Assembly: GCA_965637545.1 (NCBI GenBank)
Contig: OZ281496.1
Span: 27,156,001-27,220,000, forward strand
Length of the DNA: 64,000 nucleotides
DNA from: Phallusia mammillata
Lineage: Eukaryota
Direction of reading: 5' to 3'
Position 1 is the stretch's first letter; the number at the start of each line of letters is the position of its first letter. Made by a program: the position numbers and the translations under genes. Below, in pieces: positions 1 to 64,000 of this stretch. Under the pieces are notes generated by a model. That model made no database searches. It was given only the letters and a program-made list of their open reading frames with translations, and was not told the origin of the DNA.

Positions 1-3000
1 GTCCTGCAAAATAAAGGAGTAGAGTATGTACATTCTGTAGTGGCCCGATACCCAGATATTGATAGGCCAGTTCCTAGATCACAAGGTCTTGATGTTGCTC
101 CAAGGTATGTATATATTGTGTTTTGCTGTTCAAAGATGTTTCTATTATCATTTTTCGGACTTAGAGCTACGGTAAATCCTCCTGTTCAAACACAAGAGGT
201 TAGACAGCCAAGCAGAAGTGTTTTAGAAGAAGCTATGGATTCTGAAGTTGCCTCGGCCATTGTTGGTAAGGTTTTATGCTCTTATGTGGTTAAGCAACAT
301 TTTATTGCATAAGTTTGGTTTTTTAAATTAACGATTTTTAGGAATGCATGGAAGAAAGTTGTAAAACATTAAACAATGTTTTTGAAACTAAAGTGTTATT
401 GTGTGAAGGTGGTAGTTAAAAGTCACTTTATTCATTAAGAAAAAAAGATGGTCATTATCACAACATACTACCTGTAATAATAGGGGAGTTTCCCATTGGG
501 AAATTTCTGTGAGGTCAAGTAAGAAAAAAAAAAGTTTGAGGAATTGTTACTTCGTTTAGGATGATTGATTATGATCACAGTAAATTCGTAGAAAAGAGTT
601 GTTTTTGTCGTCGGTATTGCGCCTTTATAAAAACAAGAAAGGGGTACTCGTGACGTGATTTTAGTTTCATTGAGAGGGTATACTGAAACCCGATCTGCGT
701 AAAGTACTTTGAACTGCACCTCATTTGTCATGCTCTGTGGGGCAACACGTTTCGGAAAACAAATCTGATTTTTTTCGATTGTTTGTCCTGACACAAAAGT
801 AAAGGTCACAAACCCTTTGCGACTTCCCTTACACCGCTTACAGCTAAGGTTTTTGGCATAGCAAAGTTCTATACATGTAGTTTCACTTGCTTTTAACGAA
901 ACCACGCATGGTCTGATGCATCATGAGATAAAAATTTCACATAGTTGCGAAAGTTGCGCTTTGATCGATGATCTGTGAAGTATGTTTGAAATCTTTAAAA
1001 AATTACCAGTCAAGAATTGTTTGGCGTGGTGACTCATGACCAAAAAAGTTCGAAACACGTGGGTGTTGTGGGTGAACCACGTTATTCTTTTTTCTATGCC
1101 TTTTCTTAAAATTGGGCGTAAAATTACATGTAAAGGTTACGTACATAAATACATAATTCTTACCTTGACGCACGAAACATCACTTTTATGGTTTTAAACA
1201 CACACCCTGAATTGGCCAAAAATTTTAGCAACAGTTCTGAGGAATTCTTACAGCCAACACACTCAATTGACATGGTATCAAAGTTGTTTACCCCAGGGTA
1301 TTTCCCCGGGTGTCCCTTCTGTCGCAATCTTGATTTTAAGAGGTCCAACAAAGCGGTCGTATGGGTGATTTACAACTGAATTGTATTTGCTTTGCCAACA
1401 AAGACTTTTAGTTAAGGTCATTGAAAAGAATTTGGCAATGTATGCTTTTTTTGTATTGCACCACAGACGGAAACGTTCCCCCTTTTTCACACGAACACGC
1501 GAAGTGGCAATTGTATTTTGATTTTCTATACGAGAAGTTGATAGAATTATTTTAACACTTGAATGCCGAAAATGCTTTAGCTTTCACACTCCATTGTTCA
1601 GACCAGGAATTTCAATTTGCTTTTGCCGTCTATTGTTATTGGATTTCCAGGAACCAATAACCGTCATAACATTCCGGTTTCGCTTTAAATATAAAACCTC
1701 GTAGTATAAATTCCGCTTTCGTTTTGCCATACAAGGAAACCACATGGAACCAACTCAATAATGCTATCTGGAAAACAGTTCTTTGAATTATCGCCATATG
1801 TTCAAACCATATTGTTATTTGACGTCCTTATAATGCCCGATCGTTAAACCTTGCGGATAAATCTAGAGTAGTGGTTTTTAACCTTGTCCTTGCTGCACCC
1901 CTTTCAAATCCCCCCCCCCCCCCCCCCCCTGAGTTGCGTTATTTTACCAGGCTTAAGGCATGTTATCAATATTTAACACCCCTTTGGGGTAGTGGCTGGA
2001 GTAGTAGCCATGCTTTGCTTTTTGGCTTTTCTTTGCAGATGAAAATGATATGGTAATTTAATGTTTTCAGAAAAAATGTTTCCGACAACGGTTAATTGAG
2101 CAAAAAAATGTGTCGGCACCAACTTTCCTAGGAACTCAAAAAATGCGTATTAATTTTGTCGTTTACAAGAATCCATGTCGCTGTTTTATAGCCCTGTAAA
2201 GGGTAAACTGTTAACCGAGTTGGTAGAAACATTCGTTTTTGGATTGTAAAAATCCGAATCGGACTCCCAATTCCCACTCCTTGCATTAAAGAGTTTGCCT
2301 TCGTCCGAAACCTACGACTCTGACTCTACAACCTTGCACCTAACATAAATCGCAATACAAACCTCTGCATATATCATCGATTAAAATCAAATGGTGATTT
2401 GACAGGCATGGGATTTGATGTCGATGTTGTTCGACAAGTGATGCAGATCCGCATTGATCAACAAGGGGATCCGTACACAAGTGCAGCTGAACTGTTGGAT
2501 GCTGTTGTCAGCCACGAACAGACGTAAGTTATGCGCATTTTGTCCGGTCCAATGTCTTGTATCTATTGTCCGGTCTAGAATTTAAATAAGTCCGATCCAA
2601 AGTTTAGAATCTAGATGAGTACGGTTCAATCTCTAGAATATCGAGTCCGGTCTGATGACTAGAATCTAGGTAAGTCTGTTCTAATCTCTAGAATAGGGTC
2701 CGGTCCAATGTCTAGACTAGAGCCGGGTCCGATGTCTAGAATAGGGTCCAGTCCAGTCTCTAGAATAGGGTCCGGTCCAATGTCTAGTTCCTAGATGAGT
2801 CCGGGAGTACTTGAATGACATTGAGAAATACGGTTTTGTTTTGTTTTTCTTTAGTTATGGCAGTAGAGTATTTACTTACCTGTATGGGGCGCTCTGAAAA
2901 ACTTTCTGCAGGTACTAATAGTCCTAAACACCCACAAGGATGACTAAGCCGTTTTTCCGGGTCAGCGTGACTTGCTTTGCACACTTAAATGTCTTTCAAT

Positions 3001-6000
3001 TCAAACAAATGACGATTCAAATGTGACGTAGGTGTAAAGTTAAACTGGTTTTTTGCTTGGTCATCGTTAGGATATTTTTTTTGTTCCACATCATTTTGGA
3101 GTTACAACACCTTCGAGTCATTTTCATTTCGTGTGTTTGGCAACTGTTAAACATTCGACCTTTGCATCGTTGAACAGGCATGTAGCTAGCCGCAACGGAA
3201 AGGCGCCAAGTGAAATAGCTTGTAAGTGCAAATATGCTGACACCGGCAAATCGTCAACTCAGCAAAGCGTTTCAGTTCGATGCTGCGGTATTTCATCTTG
3301 ACTTTGCCCTATTTTGGTCGTTAAACCCATTTAGGGTTGCTCCTGTGCTTTGTGTATATAATAAGGGTAGACTTAACATCTAATGTATAGGCAAGTTTAA
3401 TATGGCGGTATGTGTTTGTGTAAATGATTTTACCCACAAGTCTAACTTTGACAGGCTTTGGTTATAACAAAAAAACTAAGAAAACATTGTTGGTGTGCGG
3501 GATTGGTGTGTTCAAGAAAAAAAAAGGATTTTGTGCAATTTCTATCTTAAGCGAATGTAAGAACTGAGTGGGCCAAAGTATGTCATAAAATCGTTGGCTA
3601 CACTGTACTGAAAAACATGTTGGGGGTCATCAAAACGCAAACATGAAAGGGAAATTACTCAATAAGCAATAAATGTCGTCATTTTTAAGGCAAATAGCAA
3701 TAAAGTGAGTCACATGGGTGTTCGCTAGCAATTCGTTGTAAACAACTTTTGCGCTGCTACGTACAGGATGTTCGCTGTAAGGATTACGCCTTGCAATGCA
3801 AACAAAATGTATGTACTTAAGTTGTAATCCTTTGTTCAAACACCGAAATTAAACTTTAGCTGAGGGCTGTTATACCGAGACTACAAAATATGTTATAGGA
3901 TCTTTAGACTTTGCAATATAGGTTCACTATCACGTTGCATTGACATTCACAATAACACGCCAAACTAGCAACGCAGTATACCAGTATGTTGCCTGGATAC
4001 GAAGTACTCCTAATAGTAAAACCGCGGTTTTCCGTTAATCATTAATCTTTCGAGGTGTTAAGAAAAATGTGGAAAAGAATAGCGATTAATACTTGCGTTG
4101 AATACTTGTGCTATAGCGATTAGTTCTGAGAGTTTTGTTTGTCAAAGTGATGTTTAGGGGGCAAATCGGGTAAACATACGAACACCAAAATTATACAGGC
4201 CATTAGATTGATAAGGAAACCAACAAGACCTTTGCTACACCGTTCGTTCGTTATATACCACACTGACATTACTAACCAACCTTTGCCATGTATTTAAATT
4301 AATGAACATTGTACCGTATGTATAGTCACGCCACACGGACTTTGCGCTTAGTAGGCACATTTCATGCCGGAAAATCTGCTTATTGTACAGTAAATGGTTT
4401 TGTGCAACTTTTCTATGATGAATTAATTCATTTCTCGCCTTAATGCATCATCATAATCAGTCTTATGTGGGTTTGCTATCCAAAGCCTCTTATACATGTC
4501 TAAATCGGATTTCAATAAAATTGCTGCAGGGTATTTAAATCGCATTTTACAAATCGTTTTTTTGTGACTAAATCTTCCCGTGACACTAACATCACATTTC
4601 AAGTGAGTGTCATGTGATGAATTACGATAAAATTCCTAAACGTCTATCATACTCCTGATAAGTTGACAGGCAACTGATAGGTTGTTGTATTTTCCTTAAG
4701 TTGGCTTCAAACGACTTCACATTCTTATTGTAGTCATTGTTATCTGACGTTTTAGGCCAGGCGTCCTGACCTCTTCAACAAGGCGAAACCCCAAAATCAC
4801 CCCTGTAACATTTTACCAAAATAACTTACTGCCGAATACCAACCGTAGAAGCACTTGAAACAATTACTTCACATACCGTTTTTTTTTGCACAATAAGATG
4901 TCCCACGATAGAACTGCACCTTTTGGGCACTGCAGTTCGCTTATTTCATCATAGAAGTCATTTAGCCGGAACAAGGGCATCTAAATATTGCAAGTCTATG
5001 CAAAAAAAACTAAAACTTTCGTCAGACTTGGGGTTCATTTTAAATCATTAAGATTACAATAAACCCAGCAGTTCTGGAACAATACATTTAAATGCCAAAT
5101 TATGCATGAAAGTTTAATATATTCCACTTATCATTAAAAACTTGAACATTTCTGTCTGTATGGATTACAGCTGGTGTTTTGAGCAATTGTTCTTTAAAAT
5201 TGACGACTGAAATGCAAAAAAAAAAATATCAGGAAAACGGCGATTGCAAACATTAAATCAATCAGCAACTAAATAATCTTGTTTCGCGTTCAGGAGCCAA
5301 AATGAAGAGGAGAGACGGCCTGCGGAATCTGCACCTGCGCCATCAACTGCATCCAGATCAACCTCCCTGCAATTTCCAACGGAGGACTTCCAGCAGCAGG
5401 AGGAAGACATTTATCAGAGCTCAATGGAGCAAATTCAAGAGGAAGGGAGGGATGTTCCTGAATCAATGCCGTCTGCTTCTTCTTTTCATTCTGTGGACAT
5501 TGTTAGCGGATCACATGAAAATCAGGTAGATACTTATCCCTTTACTAGAGATAAAGATAAAACTGGAATCAGCTCTGAAGTGTTCATGCAGACCAACGAT
5601 CACGGCGCACTTACATAGAGATCTTATAGTACGCCAGGCCTATTGAAGGCGTAATACTGAATCTTAGGTCACCAAAGCATACTCATATATCAAGACATAG
5701 CTACAAACATTTAGTCTGCGGTGGGATTCGAACCCACGACCGGGGACTTTCCGGTTCCCGTTACAATGTCAAGTCAGGCCTAACCAAGCTTGTTTGTTAA
5801 ACATAACCTGTGACCAAACCCGGTCCGACTTGCTAGTCACACCACACGGCGATAAGATAAGGTGAGTCACTGTAAGCACTAGTCCCAAAGTTTTGTCTGT
5901 AGGTGGTTTTATCCTCGTTCGGAATAACTCATGAGAGGGTTTTTCCAAAATCCCAATTTTGCGCCATTTGTACACACTGGTGATCCTTGCGGACAAAAAA

Positions 6001-9000
6001 CTCAACAAACAAAAGCTATATGTGAAATGAGGAACTAAGCTTTAACTATGCAAGCTTTAGAAACCGAATGGTTTTGTTATGTCCCCCCTGTCTAGACCAC
6101 TCCATGGGCATATTGCATCATGTCCGAAAAAGGAACTTGCTAAAGTCATATTACAACATGTTCAAATTCCTATATGACAAGTATCGCATATCAGAAGAAG
6201 GAACTACAGCCAACAATTTAATTTCCGGGAATCATATATCCTAGCGAATTGATTCTGACAATCATTCCCTATTCCCGTAGAGATTTCCACCTCCTTTGCT
6301 GGCATCATAACGCTGCTATTATGGCAAAATATATTTGTCTTATTTAAGGAAGGAAACAGATTTTAACCTGTAAATAAATGCTTTCATACCTGTTGAGGTA
6401 TATATATATATCGTATCATAACAAAGATATGATTTATGTAATCATCTTACCTGATCAATGGTCAAAATAGCGACTCCCCAATTAGAAGCTGACATGGGTA
6501 GCGTTCAAGGCAGGCAATGGTGCTTGTGATTCGACTTTTGTCAGGTTCACCACTGAGCCTGCGCAGCTCAGGTCTTAGAGCGAGTCCCGGAAAGACTCCT
6601 GTCGTGGGTTCGAATCCCGCCACAGGCTAGATTTTTCTTGTATCTAAAGATATACCCTGTCATATGCTGGAAATGCTTTGAAGACTGGCTTGGCTCGGTA
6701 TAATGCCTTAAATGGGCCTGGCGTGCTATGATTATAACCAAGGTATGTTTTTTTTATGAAAGGAAAACCAGAACTTGGACATGGAAGAGGACGAGCATGT
6801 GGATGAAGCTACGCGTTTGCAACAGCGTTTAGAAGAGCTCACTTCAGAACGACTTTGCAAGGTACCGACATTTGTTGGTAAAATGCTTGATGGATTTGAA
6901 TAAAATTTTCACAAATAGTAGATATAGATGTGCCCATGTGGGACCACATAAAAATAATTATGACGAATATATTAACGTTTCAAAATAGGTGAAAGTATAT
7001 AAGCAATACCAAAATGTGCTGGTGAAAACAAACCAGTTCCGTCAGAGACAGGAAATTTGTTTTAGAGTGGGGTAAATTTCTGACCACCTTCACATAACCG
7101 TTCTCCAAACTTGGAATGATTCAGATTGTTTGGATATGCCTATTCGGGCTTGTCGGAGACAATACTGGTGTTTTTCTTTTGGGAGTTGAATGCCATTGAC
7201 ATTACATAATGTGTTGAAACCCATGTGTTTACATCGTGCAACTATTTCGGGAAAGTCATGTCACGTTGCGAAAATCATGAGCAAAAATTACCCTATGACA
7301 ACAACTTCTAATGGAATTAACTGTCTTGTCACTGGCTGAAATGTGTATTTAAGATGAAAAAATGTGCTTTCGTTTTAGATAACTAGATCTTAAAACCGGT
7401 GGTCCTCCACCTATTTAGGTTTGGGCGTTCATGTCGTTTTGGGATAGCATATTCGTCCGCACACTTATTACATGTGGTTAGAATAAGAGGTAAACACTTT
7501 TTGTTTTTGTATGTCATGAAAGGGTAACGGACTTACCAACAAACTATTTGCTTCGGTGAGCTTCATCGTCCCTAACATTACAGCATGTTTTAAAACCCAT
7601 GTATTTACATCGTGCAACTATTTCACAAATTCATGTCACGTTTCGAAAAATATCATCAATTACGTCATTGGAGCAGTTTTCAATAAAACTTTAACTCTAC
7701 ATAGGCTCAAAATTTTTATGGGAAATGATTTTTTTCAGATCCAAAGATCCTTACAATAAGCCAAAAATCAGTTGTTGTTTCCCCCTTGGGCCTAGCACTT
7801 TCAGGTTATAAATTACACCTTTGTAAAGCCTACCAATCGGGACTTATAGAGCATATTTACTTTGTGTCAATCTGATTGTACATGATGTAAAACATAGAAT
7901 TGCTACTGCTGTTGTAATTTTTCAGTCACCTTAGAGTTACGATAAATGGCATTTTATATTGGGACTTCCTGGCACGTACGTTACGCAATATTAGTGCAAT
8001 GTCCGCAGTTTTGCAACGAAATGCAGCGTTATTGTAGGAAACTCCCAAACAGATCATATTCTTGCAACAATAGCTCCCGCGGATATAAAGGAAATTGCCT
8101 ATTGAAATAAACTGCATGAGAAAAACATTTTTCAATTTGTTTTGCAACCAGTTTTCGGAAACTAAAGGGAGTATCATGTAAAAAAGGCCTTTGTATCAAA
8201 AGCTCTTTGACGATTTTTGCACAAGCATGGGTTACTGAGCGAATGAAACATCAACTTGCAAGTTGTTGAGTTTCCAAACCCAAATTGGACACAAGTACAG
8301 TAGTTCCCAACTTAATAAAGGTTACGGCCCATTGAAATAACTCAAAAAAAAACCGTGGCCCACTGATCACCTAAATATACATATAATTATTATAATTATA
8401 ATTATATAATTATGTGCATTACGATGTGAAAAAGTTGCTCACAATGGAAGATGGCTTTCCTAACACTATAGGTAGTTATTTGGGCAGCCTTGTGTGTTAA
8501 AGTTAGGTTTTGCTGTTGTGTGTTGGTGGGTGTCACTGAAACCCTAGTCTAGTGAACCCGTGTCTTTGTTACTATTATTTCGTAGCTTTTCCTAACTAAT
8601 TTGAAACCATTTTAATGCCACTTTAATAGACGCACGTTACTGGTGGACGTGCATGACTTCTGATATTTAGCCACAAGTCTCATCCAGTTTACCTTGGAGA
8701 TCATTTTTGTCCGGGTTAGAACCTCTTCCATGAGGTATCCTTATCAAACTACACGCAAACGTACCAGAATCTAACCTAGCTTCACCTCTGTGCAAATCAG
8801 CTGTTAAAGCGACAAAAAACGGGCAGTCTGCTCTCGTGGGTTCAAATCCCACCACAGACTAGTTTTCTGTAGCCAAGGTTTGAATGTTCGAAAGACCAAC
8901 CTTTTAGAGTACAACATCCGTTTATGCCTCACTTACTTTTGTGGTTTTTGAGGAGATTTTCTAGTTGTGCTGGCTTAAATGCTTAAGACGATGGTCGTAT

Positions 9001-9257
9001 ATTGAGAAAAGGCACTGGTCCGACTTGGCCTAAGTATTTAAGCGAAGGTCAACGTTGTATTAATGGAGACATTAGAACCCTGAATATTAATCTTTTTTAT
9101 ACATTTTTAGGTTTGTTTAGACCGCAGAGCTGACATGGTTTTTATACCATGTAATCATATATGCTGTTGCATGGAATGCACGAGAGCCCTTAGATTTTGT
9201 CCGGTATGCCGGGTGCGAATCGAGAAGGGAATTCGTACTTTTTCACGCAACTATTAG
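1..9257 (+). CDS. Inhibitor of apoptosis (IAP/BIRC, XIAP/cIAP-like), 5'-partial. Exons <1-104, 165-265, 2406-2523, 5294-5525, 6763-6861, 9111-9257
   Basis: GT-AG exons join in phase. They encode a BIR-tail-like VLQNKGVEYVHSV, a UBA-like GMGFDVDVVRQVMQ...YTSAAELLDAV, and a C-terminal RING: LEELTSERLCKVCLDRRADMVFIPCNHICCCMECTRALRFCPVCRVRI..TFSRNY*. Confidence 0.9.
1869..1929. mobile_element. Degenerate end of a hAT-type MITE followed by a 20-nt poly-C run
   Basis: TAGTGGTTTTTAACCTTGTCCTTGCTGCACCCCTTTCAAATC matches the reverse complement of the right end of the 53242-53458 element (CAGTGGTTCTTAACCTTTTTTCCTTGCTGCACCCCTTTCAAATC). No second end or TSD found. Confidence 0.6.
2541..2805. repeat. Degenerate minisatellite, unit about 24 bp (TCTAGAATAGGGTCCGGTCCAATG)
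   Basis: About 10 diverged copies of TCTAGAAT...GTCCGGTCC(A/G)ATG directly after an IAP exon. Confidence 0.8.
5561..5795 (-). mobile_element. tRNA-derived SINE, copy 1
   Basis: Minus strand has an A-box-like AGCTTGGTTAGG and B box GTCGTGGGTTCGAATCCCACCGCAGACTA. The body ..GCCTTCAATAGGCCTGGCGTACTAT is shared with copy 2 and the 3' tail is shared with 25233-25290. Confidence 0.75.
6553..6742 (+). mobile_element. tRNA-derived SINE, copy 2
   Basis: GCGCAGCTCAGGTCTTAGAGCG (A-box-like), CCGGAAAGACTCCTGTCGTGGGTTCGAATCCCGCCACAGGCTAG (B box), then ..GCCTTAAATGGGCCTGGCGTGCTAT. No cloverleaf, so not a tRNA gene. Confidence 0.75.
7199..7656. repeat. Pair of about 80-bp direct repeats (7199-7278 and 7575-7656)
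   Basis: ACATTACA..ATGT.TT.AAACCCATGT.TTTACATCGTGCAACTATTTC...CATGTCACGTT.CGAAAA occurs twice; the flanks are unrelated. Confidence 0.8.
8795..8880 (+). mobile_element. tRNA-derived SINE head, copy 3 (diverged)
   Basis: CTCGTGGGTTCAAATCCCACCACAGACTAG matches the B-box block of copies 1 and 2. Confidence 0.6.
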
Positions 9258-10621
9258 AACCGAGTAGCCCTGAAAATTTCGCAGGAGCGACTATTTAAAC
9301 GGATCTGCATTATGCAATAAGAATAGTACGAGATGTTGCCTGTTGGTTTGAGAAATTGCTTCTAGGAGCAACAAAGAATGAATCTAGATGGAAATTAAAG
9401 TTGAATGTACTTTGATTGACCAACTAAACGACACTTGTTGATCGTTTTTGCAAGTGTCAGTGGAGAATTGTAATGTTTTAAATTTGTATTTAGAAGCCTT
9501 GTGGTATACCATGTTATGCTGTTTATATACCTGCGTGCCATTTGTTTTCGTTTTTGTGGCGCTTTCTTGTTTCTTGACTGTGTTTCATTTTGTTTTGCGA
9601 AATTTTCTTTTTTGTTTGCCTTAGTTTTTTAGTTATCAATCCAAGTTAGTGGCTAACTCGCGGTATCCCATCTACATTACTTCATACCTCACTTCAAATA
9701 CTGTGTGACATGAAGTTCAACAACTTCTTAATTGCTGCTAATGGCATTTGTTGCAAATGTGTTCAGTTCTTACTTGTATATTCCTTTCTCTTCGCTTGTC
9801 ATATGTATACTGTAAACAAGATTTGACGTGGCTTTCAAAAACGCAAAAACACTGCAATAAGGCGAGGAATCTCTCCAAACCAGTAATTCTCAAACGCGGC
9901 TCTCAGGTTCGCATGTTGCTCCCAACTACTTATTTTGCGGCTCGCACTAGAACTCCACCGCCAAAGATTGCTATTTTCGTTTTCAAGGAATAATTTACAC
10001 TGGAAAAAAAAAACACAACAGAGATCTTTTTAGGTGTTTTTATTGTCGCACTAGTCATCAAATTGCCTATGAACATGACCAAAATGGAGAAAAAACAGAG
10101 GAAACGTACTTACCTTAGTGCACAAAAGCGTGCCTTCACTGAAACTAATAATAACAGCGAACGAAAATTATCACATCGCAAAGCAATGGAAACGAACAAA
10201 AGAGGTTAGCCACCAAAAAGATGGTTTTTACAAGAACACGACAAGATGCAACACATTTTTACAAAGACAACTTAGTCGTAGGTTTCAAAGCAATTGAAAA
10301 AAAAACGTATGTTCAATCATTACGGAATTTAGGTGATAAATTACACATGTACACAGCAAGACTACTAATGCGGGAAAAGAAGGTTATGTATTTTTTTTTT
10401 CGGAGTTTTGCGCAGTTTAACAAATACCACTGCTAATGTAGCAAAACACGGCGAATTGAGACACACATGAATAAATATACAGAGCTCGAACATTACTTGG
10501 CCACCCAAAATCCACGGTGGAATAAACAAATTGCGAATATATATATGAGGCAGTGCGCACACGCCAGGTTTCCGAATACACACAGAACAAAAATCACTTA
10601 CAAAGAGAAAGAGGACCTTAC

Positions 10622-13600
10622 CTACTGTACCGGTTTTCGGAGCAGAGGCGGTGGCGGGGACGAAAACTCGTTTTCGTTGTTACTATGGTAACCGAAGCCC
10701 GAAGAGGAGCGCTGCAACTTCAAGTCGTTGTCGCTTTGAGGCGAGAACAGACTAGGTGCGCGACCACTTGCAACCAGCCCATGCTTATGATTGTCCGATT
10801 TTTTCCAGTACTGTGAAGGTGGGGTGTCGCCTTTAATCTCACCAGGTTCTGGAGTAGAGTCCCTAGACACTATGGAACCCATTTGAGAGTTGCCGCCCAT
10901 GAAGGCTCCACTGTCGTGGTCGTCTTCAAAAATTTCATCAGGCACAGTGGATGGTACTGGTGCGTTTGGGTCAAACTCGGGTTTGTTGTGACCACTGGAC
11001 GCAACGTATGTGCCTTCGCCACCGTTTGATGCCTTCTTTAAAGTCACAGTAGGAATGCCCGATTTCTGCACCTTGGCAAAAGGTGAAAGATGATTAACGA
11101 TTGCAAGGAAAGATGATTTACAATCAAAACAAGTCCGATATATTTTTGTTTGATGTTATTTCTACTCTTTTGCTGCCATGTGTTTAAACAATAAATAAAG
11201 AATACTAACAAAGGTTTTTCTATTGGCCACAGAAGATATATGCCAAAGGATAGCATATTGTCTTTTTGTAATAACTTGATTCTAATCAAATAAGATAATA
11301 AAATAGGTATCCAGTAACACCGTTTGAAACTAAGAGAAATTCCTACCTTGGAAATAGCGGCAGACAGTGATTTCTGGAACACAGCTTCATCAATATGTTC
11401 AGCATTTTTCGATGACCTATTAAAAATCCAAAACTCACAAGTTAGCTTTTTACAAGACTGTGATTTACTTGAACTGGCAACTGACCTGGAATGATGTTTA
11501 CTATGATGCTGATGGTGTCGTTTGTGTTTATGGGAGCTACCACCGCTACTAGATCCATTGCCACTGGATCTATGATGTTTTTGATGGTCCTCAAGTCTAA
11601 AAAATGAAAGTTACATGTGTTTAGTGATTGGTCCGGGTGCTATTTTTTATCCCACGCTGAATAGATTAAAGTCCTAAAAACATACCATATCATTAGCAAC
11701 ACTATACACAGACTTTAAGAGTAATTTAATCATAAATATAACTACCAAAGAACTTGTTGTACATAGATGTATTTTTCTGCATCATGTAATCTACATACAC
11801 AAGTTAAAAAAATTGTGATGAAAAAACAGACACCTACTTGCGTGACTGTTTCGGAGCAGAATGTTCAGCAGGTTCATTTCCATGTCCGCGTTTACGAGGC
11901 CTGGCAGGTGAAGCTTCAGAACCCGAACCAGAACTGGATCCAATAATTTTTGCAACAGAGGTATTTAATCCAGGTTCACCAGCAGGTTGTGCAGGATTTG
12001 GAGGTAGCTTAATGCGCAATGTAAGGCCGCCACTAGGTGATGCTATAGGAGCTGTGGCATTCTCAACATGGGTTTTGGCTTTTTGTTGCTTTTCCAATGC
12101 CTTACGCTTTCTACGTTCCTCTTCATAATGCTGCATCTTGGCATACATTTGCTTCTCTTCATCGGTAAGAGCCATAGCTTGTGCTTTGTGTTTTAAGTAA
12201 CTTTTTAGTTTATCAGGATGTTTCTTATACATTTCTATTACTGTTTTTCGGTCATAGACCTTGAAATCCTTGGTTGGTCGCACTTGGTTACCACCTTCAT
12301 GATGGGCAGCCTTTTCACTATGGTGCCTTCGTGAGCCATCAGGCTTTGTAACATTTTGACTTCCACCGAGGGTGGGTTGTGTTGCCGATCGATGATGATG
12401 GCTTTGCTCTGCATGCATTTGCCGATTCTGCATAATCTTCTCACTGCGAATTCGACCCTCAAGGTCTTTGCTCACTGCTAGAATTTCAGCTGGATCATTC
12501 TGTTCATTTCCTGTTCCTGTTGGTTTCACAGCATCAGGTTTAACTCCTGGAATCTTCATCTTAGTGGCATCCCTTTGTCCAGGTGCCATCATATTTCTCT
12601 GCAATGCAGGATCTTTGAAAACTTGCTGCTTATGACCTTCAACCGATTGGTGGCTTTGAGATGACATTGGTGGATTAGGCCGCTGTTGCTGTTGGCGGTT
12701 TAAATCATTTCTTTGCTCCTGCTTTACTTGATGAGGACGAGACTGTGAATTAGGGTGAGGTAGATGATGTGCAGATGGCTTATTGTTATCACGGTGATGA
12801 GGGACTCTTCCATCAGCTTGCTGCTTTGATTGGACTGAAATAACGAAAACATTCATTTTATGTTTGACTATTATAATAGACATGCATGTTCTGCTTCTAA
12901 AAGCCTAAAAAAATTTATCATTGTGCTCACCAGGATTAGATTGAACAGGTTTAGTTTGTGTTGGATGGGAAGACTGTGGTGGTTGTTTCGAGGGCTGGCC
13001 TTTGTGTGTCCTTTTGTACTCCTCCAGTGACATAGTCGGCTTCTTCTCTCTGAATCAAGACGCAAATGTTATACTGTAGTACATCTTATTATATCTTGTT
13101 GAACTTTTTAACGAGGTAAAAACATGGTCCAGAAAAATTTAACATCTCTTGCAACTTAAAGTTTTATAGTCCTGTTTTATGGGCATTTTTGTAACAAGAT
13201 TAAAACACTTACTTTGAAGCAGCAGAGATCTGACTTGACTCCTGTTGGTTTTGAGGTTGTGCTGAAATAAAATTACAAACCATCAGTCATCTTTCATGTA
13301 CAAAAAAAGTAGGTGAGTCATTTATGGTGTTGCAGGGGTGAAATGGACAACAGACATTTTGTATCTGCCACCTTGGAATCTTGCACAATAATGTCAGCAT
13401 CAACACCAATAACTCATCAATGATAATGTGAAGAGTCAAGCTTGTTTAAATGCTTTCGACTGTCACTTGGTTTATATGAAATAACTGAATTACCAGTTTC
13501 ACGAGGTGGATTGCTTCTAGTGTCAGATTCTTTTATTTCATCTTTCTCACTACCTGAAGGTGCAGGCTGAAAAAACAAACAAACATTTTACAAATCTCAC

Positions 13601-16600
13601 AAAAAGGGTAAGTATTAGGTGAAAAATGTGGGACAAACAATGGTGGTAACAATTTATCTCATTCCACATTTCCTATTAGCACTTTTCAACACAGCTAGTT
13701 AAAGCAATCACTGGAACGGCTTGCAGTCACAAATGTAGAAAACGGATAGTTCTTAGCAACAGTAATGCTGTATTTTCTTTCATAACTTCTTCTGAGCTGC
13801 CCCAGGGTCTGTCTCGCAACAGAAATGCAATTAGGGAGGATAATCAGCAAACCACAAGAACAGGTTTTTGGACTATATATATAGGGTTGGCAATAAATAA
13901 ACAAGTAATGCTCTTCCAGTAGTTTTTATCGTAAGTAATCGACATTTCAACGCCCCATATGAGCCCACATTGGATTTCAAACAAGTGTCTCCTCCTAACT
14001 TGTGTTATTATTAGGCTTTCCATAAGGGTCGTTAAAACATAATTAAATCAAGACAAACATCAGTTTGGCCCAAAACCGCCATTTTTGTTGAAAGATTTCA
14101 ATGAAGGTAATTTTTTTGAAACAATGGGAAAATGACTATCCACATTTTACCACACAACAAACATGGCTACACAAACATTTAAGGATTAAATGATGTGGGT
14201 TTAGCTCTTACCTTACAAAGCACGGTAGTAGTTTTACATTGAGTTGTCTGGGTGATTAACGAAAGTATGACGAAACCATATTACACCAGTTGCCCATACC
14301 AAATCATTGAAAACCTGTTTTACGGCTGCTCTGGCAGTGTACACCCTTTCTGAGACTAGAACTGGCTGCATTTACGCAAGCGATGTGCTCACTGCATGGC
14401 TTATAAGTCACTTTAAGCACAGTTCGTTAGGGCGTCACAGGCCATTCCTAGCCGCAAACTTGGTTAAACTTTGGCATGGGTGCAACTTTATAGGTATGCA
14501 TGCCCTTTAACCCCGACTGAGTAACTGTCCATTGATTGTAGTAACAACGCAAAATCAAAACTGGCTTGAGACGTTCCTGCATAAGGGGAGCAAATAGAAC
14601 AAAAACGTGTTATGCTGAAGACACTAGGGCAGGCCTTGGCACACGAAAATATTACCAGCCTGCATTACAACAACTTAACTACACATAATCCTACATGTTA
14701 ACTGAAACTTTATAATTTTGGCTTCGAAATTATAGCTTTACCTGATTTCTGTTCACAAGTCTGCCAATTAAATCACAATAGAAATCGTGATTACCCGATA
14801 ATTTTTAAGCTTCCTTAGCCGTGTTGGGCATCGATTGAGAATTTTTAGGAACTCCTTCACAATGGTATCAAGCATAGGTTCTGTGATTGACGGATCCATG
14901 TATGCCCAGTATGCTTTTCTGTCAGATGAAAGTGGAATCTAAATAGAAAATTTTTTTTTTATTGTATATACAACATTGATTATTCAAGCTATTTAAAACC
15001 ATTTTTACCATTAAAACAGAGTATAGTCTATTATGAAATTCAAAGCTGCTAACATAAGAAATGACGATTAATGCTTCTAACAAAATGTATATGCTGTATT
15101 TAAAGCTTCTTACCTCATAGTTAGACCATTTGCAGGACAAGTGGATGCACATTGCAGCCACAACAGCTGGTTTATATAACAAACAAAAGGTTGTCAGGTG
15201 AAGGCTAGAACCAAAACATACATGTCATTATTAGTCACATAAGCACGGCTCTACACAGCCTGTTTTGCCAATGACACCAGCAGTGTAAACATAACACCTT
15301 GGACTGTTCAATGTTTCGTCTAAAATTTGCTATTGTAAATGTGGTGAACAAAACCAAAATATTGATGGGATATTTTATATACATGGCACAAATCAATGCT
15401 GTCATAAAACAAATTTATAATTTCTATGATCTAACAATTTCACAAATTAAAACTACGAAGCAAATTATGCATTTCACATTAAAACAATTTTTCAGATCGG
15501 TAAATATTGAAAACACTGTTTTACATAAATCTTTCGCAACTGCAACCCACCTATTAGTTGCCATGAAGTACGCCATTTGTGAGAGATCTCGACTTGCTAA
15601 AAACCAGAGCACATGGTAGTTAAAAGTTTCATGTCTGTCCGCAATTTGGTCAAGACCTACCTTTAACCAACTGTGTGCACTTAACAACATGTGTGTGTGG
15701 ATGGTCTACGGATATATCAAAACCTAAAAAAAAACGGAGTTAGCTTGTTAAATCATGGTCTTTATATTTCTTACTGCAGTAAGCCTACCTAGGGTTTGCA
15801 GTAAAATAAGTTCATTTTGTACCAATTCCTGAACTTGTTTTAGGTAACTATCGCTGTGTGTGTCAATATGTGGCTTTTCAGGGTGAAGACAAGTGTGACA
15901 TATCTGTAATAAAAAGTTCAAAACATTAACCGCAGAATACAAGATTTCCTAAAAGCAGAACATGGCAGCAAAAAATGACTATTAGTTGTACGTAGTAGGC
16001 ATAGAATACATATAAATTAAATCAAATCTGAAAATGTATTACCTTGAGAACATGTTCCAACTTTTTAGGCTGCTCCTCTACTTTTGCAGCAAGAAATAAG
16101 GCAGTTGGTGCTATGGCCTAACAGAATATTTTTATTAAAATCAAATCATGTAAGAGATTATCTTTTCCAAATTTGTTTAAATCAAAATCAGCAATTAGGT
16201 GACAAACTGGACTGTTGGCTAGCATCATATAATACTGTAAAAAAGGTTTATTGTAACATAAAATTGAAAATAACTTACATATCGAGAGAAATTTGTAAAG
16301 GAATGGTACATATAAAATCGATGCATATACACAATAGCTGTGTTGATTGTGAGTTGATTACTGGTTTTGAAACAAAAGATGGTCAAGGAAAACAAAAAAT
16401 TTCTCAAAATTTTTACATTCTCTAAAATTTTACCAAAAAAACCGTTACATAGCTTGAAAAATGCCACAATCATTGGTTAACAACATAAACGTTAGCAAAT
16501 TAGGTTGTAAAAAATTCCCATTGACTCAAAAATTATCAATTGTATCGATCGAAATCAGCTTTTCAAAAATTTATTTAAGGATACACAGCTAGCCGTTGTC

Positions 16601-16736
16601 CCATATCCTGAATAAGATTGGCTGCTTGCTGCCGATAGCTCAACTCTTTTTCCGCATCAATTCCATGCTTTCGACTGGGAGATTTCTCTAATTGTTCCTT
16701 GGAAAACGTCCACTGGTTATCCTTCTCCGACGCCAT
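10622..16736 (-). CDS. CCNT1: Cyclin T (P-TEFb subunit). Exons 16736-16585, 16360-16279, 16117-16043, 15903-15789, 15723-15661, 15596-15551, 15204-15114, 14938-14795, 13566-13494, 13261-13213, 13049-12931, 12834-11838, 11596-11486, 11416-11347, 11071-10622
   Basis: Cyclin box: [107 protein letters not shown]. Also MSLEEYK, a His-rich tract and a Pro-rich C-terminus (SSPPPPLL). Splice phases are consistent. Confidence 0.95.
16361..16584 (-). other. U12-type (minor spliceosome) GT-AG intron, cyclin T intron 1
   Basis: 5' splice site GTATCCTT at 16584-16577. Branch site TTCCTTGAC with the A at 16383, about 22 nt from the 3' end. Splicing restores RLAVNQLTINT. Confidence 0.85.
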
Positions 16737-17264
16737 TTCCCAGTCGAAAGAGGAAAATGAAGGAGCGACGCAAACAAGACGGGCCGTTCTGCGCATGCGC
16801 ATAGCAAAATTTGCCACGGGACCCTGACGTCATTATTTCGCAATACCAGCGTAGACAAAAACAAAGCTATGCTTCAGTGCACACGGAATAACTTGCAAAA
16901 ATTACCTTGACAACAACTGTAACTGGTCAAAATCGGTAATTTTATTCTCATTGACTGCACTATAACTGTATAGTAATTAAAAATTCAGAACCACATTGCA
17001 TTTGAAATAAACCCACAATCTTAAAAAAGTTATAATTTCTCGTAAAAAAGAATAATATTGTATAAATTTGGTTGCCAACTAAAATTTTACGTGGCCAAAA
17101 TATCATGTTTGAATTCAGACTAACCAAATCAATGCAAAAATCTGCGTTGATTAGCTGCACAACTTTATGTGACCGGTTACCAGCGCTTTTGTGATGTGGG
17201 TGCGCCGGAAAGTAAACATATGCTCCACACTTGCATTGTCCTGATCTGCCATGACGACGAAATA

Positions 17265-17293
17265 ACTGCCTAGCAACAGCTTTTCCTAGCAAC
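17265..17293. promoter_or_regulatory. Two adjacent RFX X-box-like motifs about 530 bp upstream of the cyclin T ATG
   Basis: ACTGCCTAGCAAC (17265-17277) and TTTTCCTAGCAAC (17281-17293) resemble GTTGCCTAGCAAC; motif match only. Confidence 0.3.
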
Positions 17294-17718
17294 TAAACAA
17301 GTAAGATGTGTTTTTTTTTTCTCGTTCTAATTACAAAAACAAGCAGAACTTTTCGCAATATCACGTACAACAAGCAACCAACAGAACACCGTCTGGCTGT
17401 CTAGCAAACTACGTAGGGAGTTTTATGACGTTTCGATCTTCTATTTTCTTTCTCTCCTATGGCCTTTTTCCTTTTACAGCTCTCTCGCACAATCGGTTGT
17501 TGCATTGGATTGAATTGCAGTGTTGCGCCACACGAAGGATTTAACAGAATTTTGCGGTTGCGCCACTGCCGTAAAACAATTCTTACCTCTCTTGTAGCAA
17601 TGTTTAGTTCAAATCATTCGCAATATTTCTAGGACTATTTGTGCACAGATCTTTAGTCCTGACGCATACAATGGCAGCAATTGTGTGCTAATTCTTCTTT
17701 AAAGTGGACATGCCTGAC

Positions 17719-18057
17719 CAGTGGCGTAGCCAGGGAGGGGCCAAAGGGGCCATGGCCCCTCCCAAATTTTCAAAGTTGTACATTGATAAACTTTAATTTA
17801 GTGTAGTTTCGTCCCTCATCATTGTGGTTTCGTCTCTTAACTATCAAAGGAATATATAAATTACTAAAAATGACTTTTGTCACCAAATTGTAAGCCGAAA
17901 TCCATGCTTTTCATAGTTATGCAGACATGAAATAAATCAATAAAGCGTTTGGCTGTAGTTACGTGTTTGGTAAAAGCACGCCGAGCGTTAGCAAAAAGTT
18001 GTATAAGACAACAAATTATTTGGCCCCTCCCAAAATTTTTGGCTGCCTACTCCACTG
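17719..18057. mobile_element. hAT-type MITE, 339 bp
   Basis: TIRs CAGTGGCGTAGCCAG / CTGCCTACTCCACTG; perfect 8-bp TSD TGCCTGAC at 17711-17718 and 18058-18065. Confidence 0.9.
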
Positions 18058-18650
18058 TGCCTGACCAGGATAATATTGCTCGTAGTTATGTACGGACAAT
18101 AAAAATTACAAAACAGGTACTAAGAAAACTGCAATGACAAGTTCCTGCGCATAAGCGCCCTAATTATTCGCAGTCTTTAATTTAGTCGTGATGTTCGTTT
18201 CAAAATGGTACTGGATAGGCCGTACCCGTTCGAAGTTTATGGCAATTATGGTGTTACACCCGTAAATCCAAGTTTGTTTTTATTTGGGTATGAGTGTCTG
18301 CTGTTTTAGTTAAAAGCGACGCCCATACGATCGGTATGTTAAGCCACGTCACCTAATATCTTCTGGCCGACTTTCACATTACGACAGGTGACCTTTTCTT
18401 TCATTCAGTTTATAACCCTGGAAAGCGCGTTCTGTTTTATACACACATATGTTGAAATAGAAATGCCTTGATTAAGGTTTTGGTGGATAATTTTGTCAAC
18501 TTCCAGACAACTTAAGTTTGTAAGCACACTAAAGTATGTGGTGGTTTTTAAAGCGTGTTTTTGAAAAATTTATTTGTGGCCTGCTTACTTTAAATGCCCA
18601 ATGAGCATACCTTGGTTTGCAACCTGTGTACAGAAAGCCAAACGCCCAAC

Positions 18651-18778
18651 CATGGACGTCCGCAGGAAAAAATTACAGGGGAGGGCAATACCATCGTGAC
18701 GTCGCCGTTCGATAAACGGTATTTCAGAAAAAAATCATCTGACGCGCCCCCTCTTGCCCCCCGCTGCGGACGCCCATG
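18651..18778. mobile_element. hAT-type MITE, 128 bp
   Basis: TIRs CATGGACGTCCGCAG / CTGCGGACGCCCATG; perfect 8-bp TSD CGCCCAAC. Confidence 0.9.
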
Positions 18779-19216
18779 CGCCCAACCAATACCACATTAT
18801 ATACAAACCTAGCGCTTTGTCAGCTGTTTGACGCTTGCTACCAAGACCGCATTATGAGCTGGTTCGCATGGCCTGATGGGAGCACATTTAGCAAAACCTT
18901 TTCTATACGTCTCAAGCACAATAATCTTTGAGGTATAACCACAATAGCAAAACACGTTTATTCCACATGCACAGTATACACATTACTGATATGTATAGTA
19001 CACACAAACATATTCATTTAAATTATTTGGACAAATTAAATTCTCAAACAAAAATAAATATATTAGAACCAACATGTTATGTTGTACTAGTTGGGCAGCA
19101 CCAAATGCAAGTTCAGCAAGATTTCACAGTTAGTCCAAGTTTCTTTACATCTTCATGCTGTTTTTTAGGTTCATAGAAGAAAAACAAAGCTTCAAAGTAT
19201 CAACAGTGAGTTAGAA

Positions 19217-19348
19217 TAGGTTTTACATTGCTCAAAAACAAAGTGAAATACATTAACTGTCACTGAACAAGGAAGGTATGAATAGATTTTCGATTGCTCA
19301 AAAACACAGTAAAATACACTAACTGTCACCAAACAGGGAAAGTATGAA
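19217..19348 (-). repeat. 66-bp tandem duplication spanning the TMBIM stop codon
   Basis: Unit 19348-19283 (contains FILSLFGDS TAG) is repeated at 19282-19217 (FIPSLFSDS TAA). Confidence 0.85.
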
Positions 19349-22042
19349 GATAAATATGTAGACAACATCAACATAAAGATTAAGGGCACCATAGATATAT
19401 TCTTCAGGTTCAAGCTCATAACGCTTTCCTCCCATGATTAGTTGTGTATCAAAAGCCAGGAACTGCAAACATATGACACATATTGAAGGCAAATGTTTAG
19501 TAGGGATTGAGTTGAGTATGTTATTTACCAATACTATAGGCACCTGATAAAATAAATGGCAAAATGTAGTGAACTTGAGTGCATAAAAAGTCATGATAAA
19601 TAAGGCCCAAAACTGCAGAGTATGATGTCTATCCAGTGAACTCAGTAAGAAATTTGTGACAAATGTTTCCTATTTACACATAACGTAACTGTGAAACCAT
19701 TGGGTATCATATTTTCCATGCAAGCCCTTTATTTTATTTTTTGCTATCAGTACAATAACATAAGAAATACTTACCAGTGTAAAGACAAGGGCACCAAGGG
19801 ATCCATAAACCACATGAATATACTGAAAAGATAAATTCAGTCAGGATTACCTTAATCATTTTCTCATTAGAAAGTAAGATAGAGTTTGTTTGTATGTTTT
19901 ATCCGCCTTCTACACTCAATGTGCAAATGCAATTTACCAATCAATCATATAAACAGAATGTAGTGTTAGTAGTCATATGTTTTACTCTATAGACCAAATT
20001 GTATTGCCATGTTTCTTTTAATGAGAAAAAAACTACATTTCTAGCAAAGTAGATGGCCCTTAAAGCAGATTACAATCACTGTCACAGGGGACCTGGATGG
20101 TAAACTAAAAATTATTGAAAACATATTTACCCAGTTGTATCTGTAGGTGAAGATGGTGATAAAACCAAACAGCATAAGCACAAGGACAAGCACAAACAGC
20201 AGTCCAGAGCATTTTGTGAAGTCAAACTTTGTTTGCATTGAAAACAGGGTCACCGCAATACAAACACCCTACAAAGTAAACATAGATCACAGGCTGACCG
20301 CTTCATGAGATTGAAGTGCTAGATTTAAATAACTTCCTGAAGTGAAAATCTTACCACTGTTATCCCAAGGGCAATCACAACTGAATTGGTGTTGTAAAAA
20401 CTGGCAATGGTTCCGACCATATAGGAAAAAGCAAGTGTCTAAATAAATTGGAGCAAAATGTCAACAAATTGAATAAAACATGAAGTAATTAAATCAGTCA
20501 ACTTAATCAACTATAAACATGTATTCAACCTATCTCAATCCTATATTTCCTCAGACAATAAAAAGCAAGCTTTTGATGCTTAATACAAGTTGTTTGTTCT
20601 TTAATGTCACTATTGTACTAACAAGATGTAACTTACAAAGATTGCCAGCAAAATTATGTTTTGTGGGTGCTTTCTTCGGATACCGCTGCAACAAATCAGG
20701 GTAATGAACAAAACCAGGAACACGGCACTGTAAAAATATGTTCACCTGTTAACAAATATCCACTACAAAAACAGGAAATGCATGAAGGAACTTACTATGC
20801 TGCATAATAGACTGGTGGGTTGTTTTGAACAAAGACTTTCACTGGAGTCCTATAAAATACATCACAGAAATATTACCAACAATAATCAAGAAAAATGTTT
20901 GAAGTAAATGTGAGACCAAACAATTGTTGTTAGTAAATATGGCTTAAAAATATAATTTTTAAGATTCATTACTCACTAAAAACAAAACTACACCAGAAAA
21001 TTAAAACAAAACTCAACAAAATAAGCTTGACTTACACAAATGTCATGACACACACCAAACCAAATGTGACAAGCAGTTGAAGACCGAGTGTAATGTAGAC
21101 CTTTCTGATAAACATCCTTCGGACATTTTTGTCATCAAAGCCTGACCTAAACAGCAGAACAATCCCAAAAAACTTATTTAAGTGAAAACATTGTGTACTA
21201 TCTCACCTTGCAGTAAATCCTCCACCTTCAGCTCTTTCTGGTCCACTGTCGACTGCAGTGAAGCCACTGTGATCTATAAAGAAACACATTTAATTTTGCA
21301 TGTTTAAACATTTGAATAGTAAAGCATGTAACATTTTCGTCTGTTAGGGCCTGCTATATTTGTCATTAAAAACAATTTGCCCTTAAAAAAAGTAAAAAGT
21401 TTTCTGGTTTTTGTGATTGATAAAACCATGACAGAATTAAAATCAACTATTTTGTGACTTGAAATATAGTTTTTTAACCAAGTATAAACAAGTTTTAACA
21501 TGATAAAAATGTTGTTTGACATCTCAGTCATCACACCCCAGTCTGCAGAACATGGCAGTTCCCGACGAGATCTCGTGCGTGAAGGACCAACATGTCCCGC
21601 GTGCGCGCGTGCACGACCCGTAAGTTCGCGTGCGAGGCCAAGTTCAGCAGGCGCATAGCAAGTAAAAGAAGTGAAGACAGGCCAATTAAATGCATTTGGA
21701 GCGAAATTTCCGCGTGCAACCCCCCAAAATTGGCGTGCAAAATTTTTTTTTACAAAAATAATTGCGCGTGCAGCTGCCACACTCTGCAGACTGGATCACA
21801 CCAACAACTTTCAGTTCAAACCAGAGCAACTTAGATTTTAAGCATAATCACATACCTGGAACTGGTGCACCTTGATATGGTTGAGTATTTACAGGCTGGT
21901 AACCAGTTGAATACATAGTTGGTCCTGGTTGAGGCTGGGGGTAGGCAGGCTGCCCCGTTGGGTATGGGGCGGAAGGTTGCACCCCATGTGGGTGAGATTT
22001 TTCACCAACAGCATCATTATATGTTGGAGGTGGTGCTGACAT
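19319..22042 (-). CDS. Lifeguard/TMBIM (BAX inhibitor-1 family) membrane protein, FAIM2/GRINA/TMBIM1 clade; multi-exon
   Basis: Pro/Tyr-rich N-terminus MSAPPPTYNDAV..PQPQPGP; SGFDDKNVRRMFIRKVYITLGLQLLVTFG; GIRRKHPQNIILLAIF; FSMQTKFDFT; FLAFDTQLIMGGKRYELEPEEYIYGALNLYVDVVYIFIFILSLFGDS*. Confidence 0.93.
21538..21794. mobile_element. hAT-type MITE, 257 bp, in TMBIM intron
   Basis: TIRs CCAGTCTGCAGAACATGGCAG / CTGCCACACTCTGCAGACTGG; perfect 8-bp TSD ATCACACC; internal GCGTG repeats. Confidence 0.88.
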
Positions 22043-23796
22043 AATGCCTGAACTGATCTCACTCACTTTTTACTAGGTTTCTCTGAACAAAACAAGCAAC
22101 ATGTCATGAACATTTATCAGTTAAACAAACTAATAAATATCTGCAGAACAAAACCGTTTCACGTTATTGTTGTCTTATGTAGATCTTAAGTAACGAAGGT
22201 TATCAGTTGTTGATTCAGTTAAATTTTTCAACGAAAAGCTGACTTTCACCAATCACGATTTAAAGATAAATGAGGAACTAAGTTAAGTTGTATTGTTGTC
22301 GGTTTTTCACCCTCCCGAAGTCACGAGAAAAAATAATTTTAACGAGTCAGGCATGACGATGACTCAAACTGAATAATCTCAAGAGCGGAACGGACTTTCA
22401 GTTCCTAAAATATAAACTTTTATGGCGTTTAATAATTGACCTAAAACCAACGGAAGGAAACATCAAATTACATCAAAATGGTTGAAAAACTAAAATTGAC
22501 GCAAAACAAAAGTCCAACAATTAATGTTTCTGTAATTGGGCGGAATTTCGCTACAGCGAATTAAAAATTGTAAACGTCTTCCGAAAGCATGATATTGGCG
22601 CAACTTGAATTGGTTTTATTGTTAATTTGTTGTACTTATTCCTCTTTAATTGTATTGCTATTTGAAGCAAAACAACCACAACAAAAGAATAAGATTGAAG
22701 GTATTGTACTTTTACGCAATTTAAAAATGTTTTGTTGAAACAGTAAAGTGATAAAACTACCATATTTGTTCGTTGTTTAAAGTTATTTGCATCTCCTTAA
22801 TGCAACACACCACTAAGCTTGTCGTCAGTTGTTAGATCTGCTTAAAAACGAAGTAGAGTAGTTTTTGCATATAGCAGTTAAAATGTTCCTGTTAAATGTC
22901 ATTAACACTACTCAACTCACTATAGTGTTAATATTAAGTGCTTGTTTTCTACCTTAGAAAAGTTGGATCAGCATTGTTGAATTTCATTCTCATTGAAAAT
23001 CAGAACTTTACGGTCAACAAAATGACCCAAGAGGTTGCAATGACTCTGACATGCACATCACACTGCTAAGGAAATAGGCAAACATTCAATGGCATTACAA
23101 CAAGGACATAATCTTTTACCTATAGGTAAACTATAGTTCACCTTGTGTGATCAAAAAGTTGGTATGTACGTTTATTTGGTTTTACATTGATTTTAAGGAG
23201 TAAAGTTTTTACCTATCGATGTTGATGTTTGCATACAAAACTGAAGCTTTCAGTAAACTTGAATCAGTCCGAGATTTTGTTTACTGAAATCTTTTGTATG
23301 ATTACCTGCAACTAAAACCATATGTATTGATTACACATGATTTGGGCTGATTTTGGTTCTAGCACAGTTTTGTCTAATGTTTGAGTTTTTGTTGGTTCAC
23401 TGAGTTGTAACAAGTTTATTGTTATGCCTTGGTTCAGGCAATATCACAAACTTGGTGAAGCTATATGCATTTAACTTGAGGTTAAAACTATTTGGCATCA
23501 GCAAAATTAGCTCTTTGCCACAAATTATGAATACATCCTCATTGGCAAGCATATTGCCATACTTGCAGAGACTCTGGAACATCAAATATATTGTTTCATT
23601 TTCCTTTCTTAGCATGAACTTAATAAAGATATCAATAATATGATGCAAAACAACAACAACAAGTAAAACATTTAGTGGCCTTGTTATATCTGTATTTTTT
23701 TTGTTTACTTATTTTAAACTACCAATATATAAAAGATTCAAAGTTTTGACATAAGCGTAAAATCAACATGTTTCTAATATAAACTATACACAAAAG

Positions 23797-26267
23797 TTAG
23801 GATTTTCTGAAGTATGCTATGTTGATATCGCCAGTCAAGTTGTGCAGATCAGCTTGTAGATACTTGAAGTCATCCTACAAAAAATTTGAAATAACAATCC
23901 AAACAAATAACTATAAAACAAGATGTAAAAGGCTTGTAATTTCTTTTTGCAAGTTACCAGTGAGGACCAGTATATAGTTTTAAAACAGTTTTCTTTACGT
24001 AACCATAAGATTGCAATTGATGCATTGTCAAAATATTTGAGAGAAATTTTTACCATGCCACTTTCAAAAATGATTCACATGCAAGGAGTAATTTTGTTTA
24101 TATTTTTTGCACCAGGACTCATTTAACCAGCTACAATACTGTTTTGGTGCTGCAGGTTGGCAGAATACTCTGTTTCTGTTGTGTGAAACAAATAATATTG
24201 AATGAACAATTTGAAACCATTCTTATGAGTTCATGTTTGGTCTTCAAATTTTCAAATCTTTCTTCAAGTGATGCTTTGTATTTGATTGTTGAACCTGAAT
24301 TTGTGTAGTCACTGTAGTTAAAAACAAAAATGCCACCTGGAACAAGCAGGTCAAACAGCATCTGTAACAAAATAGGCTGATTTTGTCGTAATGATGTTAC
24401 CAGTCTCTGGGTTTTATTTGCGGGAGGTGTATACTTGTTTTATAATTCACTGCCTGGTTTTGAAATTAGTATTTAATTGTTTCCTTAAATTGAATGTGAA
24501 TGTGGCATCAGCCTTTGTCAACGATGCTTTATTTTTGTTGTACATCATGAATTTATAGTTATCATTTAGCTGTAACAGTGCTTGGGGTGTAGAACCAGTT
24601 CTTCTTATAGTTAGTGCTTTATTACAATGTTGTTGTAATGTCCAAGCAGCGTGTTTATCGTTTATTTACTATTTGTGCCTTGGTTGCACAATTACCTCTG
24701 GCAAGGTGAACATTTTTTTGCAGTTGGTTTTAGCTAGTCCAATGATATCAACTACACCTGTTCAATTTCTGTCAATGATTTTCTTATTTAGAAATTACTT
24801 CGTACTGTGCCATTGCAACCAAACCCAGTCTTACCTCGATACATTCATGAGGAATATGTCCGAAACTAAGTCCTCCAAAACATATGATCAGATCATAGGA
24901 AGAGTTTTCTATGGGCAATGGTGACTGGAGAGAAATCATTTCCTGAAACAAAGTTCTGTAAAGAAAGGATAAACTGTCATTTTGTTTTAGATTAAATGGT
25001 TTGAAAACCTACAACTGGTTTTCCACTTTAAAAAAAGTTTTTCAAACTATTTTTGGGTCTATTTCTTATTTTGACAATTATTTTGTTGTGGACCTTTTAA
25101 ATGTTGAAGGTATATTGTAGCATATAACAGGGATTATCCTCCTAAAGGCGACATGAACAGGACAATGAATGTGAGATAACGTAATACATTTGACAGAAGA
25201 ACGGTATTTAGTTTAAGATGAACACAATTCATAACTGGGATCAGCCCTGAAGCATCTATGCAGACCAGTGATCACGGCACACTCATATATAAATCACAGT
25301 ATGTTTGGTGACCGGCTATTTCGGTATGAGGACTTCAATAGGCCCGGTGTAATGTAAATTATTTAGCTTATATATTATGCTGTATATAAAAAGAGAAATT
25401 GATTTCAACCCCAAGAAGTCTCCTAAAAGTTTGATGACAAATTCTGGCGGGTGACTTGGTAAATTCAATGACCACGTTTTCTGTACTGGATGTGCAAGAG
25501 TTACCAATAACTGATAAACTGTCTATTGTGTTCACCGGTAAACATTCTTGGTCTTAGCAGCTTCCAGCATTTCTTTGCAGGCATCCAGCCCGTCGATTGG
25601 TCCTAGCCAGCCGAAATTGCGCAACCCTGCACCACATCGACCCGCCGCTGAAATTTTGATAGTTAAGTATCAATCTGAGTCCAATCTTTGTTATGGATTG
25701 TTACTAAACGATTGGGTGTCAACTTGTGAAGACGTAGTTCAGCATAAAAGACTGACAGAAAAAACAAAGACGTATATATTTGTAACACCGTGTAGCAAGT
25801 GGTAGGATTCAACCGGTTCGCACCGGTTTTATAGAACTGTCTTACGAAATTTTATGAGATCAGCGAACCGGTTAGCATTACTGGTTAGCCTACTGTCAAT
25901 GACTTTTTGTAACAGAACTGGCTGAAAAATATGACTTTTGTGATATAACCGGCTGACAAAAAATTTCACTTCCACCACTGTGTGTAACCTAAATTGTTAA
26001 GTTATACAAACCGTTTTTAGTAGCTCAACATGAAACGAAATGTAACATACCACAGGCAACGTCTAAAGCTGTAAGCTCCTCTGTCTTCTTGTCTTTGTAA
26101 ATCTCCATAATAACGTCCATCATTTGGTTAACTAACAGGTTGACACTCGCTGTTTGACCTTCGTCGAGGTGTTTTGCTACTTTTGTGTACACTTCTTGAT
26201 TGTGTTTTGCTGAATCAGTCAGCTGACTCCACATTTGAGGAACAATTTTTTGTTTGTCTATGTTCAT
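23797..26267 (-). CDS. METTL27: METTL27/WBSCR27-like SAM methyltransferase, copy A. Exons 26267-26051, 25647-25536, 24955-24835, 24361-about 24218, 23874-23797
   Basis: LTALDVAC-AAGRCG, IDGLDACKEMLEAAKTKNVYR, SYDLIICFGGLSFGHIPHECIE, LLVPGGIFVF. Same intron phases as copies B and C. The last donor is weak and uncertain; the family name is from motif recall. Confidence 0.75.
25233..25320 (-). mobile_element. 3' tail fragment of the same SINE family
   Basis: AACTGGGATCAGCCCTGAAGCATCTATGCAGACCAGTGATCACGGCACACTCATATA aligns with 5561-5620 AACTGGAATCAGCTCTGAAGTGTTCATGCAGACCAACGATCACGGCGCACTTACATA. Confidence 0.65.
25797..25980. mobile_element. Older hAT-type MITE, 184 bp
   Basis: Ends AAGTGGTAGGA / TTCCACCACTG; imperfect TSD CGTGTAGC vs TGTGTAAC (6/8); internal AACCGG repeats. 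Confidence 0.6.
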
Positions 26268-26979
26268 GGTTGTTCAAGAAGAAGCCTATATTACTACATA
26301 GACTTTTGTGTCACTATGACTGCGGAAGTGTCTAATTACGCCGACAAAAACGCTGCAACAATTTGTGCAAACGGGCTAATAGGGTTTGGGCATTTAGTTT
26401 ACAATAGCTATAATAATTAACAAAAAAAAAAAAACACTAACAGTACAGTATAGTTCCACAACAAATCGCTTTGCCACATTGCAGCAAATCTATTACATCA
26501 CAAAAAGGTTGGTCTCTAAAAGGCAATGGAACTGAAATAAAGCGACATAACCCTCGACAAACTGTAGTGTCACTTGCATAATTGTTTCCTAAGCCATCAG
26601 GCTAACAGATTGACCTTAAATGATCTCTGAAAAATTTTAAAAAAAATTAACGTTTGAAATGCACATATTGCTTCGCCGTAGAGCACTCTATGTTCTGCAA
26701 TGTTCATAGTTTTCTATAGTAACAAATAAATAGATGGTCTTCAATGCAAAACTCGTATTTTCTACACCGAACTTTTTGGTTGTTTTCAAGATTCTACCAC
26801 ACATCCATATTTATTACCTTGGTCTAACCACTAAAATTCAATATGACCAAGGGCAAAAACCAATATTTGAAGCGGTTAAAGAAACTAACGTCAGATTTGC
26901 TTCACAAAAAGTGAAATTTGGAATAGGGACTTGGCATCCTTGTGTGTGGCGTTGTTTTGTGGGCGGAAAATTTATTTAA

Positions 26980-27886
26980 GGTACCTGAAGGTATATAGGC
27001 CCGGAAGGTAATAAGGCCCACTGCTAATATTTTTTTATGTGCCAGAAAAAATGCTTCCGTTTTGATGTTATTTTAAAATATATTTGTACTCAAAATGATT
27101 TACAAACTTTTGGACCTGAAAGTTATGTGTAATTGTTATCATGACCAATCCAAATAAAGAAGTGTTTATTTTTGACTTTTTATTATTTTTTGTTAAAATT
27201 GGTAACAAAAATGAAAAGATTGTGTTGTCGAAATGAAAACTTATTAGGATACATTAGTAATGGGGTCATTTTAGTTTAGAATACTTAAAATAAATTTTAT
27301 TACGGTTTTGTTTGTCAGCCATTGCTTGCAATAAGGCCCAATGATTTTTTGTCATTTTCTCAAATGTCTTTTATAGTAAAGGCGACTGATATGCGCAAAA
27401 TTTGCTTTTTTGCTTTCTTAGGGAGATAAAAAGTCTGAATAAGATGTTTGTGGAAGTAATCTTTCATTTAATATTTTTGGTTATCAAACGTCAAGGGGTC
27501 GTTTATTCTTTGTTTTAGTACTTTCAGATTAACAGTTATATGTCTTAGTTAACAGTATATATGTAATATGAGTTAATAACGTTGCTTGTTTGAACTTTTA
27601 TTTGACCGAAGCAAAGTATAAATGAGTTTGATTGGTTTCTAGACTATTTTTGAAAACATGAAAATGTTGGGCTTTATTAACAACATAGGTTTGTATTAAA
27701 GGCCCAAGTTTTAATTTTTTTTAAACTGTTATCCTACAAAAACAAAACTTGCAAACGTTTTCAAAATTTAATGGATGTTTAATATCAACCTCTGCAACAA
27801 TCATGCCGAGTTTGGCCTGGAACGGTTAAATGGTTTTTCAGTTATATGCAATAGTTTTTTAACGGGCCTTGTTAGCTGCCGGGACC
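26980..27886. mobile_element. Diverged non-autonomous DNA element between copies A and B (possibly Kolobok-like)
   Basis: Left TTAA|GGTACCTGAAGGTATATAGGCCCG; right end reverse-complemented GTAA|GGTCCCGGCAGCTAACAAGGCCCG. Internal AAGGCCCA repeats in both orientations; AT-rich interior. Confidence 0.35.
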
Positions 27887-27921
27887 TTACTAGATCCGCA
27901 ATCGACAATTTTATTCATAAG

Positions 27922-29903
27922 TTATGGCTTTCTGATGTATGCAATGTTGACGACTCCCATCATTTTCGTTAAATCAGCTCGTGGATAGTATGATTCGTCC
28001 TGCAAAACAAATCAACATTTACCAATCAACGTTTTGCTTTACTAATCAAATTTACAATTTTCCGACATATGACTTTTAGCAAAATTTCAAGTCCAACATT
28101 TCTTATGTGTTCGCTGGCCGTTGCTTTGACTATTTTGCCGCAAACACAGCAGCACGGTAAAAAGGCCATGACTTGCGTAAATACCAATCAAGATTTAAAA
28201 AATGTAACACTTTAACTGTTTTGATGATCTCGTATTCGGTTTTCAACTTTTCAATTTTTTCTTCTAGTGATTTCTTGTATTGCACTGTTGAACCCGGGTT
28301 TGTGTAATCACTGTAACTGAAAACTAGTATGCCGCCTGAGACAAGAAGACCCATCAGCATCTGTAACAACATATCGTGTTTTGTCTCAAACGTTATAATT
28401 TGGTCCCAACGGTAAAGTATGTGGTAGAAACAACAACCAATGCTTCTATGATTGGCGCAATGCAACTTGTTGTCTTTTCTATTATACAGTTTAGGTCTTT
28501 ATCAACAAAACCGGGTAGTTCTCCGCTGTGTTGACTATTCTTGCTGTAGAAATATGTAATGGGGAGACTTTTATTACCTCGAGGCAGTCGTGTGGAATAT
28601 GTCCAAAACTCAGCCCACCGAAGCACGTGATCAAATCATACGAGGATTTTTCTAAGGACAATGGCGTCTCAAGTGAAATCATTTCGTGATACTGAGTTCT
28701 GTCAAAGTAACAAAACATACATCATTGGTTGTTACAAATTCTAAATGGTTGGAATTTGTGTGGTTGTTAGTTGTTGCGTTATTGCTTTCTTACATGTGTT
28801 TCGGTTTATTCATTTCTATTGCCAAACCGCTTTGATATTGTGTTTATATTCGGTTGACGGATGTAACTTCTTACTACCAACCTGGACCAGACTTTTTGTT
28901 ATATATTTGTATTTAGATAAGGCCTTGAAATCGTTTGAACAGTGCTTGCTAATCTTGGAGTGCAGCTTATTTTATTATTGTCTTTCAATTGGTCAGGTAC
29001 TTCAATACATTTGGCCAGATACTAAAACTATTACGTCCACGAACGGTAAAATACTTCAAGACTAGTGCTAACCACATCTCTTGCGAGTGTATAAAACTTC
29101 GATATATAAATAATGCTGTATTTATCCCACCGGTAAACATTCTTGGTCTTGGCAACCTCCAACATTTCGTGGCATCCATCAAGTCCATCAATTGGTCCAA
29201 GCCAGCCTTCGTTTCGTAATGCAACAGCACATCGGCCTGTTCCTGAAAATTTGATTGTGTTAATCTCAATTCCACCAGCATTTGGTTGTGGTCGAACCAT
29301 GTTACAAAGATTTTGTAAATAAATAGAAGGGACACATAGTAAACTGTAAGTATTGCATGGTTGTCAAACCTTGCAAACATGGGAACACTATACACGGACT
29401 TGAAAAGTAATTTAATTATGGACATTACTGCCAAAGAACTGGTGTACAAGCCTGCACTGATGATGACGACAGAGATTGTTGAAACGTATGCATGATGTAT
29501 TCTTTATACACCAGTTATTTGGCAGTAAGTTCATGATTAAACTTGCAAACATGCTTTACCGAAAAGTTTGATTAGTTTCGAAATTCTTCGTAATCAACCT
29601 CTGTTGGAGTTTTGTCAAAACCGCATAGATCCAAGTTTTAGTATTAGCCTAGCCTCGATCACCTGCAGAAAAAAATGCATACTTACCGCAGGCAACGTCC
29701 AAAGCTGTTAGCTCCTCAGTTTCCTTGTCTTTGTATATCTCCATTATACCTTTCGTCATTTGATTAACTGACAAGTTAACACCTGCTTTTTGACCTTCGT
29801 CGAGATGTTTTGCTACTTTGCTGTACACTTCCCGATTGTGTTTTGCTGAATCAGTTAGCTGACTCAACATTTGGTTTATAATGTCTTGTTTATCGTTGTC
29901 CAT
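27922..29903 (-). CDS. METTL27: METTL27/WBSCR27-like SAM methyltransferase, copy B. Exons 29903-29687, 29242-29131, 28698-28578, 28360-about 28215, 27999-27922
   Basis: LTALDVACGTGRCA, IDGLDGCHEMLEVAKTKNVYR, SYDLITCFGGLSFGHIPHDCLE, LLVSGGILVF. Last exon DESYYPRADLTKMMGVVNIAYIRKP* is paralogous to copy A DDFKYLQADLHNLTGDINIAYFRKS*. Confidence 0.8.
29453..29492 (+). ncRNA. Minimal hammerhead ribozyme motif (Penelope-like type) inside a fold-back
   Basis: TGCA-CTGATGA-T-GACGA(CAGAGA)TTGTT-GAAA-CGT-A-TGCA: stem I 4 bp, canonical core, stem II 5 bp, palindromic ACGT stem III, GUA cleavage triplet. Flanked by 22-bp inverted repeats 29425-29446 / 29507-29528 (1 mismatch). Confidence 0.7.
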
Positions 29904-30798
29904 TATGTCCTCGTGTTACTGTTGACAAATGTTAACAAAAAAAAACAAAATTGACAAAATTAGTTTACACACATAATTTCTCAAAACTATCTCATGATGA
30001 CTACATCAGCAACAAAAGAGCTGTTTTAGAGACGATAAAACAAACAACAGCTTACACTAGCAGTTGCGGGCTAACGCCTTAAGGCATAAATTTTAACTCA
30101 GAAACATTTAGTTGAACCGGAGTGCAAGCCTGTAGCTTTAAATGCCGACCATTGTATTGGCTTGGAGCGCTTGTTGGCAAATATTTGCTTTTATGTGCAG
30201 ACAGAGTGGAACTATGTTCTTTCTAGAATGAATATTGACAGCATCAACCCGTTACATTGCAGCGAAAAGCTGTAAGGCTGACATATACATGCAAAAAGAG
30301 AAAAAAACTAAGTCAGTTATCAAAGCTTTTGCAGCAAATCGTTCATCAGGCGTTAAAAATGCAGCACAAATTCAAGTTTTTTAGCAGTTTTGGGAAAACT
30401 CGAATCACCTTTTTCGACGACTTGTATAGACTCGAATGTTAGCAATAAAAGTACTTGAATTGGGCTACTTGCATTAAAAGAAAGAAGCGGAGATGATGGG
30501 TTCTGTTTGGTGTTCTGATTTGACTAAGACTCGACTGATAATGATACCCTGTTTTTTGGCATAATGCAACTCAGGAAACGCTTTTGTCTGACCGCTGTTA
30601 AGCTTCAATTTACACCTGTAAACGTTTTCAAACTAAAGAATTCACGCATGTTACGATCATGATTAATAAAATGAGCATTTATTGCTGAACTTGTTTTTAA
30701 GCAACACAAAAATCCTCAAACGTGAAGTATTGAACTTTTTGGACTTGAAACATTGAAAACATCTGGTTATGTTTATCCGGAATATGAAACTTGGTTTG

Positions 30799-32839
30799 CT
30801 ATGCGTCCTTTTGATAGCACAAAATCTGCTCGTATTCAATACCATGCGAATAGCGTGTGTCATCTTTGACCACGTCGACTCGAACCTGTGAAAAATACAA
30901 AGTTTTTAAATTTCCAAGTCAGGAAATCTAAGGCCGATGAAAAACAAAATAGTTTTTTGATTCAATGTTGTGCGTTACCAATCTCTAGGTAAGAGCATGA
31001 ATCACTGCGCGACATGTGGCAAATTGTTGCCTGATCAGACCTGTATCATCTATTTGAAGTGAGAAACCAGTGTTTGAAGTCGAGTAATTCCAAATTTTTT
31101 TCCTGATGGCCTTTGATCCATTACTTAAATTGTTGTGTTAATTTCACTGCACAAGAGTACTGGCTTTAATTTGAGCAAAGACCTTCAAGTTGTATTACCT
31201 CCTTCACCAGGGTACACTTTCCAAGCAGTTGCTTCATAGTCTTTTCAACAGATTCCTGATATTTGACGTCCGATCCTGGATTTTTGTAGCTACTTACATT
31301 GATAGCCAACAAACCACCGGGTACCAGAATGTCCAGGAGCATCTAAATCATAAACGGAATAAAAATCAGAACATGGCCACGTTGTAAGTGGGTCCGAACT
31401 TTTGCAATGCCAATAAAACAAGGGTATTTCGCTTTGCCTTTGCAACAAGGTATGATGCATTTCTGCAGCTTACCCACACCGATATCTGCCTGTGCGAATG
31501 GAAATTGGACTAAAAACATACTTATTTTTTTTTTAACTTTTGAAGTTTTGCTGTTGGTTGTTTAATCTAAAGTGTCACGTTGAACAAGTTTGAAGTTTGC
31601 TTTTGTGAAATCATTGATGGCAAACCAACCTCAAGACATTGATATGGTAGATGACCAAAACTTAGACCACCTGTACACGTCACCAGATCGTAGCTCGAAT
31701 TTTGTATTGGTAGCGGTGACTCGGCAGAAATCAACTGATGATACAGCGTTCTGCACAACATAGATATTTACGGCACACGCTAATGCATCGTGTGTTTCAA
31801 CTCAAACTACTATTGTTTTTCCCCTCAATATTAACAAAAGGGTATCAGGTGCATCATATGAACACATTCATGCTATAATTACCGGTAAATTCCTTTTGTT
31901 TGAGCAACTTCGAGCATTTCTTTGCACCCGTCTACTCCATCAATCACTCCCAACCATTCAACTTTCCGGAGCGCTTCGCCGCAAAGGCCTGTTCCTGAAC
32001 ATGAGAAAGAACGCTTTACACTTTGTTTGCTTTTTTTAACAAATGCCGTTCCTTGTTAAACAAGATGAAGAAATTGTTGAAATAAGGATGTTTTGGTTTA
32101 GAAAATGGTGGGTTATCGGATTAAACATCTGTATGCAAGTTTATTTTTATGTTCTTTGAATCATGTTCAGTGTTATATTAAAAGCTCAGCTGATGAATAT
32201 TTCTAAACATTGCTTGTGGATCTTTTCCCTGGTACAGCGATTTTTAAATTGTAACAGGTGCCACAAAATATTTCTAGCGACTCTAGACCAACTTTTATCT
32301 CAAGTTTCAACGATTGATGAAAAATGCGCGCGTGTATGCCAAAGCCAGAGCGTCATTTCCTTTCTTATATTATCCACCCATCACAAGGCAGTGGCAACAT
32401 ATGTTTCTTTAACCATCTTTTGTGTTTGTGCTTGCAAAGAATGCTGAGACAATTAACCGTTAAGGTTTAAAATTCACAAATATACATCTAATTCTTTTCA
32501 TCAACGCAACATTGCAACGTTGTTTTTAAGGTTTAAACTTCACTCTTGATGTAAACATCAAGTATTTTTTATCAGTAACATATTGCAGTTACCTTGCAAA
32601 ATAACTGTTACAGTTCCATTACCTGAGCACACGTCTAAGGTGTAGAGATCCTTGGAGTTTCGTCCACTAGCAGAAAAGTACTCTGAAACGGTGTTTGCAA
32701 GAGTAGTCGGAGCCAATAATGACAACGATTTGTAGCTTTTGTCGTAATTGCGCGCAATCTTTCGGTACAAGATCTGGTTTTCTTGAGTTGATTCCGTCAG
32801 AGATTCGAACAAAATATCTATGACTGGGTTCTTGGCCAT
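30799..32839 (-). CDS. METTL27: METTL27/WBSCR27-like SAM methyltransferase, copy C. Exons 32839-32623, 31994-31883, 31750-31630, 31342-31199, 30885-30799
   Basis: LYTLDVCSGTGLCGEALRKVEWLGVIDGVDGCKEMLEVAQTKGIYR, SYDLVTCTGGLSFGHLPYQCLE, LLDILVPGGLLAI; canonical splice sites throughout. Confidence 0.82.
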
Positions 32840-35103
32840 TGTTAACTTTCCCGTTTTGCTGCAGAAACTAAAACAAAACTCGTTAGAAAATGGTTTGTCA
32901 GTGTTCTTCATGGTTTCACAAAACTTAAATATCAAAAGTCACAACTAACGACCAAATCGAACTTAATTTTTTTCTTATCTGTCTTGCAGCTAAACCTAAT
33001 TTGAATACTAATAAGCGTAGCCTATATTTGCATACAAAGCAACATAAGCGTATGCTAAACTTTTAAAAGCAGAGATATTTGGGAATTACAACAGGTAACT
33101 TGGATTTTTATAAACCCGCCCATCTCACTGTGTGTAACTGAATCAAAACACTTCGCAACTTCAAGTGTTTTGCCCGCCCTTTTGTGTCTGTGTTTGTTCG
33201 TATGTAGTAATGGATTGTTGCGCGTGCATTTGTCTTCCTTCCGGGGCTGGAAACCACCCTGCAGAACAATTAAGTGTAACAGAAGAGCATTGTATTTCCA
33301 AATGTTGTTTTAGAGATACTTTACATAATGAATCCGTTTTCTATATTTTCATTGAATAAATTGGAAAATCGCTTTGATATTTGTGTTCATCCTCCAGTTC
33401 GTACAAGGGACTGTCGCTCTGATTGTGCCGAAAAATGAAGGCTCCTTATCGACCTCCAAGCGCAAAATGAGCCGTGAGGAGCATCGTGTGTTGTAGCGAT
33501 TCGGGGAAAGGAAGGAGCAATGCTGTTGCTGCAATGCTCTGTAGAGGAGAAGTGGTATCCTTTGTTCGCCGTTTAGTTTAAAGGTTGTTTACGCCGTTTA
33601 GTTTAAATTTGTCTGATATACGGAAAAGAGATGCAACAAATCTACAACGAACGGTTCCATTTCATCGAATAGATCGAATAATTATCTTAAAAATTCTCAC
33701 TATAATCATTTACAGATCAACTTTCTTTTTCTTCCAGTACCCTCTTCTCCCCTTAAGGCTCTGTTTGTGGTATGTTTCTCTGTTCAATTCTAATTTGTTT
33801 TTTTCCCAATCCCAATGCAGTTTAGTGGGGAAACGACACAATTGTACCAGAACAAGGGTTAAGCCAAAAACAGTTGCGCAATACGTTATGAATGACAGAA
33901 TTAATAGCTGTCAGATGGGTAGTGTTGCATTGCCAGTTGGTCAGGAACTGTCGGCCACTGGTGAATGATAGCAAGGCGCTTTGGATAACAGGCACTTTTG
34001 ACCATTTGGAATAGGCTCAAAACCTGCGAGATTTGACCCGGCTCGATAAGACTCGTTACCTTAAAACTTGACTTGTACGGCTCCATTAACTTGACGTGAT
34101 TCCTAAATCGGATATTGGGTTGTTTGGCAGGTTTATTGATCGACGGGCCAGAGCGTGTCACCCTTTAGATCACAACTTTACAGAAAATTTTGAATTAGGA
34201 CTGCTAGGCAATTCGTTTCTTTTCTTCCAAAAGTCGGAGCGCGTATTGAAAAGTCACCTTCCAATTGTAACTCGCTTTTGTGGGTCGACACATTCACTGC
34301 TTTTGTTGTTTGGCGCTCCTGGGCGGTTCAATCTGATTTGATATCAGTTTCATGTTGTCAAAAAGTAACAGAACTTTCGCGTATTAAGTATCGGATATGC
34401 TTGTGTTGGGAATTCGTGCTGCTGTGGCGAAATAGCAGGAAAGTTATAGGACAATATGTCCACGAATTATGTGTTTTTTACACAAAAGAGATGAAATGTC
34501 CGTGATTTCGTATATGGTCACTTTCGTATGGAGGTTTCTTCCAATGAAGCGTTGAATTTAGCACCCAAGTTTTGAGCAACGAGTTAATGGCCGAATTGAA
34601 CTAGGCCTACATCGTTTAGTTTAGATTTTATGCGAGGCATAGATTTTCTTTTGTGCTTAAACTTTGCGAGCAGAACAGAATGGAAAACATTGACCATTGA
34701 CAACAGAATCTGACAGTAAAAAAACATAAGCTAAACATTCGGCGGTAACATGTCGTAGTTTCGTAGAATGTAATCAACTCTCTTATTACGGGATATTAAA
34801 TGTGCACTATATGCCAGCATCACTCGTCGCCTTGGTAATACATAGATCTGAAAGCCTTAAAACTCCCACGAAGCGGTGATACTAAACTAACACAGTATCG
34901 GCGATCGTGTTTACACAATCATTATCCTTAGCGTTTGCAGCCTTTTGTTGCTGTGTTGTGTATGTTTGAGGCGGAGAAAGAAACGCCGGTAGTATAGGCC
35001 TTTGCCTCTGTACGTTGCACTGATACACTGATAAAGATATTGACGTTTGCTTGCTGTGAACATGGATTAGATTTGCTGGTGTTTCCGAAGAAGCATTTTC
35101 AGT

Positions 35104-36612
35104 ATGTGCCGCTGGGGATGTGTGTATAACGATACGGTAAGTTTTGTTTTATAGTCTGTCCGTCTTTAGTGTTACTGAGTTTGAACGTCAAAAGTAAATT
35201 TGCGTCATTTAGGTATTTGAACAAGGCCATGATTTCCCCCCTACTGAGAAGTTTGTGTGAAATCAAGAGTTAATGAAACGGAAACCTTGTCAAATTCGTT
35301 CCACTAAGTTTACATGCAAATAGGTCTATGCATGTTATAGCTACAAAACACTGCAAATGTGGATGTCTTATAGCTATATACAAACACTATGCTGCGACTA
35401 TTTCTGATAGAACTGATACTTTACTGGTATCAATAGTGCTTGGTTGAATTAAAGAATATACAAAAGATACTTACAATGAACAGAACGATGCTGAGTTTGA
35501 GTACTTGAAAATATACGATCCAGTTGATTATTAAGATATAGAATAGCCTACCCACGCTGTAGTTTTTGAGCTAACGGTTAAAACTCGCTAAAAACGACCA
35601 CTAAGCGTACACAATTAAATATTTTAATTAAAACATGAACATAACTTCCTGCTATAAAAGCAGCAAATTAAATTTATTTAATGGTTAGGCTACAGACATT
35701 TCCTGTTAAGTCATACCTCGCATTCATTTGTGGTTCATTGTTAGCCTATTAGCCTACCCGCGTTTTTTTGCCTTACGGTAGACAACTTAACGAACCTTAA
35801 TTGATTTGAACTGTTGATAAAATAATATTTAACTTAAAATTCTCTAATACTAAACCAAACCCGGCCCGAAAAGATGCGTCAAAACCGATTGATTGAAATT
35901 TGCTTTGTAAAACATGCTTTTGACCGTTTTCAGACCTATATGTGTCGGTTCTGTGGTACCCGTTTCTGCAACGATTGTTTGAAGGGGGAATTTGTTGGTT
36001 TGATGGTCGAAACAGCTCATTGCAAAAGATGTAACCAGGTGGGTATGAGAAACTGACCTAATCACAGGCCTGCATCAGTCGGCTTCTTTTCTGCCTATGT
36101 TCCATCTCTGCTCTCGGCAATACTTTATCACATATTTTCTTGGTAAAAATTATACAAATTGTAGCCTCAATTTGTTAAGAAAATTGTTATCGACTTGATG
36201 AAACTTTGCGAAAAAGAATCTTACGAACATTGTGTGTTTTAAATGTATGGAATGTCCAAGTGTTCCTACGTTATCTTTTCGACTTGATCTGGTATTGCAT
36301 TGATAACGAAATTATGTATTTAGAAAGACTTCTGGTCGTGAGGACATTGGCTGTTACCTTAAAACCAGATGCTTGAAAAACAGTGTAAAATATCTCAGTC
36401 TTAAAGGGATGTCCGCATGTATGTTTCAGATACAATGTCTCGGCAAACGAGTGGAGTTCGTGCCAGGAAAGGGGCCTTCCGCTGAGATGAAGGAAAAATA
36501 TGCCGCCTGGAAAGAGAAACAAGGAAAAAAGAAAGGCGGTAAAAAGAAGGGAGGGAAGAAAGGGAAAAAGAAGGGCAAAAAGGGAGGAAAAAAGAAGAAA
36601 AAGAAACGTTAA
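35104..36612 (+). CDS. Unassigned 106-aa protein with a Cys-rich N-terminal half and a Gly/Lys-rich tail. Exons 35104-35136, 35934-36038, 36430-36612
   Basis: An in-frame TAG lies upstream of the ATG. Two phase-0 GT-AG introns give MCRWGCVYNDTTYMCRFCGTRFCNDCLKGEFVGLMVETAHCKRCNQIQCLGKRVEFVPGKGPSAEMKEKYAAWKEKQGKKKGGKKKGGKKGKKKGKKGGKKKKKKR*. Confidence 0.75.
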
Positions 36613-37604
36613 AGAGGATATGTTACTTCCTGCTCAATTCAAAACATATTTTGTCACGTGCAATTGTTTTTATTCCATTTTAATTGAGTCAACCAAGCAA
36701 TTGTGTCCCAGAAAACCACAAAACTTCATGATGGATATAGTTTTTCTGGTGCTGTTTTTTGGAACTATGCTTTCAGTTCGTATTGAAAACGAAGCTGCCT
36801 TCTGAGTTCGACTGTACAATCAAATTTCAAAAAGTTTTTCCACACGTTGCAGATTGCTTTTTGCTTCTGCAAAGAAACCGACGGATCTAGTAGCTCTTGA
36901 TAAGTTCGATTGTAAACCACACTCCTATGTTTTAAGTGGTTAATTGATAGAAGCTACTGCTAGACTGTTGCACACCAGTGATATTGTGTATCATTGCGTA
37001 TTGTTGTGGTTGCGTATAGTTCCCTTTTTTATGTCATTTATTTTTGCGCTTAGAGATTTAACACTGTGAACATTTATTACTGTATTAGATAATTACTTCA
37101 GATTTAAATAAAGTCAAATCTACAACCAGTTGCTGGACAAGTCTTAACACTTCAAAGTCTCTACTCTTCTTACGATTCAGGCACATTTGACACACAATGA
37201 TATCTATTAATGATTTATATCATTTGGCGAGTGGGATTGTTGGAAAATCGCGTAAACACGGCAAAAACTGGTACAGATACTTTTGGCAGGGTTTGCAAAA
37301 AAGAGACCTAGTGGTAACGCATAACAGTTTCAAATTCTACTCATGGTTAGCTGGTTAGCAGTAAACCAGATATCCAAGTTATAAAAAGGAATTCAAGACC
37401 ACTGTTTCAATGCGCTTAATGCATTACGAGGGGTTATAAGCGATTCAAGTATAAACCAGTTCAAGAAACAAGCTTTAACCAAAGTAAAAGCTTGTCAAGA
37501 CTTGATTGCGAATCGCCACACGCAACGCTAAAAACCATACAGGATTCCTGATTGGCACCTCTCTTGGCGCTTGACATCCACTTGACATTAAAAAATCCAA
37601 CTTT

Positions 37605-40600
37605 TCAATCCCAGAGCTTAATCTGACCGTCCCAGCCACATGTTATAAGCTTAGAGGTCTCATGCGGGTGCCAGGTGCAGCCGATGCATACGCTGTCGTG
37701 TGCCTTGAACTTGCTGTACATTTTCGTAGTCTTCCAATCCCATATACACACTTTGCCATCGCCGTCACCCGATGCCACGTAGGACATGTCAGGGGAGAAT
37801 GTCAGCTGACAGGCGTAACCTGCCACCTGTCGATTAGACATGTTTAAACGTTAAACTAGAATTCGGATCATAATTTGGTTTTTACATTCATGTGTAGGTT
37901 TTAATTATCAGTTGTAAAAGTTAGATGTGTCGAAACGTACCGTGCTGTACTAGTATGTGGGGGTTTTTAAAAAACGGTTGCAGTGCGTACTTCCAATTGG
38001 TGATACAATTTGGGACTTTCATAGTTAGCTCGAAGGGTGCTGCATAAAGCTCTGGTTTGGTATTATCAACCAAATAAGGCTTTCTAAATTCAAATTTCTT
38101 ATTATTATACATCTGTGCACCATACTGAAGTTCAGAGAGACAGACAAGCGTTTGTTTTGCCATTGAATACAAGTTTAACTTACCATGTGTCCTTTAAACA
38201 CTTTCTTTCTCTTCTGGCGGAATCTGCCTTGCACGTCAAATATGACAATCTTGTTGTCAAGCGACTGACATCCAAGCCATTTCTCATTGGGTGCCAGTGT
38301 GCAGGCTGGCATAGAATGCATTCCAGGGTCAGCAATGTACTTGAAATCAACAGGGATGTCCCTATTTTGGAAAAATGTAAACGTTTACCATCTACGTTTG
38401 GCAAGCTTATAACACTGATTTGTTTGTTTTTGTTACGTAATAATCTTTTTGTAGTTTAAATTGTGTAAATTTAGTTACATAAGGCTGTTTCCCCAATTTG
38501 TGTCAAAAGCTTTCACGGAAATGTTATTTTTGTATACAGTTAAACAAAGCAAGTTTTCTTACCACTCCCAGACGCGAAGACTTTTATCGTCTGAAGTAGA
38601 CACGAACTTGGTGTTGTTGTCAACGAAAGTGATTGTGTTTACCGCCCCCAAGTGACGATCGTACTCTTGTACCGCGTCACCGGAATTTATATCCCACTAC
38701 AAGTGAAAAATATATATAGTTAAACGGACAAAACGTACAGGTACAAAATACCTATGTTGTTACAAGGTTAATTATAGAACCTTCCCTTTCGACTGGCCAT
38801 CAACCTTCCTAGTGCAGAATTTGACAAATGAGAATTCTTTCCTTAGCTCGGGTGATTTTTGTTTTTGGGCCCCTTTTTCTGGACCCACCACGTACGCCAT
38901 TTGGTGACAAATTTACTTTTTTCTAAACGTTAATCACGCCTTGTAATACGGTGTTTAGCATTTACCTTAAACCACCAAATGCATTAAGCTTTTGAACTGG
39001 GTAACGTTGAAGTTTTGGTTGTTCAATGCTGTTGTGTGGTTATGAGTCCAGCTATATAGGCTCAAGTCGAAAGATATATTGAAGTCGTTGTTTGGTTCTT
39101 ACCGTTACAATCTTTTTGTCAGAAAGACCGGCAACGAATAGATGCTGTTTGTTTTGGTCTGGGTTGAATTTCACGCAGTAAGGTATCTTTCCGTTAGAAA
39201 ATCTCTTGATACATTTGCCTGTGAAAAGTTACAGTATGTTATATTTTTAAAGTGTCCTGTAGATTCATACGCAAATTGAAAACAAGCCTCAAAATACAAG
39301 CTTCAATTGTAGAGCTCGCAGGAATGCGCAAGTGTTTGAAATGTGGGGAAGTACCTGTTTCTGTGTCCCAGAGTTTTATGAATCGGTCGTAAGCAGCCGT
39401 GAGAAATCTGCTTCCATCATTATTAAATGCAGCTTCACGAACAGCCTTTCCATGTCCCGTAAACGTACGTAGCAAACGTCGTTTGTTGTAAACTTCCCAT
39501 AACTGTGGAGTACATATAATTAAGGTTTATCTTGCCAAAGATTGAAATAGAAAAATACACGTTCAAACAATAAATGATATTAAAGTTTATTCTAAGAGAG
39601 AATGCATGCTTCGAATGCAAAACAGATAATTTGCAGATCAAAATAGTAATAAATTTGGTTTTGTTTGGTCAGAAAATGATCTTACCTTGACTTTACAGTC
39701 CATAGATGTGGATAATAGTAAATGCCCAGACCTTGGAAAAAGTTTAATAGAGGACACAGATTTTGTATGACCAGTCCAGGTGTGGAGAAGCTTTTTGGGA
39801 AGGTAGCATTTCGCAGGAGGCATGTCTGATTTCAGATTAACACCAACATCTTGTGGGATATGCAGATAGGATCGACCCTGGTGGATAAATGAGTTCAGTT
39901 TTTACAGCTTTCAGAGCTTATGAAAGTAACAGGATTACAGTCCCAATTGTTGGGAAGATGTTAAATTAAATAATCCATAAATTAAATGTTGTGGGATAGA
40001 CAGGTACAAATAGATATTCAGATGATTTATGAGTATTTTTTTCTCTGGTTTAGACTTCTGGTTCTAGTAGAATTGTTTACATGATTTTGCCAGAAAGTAA
40101 ACTCAAATCAACTGATCTCAATGACTACACAGTGTACAAGTCTACAGATTACTTAAAAAGTGTCTTAACATGTGGTGGAATTAACTACCTGATAATCAAG
40201 AGGGTCCTTGACATGTAATGTAGTTTTCTCTTCAACTGGTTTTTCTTCAGGTTTCTTTCCTCTCTTCTTCCTCTTTGATGTGAGTTCATCAAGTTCTTTT
40301 TGCATTTCCTTAACAAACACAACATTGAAAACCAATGTTTATCAGATTATCATCAATTTATGTATTTAACTATAACCATAGGCGTCGATTTTTTAGCATG
40401 AAGTTTCTTTTGTGGGGTGGCAAAATTTTGAAGTAATTCCTCATGTGATCAAACCACACTACGTTAAATGTTAAGGTTTGTAGATGCCATTTCGTGGATA
40501 TTGACAGCGTATAACGTGTATTACTCTGTATGCATTCTTGCTTAACTTGGACGTAACAACTGTGAAAGTCACATCACAAACCGTCCATCTAGTTGTGTAG

Positions 40601-42355
40601 TTATCATGTCACAATGCGTTAGTGATGTGTTATTGATGCTCAAAATGGGTTTTCCCCATGCGTTGTCTAAAAACAGTAAAGATTTTGCGTTGCTTGCTTT
40701 GCACATGCTCGAAATATAGCGACCGCTAGAAAGATCGCATGTGAATGAAAGAAACGGATATATGTAAGGCACAAGTATAAATGCGGTTAGGCAATTTCTG
40801 GGGTGGCAGCATAGTTATTTTATAATGGCTGCCACCCCAGATATTTTTACTGGGGAGGCATGCCACCCCGGGAATCGACGCCTATGACTATAACATACAT
40901 GTTGTAACTTACCTCTGATGGTTTAGCAATTTTTACTTCATCTACATATCCACCCCACGGACCACAAAAGCCTTCAATGTCCTCGGGATCATTTTGTCTC
41001 ACTCTTTTTCGTTTATCTTGTGGCCTTGCCTTAATTTTCTCAAATACAGTCTTGGTGTCACTTGGCATGACAACCTCTAATTCTTGCTTCTTTTTGCCCT
41101 TTTTTTCTTCCTTTTCTTTTATTTCCCCCTCTTCAGTTGTGTCCTCATTTTCTTTTTTGTCTTTTTCTTCTTCATCATCAGAATCATCAAAGTTTGTCAT
41201 ATTAACTGCAAAAGTTAATTAAAAGAGTCAATTGCTTTGGCATAAACATTTTTTTTCGCCTAACAATTTGCCTGGAGTTGCATAAGGGGTGGTTTGCAAC
41301 TTGTTTTAGGCAATGGACCACTAGCCCCAATAAAAAAACTCATGGACCACTTTATTGTTGAGAAAAAATACAGTCAATTTTAATTTTGAACCTACTAATC
41401 TTGTCCTTTGGGTCACCTCAACTTGGCAAATGTTATCAAGAGGTCATGGCACCAGAAAGGGTGGGAACCACTGTGTTAAATTATCTGATAGAGTTTGAAA
41501 ACTAACATCAATGATCAAACACTTACCAACAAGTTTTTCTATCGGATCTGCTGTATCTACTGATGGATCGATTGCAAATCCTAAAAAACAAGAAACAAAG
41601 ATGGTTGATTCCATGAAAACAAAACATTATAAAACTCACCATAGCTATGAAATGTTCTTCTCTGGTTTTCAAAGTTAAAGGCACTAAAATGTGCTTCTTC
41701 CACATAACCGGCTAAAGTATTTTTCTGAGCCAGTTGTTGCCTTGTTTTAAATGGGTTTGCTGGCCCCTAAAAATGAATCGAAGTTAAAGACCCAATTCAT
41801 TCAGGTTCCAAACATTAATGATTAGATACATAAATGAAATGTATTCTTTTGATAGTCAGTTATGTACGAACCTGTTCCGGGGCATGCATCTCTTCATAAG
41901 TAGGATTGTAAGTGACCACTTTGTTGTTTATGTGATCAACAACACTGGGACCTCTTGTGTCTCTCTGTAAACGTAACAAGGTGCATAGAGTTCAACAAAA
42001 TTGTCAAAATAAGAGTAATGATAATTTAGATGTAACACATTGCTTAACTACCAGCAGTGTAGAAGCTTGGCATTCTGGTTTTACATTCTTTCAACGCTAT
42101 GTCAACTGACAATCTTATTGTGATGTACAATTCAGAAAAGGAAATATAGTTTTAATATTATAGCTTTCTTACCGTAGAAATGACTTCAGGTGCTGCAGCA
42201 ACGACAGCCAGAGAAATCGGTTTACTTGTTGGTAACGGTTTCAGGTGTAGCATTTCTTCTTCGTTAACCGTTTTCTCGTCGGTATCTGACGAGCCTGGCG
42301 ATTCCCCATCCGAAATATCCGCATAAGCATTTTTTAACGAAGCAATAGCTTCCAT
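37605..42355 (-). CDS. CDC40: Pre-mRNA splicing factor CDC40/PRP17 (WD40), multi-exon
   Basis: [13 protein letters not shown]..., [134 protein letters not shown]. Confidence 0.96.
40377..40886. mobile_element. hAT-type MITE, 510 bp, in CDC40 intron
   Basis: Perfect 14-bp TIRs CATAGGCGTCGATT / AATCGACGCCTATG; perfect 8-bp TSD ACTATAAC; subterminal GGGGTGGCA repeats. Confidence 0.92.
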
Positions 42356-43436
42356 TTCGCACAAATGACGTTGTTTAATTAAGTTAAATTCAAAACAGAA
42401 AAACAAACGCAATGTATTGTTGTCGCGCTTGAAGCAAATGTGTTGATGTCGTGTGTCGCGTATTTGTCACAAATTACGCGACACGCCGCAATCATGTGCG
42501 AAGAATTCAAGTTTAATGTTAATGGTGTTAAACTTATGTGTCAAATTTAATTTCGTATTTGACAACGATTACATATCAACCATCAAGTATCATTTACATA
42601 AAGAGGGTCAGTAAATCGTTGCATGTCTACATCGTTTCTTAAGTTTTTGAATATTGTAACATTTACATGCTTAATAGCTTAGCCTACATGCCTTTAATGA
42701 CAATCAGCCAATATATATTGTATGATTTCCGCGTCTCAAAAACTTAGATGTGATCAAATATGTTGTGGCACTAGTCACTGTGAATGCTGTATCGTATTCA
42801 TGCAACGATCGAGTCCAACCCAGTTCCCAAACGGCAATGCGCCATCCTGGGTATTGAATAATGGCTATCGGACAGTGCATATATCAGCCAAGGCAAGAAT
42901 TCTAACAGGGCCCATAATGATTAAACTTATATGTTTATTCTGTCATAAGGCGAAGTTTTCGGAGCTAAAGATTGAGAATTTCATAAGCACGTTGCAAACT
43001 TACAACACGTATTATTTTTGATTCACTTTGTCATTGTACAGAAACCGTTCTGAAAAACTAAAGATTTATTTCGATGCTGTGATTTTAGACAAATCTAAAA
43101 GAATGTTTTCCTGCTTTTATTTGGATCGATTGGACACAAATTAACGTGCCTGATGTAAATCGTTGTTTTCCCAATCGACAATAAATGTAATCCTAACGCA
43201 TGGCGTCTTTTGTTTCAGAGAAATCCAACAGACGTTTATTGCCAATTCATGTACGAAATTGATGTGGGAGCGTCAATTTGAGAACAAGCAAAAAATCGAT
43301 CGAATAGAGACTTGGACAGATGAAAGATATTCAGCGAAATCATCAATGCGCCACAAACGAAAAAGGCGTCTTCGAATGCTAATCCGCAGGTATATAGCCA
43401 ACAAACATGTCCCCCTATAGCCATACTGCTGCAGAT

Positions 43437-43666
43437 TTATAGCCTTACTGCTGCAGACTGCATATTATTACAGAACAGCAAGCAAGAGATTATAAGACAA
43501 ACTACGCTACCTTTAAACACTAGCAACGCAAGTTTGTCGACGTAGCTGGCATATTTGAGACTGTCTGCAACGGTACAAGTGTCATTATCTTTTAGCTTGG
43601 TATCTATTGTAAAAGTAGCAATAGCCCGAAGTTCGTTGTCGTTATATAAACTTGTTTTGCAGTCAC
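43437..43666 (-). CDS. Possible terminal exon of an unidentified membrane protein
   Basis: Acceptor TTTTCCTTAG, then an open frame GDCKTSLYNDNELRAIATF...LALLVFKGSVVCLIISCLLFCNNMQSAAVRL* with one hydrophobic segment. No upstream exons or homology recognised. Confidence 0.25.
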
Positions 43667-43739
43667 CTAAGGAAAATAGACCGGAAAAAAGGTAGTGACA
43701 ACTAAACAGATTAAAAACTAGTTGTTCAATTACGTACAC

Positions 43740-43937
43740 CAGTAGTTCTCAAACTGTGCGTCGTTTCAATTTTCCAAGGGCGTCGCAGAATAGTTCCGTT
43801 TCGATGCTTTTTGTTGTTGTATCAATAAACACAACTTCAATATTAAGTTTCCTCTTTAACTTTTATTTGCTGGTGCGTCGCAAGTCCAGAAAACTTTTCG
43901 AGTGGCGTCGCAGTATAAAAAAGTTTGAGAACCACTG
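43740..43937. mobile_element. hAT-type MITE, 198 bp
   Basis: TIRs CAGTAGTTCTCAAACT / AGTTTGAGAACCACTG; perfect 8-bp TSD ACGTACAC. Confidence 0.92.
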
Positions 43938-45241
43938 ACGTACACAATGCATGGCTTTAAAATTCTGAGCAAAAAGACCAAGGGCAGTTTTCAACCGTAA
44001 ACGTGAATCAGAGCATGATAGAGAGAACAGTTTCTCAAAGTTTCAATTTCGTCGCAACTTATATATTAATTGCTCAAGGATTCTCATAGCAAGCATTGTT
44101 TCCTTATTTTCTCTACGAGTAGATGGAAGATGTAGGTAGGGACGAGTTTGTGCGGCCGTGAACATGTTGGTTAAAATATGCGTACTGGCGGCCGTGACGT
44201 AACTAAACTATTTTGCTAAAAAATGATTTTCAAAAAGATTTTGTGGGGCTGGAAAAAAGTTACCAGCCTAGTAGTATATATGCATCAGATTGTACGCATA
44301 TTGTGTGAAAACAGGTATCGCAAACGTCACAAAATAGATGATGGCGCCATAAACTATTAGTCAGACTGTTCAGCACAATCTGTGCATCAAGTTAGAAATT
44401 AATTGTTTTAGGCGCCATTAGATGGTATATATATGAGATAAACCTATTTCTTGCACAATAGTAATTTTGAAAAACAAACAAGCCGGCAATTGGTGACCGT
44501 TGGTGAAATAAGGATCCGCGATGCGGCCACCCTAACAAAAAGGTTGTGCACACCTGATCTAGGAGCTTGTATGTAGTAAATACAGGTTAAATACAACTTA
44601 TGTTAATTTTATCGAAAAAACATATGCATTTACGAAATTTACGAAACTATATCTTGTCTTTTGCAACACTCTATACGTTTGAACAATAAGCATGTCGCTT
44701 TTTACGCCTTGTTGGCCCACTATTTTCACTATTTAAAATATTGTCTCCTTCAGATTTTTACAAATTCGCTGTTGAATTGGTACATTGGGTAAAAGCTGGT
44801 CATCCAACGAATATGCAAAACATACGGGATGTAGATTGGAACAAAGTCATGAGAAGTGGATCCTCTGAAAGTCCAAGCGTTGGGTATTTAAAAGGTTTGT
44901 TTGACTGTTTAAAGCTGCCAACCTAAAATTTCGGAGAACTTGCAAATTGCAGAACCACGCATGCAAATTATTGTGCTATTGATTGCCTCAATGCCCAGAA
45001 AATGATTGACAAAAAGAAGTTAATGAAAGAAATGCAAATGCCTATAAAATTGTACATAAAATGACAACAATAATATTTACTACGGTGATTGTTAAAGTTA
45101 TGGATCAGTTGCCTTTTCAAATAGAATTCATATTTTTGTTCAAACGAACTTTCGAAATCAATCCCTTTTCAATTACTTGTTGTTTGAGAGTCCCTAACCC
45201 TTCATAAACTGTTCTCATGAAGTTGTTTATTTTTTGTTTAG

Positions 45242-48200
45242 CTCTTCAAAAGCAAGGACATAAGACGGTGAAAAAGGCGCTCTCATTGGAGGAATGGAAA
45301 AGCGATGAAATGGATTTGGGGCTAAAAAACGTAAAAAGTAAGAAATCAAAAGTGTCGAAAACGTTTTTGTGCTGCGCACTTTTTCAACATGAACTTTTTT
45401 GCTTTGATGAATCAGACCTGCTGCCGTTTTCTAAGGACCAGAAACCCACTGAGGCTTTTCTTAAGGAGGTTTTCGATATAATGTTAAATTACATTTACAA
45501 GACTTTCGATCGCAACTCGAAGGTTCTCGATTTTCATCACCCGCACCAGTTTCTACAGGGTATCGAAGGTAAGTTTACCGTAGGTTTTGTCAACAGTGTT
45601 GATGAGCAATTCTGGAGTTGCGTTTAACAAAGTAGGCTATTAATTAGTGACATAGACTTGTTTATACGGGTCCGTAATTGGGCCAAAACCTGACCCTAAC
45701 CCCAATTTTAACATAACCTGAATTAGACTCGAAAGTTGGGTCGTGGTTAAGAAATGATTTATCACACTTAAATTGTTGTGTTGTGAAAGGCTTTTCTTTG
45801 GAACTGACTGGCGAGCAAGAATCATTGGAGCAAATTTTAGTGGACTGCCGTGACACATTAAAATACGGAGTCAAAACAGGTGGATCTTGTTGATTATTTG
45901 AATAGTAGTTTATGTATTAAAGCTACATTGGCATCACATATAGTTTTTGCGGCTGTTGACATTTTTTTAGCAATTGCGTTTAAACTTTTATCCAAGGAAC
46001 TAATACATGTTTACATTACGTAAGGTCATCCACGTTACTTCAACCAACTAAGCAGTGGGTTAGATATTGTGTCACTGGCTGCCGAATGGATCACTGCTAC
46101 CGCCAATACCAACATGTAAGAATGCATGGAGTGGACGTGACGTTGGGCATTGTTGGGAAATAGGTTGAGAATTGTTAGCAGGAGTTGAAAAATCGTATTT
46201 AGTTGGATTTTCAAACTTTTTTTACAGCGTAACCATGCAAGAAGGCAGTTTTGTTTTGTGGGGGCTTTCAGAAATAACTGCACATGATAATAAGACTCGA
46301 AAAACATTATGGATATGTTCGTCCATTTGTCACGAACCAATCAAAGCCGTAACCACGCAGTCAATACCAAATAACAATACCGGAATAAAACCCTTTGGGA
46401 AACACTGAAAAAAATCGAAAATGTTTTGAATCAAAACTGCATGTGACGTAACAAACATGAATTGCCTTTCAGAGCTACATAAAAAATCGATTTCCCATTG
46501 CCCGGCGCGTCTTAACCGTAAGTCGACTTTAAACCCACATAAACCCGCACCATCGGGGGCTAATTTCGCCTTTCCCTCGCATCGACAGCTACTAATTTGC
46601 CAAATTACAAATTGATGCCCGTCTGTTGTAAGACATGATAATGGACGAGGTCTAATGAACGAGCCACCAACGCATTGTATTTTAATTATTCTAATAATGT
46701 TCCTTATCTGATTTGGTGCCATGATATACAACGCCTGATCTTCATTTTGGGCAATTTGTCACCTTTTTATATACTGTGTAATGCTGAAGGTAAGTAGGTA
46801 GGAACAAATGTCAATGCTTTGTAATTGGCCTAGTCAACTGCAATAAACAGGCATTTAACTACAAAATAAACAACGTTTATTATAAAGCTGGCACAGTTGT
46901 AAACAGTGCAAACAATTTAATTTATACAACGCAGCTATACTTTTAAAAAAAATAATGTACAGAAAAAAAACTCTAAATTGATACAACCAGTTTTGGAACA
47001 CAAGGCTTTTAAACACCAAAATATATCACTGCATTTCAAGTTCAATTTTTGACATGATGCTCTTCCAGTTGATGTCAACGCCTTGGGAGTACTGCTTGAA
47101 TTTGTTGCTTGTTTCAGGCTTGTGTGTCTTCCGTAAATAAACCTGTCTAAATCCAAGCACAGTATCAATGTGAGTCTTATGTTTTACAGCAAGATCCAAA
47201 GCTCGCTCCCAGGTAAAAAGGTCCATGTTTAATTGAATTGCTCTGAAAATCAAGTTGTTCTGGAGAAGAATAGCCTCTGCTTCATATGCATTACCACAGA
47301 ACAATGCCATTTCAGCTGACTGCACTGGTTTTGAGGCAATGCCTTTGATTTGATTAAGGTGTTCCACTTTGCTGGCCTCTCCAACAGCAGCATAGGCAAT
47401 TTCAGCAACATTTAAATCCTTTTCTTTGAGGGACATAGCAGCCAAACATGCCCAGAGGGATTTCTCTTTGGTAAACCTACACAAAGTCAGCGCCTCGGTC
47501 CATCTATTGTTGCTCACCAATTGATTTAGAATGCTTGGGTATGGAGATATTGCAACCGATACCAAAGATCCGTCAGTGCGTCGCAGTGTGATGGTGTTAT
47601 CTCTGTACCCACACAATTCTGGATATTTGCCTAGGTCGCTACTGTCCTTTTCATAAACAGTATGATGCAGGATATCTTTGTCTGCAAACAAAGCTGAAGG
47701 GTAAAACCAAACTAGCATACGGGAATCTTGTAATGCACACAACATATTGACTGTTGTATTCCATTGAACTGAATGCACCATATTTGAAAGCTTATTGAGT
47801 TTGAACCCAGATCCAATGGATTTTACAGGTGTCAGGTAAAGGTCATGGTTTTTGTCAATTAAAGCAAGGTGTCTTTCAGAAGTTGCCCCACACATGCTCA
47901 AAGCTATTTGAACTACCTCAATTTTGTGTGTCATTGGATGACCTCCGCCATATGGTTTTCCAGTGTGAGCATCTATCAAAAACACCACCTTCTCATCTTT
48001 GCTATCCCTTATTGCAAGCACATCAGTACTTATCACAGCAGTCTTTGTTGTCAGTGATCCAACTTGGACAGTACTTGGCAATTTTGGACTGCACACATGT
48101 TTTCCTTCGTAACTGTAGACATACAGGCCTGCCTTGTCTGCAAGCAAGAAGTGCTTTTCGGCTTGTTGCACAAAAGAAACTGCCCCTTCTCTGAGATCAA

Positions 48201-51200
48201 ATATAGCTGGGGTGTTGAAGTTGTTTGTGCTGTATATATGACATTGTGTGGATGTTATCACTATTAAGTAATTGTAATCCAGGCTTATCTTGATGACACG
48301 GTCTTTCATTTCAAGGGTATCATGGGCATCATTTGCTACATTTTTAACCTCCACTGTTTTACGGCTGACCAAGGTTACTTCATATTCGCACCATTCCAAT
48401 CGCTTTTCCACACAGTGTGCTAAAATTACATTTCCATCAGCACATGCTGCTGCAAGCTGCATACCATCATTGCTCCATGAAATGTCAAAAATGCTTCCAC
48501 ATGATGGCTTCTCCAGTGCATGCGACCAGCCTGACTTATCACACAAACAGATTGAGTTAAAAGACCCAACTGCAAACAGGTCACCTCCTGGGGCCCAATT
48601 GACTGCAGTTACTGGGTAATCAAATGGTGCACTTGAGTATAAGGGTCTTCCAAAGTGGTCCCAAATCTTGTACTTGCAGTCTTCTCCACCAGAAACAATC
48701 AGTCTATTGACTTGATTCCAATCTGCTTTTAAGACAACACCGTCATGTGCTTTCCATGACACTTCTTTAGCTGATGGCTGCAGTGGTTTAATAACAAGCA
48801 ATTTTCCTTGAGTGTACAATATTTGGTCTGAATCAGGACCCCATGCAATAGCATACACACACTGCGGGAGTTGGACAATGGTTGATCGTAGCATACCAGA
48901 ACGGGACCACATTTTCAGCTGGCCATCCTCTCCACAAGTCAGAAAAGCAGTTCCATCTTGATTCCATTTTCCTGACAATACAGCGCCCTTGTGGGCTTGA
49001 ACACTCTTCTCAATTCTGCCAGCATGAGACAAGAAGTAAAATTTTCCATCGGTGCTAGTTACAGCAAACAAATCAGATGCTGGTACATTTTTGCTTCCTG
49101 GATTTGAAACAGAAAGACGAGCTAAATGAGTTGGAAAAAGCTCTTGGGGCAATTTGCAATGGATTGTGTTTTCACCACTAAGCAAGTTCCATTTCATAAC
49201 TGTGTGGTCATCACTTGCAGAAATGACGTGATCAGATGAAGCCCAAGCAACACAGGTGACACTGTCACTGTGAGCGGCATCTTTTGGAATAGTGTACTTT
49301 AGTCTCATTTCGTACCAGAATTTAGTTTTCTGCAATAAGTAATAATAATGGTCTAGGAAATGCCTTTATAAACCGTATTAAAAACAAAAAATAACTAACG
49401 CGTTCGAATACTGAAATGTTCACAAACCGGCCCTTACAACACATATTATTCAGGTTTGGCAACTAAAACGTATTTATAAATGTTCCATGCCATACTAAGC
49501 AGTAAAGTAGCTTAAAATACACCCAAAAATACATGGGTAGCATAGATTTTGAAGCTAATTAATAACAACAAATTAACTTTGCTTTAGAAATGCCTGCCTT
49601 AAAACGTATGAGAGAAGCGTATATTTTGTAAATAAGTGTGATTTGGACGCATAATGTTGACGGATTTTGCGCAAAATACAATAAAACATAGTTTAAATAT
49701 CGAACAAAAACTATTTTTGCCAAAATGATATAAGTATGTCACAAACAAAAGCCACAAAGGTAAACATTTATTGACAGTTTTCAAATATTACGTCCGATCA
49801 TCCGATTACACGAGCGCTTCACGATTACGTATCCTTATTTGTAGCTGTTGTTTTATTCTTAAATTTTAAACCTCAGTGGGGTTTCGAGTTAGGTGGCAAT
49901 TATGTTCAAAGTATTTTTATCAATCTCTGCAGGTTTACATTCGAAATAGCTCCAGTGTTTGTGCTAATGGAAGATGTGGTTTTGCGAAAAATGAGAGAAG
50001 TTGTAGGTTGGAATACAGGAGACGGAATTTTTTCACCAGGTTTGTTTCTTTATCAAATTACCTTCAATAAAGCTAATAAACAAAGTGGCATCTTTTAAAA
50101 TGTTTGTTTACCTGTGGATTTACTATACAGGCGGGACTATTAACAACCTGTATGCGGCAATGCTGGCCCGGCAAAGAATTTTACCGAATGTAAGGGAAAC
50201 GGGTATGCGCAACGGACCAGAGCTGATTATGTTTCAATCCAGACATGTAAGTTTAAATAACTGATGCAAAACCTTTTAAGGTTGCATGACATTTTAACCC
50301 ACTGTTTGAATTTCAATACAGGCTCACTACTCAAACAGAAGACCTGCGGCTGTCATGGGAATTGGTACAAACAACTGTATTGATGTCAAAACTGATGAAC
50401 GGTATACAATTTTGTATTTCCAACATAGCGTGTAAGATTATTTAACATGCATATTACATGTTCAGGGGACGCATGCTACCAGAAGACCTCGAGTTGAAGA
50501 TTTTGCAGGCCAAGTTCAAAGGGAAAGTACCGTTTTACGTCACAGCCACTGCTGGTACCACAGTTTTAGGAGCTTTTGATCCTATTCTTGAAATCGCAGA
50601 GATATGCCGGAAATATGACATCTGGCTCCATGTGGACGTAAGATTCATGCTTCTTAAATATATTTCATTAGTTAAGTTAAACTTTTGGTAAAAGTAACAG
50701 AATCAGTATAGCAACACAATACCACTGAAAATGAAAATAGTAGCCAATACAAAATCATGACCACACAACGCTATAGGACACATGTGCATCCTTTTACATC
50801 ACTAAATTTTTAAGCAAATTTCGGCCTGCAAACATTCCTGGTGGATCGTAAAAATTAAATTTAATAACTCCGAAACGCCTTGAGGTGGGGGCTATTTCAT
50901 GTCGTTGAGAGAAAGAACAAAGTTTCCTTGGTTCCTGATGGTTTAAGACTTTGAATCCACTGGCTGGGCCATTACGTCGTTTAAGCTTAAATACGGACCT
51001 TCTTGCATTCGATTTTGGACCTTCTTGCATGTAGTTTGAACCTTCTTGCATTCGAAGTTTTTAGTAATACTTAGGCTTTACGTCTGTGAATTGCTTCGAC
51101 CAGGCGGCCTGGGGTGGAGGAGTTCTCTTGTCACGCAAACATCGCCACCTCGTCGAAGGGATAGAATTGGCAGACTCCGTCACATGGAACCCACATAAAA

Positions 51201-52679
51201 TGATGGGAATTGTACTTCAATGTTCAGCGCTTCTCACCAAGCACGAGGTAGTCACGAACAACAACAAAAATGAGATCTTCTGCAAAACTTAAAAAACAAA
51301 CCAATCGTAATTGAACGTGTTCGATATTGCTTCGACAAGACCTTTAAACGTTTGCTGTTGTCTTTTAACTGGAAATTTGTTACCTATTATCACGACAAAC
51401 ATTGTCAAGCTCGTAACACTTTTTTTAACGTTTTCTTCTGTTTTCTGCAACGTGTTGCATGCCTTTTTTGTTACAGGGAATTTTGGAAACGTGTAATGGA
51501 ATGAAAGCAGACTACCTGTTTCAGACTGATAAACATTATGACATGAGTTATGATACTGGAGACAAAACCATTCAATGTGGGCGACACGTTGATGTTTTTA
51601 AACTCTGGCTGGCCTGGAGAGCAAAGGTAAGCACCAATATATGCCTTTTATCAAGAAAAAACTGACCTGCTTGCAAAATCCAAAGCTGTTATAACGGCAG
51701 TTTATCAATCATTTTCTGTTGGACATTGGCTTCATTGAAAAACAATCTTAGCGGTAACATGAGGTTAGTATAAATGTTATTTTCACGTGCGTATGTTTTA
51801 GGGCGACAAAGGATTTGAACAACACGTGGACAAATGTATAGAACTTTCCAAGTATGATTTTATTCACAGTTTTTTGTTCAAACGCTTGTTAACTCTCATC
51901 TAATTAACGATGCCGATTTTTGTTTTAGATATTTGGTTGAAAAAATCAAGAAGACAAAGGGTTTTGAACTGGTGTTTGCTGATGTAAGTTGTGTACATAT
52001 TAGAAAAAATACTTTATTGGAAGTGTTGACGTTTATGAAACTGAACTTTTTGTTTTCAGCCTCAGTACACTAATGTGTGTTTTTGGTTTGTTCCACAATG
52101 CATTCAAAAGATTTCCGACAAACATGAAAGAAAGTGTCAGTTAAACAAGGTATCCAATTATGTAGATTTGTTTAATTTTTACTCGGAGGGCGATGTTTGA
52201 CTTCAGTTTTTATACTGAACAGACTTCTCTCAGTTGAAACATAGCAAGTTTGTTATTTAGACAAATTCCTGTTTTTTGTAGTTCTTGCCAACTTTTGATA
52301 TACTACATAAAATGTACTTTAAAAGAGCAAGAACAGTTTACGTAACATCTACTTTCTTGTCAAATATACCACCTGCAAATATCTCATGATTCATGAAAAT
52401 ACGTCAAAATGAATCGTGTTGGGTACAAATCGAGCATAATTGGGATAATGATCATTTTGCCTATCATAACTGTTAAATTCTCCATGATTTGTAATAAAGG
52501 TGGCCCCTGCAATCAAAGCTATGATGATGGAAAACGGAACAATGATGATCGGTTATCAACCGCTCGATGACAAAGTAAACTTCTTTCGTAACATTGTAAG
52601 CAATGCTGCTGTAACCAGGGAAGATATTGACTTTCTTGTTGCTGAGATACAACGTTTGGGTTCCGATTTGTCGTTCTAA
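45242..52679 (+). CDS. GAD: Glutamate decarboxylase (group II PLP-dependent); start uncertain. Exons include about 45242-45568, 45790-45889, 46025-46115, 49933-50039, 50131-50246, 50322-50401, 50466-50637, 51104-51247, 51477-51626, 51802-51851, 51929-51983, 52040-52129, 52500-52679
   Basis: [97 protein letters not shown] (PLP lysine), [45 protein letters not shown] and GRHVD favour GAD over CSAD/GADL1. Confidence 0.9.
47026..49308 (-). CDS. IFT80: Intraflagellar transport protein 80, 760 aa, single coding exon, nested antisense in a GAD intron
   Basis: Uninterrupted [25 protein letters not shown]..., WD40 repeats ([39 protein letters not shown]), [19 protein letters not shown] near the C-terminus. 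A probable 5'-UTR acceptor lies at about 49330. Confidence 0.96.
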   Translation of the reverse strand: MRLKYTIPKDAAHSDSVTCVAWASSDHVISASDDHTVMKWNLLSGENTIHCKLPQELFPTHLARLSVSNPGSKNVPASDLFAVTSTDGKFYFLSHAGRIEKSVQAHKGAVLSGKWNQDGTAFLTCGEDGQLKMWSRSGMLRSTIVQLPQCVYAIAWGPDSDQILYTQGKLLVIKPLQPSAKEVSWKAHDGVVLKADWNQVNRLIVSGGEDCKYKIWDHFGRPLYSSAPFDYPVTAVNWAPGGDLFAVGSFNSICLCDKSGWSHALEKPSCGSIFDISWSNDGMQLAAACADGNVILAHCVEKRLEWCEYEVTLVSRKTVEVKNVANDAHDTLEMKDRVIKISLDYNYLIVITSTQCHIYSTNNFNTPAIFDLREGAVSFVQQAEKHFLLADKAGLYVYSYEGKHVCSPKLPSTVQVGSLTTKTAVISTDVLAIRDSKDEKVVFLIDAHTGKPYGGGHPMTHKIEVVQIALSMCGATSERHLALIDKNHDLYLTPVKSIGSGFKLNKLSNMVHSVQWNTTVNMLCALQDSRMLVWFYPSALFADKDILHHTVYEKDSSDLGKYPELCGYRDNTITLRRTDGSLVSVAISPYPSILNQLVSNNRWTEALTLCRFTKEKSLWACLAAMSLKEKDLNVAEIAYAAVGEASKVEHLNQIKGIASKPVQSAEMALFCGNAYEAEAILLQNNLIFRAIQLNMDLFTWERALDLAVKHKTHIDTVLGFRQVYLRKTHKPETSNKFKQYSQGVDINWKSIMSKIELEMQ

Positions 52680-53021
52680 CTGTTTATCTATCTAGATTTT
52701 ATTACCATTTCGTATATTTCGTAAGTTTATTCTTCATTGTGTAAACTATATTGTTTTTCGGCGTGAAGGTACAATTGACCTACAATTTTTACGAGTGAAG
52801 TACTTTGCCATTGTCAATCATATTTTATTTACTGTAAGAAGTATATCGTTGAAAATTTGTTGTTTTTCATGGAAGTGTTTAAATTATTGTAAAGTTCCAT
52901 TTTTACTCGTGTTGTGAGCAATAAAAACATGAATTATGTGCTACACGTTATAACTGACGTGTAAGATTCTGCATTTACTATATGCGATGAATAGGTAAAA
53001 GAGAAAAGACATTGATATTAC

Positions 53022-53770
53022 CAGGGAGTCGAACCGCTTGTCATATGGGTCCAGGTTCGGTTCGGGTTCACTTGGTTTTGTTTTTAAGGGTTCGGGTTCG
53101 GTTCAAGTTTTTAAAAATGTATATTTTCGGGTTCGGGTTTTGCTCCGGTTTAGGCAAATTATCCGGTCCGAACCGGTTTGCGGTTTTTAAACCGGTTCAA
53201 ATTTTTATTCGTTGCAATTTAATTCTACCCATCATCTACCTCAGGGGTTCTTAACCTGGGGTGCACGCACCCCCAAGGGGTGCGAGAACTGTTCCTAGGG
53301 GGTGCGGGGATGCTGACCCATTAAGGTTGCTTAGGTCTATTCTATTTAAGCAATTACAGAAGGGGGAGCGAAAATTGGTTAGTGATTTGTAAGGGGGTGC
53401 GAAAATTGGTTTGTGATTTGAAAGGGGTGCAGCAAGGAAAAAAGGTTAAGAACCACTGATCTACCTGGTCTTATCAAACTGCAAAAAACATTTTGCCCGT
53501 GCACTGTTGTGTTTGAAACGCCCTACAAGTGTTATCTCGTATATTCTTCAGTGCGCTGTTTTGAGAAAAAAAATACAAAATATAAAACAGACTGCATTTT
53601 TTACTGGTTCGGTCCCGGTTCGGGTCCAACGCCAAACAAAATACGGGGTTTAACTCCGGTTCGGGTTTTTAGAAAATCGTAATTAGCGGTTCGGGTTCGG
53701 TTCGGGTTTAATGAAATTAACCGCTCAAACCGGTTCGCGGGTTCGGGTTCAGTTCCGGTTCGACTCCCTG
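53022..53770. mobile_element. hAT-type MITE, 749 bp including a nested element; rich in GGTTCG repeats
   Basis: Perfect TIRs CAGGGAGTCGAACCG / CGGTTCGACTCCCTG; perfect 8-bp TSD GATATTAC. Confidence 0.93.
53242..53458. mobile_element. hAT-type MITE, 217 bp, nested in 53022-53770
   Basis: TIRs CAGGGGTTCTTAACCT / AGGTTAAGAACCACTG; perfect 8-bp TSD ATCTACCT. Confidence 0.93.
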
Positions 53771-53907
53771 GATATTACTATAATATATAAGAAAAATAAA
53801 ATATTTTCCTGTTACATATGGTTTCTAAAGTTCAGTTTGGGAATTCCCCTACGGCAAACAACTTGCAGCATTGTTTGTTTTGCTTGCTCATAAGAAAGAC
53901 GGTAAAA

Positions 53908-56900
53908 ATGAATGAAAAGGCATTGGCTTGTGTAAAGGTAAATGAATACTTTAACGTAGTAGATTATTTAAGACCCAGTAAAATAGTTACCAGTTACACC
54001 TGTTCATTTTTCAGCTAATTGAGGAAGCTCTATGTTGTCCAATTTGCAAAGAACCGTTTAAAATTCCAGTTATTATTGTTTCTTGTTCTCACAATTGTAA
54101 GTATGATGTAGTTTCTAGGTTTTCCGTTTTTATTGCACATTGATAAGTTAGTTTTATTCCTGTTCTTACTCTTTTTGTTTGTAAAATATTCGACAAAACC
54201 CTCAAGAAAACAAGGCTATTCAATAGGCAAATATTCCTACAAAAAACCTAGCTAAGATGAAACCAGTATATGCACTTGACCATGGTAGATACTTTAACAC
54301 CAAAAACTAGCAGCACTGGAGTCCGGTTCACTTTAGGTCAAGAAGGTAACGTCAGGTCAAATGTTTGAAAAAGCTTGTTTTTGAAGTTATTTATGATTTT
54401 AAACCTTCACCTGACCCGAATAGCTCTAACCGCAGGCATTTCTACAAGTCTACCAAAAAAATAAAAAATAAAAATAAACAGGATTTGAACCCAAAAATTA
54501 TGCGCATGAGGCATTGTCTCTACCACTACACTACAGTCTAGTGGTTTAAACAACACTTATAAACTTTCATAAACTATTTGTCATTTGACCTAAAGTGAAC
54601 CGGACTCCAGTGCCGCTAGTTTTTGGTGTTAAAGTATCTACCCTTGACCATTTGTATTTACCTATTTTAGCCAAATTCAAACCTTTGTTGTTGCAGTTTG
54701 TTCCATTTGCATTCGTCGTTATTTTGCTATCAAGCAAGAATGCCCAATTTGTGGAATTGTAAGTGATAACTAACTCCATATTTTCTATTTAAATTTAAAA
54801 CATGACTGTTCATTGCAGGATGCATCTCAAGGAAGTTTAAGCCCTAACCGAATAATAGATGGACTTGTACAGCGATTTAATGAATTAAGGTAAAAAAAAC
54901 AGAGTAGGGAAATCTATTACAAAAGTATGACAACTTTGCTCAATTATTGATATTTAATAAATATCTTTGTAGAGACCGTTTGGAACAAGAACAAACCAAT
55001 GATAATAATGGGTCAACAAAACCTGAAACATCTGTGAGTATTTTACTGCTAATGTATTTTTCTATTTCTATCAACACAATTGTTTTTTGTGTTTTTTTTT
55101 AGCAGCCTTTATTCTGTCAATTACCAACGTTTTCAGACCTTTCTACTGGCAGTCACCTGTCCTTGCCAACTGAACAACAACCATGTGAAGTTTCTACTAT
55201 AAATACAGATGCAGGGAATAAATCTCCAAAAACATGTGTAGCCGGAGCAGCAAGTTGCTCTAAAAAGAGTCCAGTTATGTTTTTAGATTGTGAAGTAGTA
55301 GAAAACACTCCAGAATTTTCCTTGGGACTGCAGGAGTTCTGCACCCAGTCCCAAGGCTTGTCTCTGGAGCCTTGCAATGTGTCTGGGACAAGTACTGAAA
55401 TGTTTCATTCAGAAGTAGCAACTAAAAGTAATGGAGAGAGTACATCCTCTATAACATGTGCACAGCAAAGTTTAAAATGTGAAAATCCACCTGTCGTAAT
55501 CTCAAATACATCCAAAGCTGACAAAGGTTTGTTTTTGTCACATTTCAAGCCTGATGAATGCTGTGAATGTGTTGTAAAGTTTGTGTGTTTTGCAAATATA
55601 ACTGTTTTACTTGATTATACTTTTTTTATTTAGATGTTAAAGCAGATTGCCCTGTGTGTGGATTGCCAGTGCTATGTCCCAAAATGAATGCTCACCTTGA
55701 CAACTGTTTGGCCCGTGAAGAAAAGAAAAAGGCTCTGAGACAGAATACTCCAAAGCGACAAAAAATGTGACTAGTGACATTGTTAGATGTGTTTAATTGT
55801 CAATTTTGTTAATCATTGAGTTTGCACATTTTTTGTGTAAATTTATGTAGAAACAAACCAGCTATCACTAAAATTGCATACAACCTGATTTCTCTAAAAG
55901 AACTGAAGAAAAAGATGAAGGAAATTGGTTTGTCAACATCTGGAAATAAAGAAGAACTTGTTCGGTATGACTAAATCCTCTACAAAATGATTTGATACTC
56001 AAGAAATTGTCACCTTGCATATTTTTATGTGCCTTCAGGAGACACAAAGAGTTTTTGGTTAAGTTCTTCGCAGAGCAAGACAAGGTTAAACCAAGAAGAC
56101 TTACAATAGTTTTGCAAGAGCTTGAAAGAGAAGAAATGGAGAAAAAGTTTCAAACTACTCGAGCAACCAGGAATGCCAAAAAGCGAATTTTGCTTGGTCA
56201 TGATAACAGTAATTGTGGAAATGGACTTGACAAAAAGGTTTGACCTATTATGCAGTACATACAGTGATGCAAAGAGCTTGTGAAAGTTGTGTTTAATAAG
56301 AGAAATGGATAAGGATCTAAAATTACTTGAAGTGTCGGTATTTGATTTTCAGGAACACCTTAAGAGACATGCCAAGCAGTACAAGGAGCTAGAAGAGATT
56401 GTGAAGAAGAGTCTTCCACAAAAGCGAACTAAAGGTTTTGTCCATTGCTTACAATTATTAGAGTCACAACTGATGATATTTGTATTCCTCAGACAAGGGT
56501 AAAAAAACATGTTTAAACCATGGTTCAAGGTTGCCCTCAGAAGGTGAAACTAGTGAAAGCTTGGACCTGTGCAGCAGTGTCCTCCACCTCTCAAATGATG
56601 TGAAAGCCTCTTCAGGCAAGTCTTAGTGGCCCTTACAAATGTGTTTGTTTTATCACGTTTACAAAAAATCTCTTGGTGTATAGTTGAATTCTCAAGTCTA
56701 ATACCTATACTCCTTATGTCATAAAACTCATCCTGTTTTTTTGTACATAAAACAAGGATTCAATTCTTTCTTTTAATTGTGCTTTGCAGATATCTCTGAC
56801 CCAGGTTCACCTGAGTTGTATGTTGGTGCCACTCCCAGTGAATGTGACACTGAAGTTCCACAAAACCATCAAGCAGGAAACCTAAATGCGGTATTACAGG

Positions 56901-56953
56901 CGGACAGTCAAGGAGAAGAGATTAAAAACTTTATTGATGCATCACTGATCTAG
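53908..56953 (+). CDS. RAD18: E3 ubiquitin ligase RAD18, multi-exon
   Basis: RING LCCPICKEPFKIPVIIVSCSHNFCSICIRRYFAIKQECPIC; UBZ4 VKADCPVCGLPV...MNAHLDNCLAREEKKKALR; SAP IAYNLISLKELKKKMKEIGLSTSGNKEELVRRHKEF. The C-terminal exons are less certain; stop TAG at 56951-56953. Confidence 0.9.
54284..54642. mobile_element. Long-TIR MITE with 9-bp TSD (Merlin- or Mutator-like), in RAD18 intron
   Basis: 58-bp TIRs starting GGTAGATACTTTAACACCAAAAACTAGC (1 mismatch); perfect 9-bp TSD CTTGACCAT at 54275-54283 and 54643-54651. Confidence 0.88.
54480..54536 (-). pseudogene. Degenerate tRNA-like head (CAT anticodon arm) inside the long-TIR MITE
   Basis: A-box TAGTGTAGTGGTAGAG; stem-loop ATGC-CTCATGC-GCAT with CAT at the anticodon position; B-box GGGTTCAAATCC; then T-runs. 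No acceptor stem. Confidence 0.5.
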
Positions 56954-56954
56954 T

Positions 56955-57220
56955 AACTGCGTGTAGTATATTATAAATCATGAGTTACCAGAGACTCAGT
57001 ACGACAGATGGAGACAACAGTCGCATATAATAACAGACTAAAAACTTTGACAAGTCTGAAGTCGTCCACCGTTTTATTAGACATATATATTTCATAAAGC
57101 ATGACGTTTCGACATCAACTTGTGTCATTGAAATGCCTTGACGATGCCTATTACTTAGATGAAATATATATGTCTAATAAAACGGTGGACGACTTCAGAC
57201 TTGTCAAAGTTTTCAGTCTT
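56955..57220. mobile_element. 266-bp fold-back insertion with 13-bp TSD, probably Penelope-like-element derived
   Basis: TSD TCACTGATCTAGT at 56942-56954 and 57221-57233. Inverted arms of 61 bp at 57035-57095 / 57159-57219 (1 mismatch). The loop holds a degenerate hammerhead motif on the minus strand (..CAATGA-CACAAGTTGATGTC-GAAACGTC). Confidence 0.8.
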
Positions 57221-57913
57221 TCACTGATCTAGTGTTTCAATTTTGTGACCATTAGACATTGGTACAAGTGTGTCACCATATACAAGCATTTAAAACAGCC
57301 TATTTTGTTGTCAACAGTAAGCACCTTTAGAATTCACCAACCAGTTTTTGAACCCCTGTCATAAGTAACTAATAATCCCTAACCCTGATGATTCAGCATT
57401 TTTGCACCCCCTAGTCACTGCCCTATGGGAACAAATTATAATACATATTGTTTTAATAACAAAACCTCTCCTAAACACCAATATCCCTGTAAGTATTCTG
57501 TTCATTAAAACTGCATTACAATGGGGTGCTTAGTGCAACTGGACATTGGACTAAGTTTAAAGGAATACATGTTACATGTTTTTGTTTCTACTTGAAAAAA
57601 TGTGTTGTATGACTTTTTCAATCATATCAACCATTAGTTGTTTCACTATTTGGAGTGTCAGCAAAGTGTATGTTTTGTGTTTATATTTCAGTGCATCTAA
57701 AAGCTCCTGCTCACCTCACTGAACAAGATATTTCAACACATAAAAAGGAATGTGCCCTTTGTTGCATAAAATTCATGCACCAATAATGCCACGCACAAAG
57801 GCAAATAATTTGCTAATTGGGCAAGACACAAAAGAAACAGAAATAGCAGTCTTCGATGTCATCCATGAACTTCAGCAGCAGTCGAAGCACCAGCAGTTGT
57901 CAGTTTAACATGG

Positions 57914-58742
57914 TCAACTGGACCAAAATTCGTATACTGCCCTGACTGCAAAAAGTCCAGCACAAAGGGCAACACAGTTGTGAAGTGTTTTTCTATACTT
58001 ATCGTCCCTGTGCACCAAGACTACAGGTGACGGGTTGGTTAGGTTTTGGACGTTCAGTTGAGAAAGTTCACGGCTATTGACGGTGACTTGGTATTTGCAA
58101 CAGGGATCGAATTGCCATGAAATGCCATACAAAGCTGCACAGCTGACACTTAGAACAGCAGTAGGAAGACCAACATATATATTGGCAGGAGGCGTCCCTT
58201 CGGGCAAAAGCTGAGGAAGAATAAATGAAGCAAGGCCAGAAAGGACTGCGGTTTTGTGAAGGCAGTTTCCAACTCTAATCCATCTGCTTGTTTCTTCGCC
58301 TGTTAATAAAAAGGTAATGTCAGTTCAGGGCAGAATTAACTACTGTTTAACATGTCTGCTTTTTAATTGAAGTAAACAACAAAATTACAGTTTTCGCATA
58401 CTGTGTCAATCTAACTGCATGATGAAAGAGTAAGTGCAGTTGTATCAATGTGATTGCAAGTAAAAAACTGATTTGTTTAATTTAAAATCGATAGTAATAA
58501 AACACAAAAATGTTCACACAAAGGCAGTGCTTTTGAACACTAAATATAAGCACAGTAAAACGAAACACTTGCGAAAACTCACCTAGCTTTGTTGGTTCAA
58601 TAACAATGTAATCCACACTGCCCTCCAATGCACATTCAAGCTCATATTCGAATCTTTCCTGGGAATTAATACCATCATACACTTCTCGTATCACGGTAGT
58701 TTTATTTTGCAATGTTTTTCTGACATTATCAGAGCTGCTCAT
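57914..58742 (-). CDS. TMEM11: Mitochondrial transmembrane protein 11 (PMI). Exons 58742-58583, 58299-57914
   Basis: [84 protein letters not shown]. Confidence 0.96.
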
Positions 58743-59310
58743 GCTATCGAAATCCTTTTGTAGCAGTAAGCCATGCAAGATGTTCTGCATTACCTTATAG
58801 TATGTTCATAAAAGCAGCATGCCCAGTATATTTAACCTATTCCATAACCTGAAACATGTTTAGTTTGGTTAAACGCGTCTAAACTGACTTAAAAGCCCTA
58901 TAACTTGACTTGTAACCAAAACAAATTTAACAAAAAAGTAAAATGCAAATTCGTGATTTCGAAGGTGAACTTGCTGATAACTTTAATTTTATTTAATTAA
59001 AGGAGGCGACAGCAGCACATTTTCTGCATGAGTAAATAGATGTAAAAAAGGCGTTTTTGATAATAAACCCAATTTCTAATGACTGAAAACACGATAGAAT
59101 ATTTTTTTGTAAAGTAGATTTACAACCAAAATAATACACGCAAACTATGAAATTTATTATTCAATCATTGGATGTCGCTACAGCGAAAAGTTTCACTTCA
59201 CCATGGTTTCAAGAATATTTTCATTGTAGTTGTGGCGCGAGATGTTTACCCGACATTTTGCGAAATGTAGACGGTTTTAATACATCGGAGCAAGAGAAGC
59301 AAGTCTCGAC

Positions 59311-60687
59311 ATGAGTGCCGACATATTTCTTGCTGCTAAAATCGGAGACACAGAGTGGTTAGTCCAGAGTTTAACCAGTCCCAGCCATGCCAACCGATAT
59401 GACAAAAGTGGTTATGCCCCAATACATTGGGCTGCCGTTAATGGGAGACTAAACTGTCTTAGAATCTTAATTGAAACATATCAAGTAGATCCTAATCTTC
59501 CAACGCTGGACGGCTGGTATGCTTTACACCTGTGTATTAACAAAAACAATGGCGACAGGGCATTGCAGTGTGCAAAATATTTGGTAAAATGTGGTGCTGA
59601 TGTTACGAACACTACTAACCAAGAAAACATCAGTGTACTCCACCAGGCTGCCAGTGCAGGGCTTCTTGACTGTGTGCAGTTTTTACTTGACTTTGATGCC
59701 CCTTTGCATGAGTACAACAGCGACGGACATACAGCATATGATGTTGCTAGACTTTGGGGGAATAGGGCTTGTGCCCGATTTATTCTGGATGCGATATGGA
59801 AACAGGATAAGCTGGATGTACAAAGTGAATCTAAAAAACTAAAACTGTTGCGAAGTCGTGTTTGCCAGCTGCAAAAGACTGCAGTTCATCAGCTGCAAAA
59901 TGAAAGAGATTTCTTCAGCGATATCACCTTTGATAATTGGATGGAGGACAAGGGCTATTTTGATTACCCTTTAAAAACCTTTAAAGTGGGTAATTCTGTG
60001 GATGGGTTGTACAAGAGGCTGGGAGCAAATGGAAGCATTGATGACTGTGCAAAGAAAATGGAAAGGCTGTCTCATCAGTTTAGCACTAAAAAAAGGAATC
60101 ATAGAGACAAGCGGGGATCAATGTATCCAGCTAAGTCAAAACTGGATGGTGCACATCGTAGATTTCGATCAAAAAATAAACCAGGGTACCCTCTACAACC
60201 CGTTACACCTGCAACAGGCAAAACACTACCCATGAGGAAAATGTGGAATTACAGTACCAATGTAAATTCATTGCCCTGTACCAATATTAAACAACCAGTG
60301 TTACTTTCACTTGGAGTCAATCCAGATGAGGAAAAACACAAACTATTACCTTTGGATGCTAATCTTCCAGTTCAGGTTGAAAAAGCACCAAGTGGGTTGC
60401 CCAGTGTGAAGCTCATGCTTCCTGGGGGAGAGGTTCAAAGCAATGCAGTTGAAATTCCCAGACTACCTCCTTCTATCGTGTGGAGGGCATTATCAAGACC
60501 TGATAAAGAGCGCTTCCAAGCTCCAGAAGGTTTTAAACCTGTGCACATTGCGGATGTTCACCATAAGCGAAGAGTAGAAAATCCTCCGTATGAGGAAATT
60601 GCTCACCATCTTGCGGTTACATTAAAAATTAGCGACAACATTTCAACCCCTTCCACATTACCTTCTGAGATAAAGAACAGCAGCTAA
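59311..60687 (+). CDS. ANKRD53: Ankyrin repeat domain protein 53-like, 458 aa, single exon
   Basis: N-terminal ankyrin repeats with ANKRD53-like signatures: IFLAAKIGDTEWL, HWAAVNGRLNCLRILIETY, LHQAASAGLLDCVQFLL, ARLWGNRACARFILDAIWKQDK. Confidence 0.82.
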   Translation: MSADIFLAAKIGDTEWLVQSLTSPSHANRYDKSGYAPIHWAAVNGRLNCLRILIETYQVDPNLPTLDGWYALHLCINKNNGDRALQCAKYLVKCGADVTNTTNQENISVLHQAASAGLLDCVQFLLDFDAPLHEYNSDGHTAYDVARLWGNRACARFILDAIWKQDKLDVQSESKKLKLLRSRVCQLQKTAVHQLQNERDFFSDITFDNWMEDKGYFDYPLKTFKVGNSVDGLYKRLGANGSIDDCAKKMERLSHQFSTKKRNHRDKRGSMYPAKSKLDGAHRRFRSKNKPGYPLQPVTPATGKTLPMRKMWNYSTNVNSLPCTNIKQPVLLSLGVNPDEEKHKLLPLDANLPVQVEKAPSGLPSVKLMLPGGEVQSNAVEIPRLPPSIVWRALSRPDKERFQAPEGFKPVHIADVHHKRRVENPPYEEIAHHLAVTLKISDNISTPSTLPSEIKNSS

Positions 60688-61256
60688 ATTTGAAACGGAT
60701 GTTATGCTGCTGTTCACATTTAATCTATATTTTATGTTATGATTTTAATGAAACATTTCTGTTAGAAACTAACTCATGTATACTCATGACACTGTGCTAT
60801 TAATTTTGAATCGTTAAATATAAGTGGTTATTGTCTCATTTAACTTGCCTTTTCATCATTGATGTTGTTGTTGTTTGTACAAATGATGTTATTCTATGTT
60901 GAAAAATAATTTAGTGTTAATCCAAACCAGTGTAGTTTTCAGATTTTGTGTTGTGCTGTTTGTAAACTAAGACAGCAAAATTACCTGCAGTAGTACCTGT
61001 TTTTAAAAGGTTTTACCTATTATACTTGTGCCCACAAAAGGTTTGCTTCTTTGGTAACTTTTTTGTGTTTTGACATGTGAATTGTAAAGTTGGTTGTGAC
61101 ATCTAGTTAGCTTCATTTGTCAGCAATTTTAAACAAACGTGTCTGCAGTTATCGTGAATAAACCACAAATGCACACAATAGTGGACAGGCATTGTTGCAT
61201 AACAATGACACTGTGTTTGACAATGATCAAGGCACCATTTATCCGTTTGATACAAA

Positions 61257-64000
61257 ATGGCAGAAACACAAAATGCCTCTGGACGCAAAAGAAGAAACTT
61301 TCTGCAACGTTTTATCAGAAGCAAGCCAGGCGAGTACTATGGAATTAAGTTCGTGTGTGGTGCAGTGTTTGGAGTGCTAGTTGCGCATGGTAAGTGTAGT
61401 AGGCTTATCTAGGGTAATAAAAAGGCATAAGAGGAAATGTGTACTTTTGCAGGCTTCTACATTTTCACGTTTTCTGGAGCCTTTGCCCCAGGCGAAGCAT
61501 GGTTAGGTGACGTTGTTTATTACACGCTTGTAATTCTGGCGGGTTTCGGTTGTGCTGTTTCTGTTCAGTGCAGATGTGTAGGTGTACTATGTTTGCCAGC
61601 AATGGTGGGAAGAACTGGGCGCGGTGCACTTCAAGCCTTGTTGGCCACATGGATTTTAGCAGGTGTGTTTGTTAGTGTCAACATAGGGTTTTATGCTTTG
61701 TAACGCACAGAGAACAAGTATTAATTCGGGGAAGGTCATTGATTTTGTGATTATCTTTGTGCGTAAACAATGTCAATTAGTCCAAAGAAAAAGTGACGAT
61801 GTGGCATTACGTTTTACAACCGATTTTATACAATATCGTGTAATATTCCGTGTAACAGTTTTATTGTTGTTATGTTTAAAATTTTTGTAATAATGTTCTT
61901 GTTTGTGGGGCGTCAAAGTGCTAGATATTTCTTCGATAAATGGGCATTAAATAACGGTGCCTGTAAGCGGCATTGCTTTGTGTACTATTTGCGAGCAATG
62001 TCTGCTAGAAATGTTTTTTTAGAAAGAAAAGTCATGTGTGCCATGAGTATGCAATAATTCAAATAAAACTGTAAATTGCCTTTTCTCTATCAAGGACCAA
62101 TTTCGAACATAATGTACCACAGTGGTGAAGTTATGCACAGTATGACCTGTATTTCACGGATGCAAAGCGAACAGATGGGAAAACTCATGCATCTGTTACA
62201 TGCACCGGTCACTGCTGGCCTAAGACAAGTCGTGGTATGTTTGCTGGCCCATTTACTGATACTGCATCTATTGTTGATGACCAAATTAAACTAGTAACTT
62301 AAAAGTCTTTGGGCAAAGTCTTAGATCCTACCGCTCAAAACCTAACTTGTAGACTATATTTTACGTAAACCAATTGGTCCAGTTGTCCTAAATAAAATCA
62401 GCCATAACCTCAAATCACTTGGGTATCGCTTTTCCTTGTCATATTTTGATTTGAGTTTATCTAAACGTAAGTTCAGCACGTTTTATAGCAAATAACCTAT
62501 TAAGTAGAAATACAATCTATGAATACGTATGTACCAGTGTAAACCAAATAGATTACTTTTATTAGGATGACGCCGAGGCTATGAATGAGACAGAGGAAGC
62601 TATGAGCGAGAATCTAGATCAAATGAAACAGGAACTATGGAGCAAAGAGCTCCACGAAGCGAATGATCGGTTTGAAGAAGATCAAGATATCACCGGAAAA
62701 TTGCGCACAGATGCCGTGAGGCGTTGCACAGGTTACTAACTTAACTTTTACGTTTAATCCTCCGATTTAAAGAGTCTGCAAATGTTTTTGGAAGTCCGCC
62801 AATACACATAACGACACAAAACGTATTTTCTGTTATCGGTGTATTGTCTTCACTCTTTATTCTATACATTTGCTTCAAGTCATAGGCGCCGACATTGAAT
62901 TTTTTCCGGGTATGCCGTATTATATGACGTCACAAAATGACGTCATATAATGCCAAATATATTTTCTGCGGGTGCATATGGTAAGAATGCATTAAAGTTG
63001 CAGTATATAAGCTTTACACAACGTAATTCCACCGCCAGGCCCTTTTGCTACTGTTGCAATTTAACGACCTATTTGCCGAAATTACGGGTAGGCAAAACAA
63101 TAAAGATAGAAAAGATTTAGTTCGACTGTCACCTAACATACTTTGCCGTGCGTCGCAAATTACTTTAATGTTTAACATTTATCTTCTCTGTAATAACTAT
63201 AACAAAAATGCTTAGTTTTCACGCAACAAAGCGCACACACTTCTGGCCTAGCAATCACAATAATCCTTTTTGTTCGTTTTAACGTCGCTTGTTTCGTTTA
63301 CAACGTGTCGCATATTTAACGCAGTGAGTTGTATGTGACGCACAATTAATTTTAAAGTTCAGTGTACTTTGTTTCAACGATGTTCTGACCTGCCTGAAAC
63401 TTTCGACAACGTTAATTTTTGTAGGCTAAGTACCAACCTTACGTTTGTGACGTAACATTGGGTGTTAATTGTTTGTTTTTCGGTTGAAACTAGCCAGTCG
63501 TTGTTCTTGTGGTGTAGGCAGTTACAACAAAGGTTGTGCTGTATTTTTATAATTTAGTTCACAAACGGTAAACTTTTTTATCACGTGGTTGTTGACAAAA
63601 CACACAAGCGGCGTTTCTACCATAGGACAGCGCCAATACCTTTGTTGTGCTATTTACCACTTTTTAATGTTTAAATTCCAATGCTTCTCGAATACGTTTC
63701 ACAACTGTAATGAATGCGAACAATTTAATGGTTGTGAGACAATAACCTAGATTGAAATCATTTGCGTATGCTACGTATTAGTCGAAATTATTTTACAAAG
63801 CAACAACGCATGACTAACATTGGTCCGATTCTTGGGTATGCGGCATACCCGAGTTTTTCTTCCGGGTATGCCACGCGTACCCGGCATACCCGTGTTCGGC
63901 GCCTATGCTTCAAGTCCTCGATGATTGTACTTAGACAAAATGGACCGAGACCAATAAAGTCTGTACTACAATACAGGAGTGTTCGGGCATGGAATCGCCG
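61257..64000 (+). CDS. DCST1: DC-STAMP domain protein (DCST1/sneaky-like), 3'-partial. Exons 61257-61389, 61453-61662, 62095-62234, 62566-62731, 63977->64000
   Basis: RFIRSKPGEYYGIKFVCGAVFGVLVAHG, SVQCRCVGVLCLPAMVGRTGRGALQALL, GPISNIMYHSGEVMHSMTC, RRCTGVFGHG. Phases are consistent; the DCST1 vs DCST2 call is tentative. Confidence 0.75.
62881..63907. mobile_element. hAT-type non-autonomous element, 1027 bp, in DCST intron
   Basis: TIRs CATAGGCGCCGA / TCGGCGCCTATG; perfect 8-bp TSD CTTCAAGT; subterminal GGGTATGC/GCATACCC repeats; no transposase ORF. Confidence 0.92.

What the first reader, a model, noticed from the sequence alone, without database searches (positions are those of the whole stretch)
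35104..36612. Unassigned small gene: 9-Cys putative zinc-binding module plus a histone-like Lys/Gly tail
Seen: a clean three-exon, 106-aa ORF. Cys spacing is C2-x3-C6, C15-x2-C18, C23-x2-C26, H40-C41-x2-C44, C49, and the last 33 residues contain 21 Lys in GKKK/GGKK repeats. I cannot assign a family. Inference: a double zinc finger with a basic nucleic-acid- or microtubule-binding tail; it could be a sperm or ciliary protein. This is the best candidate for an undescribed protein in the window.
Basis: partly seen in the sequence, partly recalled or inferred. Interest (0 to 1): 0.7.

Follow-up and report, generated by a model that had tools for sequence, protein, structure and literature searches.

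The report
Unnamed conserved two-zinc protein, TPPP-linked
This is a real, spliced, single-copy gene for a 106-residue protein that belongs to an undescribed family found in many invertebrates and flagellated protists. Its cysteine-rich head is fused in protists to the tubulin-binding p25-alpha (TPPP) domain, which points to a role at microtubules or cilia.

Summary
The three exons (35104-35136, 35934-36038, 36430-36612, + strand) translate as described, have GT..AG introns, and both junctions occur in assembled transcripts. Full-length orthologues with the same exon boundaries exist in Ciona, Clavelina and Styela, next to the same CDC40-like neighbour.

The family also occurs in echinoderms, molluscs, annelids, nemerteans, bryozoans, rotifers, flatworms, cnidarians, Trichoplax, volvocine algae and Hexamita. 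Every named member is called 'uncharacterized'. No Pfam family, solved structure or paper matches it.

Eight cysteines in four pairs are conserved across the whole family, which fits two zinc sites. H40 is not conserved, and C49 is kept only in animals. The Lys-rich tail is an animal feature.

New evidence: in environmental protist sequences, 10 of 17 long ORFs that begin with this module carry a p25-alpha/TPPP domain above Pfam's cut-off, and an eleventh sits just under it. A sperm-only role is unlikely.

No vertebrate, arthropod or nematode member was named among the hits.

Caveat: in three of four runs, exon 2 is joined to a distal non-coding exon ending at 23125 instead of exon 1. That form cannot encode the first Cys pair.

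The function is inferred, not shown.

The parts
35060..35103 (+). Minimal 5' UTR of the exon-1 transcript form
   Evidence: The contig of run X5 starts at 35060 and runs into exon 1 (table 8).
35104..35136 (+). Coding exon 1, residues 1-11, carrying the first Cys pair (C2, C6) and W4
   Evidence: Translation. Identical to residues 1-11 of the Ciona, Clavelina and Styela orthologues. M1, C2, W4 and C6 are invariant in 19 animal sequences and kept in at least 90% of the wider family.
35137..35933 (+). Intron 1 (797 nt, GT..AG, phase 0)
   Evidence: Skipped in the X5 contig. Splice sites read. Ciona has an intron at the same position.
35934..36038 (+). Coding exon 2, residues 12-46, carrying Cys pairs C15/C18, C23/C26 and C41/C44
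   Evidence: Translation. It is the only match to the family profile in the 240-Mb genome (E 1.6e-15). 29 of 35 residues are identical to Ciona and Clavelina.
36039..36429 (+). Intron 2 (391 nt, GT..AG, phase 0)
   Evidence: Skipped in contigs of X1, X2, X5 and X7, which come from 3 studies. Ciona has an intron at the same position.
36430..36612 (+). Coding exon 3, residues 47-106 plus TAA. It holds C49, the G51/R53/E55 strand, a short predicted helix and the tail
   Evidence: Translation. Conserved columns. Helix 64-77 appears in the low-confidence full-length model of the Clavelina orthologue.
36511..36609 (+). Polybasic Lys/Gly tail, residues 74-106 (21 K, 9 G, 1 R)
   Evidence: Counted. 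Basic K/S/G-rich tails ending in a K run are present in all animal orthologues but differ in sequence. They are absent from the Chlamydomonas and Hexamita members.
36613..36978 (+). 3' UTR as far as contigs show it. The next AATAAA is at 37107
   Evidence: Contigs reach 36763 (X1) and 36798 (X2), with a separate piece at 36821-36978 (X1). The poly(A)-like signal comes.
22873..23125 (+). Alternative distal 5' exon or exons, spliced to exon 2 across 12.8 kb. The 3' end at 23125 is exact. The 5' limit is inferred from 253 unplaced letters, assuming they are contiguous
   Evidence: Loose ends of the X1, X2 and X7 contigs before exon 2 match window 23100-23123 uniquely. A GT donor sits at 23126, and the last in-frame codon is TAG.

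Best explanation
Shown: this is a real, transcribed, single-copy, three-exon gene. It encodes a 106-residue protein of an old eukaryotic family that has no name, no Pfam model and no literature. Inferred from conservation and a confident model: the first ~50 residues, which always start at Met1-Cys2, form a small all-beta module that binds two zinc ions through four Cys pairs (C2/C6, C15/C18, C23/C26, C41/C44). The central C-x2-C-G-x-x-[FY]-C-x2-C resembles FYVE and AN1 fingers, so a cross-braced arrangement is plausible but not established. Inferred from domain fusion: in many protists the same module is the N-terminal domain of TPPP-like proteins (p25-alpha domain), which bind and bundle microtubules and track with cilia. 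The free-standing animal protein therefore most likely acts at microtubules or axonemes. In this reading the zinc module is the conserved docking or regulatory part. The animal-specific polybasic tail takes the place of p25-alpha as the element that holds on to the acidic tubulin surface. The partner, the location and the effect on microtubules are not shown.
For: Gene reality: exon translations, GT..AG introns and spliced contigs in 4 runs from 3 studies. Orthologues with identical exon boundaries, and a CDC40-like WD40 gene next door in Ciona, Styela and Clavelina. Single copy in the genome.
Family: 19 named animal orthologues. Only 53 clusters among 1.84 billion representatives reach E<=1e-3. 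The taxa are named.
Homology of the animal and protist groups: hhalign probability 98.9%, E 1.2e-17.
Zinc module: C15, C18, C23, C26, C41 and C44 are invariant, and C2 and C6 are kept in at least 90% of 40 sequences. AF2 gives pLDDT 84 with four strands. The weak structural neighbours are all zinc ribbons or rubredoxin-like knuckles.
TPPP link: P0068, P0069 and P0071 carry PF05517 (E 1.8e-8, 3.2e-10 and 4.2e-27). Of 17 long environmental ORFs that start with the module, 10 carry p25-alpha above the cut-off and one sits just under it, in several architectures (+WW, +NUDIX, repeated partial domains) and at GC 0.31-0.67. P0069 is an uninterrupted ORF on genomic contigs from three samples.
p25-alpha proteins stabilise microtubules and co-occur with flagella (PMC3498115, PMC10057920, PMC9698843). 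The window's genome has at least two p25-alpha loci elsewhere.
Against: There is no direct evidence of zinc binding, location or partner. Fusion evidence is indirect and comes from the protist branch, where the module is only about 35-40% identical to the animal one. The family was not named from vertebrates, arthropods or nematodes, so it is not a core ciliary component. 6 of the 17 long protist ORFs have no p25-alpha hit at all, one of which has an EF-hand. The X-box (RFX) test is weak: one-mismatch sites occur in 5 of 10 orthologue promoters against about 2 expected, and there is no exact site. The module-p25-alpha complex prediction gave no verdict. In 3 of 4 runs the assembled transcript uses a distal exon and cannot encode C2/C6.
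Confidence: 0.45

Rival explanations
1. A small nucleic-acid-binding protein, acting on chromatin, in the nucleolus, on the ribosome or on RNA. The zinc-ribbon-like head would contact RNA or DNA, and the Lys-rich tail would act like a histone H1 or ribosomal-protein tail, or as a nuclear localisation signal.
For: The tail has 21 K in 33 residues. Other phyla have S/A/K-rich tails reminiscent of H1 C-terminal domains. The weak structural neighbours include ribosomal zinc-ribbon proteins, Rpb12, TFIIE and MCM zinc modules (Z 2.1-2.9).
Against: The tail is missing from the algal and Hexamita members and is not conserved in sequence. All the structural scores are at noise level. In protists the module's dominant fusion partner is a tubulin-binding domain, not a nucleic-acid-binding one. 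The patchy distribution argues against a core ribosomal or chromatin role.
Confidence: 0.22
2. A protein-protein adaptor or RING-like ubiquitin-ligase module unrelated to microtubules, whose fusion to p25-alpha in protists is lineage-specific domain shuffling.
For: Cross-brace-type Cys spacing. Weak RING and U-box neighbours (Z 2.0-2.4). 6 of the 17 long protist ORFs lack any p25-alpha hit, and WW, NUDIX or EF-hand domains also occur.
Against: No RING, B-box or IBR model reaches significance in more than 1 of 40 members. There is no His ligand. p25-alpha is by far the commonest partner and recurs in different architectures and GC classes.
Confidence: 0.15
3. A FYVE-type membrane reader. The head would bind phosphoinositide and the polybasic tail would bind acidic lipids, tethering the protein to endosomal or ciliary membrane.
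For: The best Pfam match is FYVE, at 23.2 and 19.3 bits for the Ciona and Clavelina proteins. UniRef automatically names two flatworm members 'FYVE-type domain-containing protein'. Polybasic tails bind acidic membranes (general knowledge).
Against: The match is below the 27.8-bit cut-off. Only 1 of 40 members matches FYVE at E<=0.01. The PI3P-binding R(R/K)HHCR and WxxD motifs are absent. No FYVE structure reaches Z>=2.
Confidence: 0.08
4. Not a functional protein-coding gene, meaning a chance ORF or a non-coding transcript.
For: In three of four runs, exon 2 is joined to a distal non-coding exon that brings an in-frame TAG.
Against: There is 58-87% identity over the first 60 residues across ten animal phyla. 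Intron positions are conserved. A spliced contig contains exon 1. Synteny is conserved.
Confidence: 0.02

Closest known systems
FYVE zinc finger (Pfam PF01363)
   Same: Eight Cys in four pairs. The central C-x2-C-G-x-x-[FY]-C-x2-C is followed about 14 residues later by C-x2-C. FYVE is the best, though sub-threshold, Pfam match.
   Different: It lacks the R(R/K)HHCR, WxxD and RVC signatures. The first pair is C-x3-C (up to x5 in some members) and sits at the very N-terminus. Scores are below the cut-off, only 1 of 40 members matches, and no FYVE fold appears in the structure searches.
AN1-type zinc finger (Pfam PF01428)
   Same: The spacing of the first six ligands is similar: C-x2/3-C, then 8-12 residues, then C-x2-C-x4-C-x2-[C/H]. 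There are weak matches (E 0.28-0.77).
   Different: The last ligands here are C-x2-C after 14 residues, not H-x5-H-x-C. The module has no His ligands. Scores are far below the cut-off.
TPPP-like proteins (p25-alpha domain, PF05517), multidomain forms
   Same: In protists the module is the N-terminal domain of proteins with full or partial p25-alpha domains. Published catalogues list multidomain TPPP-like proteins with zinc (B-box), WW and EF-hand partners (PMC3498115).
   Different: The window's protein has no p25-alpha domain and carries a polybasic tail instead. The TPPP papers read here do not describe this module. Whether their 'Znf BBOX' is the same domain was not tested.
Zinc-ribbon / rubredoxin-like knuckle modules (adenylate kinase lid, LapB, eL40, Rpb12)
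   Same: These are the nearest shapes to the predicted model: short beta hairpins carrying CxxC knuckles.
   Different: The scores are at noise level (Foldseek E>=0.41, Z<=3.2, TM<=0.55). Those modules bind one metal, whereas this one has ligands for two.
Histone H1 / sperm nuclear basic protein C-terminal tails
   Same: Lys-rich, low-complexity, predicted disordered tail.
   Different: The resemblance is in composition only. There is no globular H1 domain, the tail sequence is not conserved between phyla, and asexual rotifers and algae keep the gene.

Membership tests
FYVE zinc finger (PF01363) | Profile score at or above Pfam's gathering cut-off (27.8 bits) | tested here: not met
   Exon 2 scores 16.3 bits. 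The Ciona and Clavelina orthologues score 23.2 and 19.3 bits. Only 1 of 40 family members matches at E<=0.01.
FYVE zinc finger (PF01363) | Eight zinc-ligand Cys in four pairs | tested here: met
   C2/C6, C15/C18, C23/C26 and C41/C44 are invariant or kept in at least 90% of members. The first pair is spaced x3, not x2.
FYVE zinc finger (PF01363) | Basic R(R/K)HHCR motif at the third Cys, and an N-terminal WxxD motif (phosphoinositide pocket) | tested here: not met
   The residues before C15 are T-T-Y-M. W4 lies inside the first Cys pair and no conserved D follows it.
FYVE zinc finger (PF01363) | FYVE fold | tested here: inconclusive
   The model has pLDDT 84. No FYVE chain reaches Z>=2 among 48,161 representatives, but small zinc domains score poorly in such searches.
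AN1-type zinc finger (PF01428) | C6H2 ligand set ending in H-x5-H-x-C, and a profile score >=27.9 bits | tested here: not met
   Scores are 10.5-11.8 bits. There is no conserved His, since H40 varies.
RING / B-box / IBR fingers | Profile match and a His-containing ligand pattern | tested here: not met
   E-values are 1.8 to 5. One of 40 members matches B-box at E 1e-4. RING and U-box structures reach only Z 2.0-2.4.
TPPP-like proteins (p25-alpha, PF05517) | Presence of a full or partial p25-alpha domain | tested here: not met
   There is no p25-alpha match in the exons or the tunicate orthologues. The genome's p25-alpha loci lie on other contigs. Only the protist relatives carry the domain.
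The unnamed 'MC-x-W' two-zinc module family (defined here) | Starts at Met1-Cys2, with W4, then C-x2-C-G-x-x-[FY]-C-x2-C ... G ... G-x-M ... C-x2-C | tested here: met
   All of these residues are present in exons 1 and 2. The profile matches the window at E 1.6e-15. The exons align colinearly to orthologues.
Motile-cilium genes under RFX control | X-box near the promoter, conserved in orthologues | tested here: inconclusive
   There is a one-mismatch site at 34826, 278 nt before the ATG. Such sites occur about once per 3 kb in the window. They are present in 5 of 10 orthologue promoters against about 2 expected, and none is exact. The transcription starts are unknown.

The most novel reading that the evidence does not exclude
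The module is an ancient, dedicated partner domain of the TPPP/p25-alpha microtubule system. It would date from the last eukaryotic common ancestor or close to it, is fused to p25-alpha in many protists, stands alone in animals, and was lost in vertebrates and ecdysozoans. Every reliable member starts exactly at Met-Cys, mostly followed by Arg or Lys, as in RGS4/5/16. The first zinc ligand could therefore double as an oxygen- or NO-sensitive N-terminal Cys degron, tying the stability of a ciliary microtubule factor to redox or metal state. The alternative distal promoter, which forces a start at the bilaterian-invariant Met14, would then yield a degron-less form lacking the first knuckle.
Probability: 0.1. 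Interest if true: 0.85.

Novelty: new variant of a known kind. Interest (0 to 1): 0.55.

Why it matters
Small cysteine-rich proteins are routinely left as 'uncharacterized'. This one turns out to define a compact zinc module conserved from diplomonads and green algae to tunicates. It has no Pfam model, no structure and no literature.

Its repeated fusion to the p25-alpha domain gives a concrete, testable lead. TPPP proteins regulate microtubule bundling and cilia, and in humans are tied to synucleinopathies, yet their partners are poorly known. A conserved zinc module attached to them in protists and free-standing in invertebrates may reveal a missing regulatory component.

On the practical side, the 33-nt first exon is missed in many annotations. 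Numerous database entries start at Met14 and read into the second intron.

Tried and rejected
- Pfam scans of the exons, the orthologues and 40 family members found nothing above cut-off.
- A PDB search by sequence profile gave a best E of 0.0057, a C2H2 finger, which is spurious.
- The first AF2 run, on the full-length Clavelina orthologue with 19 sequences, was poor (pLDDT 55). The second, on the domain alone with 40 sequences, was good.
- Foldseek against PDB, VIA-align (wide search and second look) and the Atlas shape search found only weak zinc-ribbon neighbours.
- The Atlas feature search scored at most 0.84, which is a lead only.
- Complex prediction of the module against the p25-alpha domain of the fusion protein in L011 returned no verdict. 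The score was 0.00, the alignments were not used, and the partner was poorly folded. This is not evidence either way.
- The X-box scan was not informative for the window alone and only marginal across 10 orthologues.
- Literature searches found nothing for gene identifiers of Chlamydomonas, Ciona, urchin, Styela, Trichoplax, Exaiptasia, Dimorphilus, Bugula, Brachionus, Gonium and Macrostomum, or for motif strings.
- Supplements of three Chlamydomonas cilia or co-expression papers either were not held or did not contain the gene.
- Earlier notes of this scan hold nothing on this gene.
- Left out by rule: the three exons were never joined into one protein for any search or fold. The whole-protein steps used the orthologues P0001 and P0002 instead.

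Full report
**1. The observation**

The region was read. Translating the three proposed exons by reference gives 11, 35 and 60 residues and a TAA stop. Both introns have canonical ends, GTAAGT...TTTCAG (797 nt) and GTGGGT...TTTCAG (391 nt).

The last 33 residues contain 21 Lys, 9 Gly and 1 Arg. Window composition (about 38% GC) and the short introns fit an invertebrate genome.

All whole-protein work used database orthologues.

**2. Transcription**

Contigs of four RNA-type runs from three studies were laid on 34400-37400.

- Junction 36038/36430 is skipped with GT..AG in all four runs.
- Junction 35136/35934 is present in one run (X5). That contig covers 35060-35135, exon 2 and part of exon 3.
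- In X1, X2 and X7, exon 2 is preceded by up to 253 letters that do not lie in the stretch. Their last 24 letters occur once in the window, at 23100-23123. They sit just before AG|GT at 23125/23126.

So there is a second transcript form, whose distal exon is spliced to exon 2 across 12.8 kb. Its last in-frame codon is TAG, so it can start only at Met14 and would lack C2 and C6. Contigs cannot rank isoforms, but this form was the one assembled in three of the four runs.

The 3' UTR reaches at least 36798, perhaps 36978. AATAAA lies at 37107.

**3. Orthologues**

A word search with the open frame around exon 2 found Ciona intestinalis LOC101242297 (104 aa) and Clavelina lepadiformis LOC143465957 (106 aa). 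They begin with the same eleven residues as exon 1 and end in the same kind of tail, so the three-exon model is independently predicted in other ascidians. Each window exon aligns colinearly to residues 1-11, 12-46 and 47-104 of these proteins.

In the Ciona genome the introns fall after residues 11 and 46, as they do here.

A CDC40/PRP17-like WD40 gene lies tail-to-tail downstream in the window (ORFs, contigs), in Ciona and in Styela. In Clavelina it lies directly upstream.

The family profile finds one copy only in the 240-Mb genome.

**4. The family**

A second word search gave 19 proteins, all called uncharacterized. They come from ascidians, sea urchins, bivalves, a chiton, an annelid, bryozoans, rotifers and Schistosoma.

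A full HMMER search with the N-terminal profile found only 53 clusters at E<=1e-3 among 1.84 billion representatives. Cluster look-ups and a profile word search added more taxa:

- Animals: Macrostomum, cestodes, a monogenean, a nemertean, Brachionus, Exaiptasia, several corals, Lamellibrachia and Trichoplax.
- Volvocine algae: Chlamydomonas reinhardtii CHLRE_01g002900v5 (76 aa), Edaphochlamys, Gonium, Astrephomene and Tetrabaena.
- The diplomonad Hexamita inflata (53 aa, many copies).

No vertebrate, arthropod, nematode, fungus or land plant was among the names. The animal and protist groups are homologous (hhalign probability 98.9%, E 1.2e-17).

Many database entries start at Met14 and run on as '...CNQV...'. 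This means they miss the 33-nt first exon and read into intron 2. It also suggests that both intron positions are old, which is an inference.

**5. The module**

- In 19 animal sequences, 25 of the first 55 positions are invariant, including all nine Cys.
- Over 40 sequences including protists, C15, C18, C23, C26, G29, G33, C41 and C44 are invariant. C2, W4, C6, G19 and M35 are kept in at least 90%.
- H40 varies freely, and C49 is animal-specific.
- Every reliable member starts at Met-Cys.

AF2 on the domain with 40 sequences gives pLDDT 84 and four short strands.

No Pfam family reaches its cut-off. FYVE is the best match at 23 bits against 27.8, followed by AN1, B-box, C1_4 and IBR at noise level. 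Across 40 members no family is shared.

No solved structure matches by sequence or by shape. Foldseek gives E>=0.41, VIA-align gives Z<=3.2, and the Atlas gives TM<=0.55. The neighbours are zinc ribbons, rubredoxin-like knuckles and a few RING or U-box domains.

The spacing C-x2-C-G-x-x-[FY]-C-x2-C-x14-C-x2-C is that of the FYVE core, and its first six ligands match AN1. However, the lipid-binding FYVE motifs and the AN1 histidines are absent.

I therefore file it as a new family of two-zinc module. Its ligand topology, cross-braced or sequential, is unresolved.

**6. The tail**

All animal members end in a basic, low-complexity tail with a terminal Lys run. It is G/K-rich in tunicates and S/A/K-rich elsewhere. 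The algal and Hexamita proteins have none. The tail is thus a conserved property in animals rather than a conserved sequence.

**7. Clue to function**

The more distant hits P0068, P0069 and P0071 carry the module at the N-terminus and a p25-alpha (TPPP) domain behind it. P0069 is one uninterrupted ORF on genomic contigs from three samples.

A metagenome scan with the protist profile gave 22 loci. Seventeen hold long ORFs that start with the module. Of these:

- Ten have p25-alpha above the cut-off.
- One sits just under it.
- One has an EF-hand.
- Five have no domain.

The architectures differ: full domain, repeated partial domains, +WW, +NUDIX. GC ranges from 0.31 to 0.67.

p25-alpha proteins bind and bundle microtubules, and their occurrence tracks the eukaryotic flagellum (PMC3498115, PMC10057920, PMC9698843). 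The TPPP papers I read list B-box, WW and EF-hand partners but do not describe this module.

All named species with the module are ciliated or flagellated. The window's genome has p25-alpha genes on other contigs.

By the Rosetta-stone argument, the free-standing animal protein most likely works at microtubules or cilia. The polybasic tail is a plausible replacement for p25-alpha as the tubulin-binding element. This is inference, not demonstration.

Retention in asexual bdelloid rotifers, Trichoplax and algae argues against a sperm-only role.

**8. Tests that did not decide**

- One-mismatch X-box sites lie upstream of 5 of 10 orthologues against about 2 expected. None is exact, and the site in the window (34826) is unremarkable on its own.
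- The complex prediction of module against p25-alpha returned no verdict.
- No paper or held supplement mentions any member.

**9. Verdict**

The ciliary or microtubule guess gains real but indirect support. The sperm and histone analogies do not.

The gene is already predicted in related species but is uncharacterized. The family as such, and its link to TPPP, appear undescribed in the libraries searched.

Noticed in passing
window 22873-23125 (+), joined to 35934: An alternative distal 5' exon is spliced to exon 2 over 12.8 kb, spanning several minus-strand genes. It ends in an in-frame TAG and contains a short upstream ORF, so this form can start only at Met14. Met14 is invariant in all 19 animal sequences aligned (bilaterians), which may or may not be connected.
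   Followed up: partly
window 37205-41200 (-): A CDC40/PRP17-like WD40 gene converges on the finding's 3' end. Its contigs start at 37205-37223, roughly 100-230 nt from the other gene's likely end. The adjacency is kept in Ciona, Styela and Clavelina (L002, L034, L033).
   Followed up: partly
window 24131-32935 (-): Three tandem copies of a methyltransferase-like gene. Recurrent ORFs share similar motifs at 24131-26267, 28130-29903 and 31166-32935. They lie inside the long intron of the distal-exon transcript.
   Followed up: no
window 19319-22066 (-): ORFs resembling a TMBIM/GRINA (Bax-inhibitor-like) protein with a Pro/Gln/Tyr-rich N-terminus. Its start faces the distal exon at about 22.9 kb, so the two may share a bidirectional promoter.
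   Followed up: no
window 10679-10692: A perfect palindromic X-box-type (RFX) site, GTTACTATGGTAAC. It is the only exact match in the 64 kb. The gene it may serve was not examined.
   Followed up: no
L033 8281-8816 (Clavelina lepadiformis): A tandem paralogue (LOC143465958, 81 and 61 aa isoforms) lies directly downstream of the Clavelina orthologue. The window's genome has a single copy.
   Followed up: partly
database proteins P0029, P0031-P0033, P0036-P0041, P0043, P0045, P0046, P0048-P0051, P0054, P0056-P0058: Many predicted proteins of this family are mis-modelled. They lack the 33-nt first exon, start at or just before Met14, and read through the intron after '...CNQ'.
   Followed up: partly
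L009 29-1210: An environmental protist ORF combines the zinc module, a p25-alpha domain and a NUDIX hydrolase domain in one 394-aa protein. This architecture is not listed in the TPPP papers read here.
   Followed up: no
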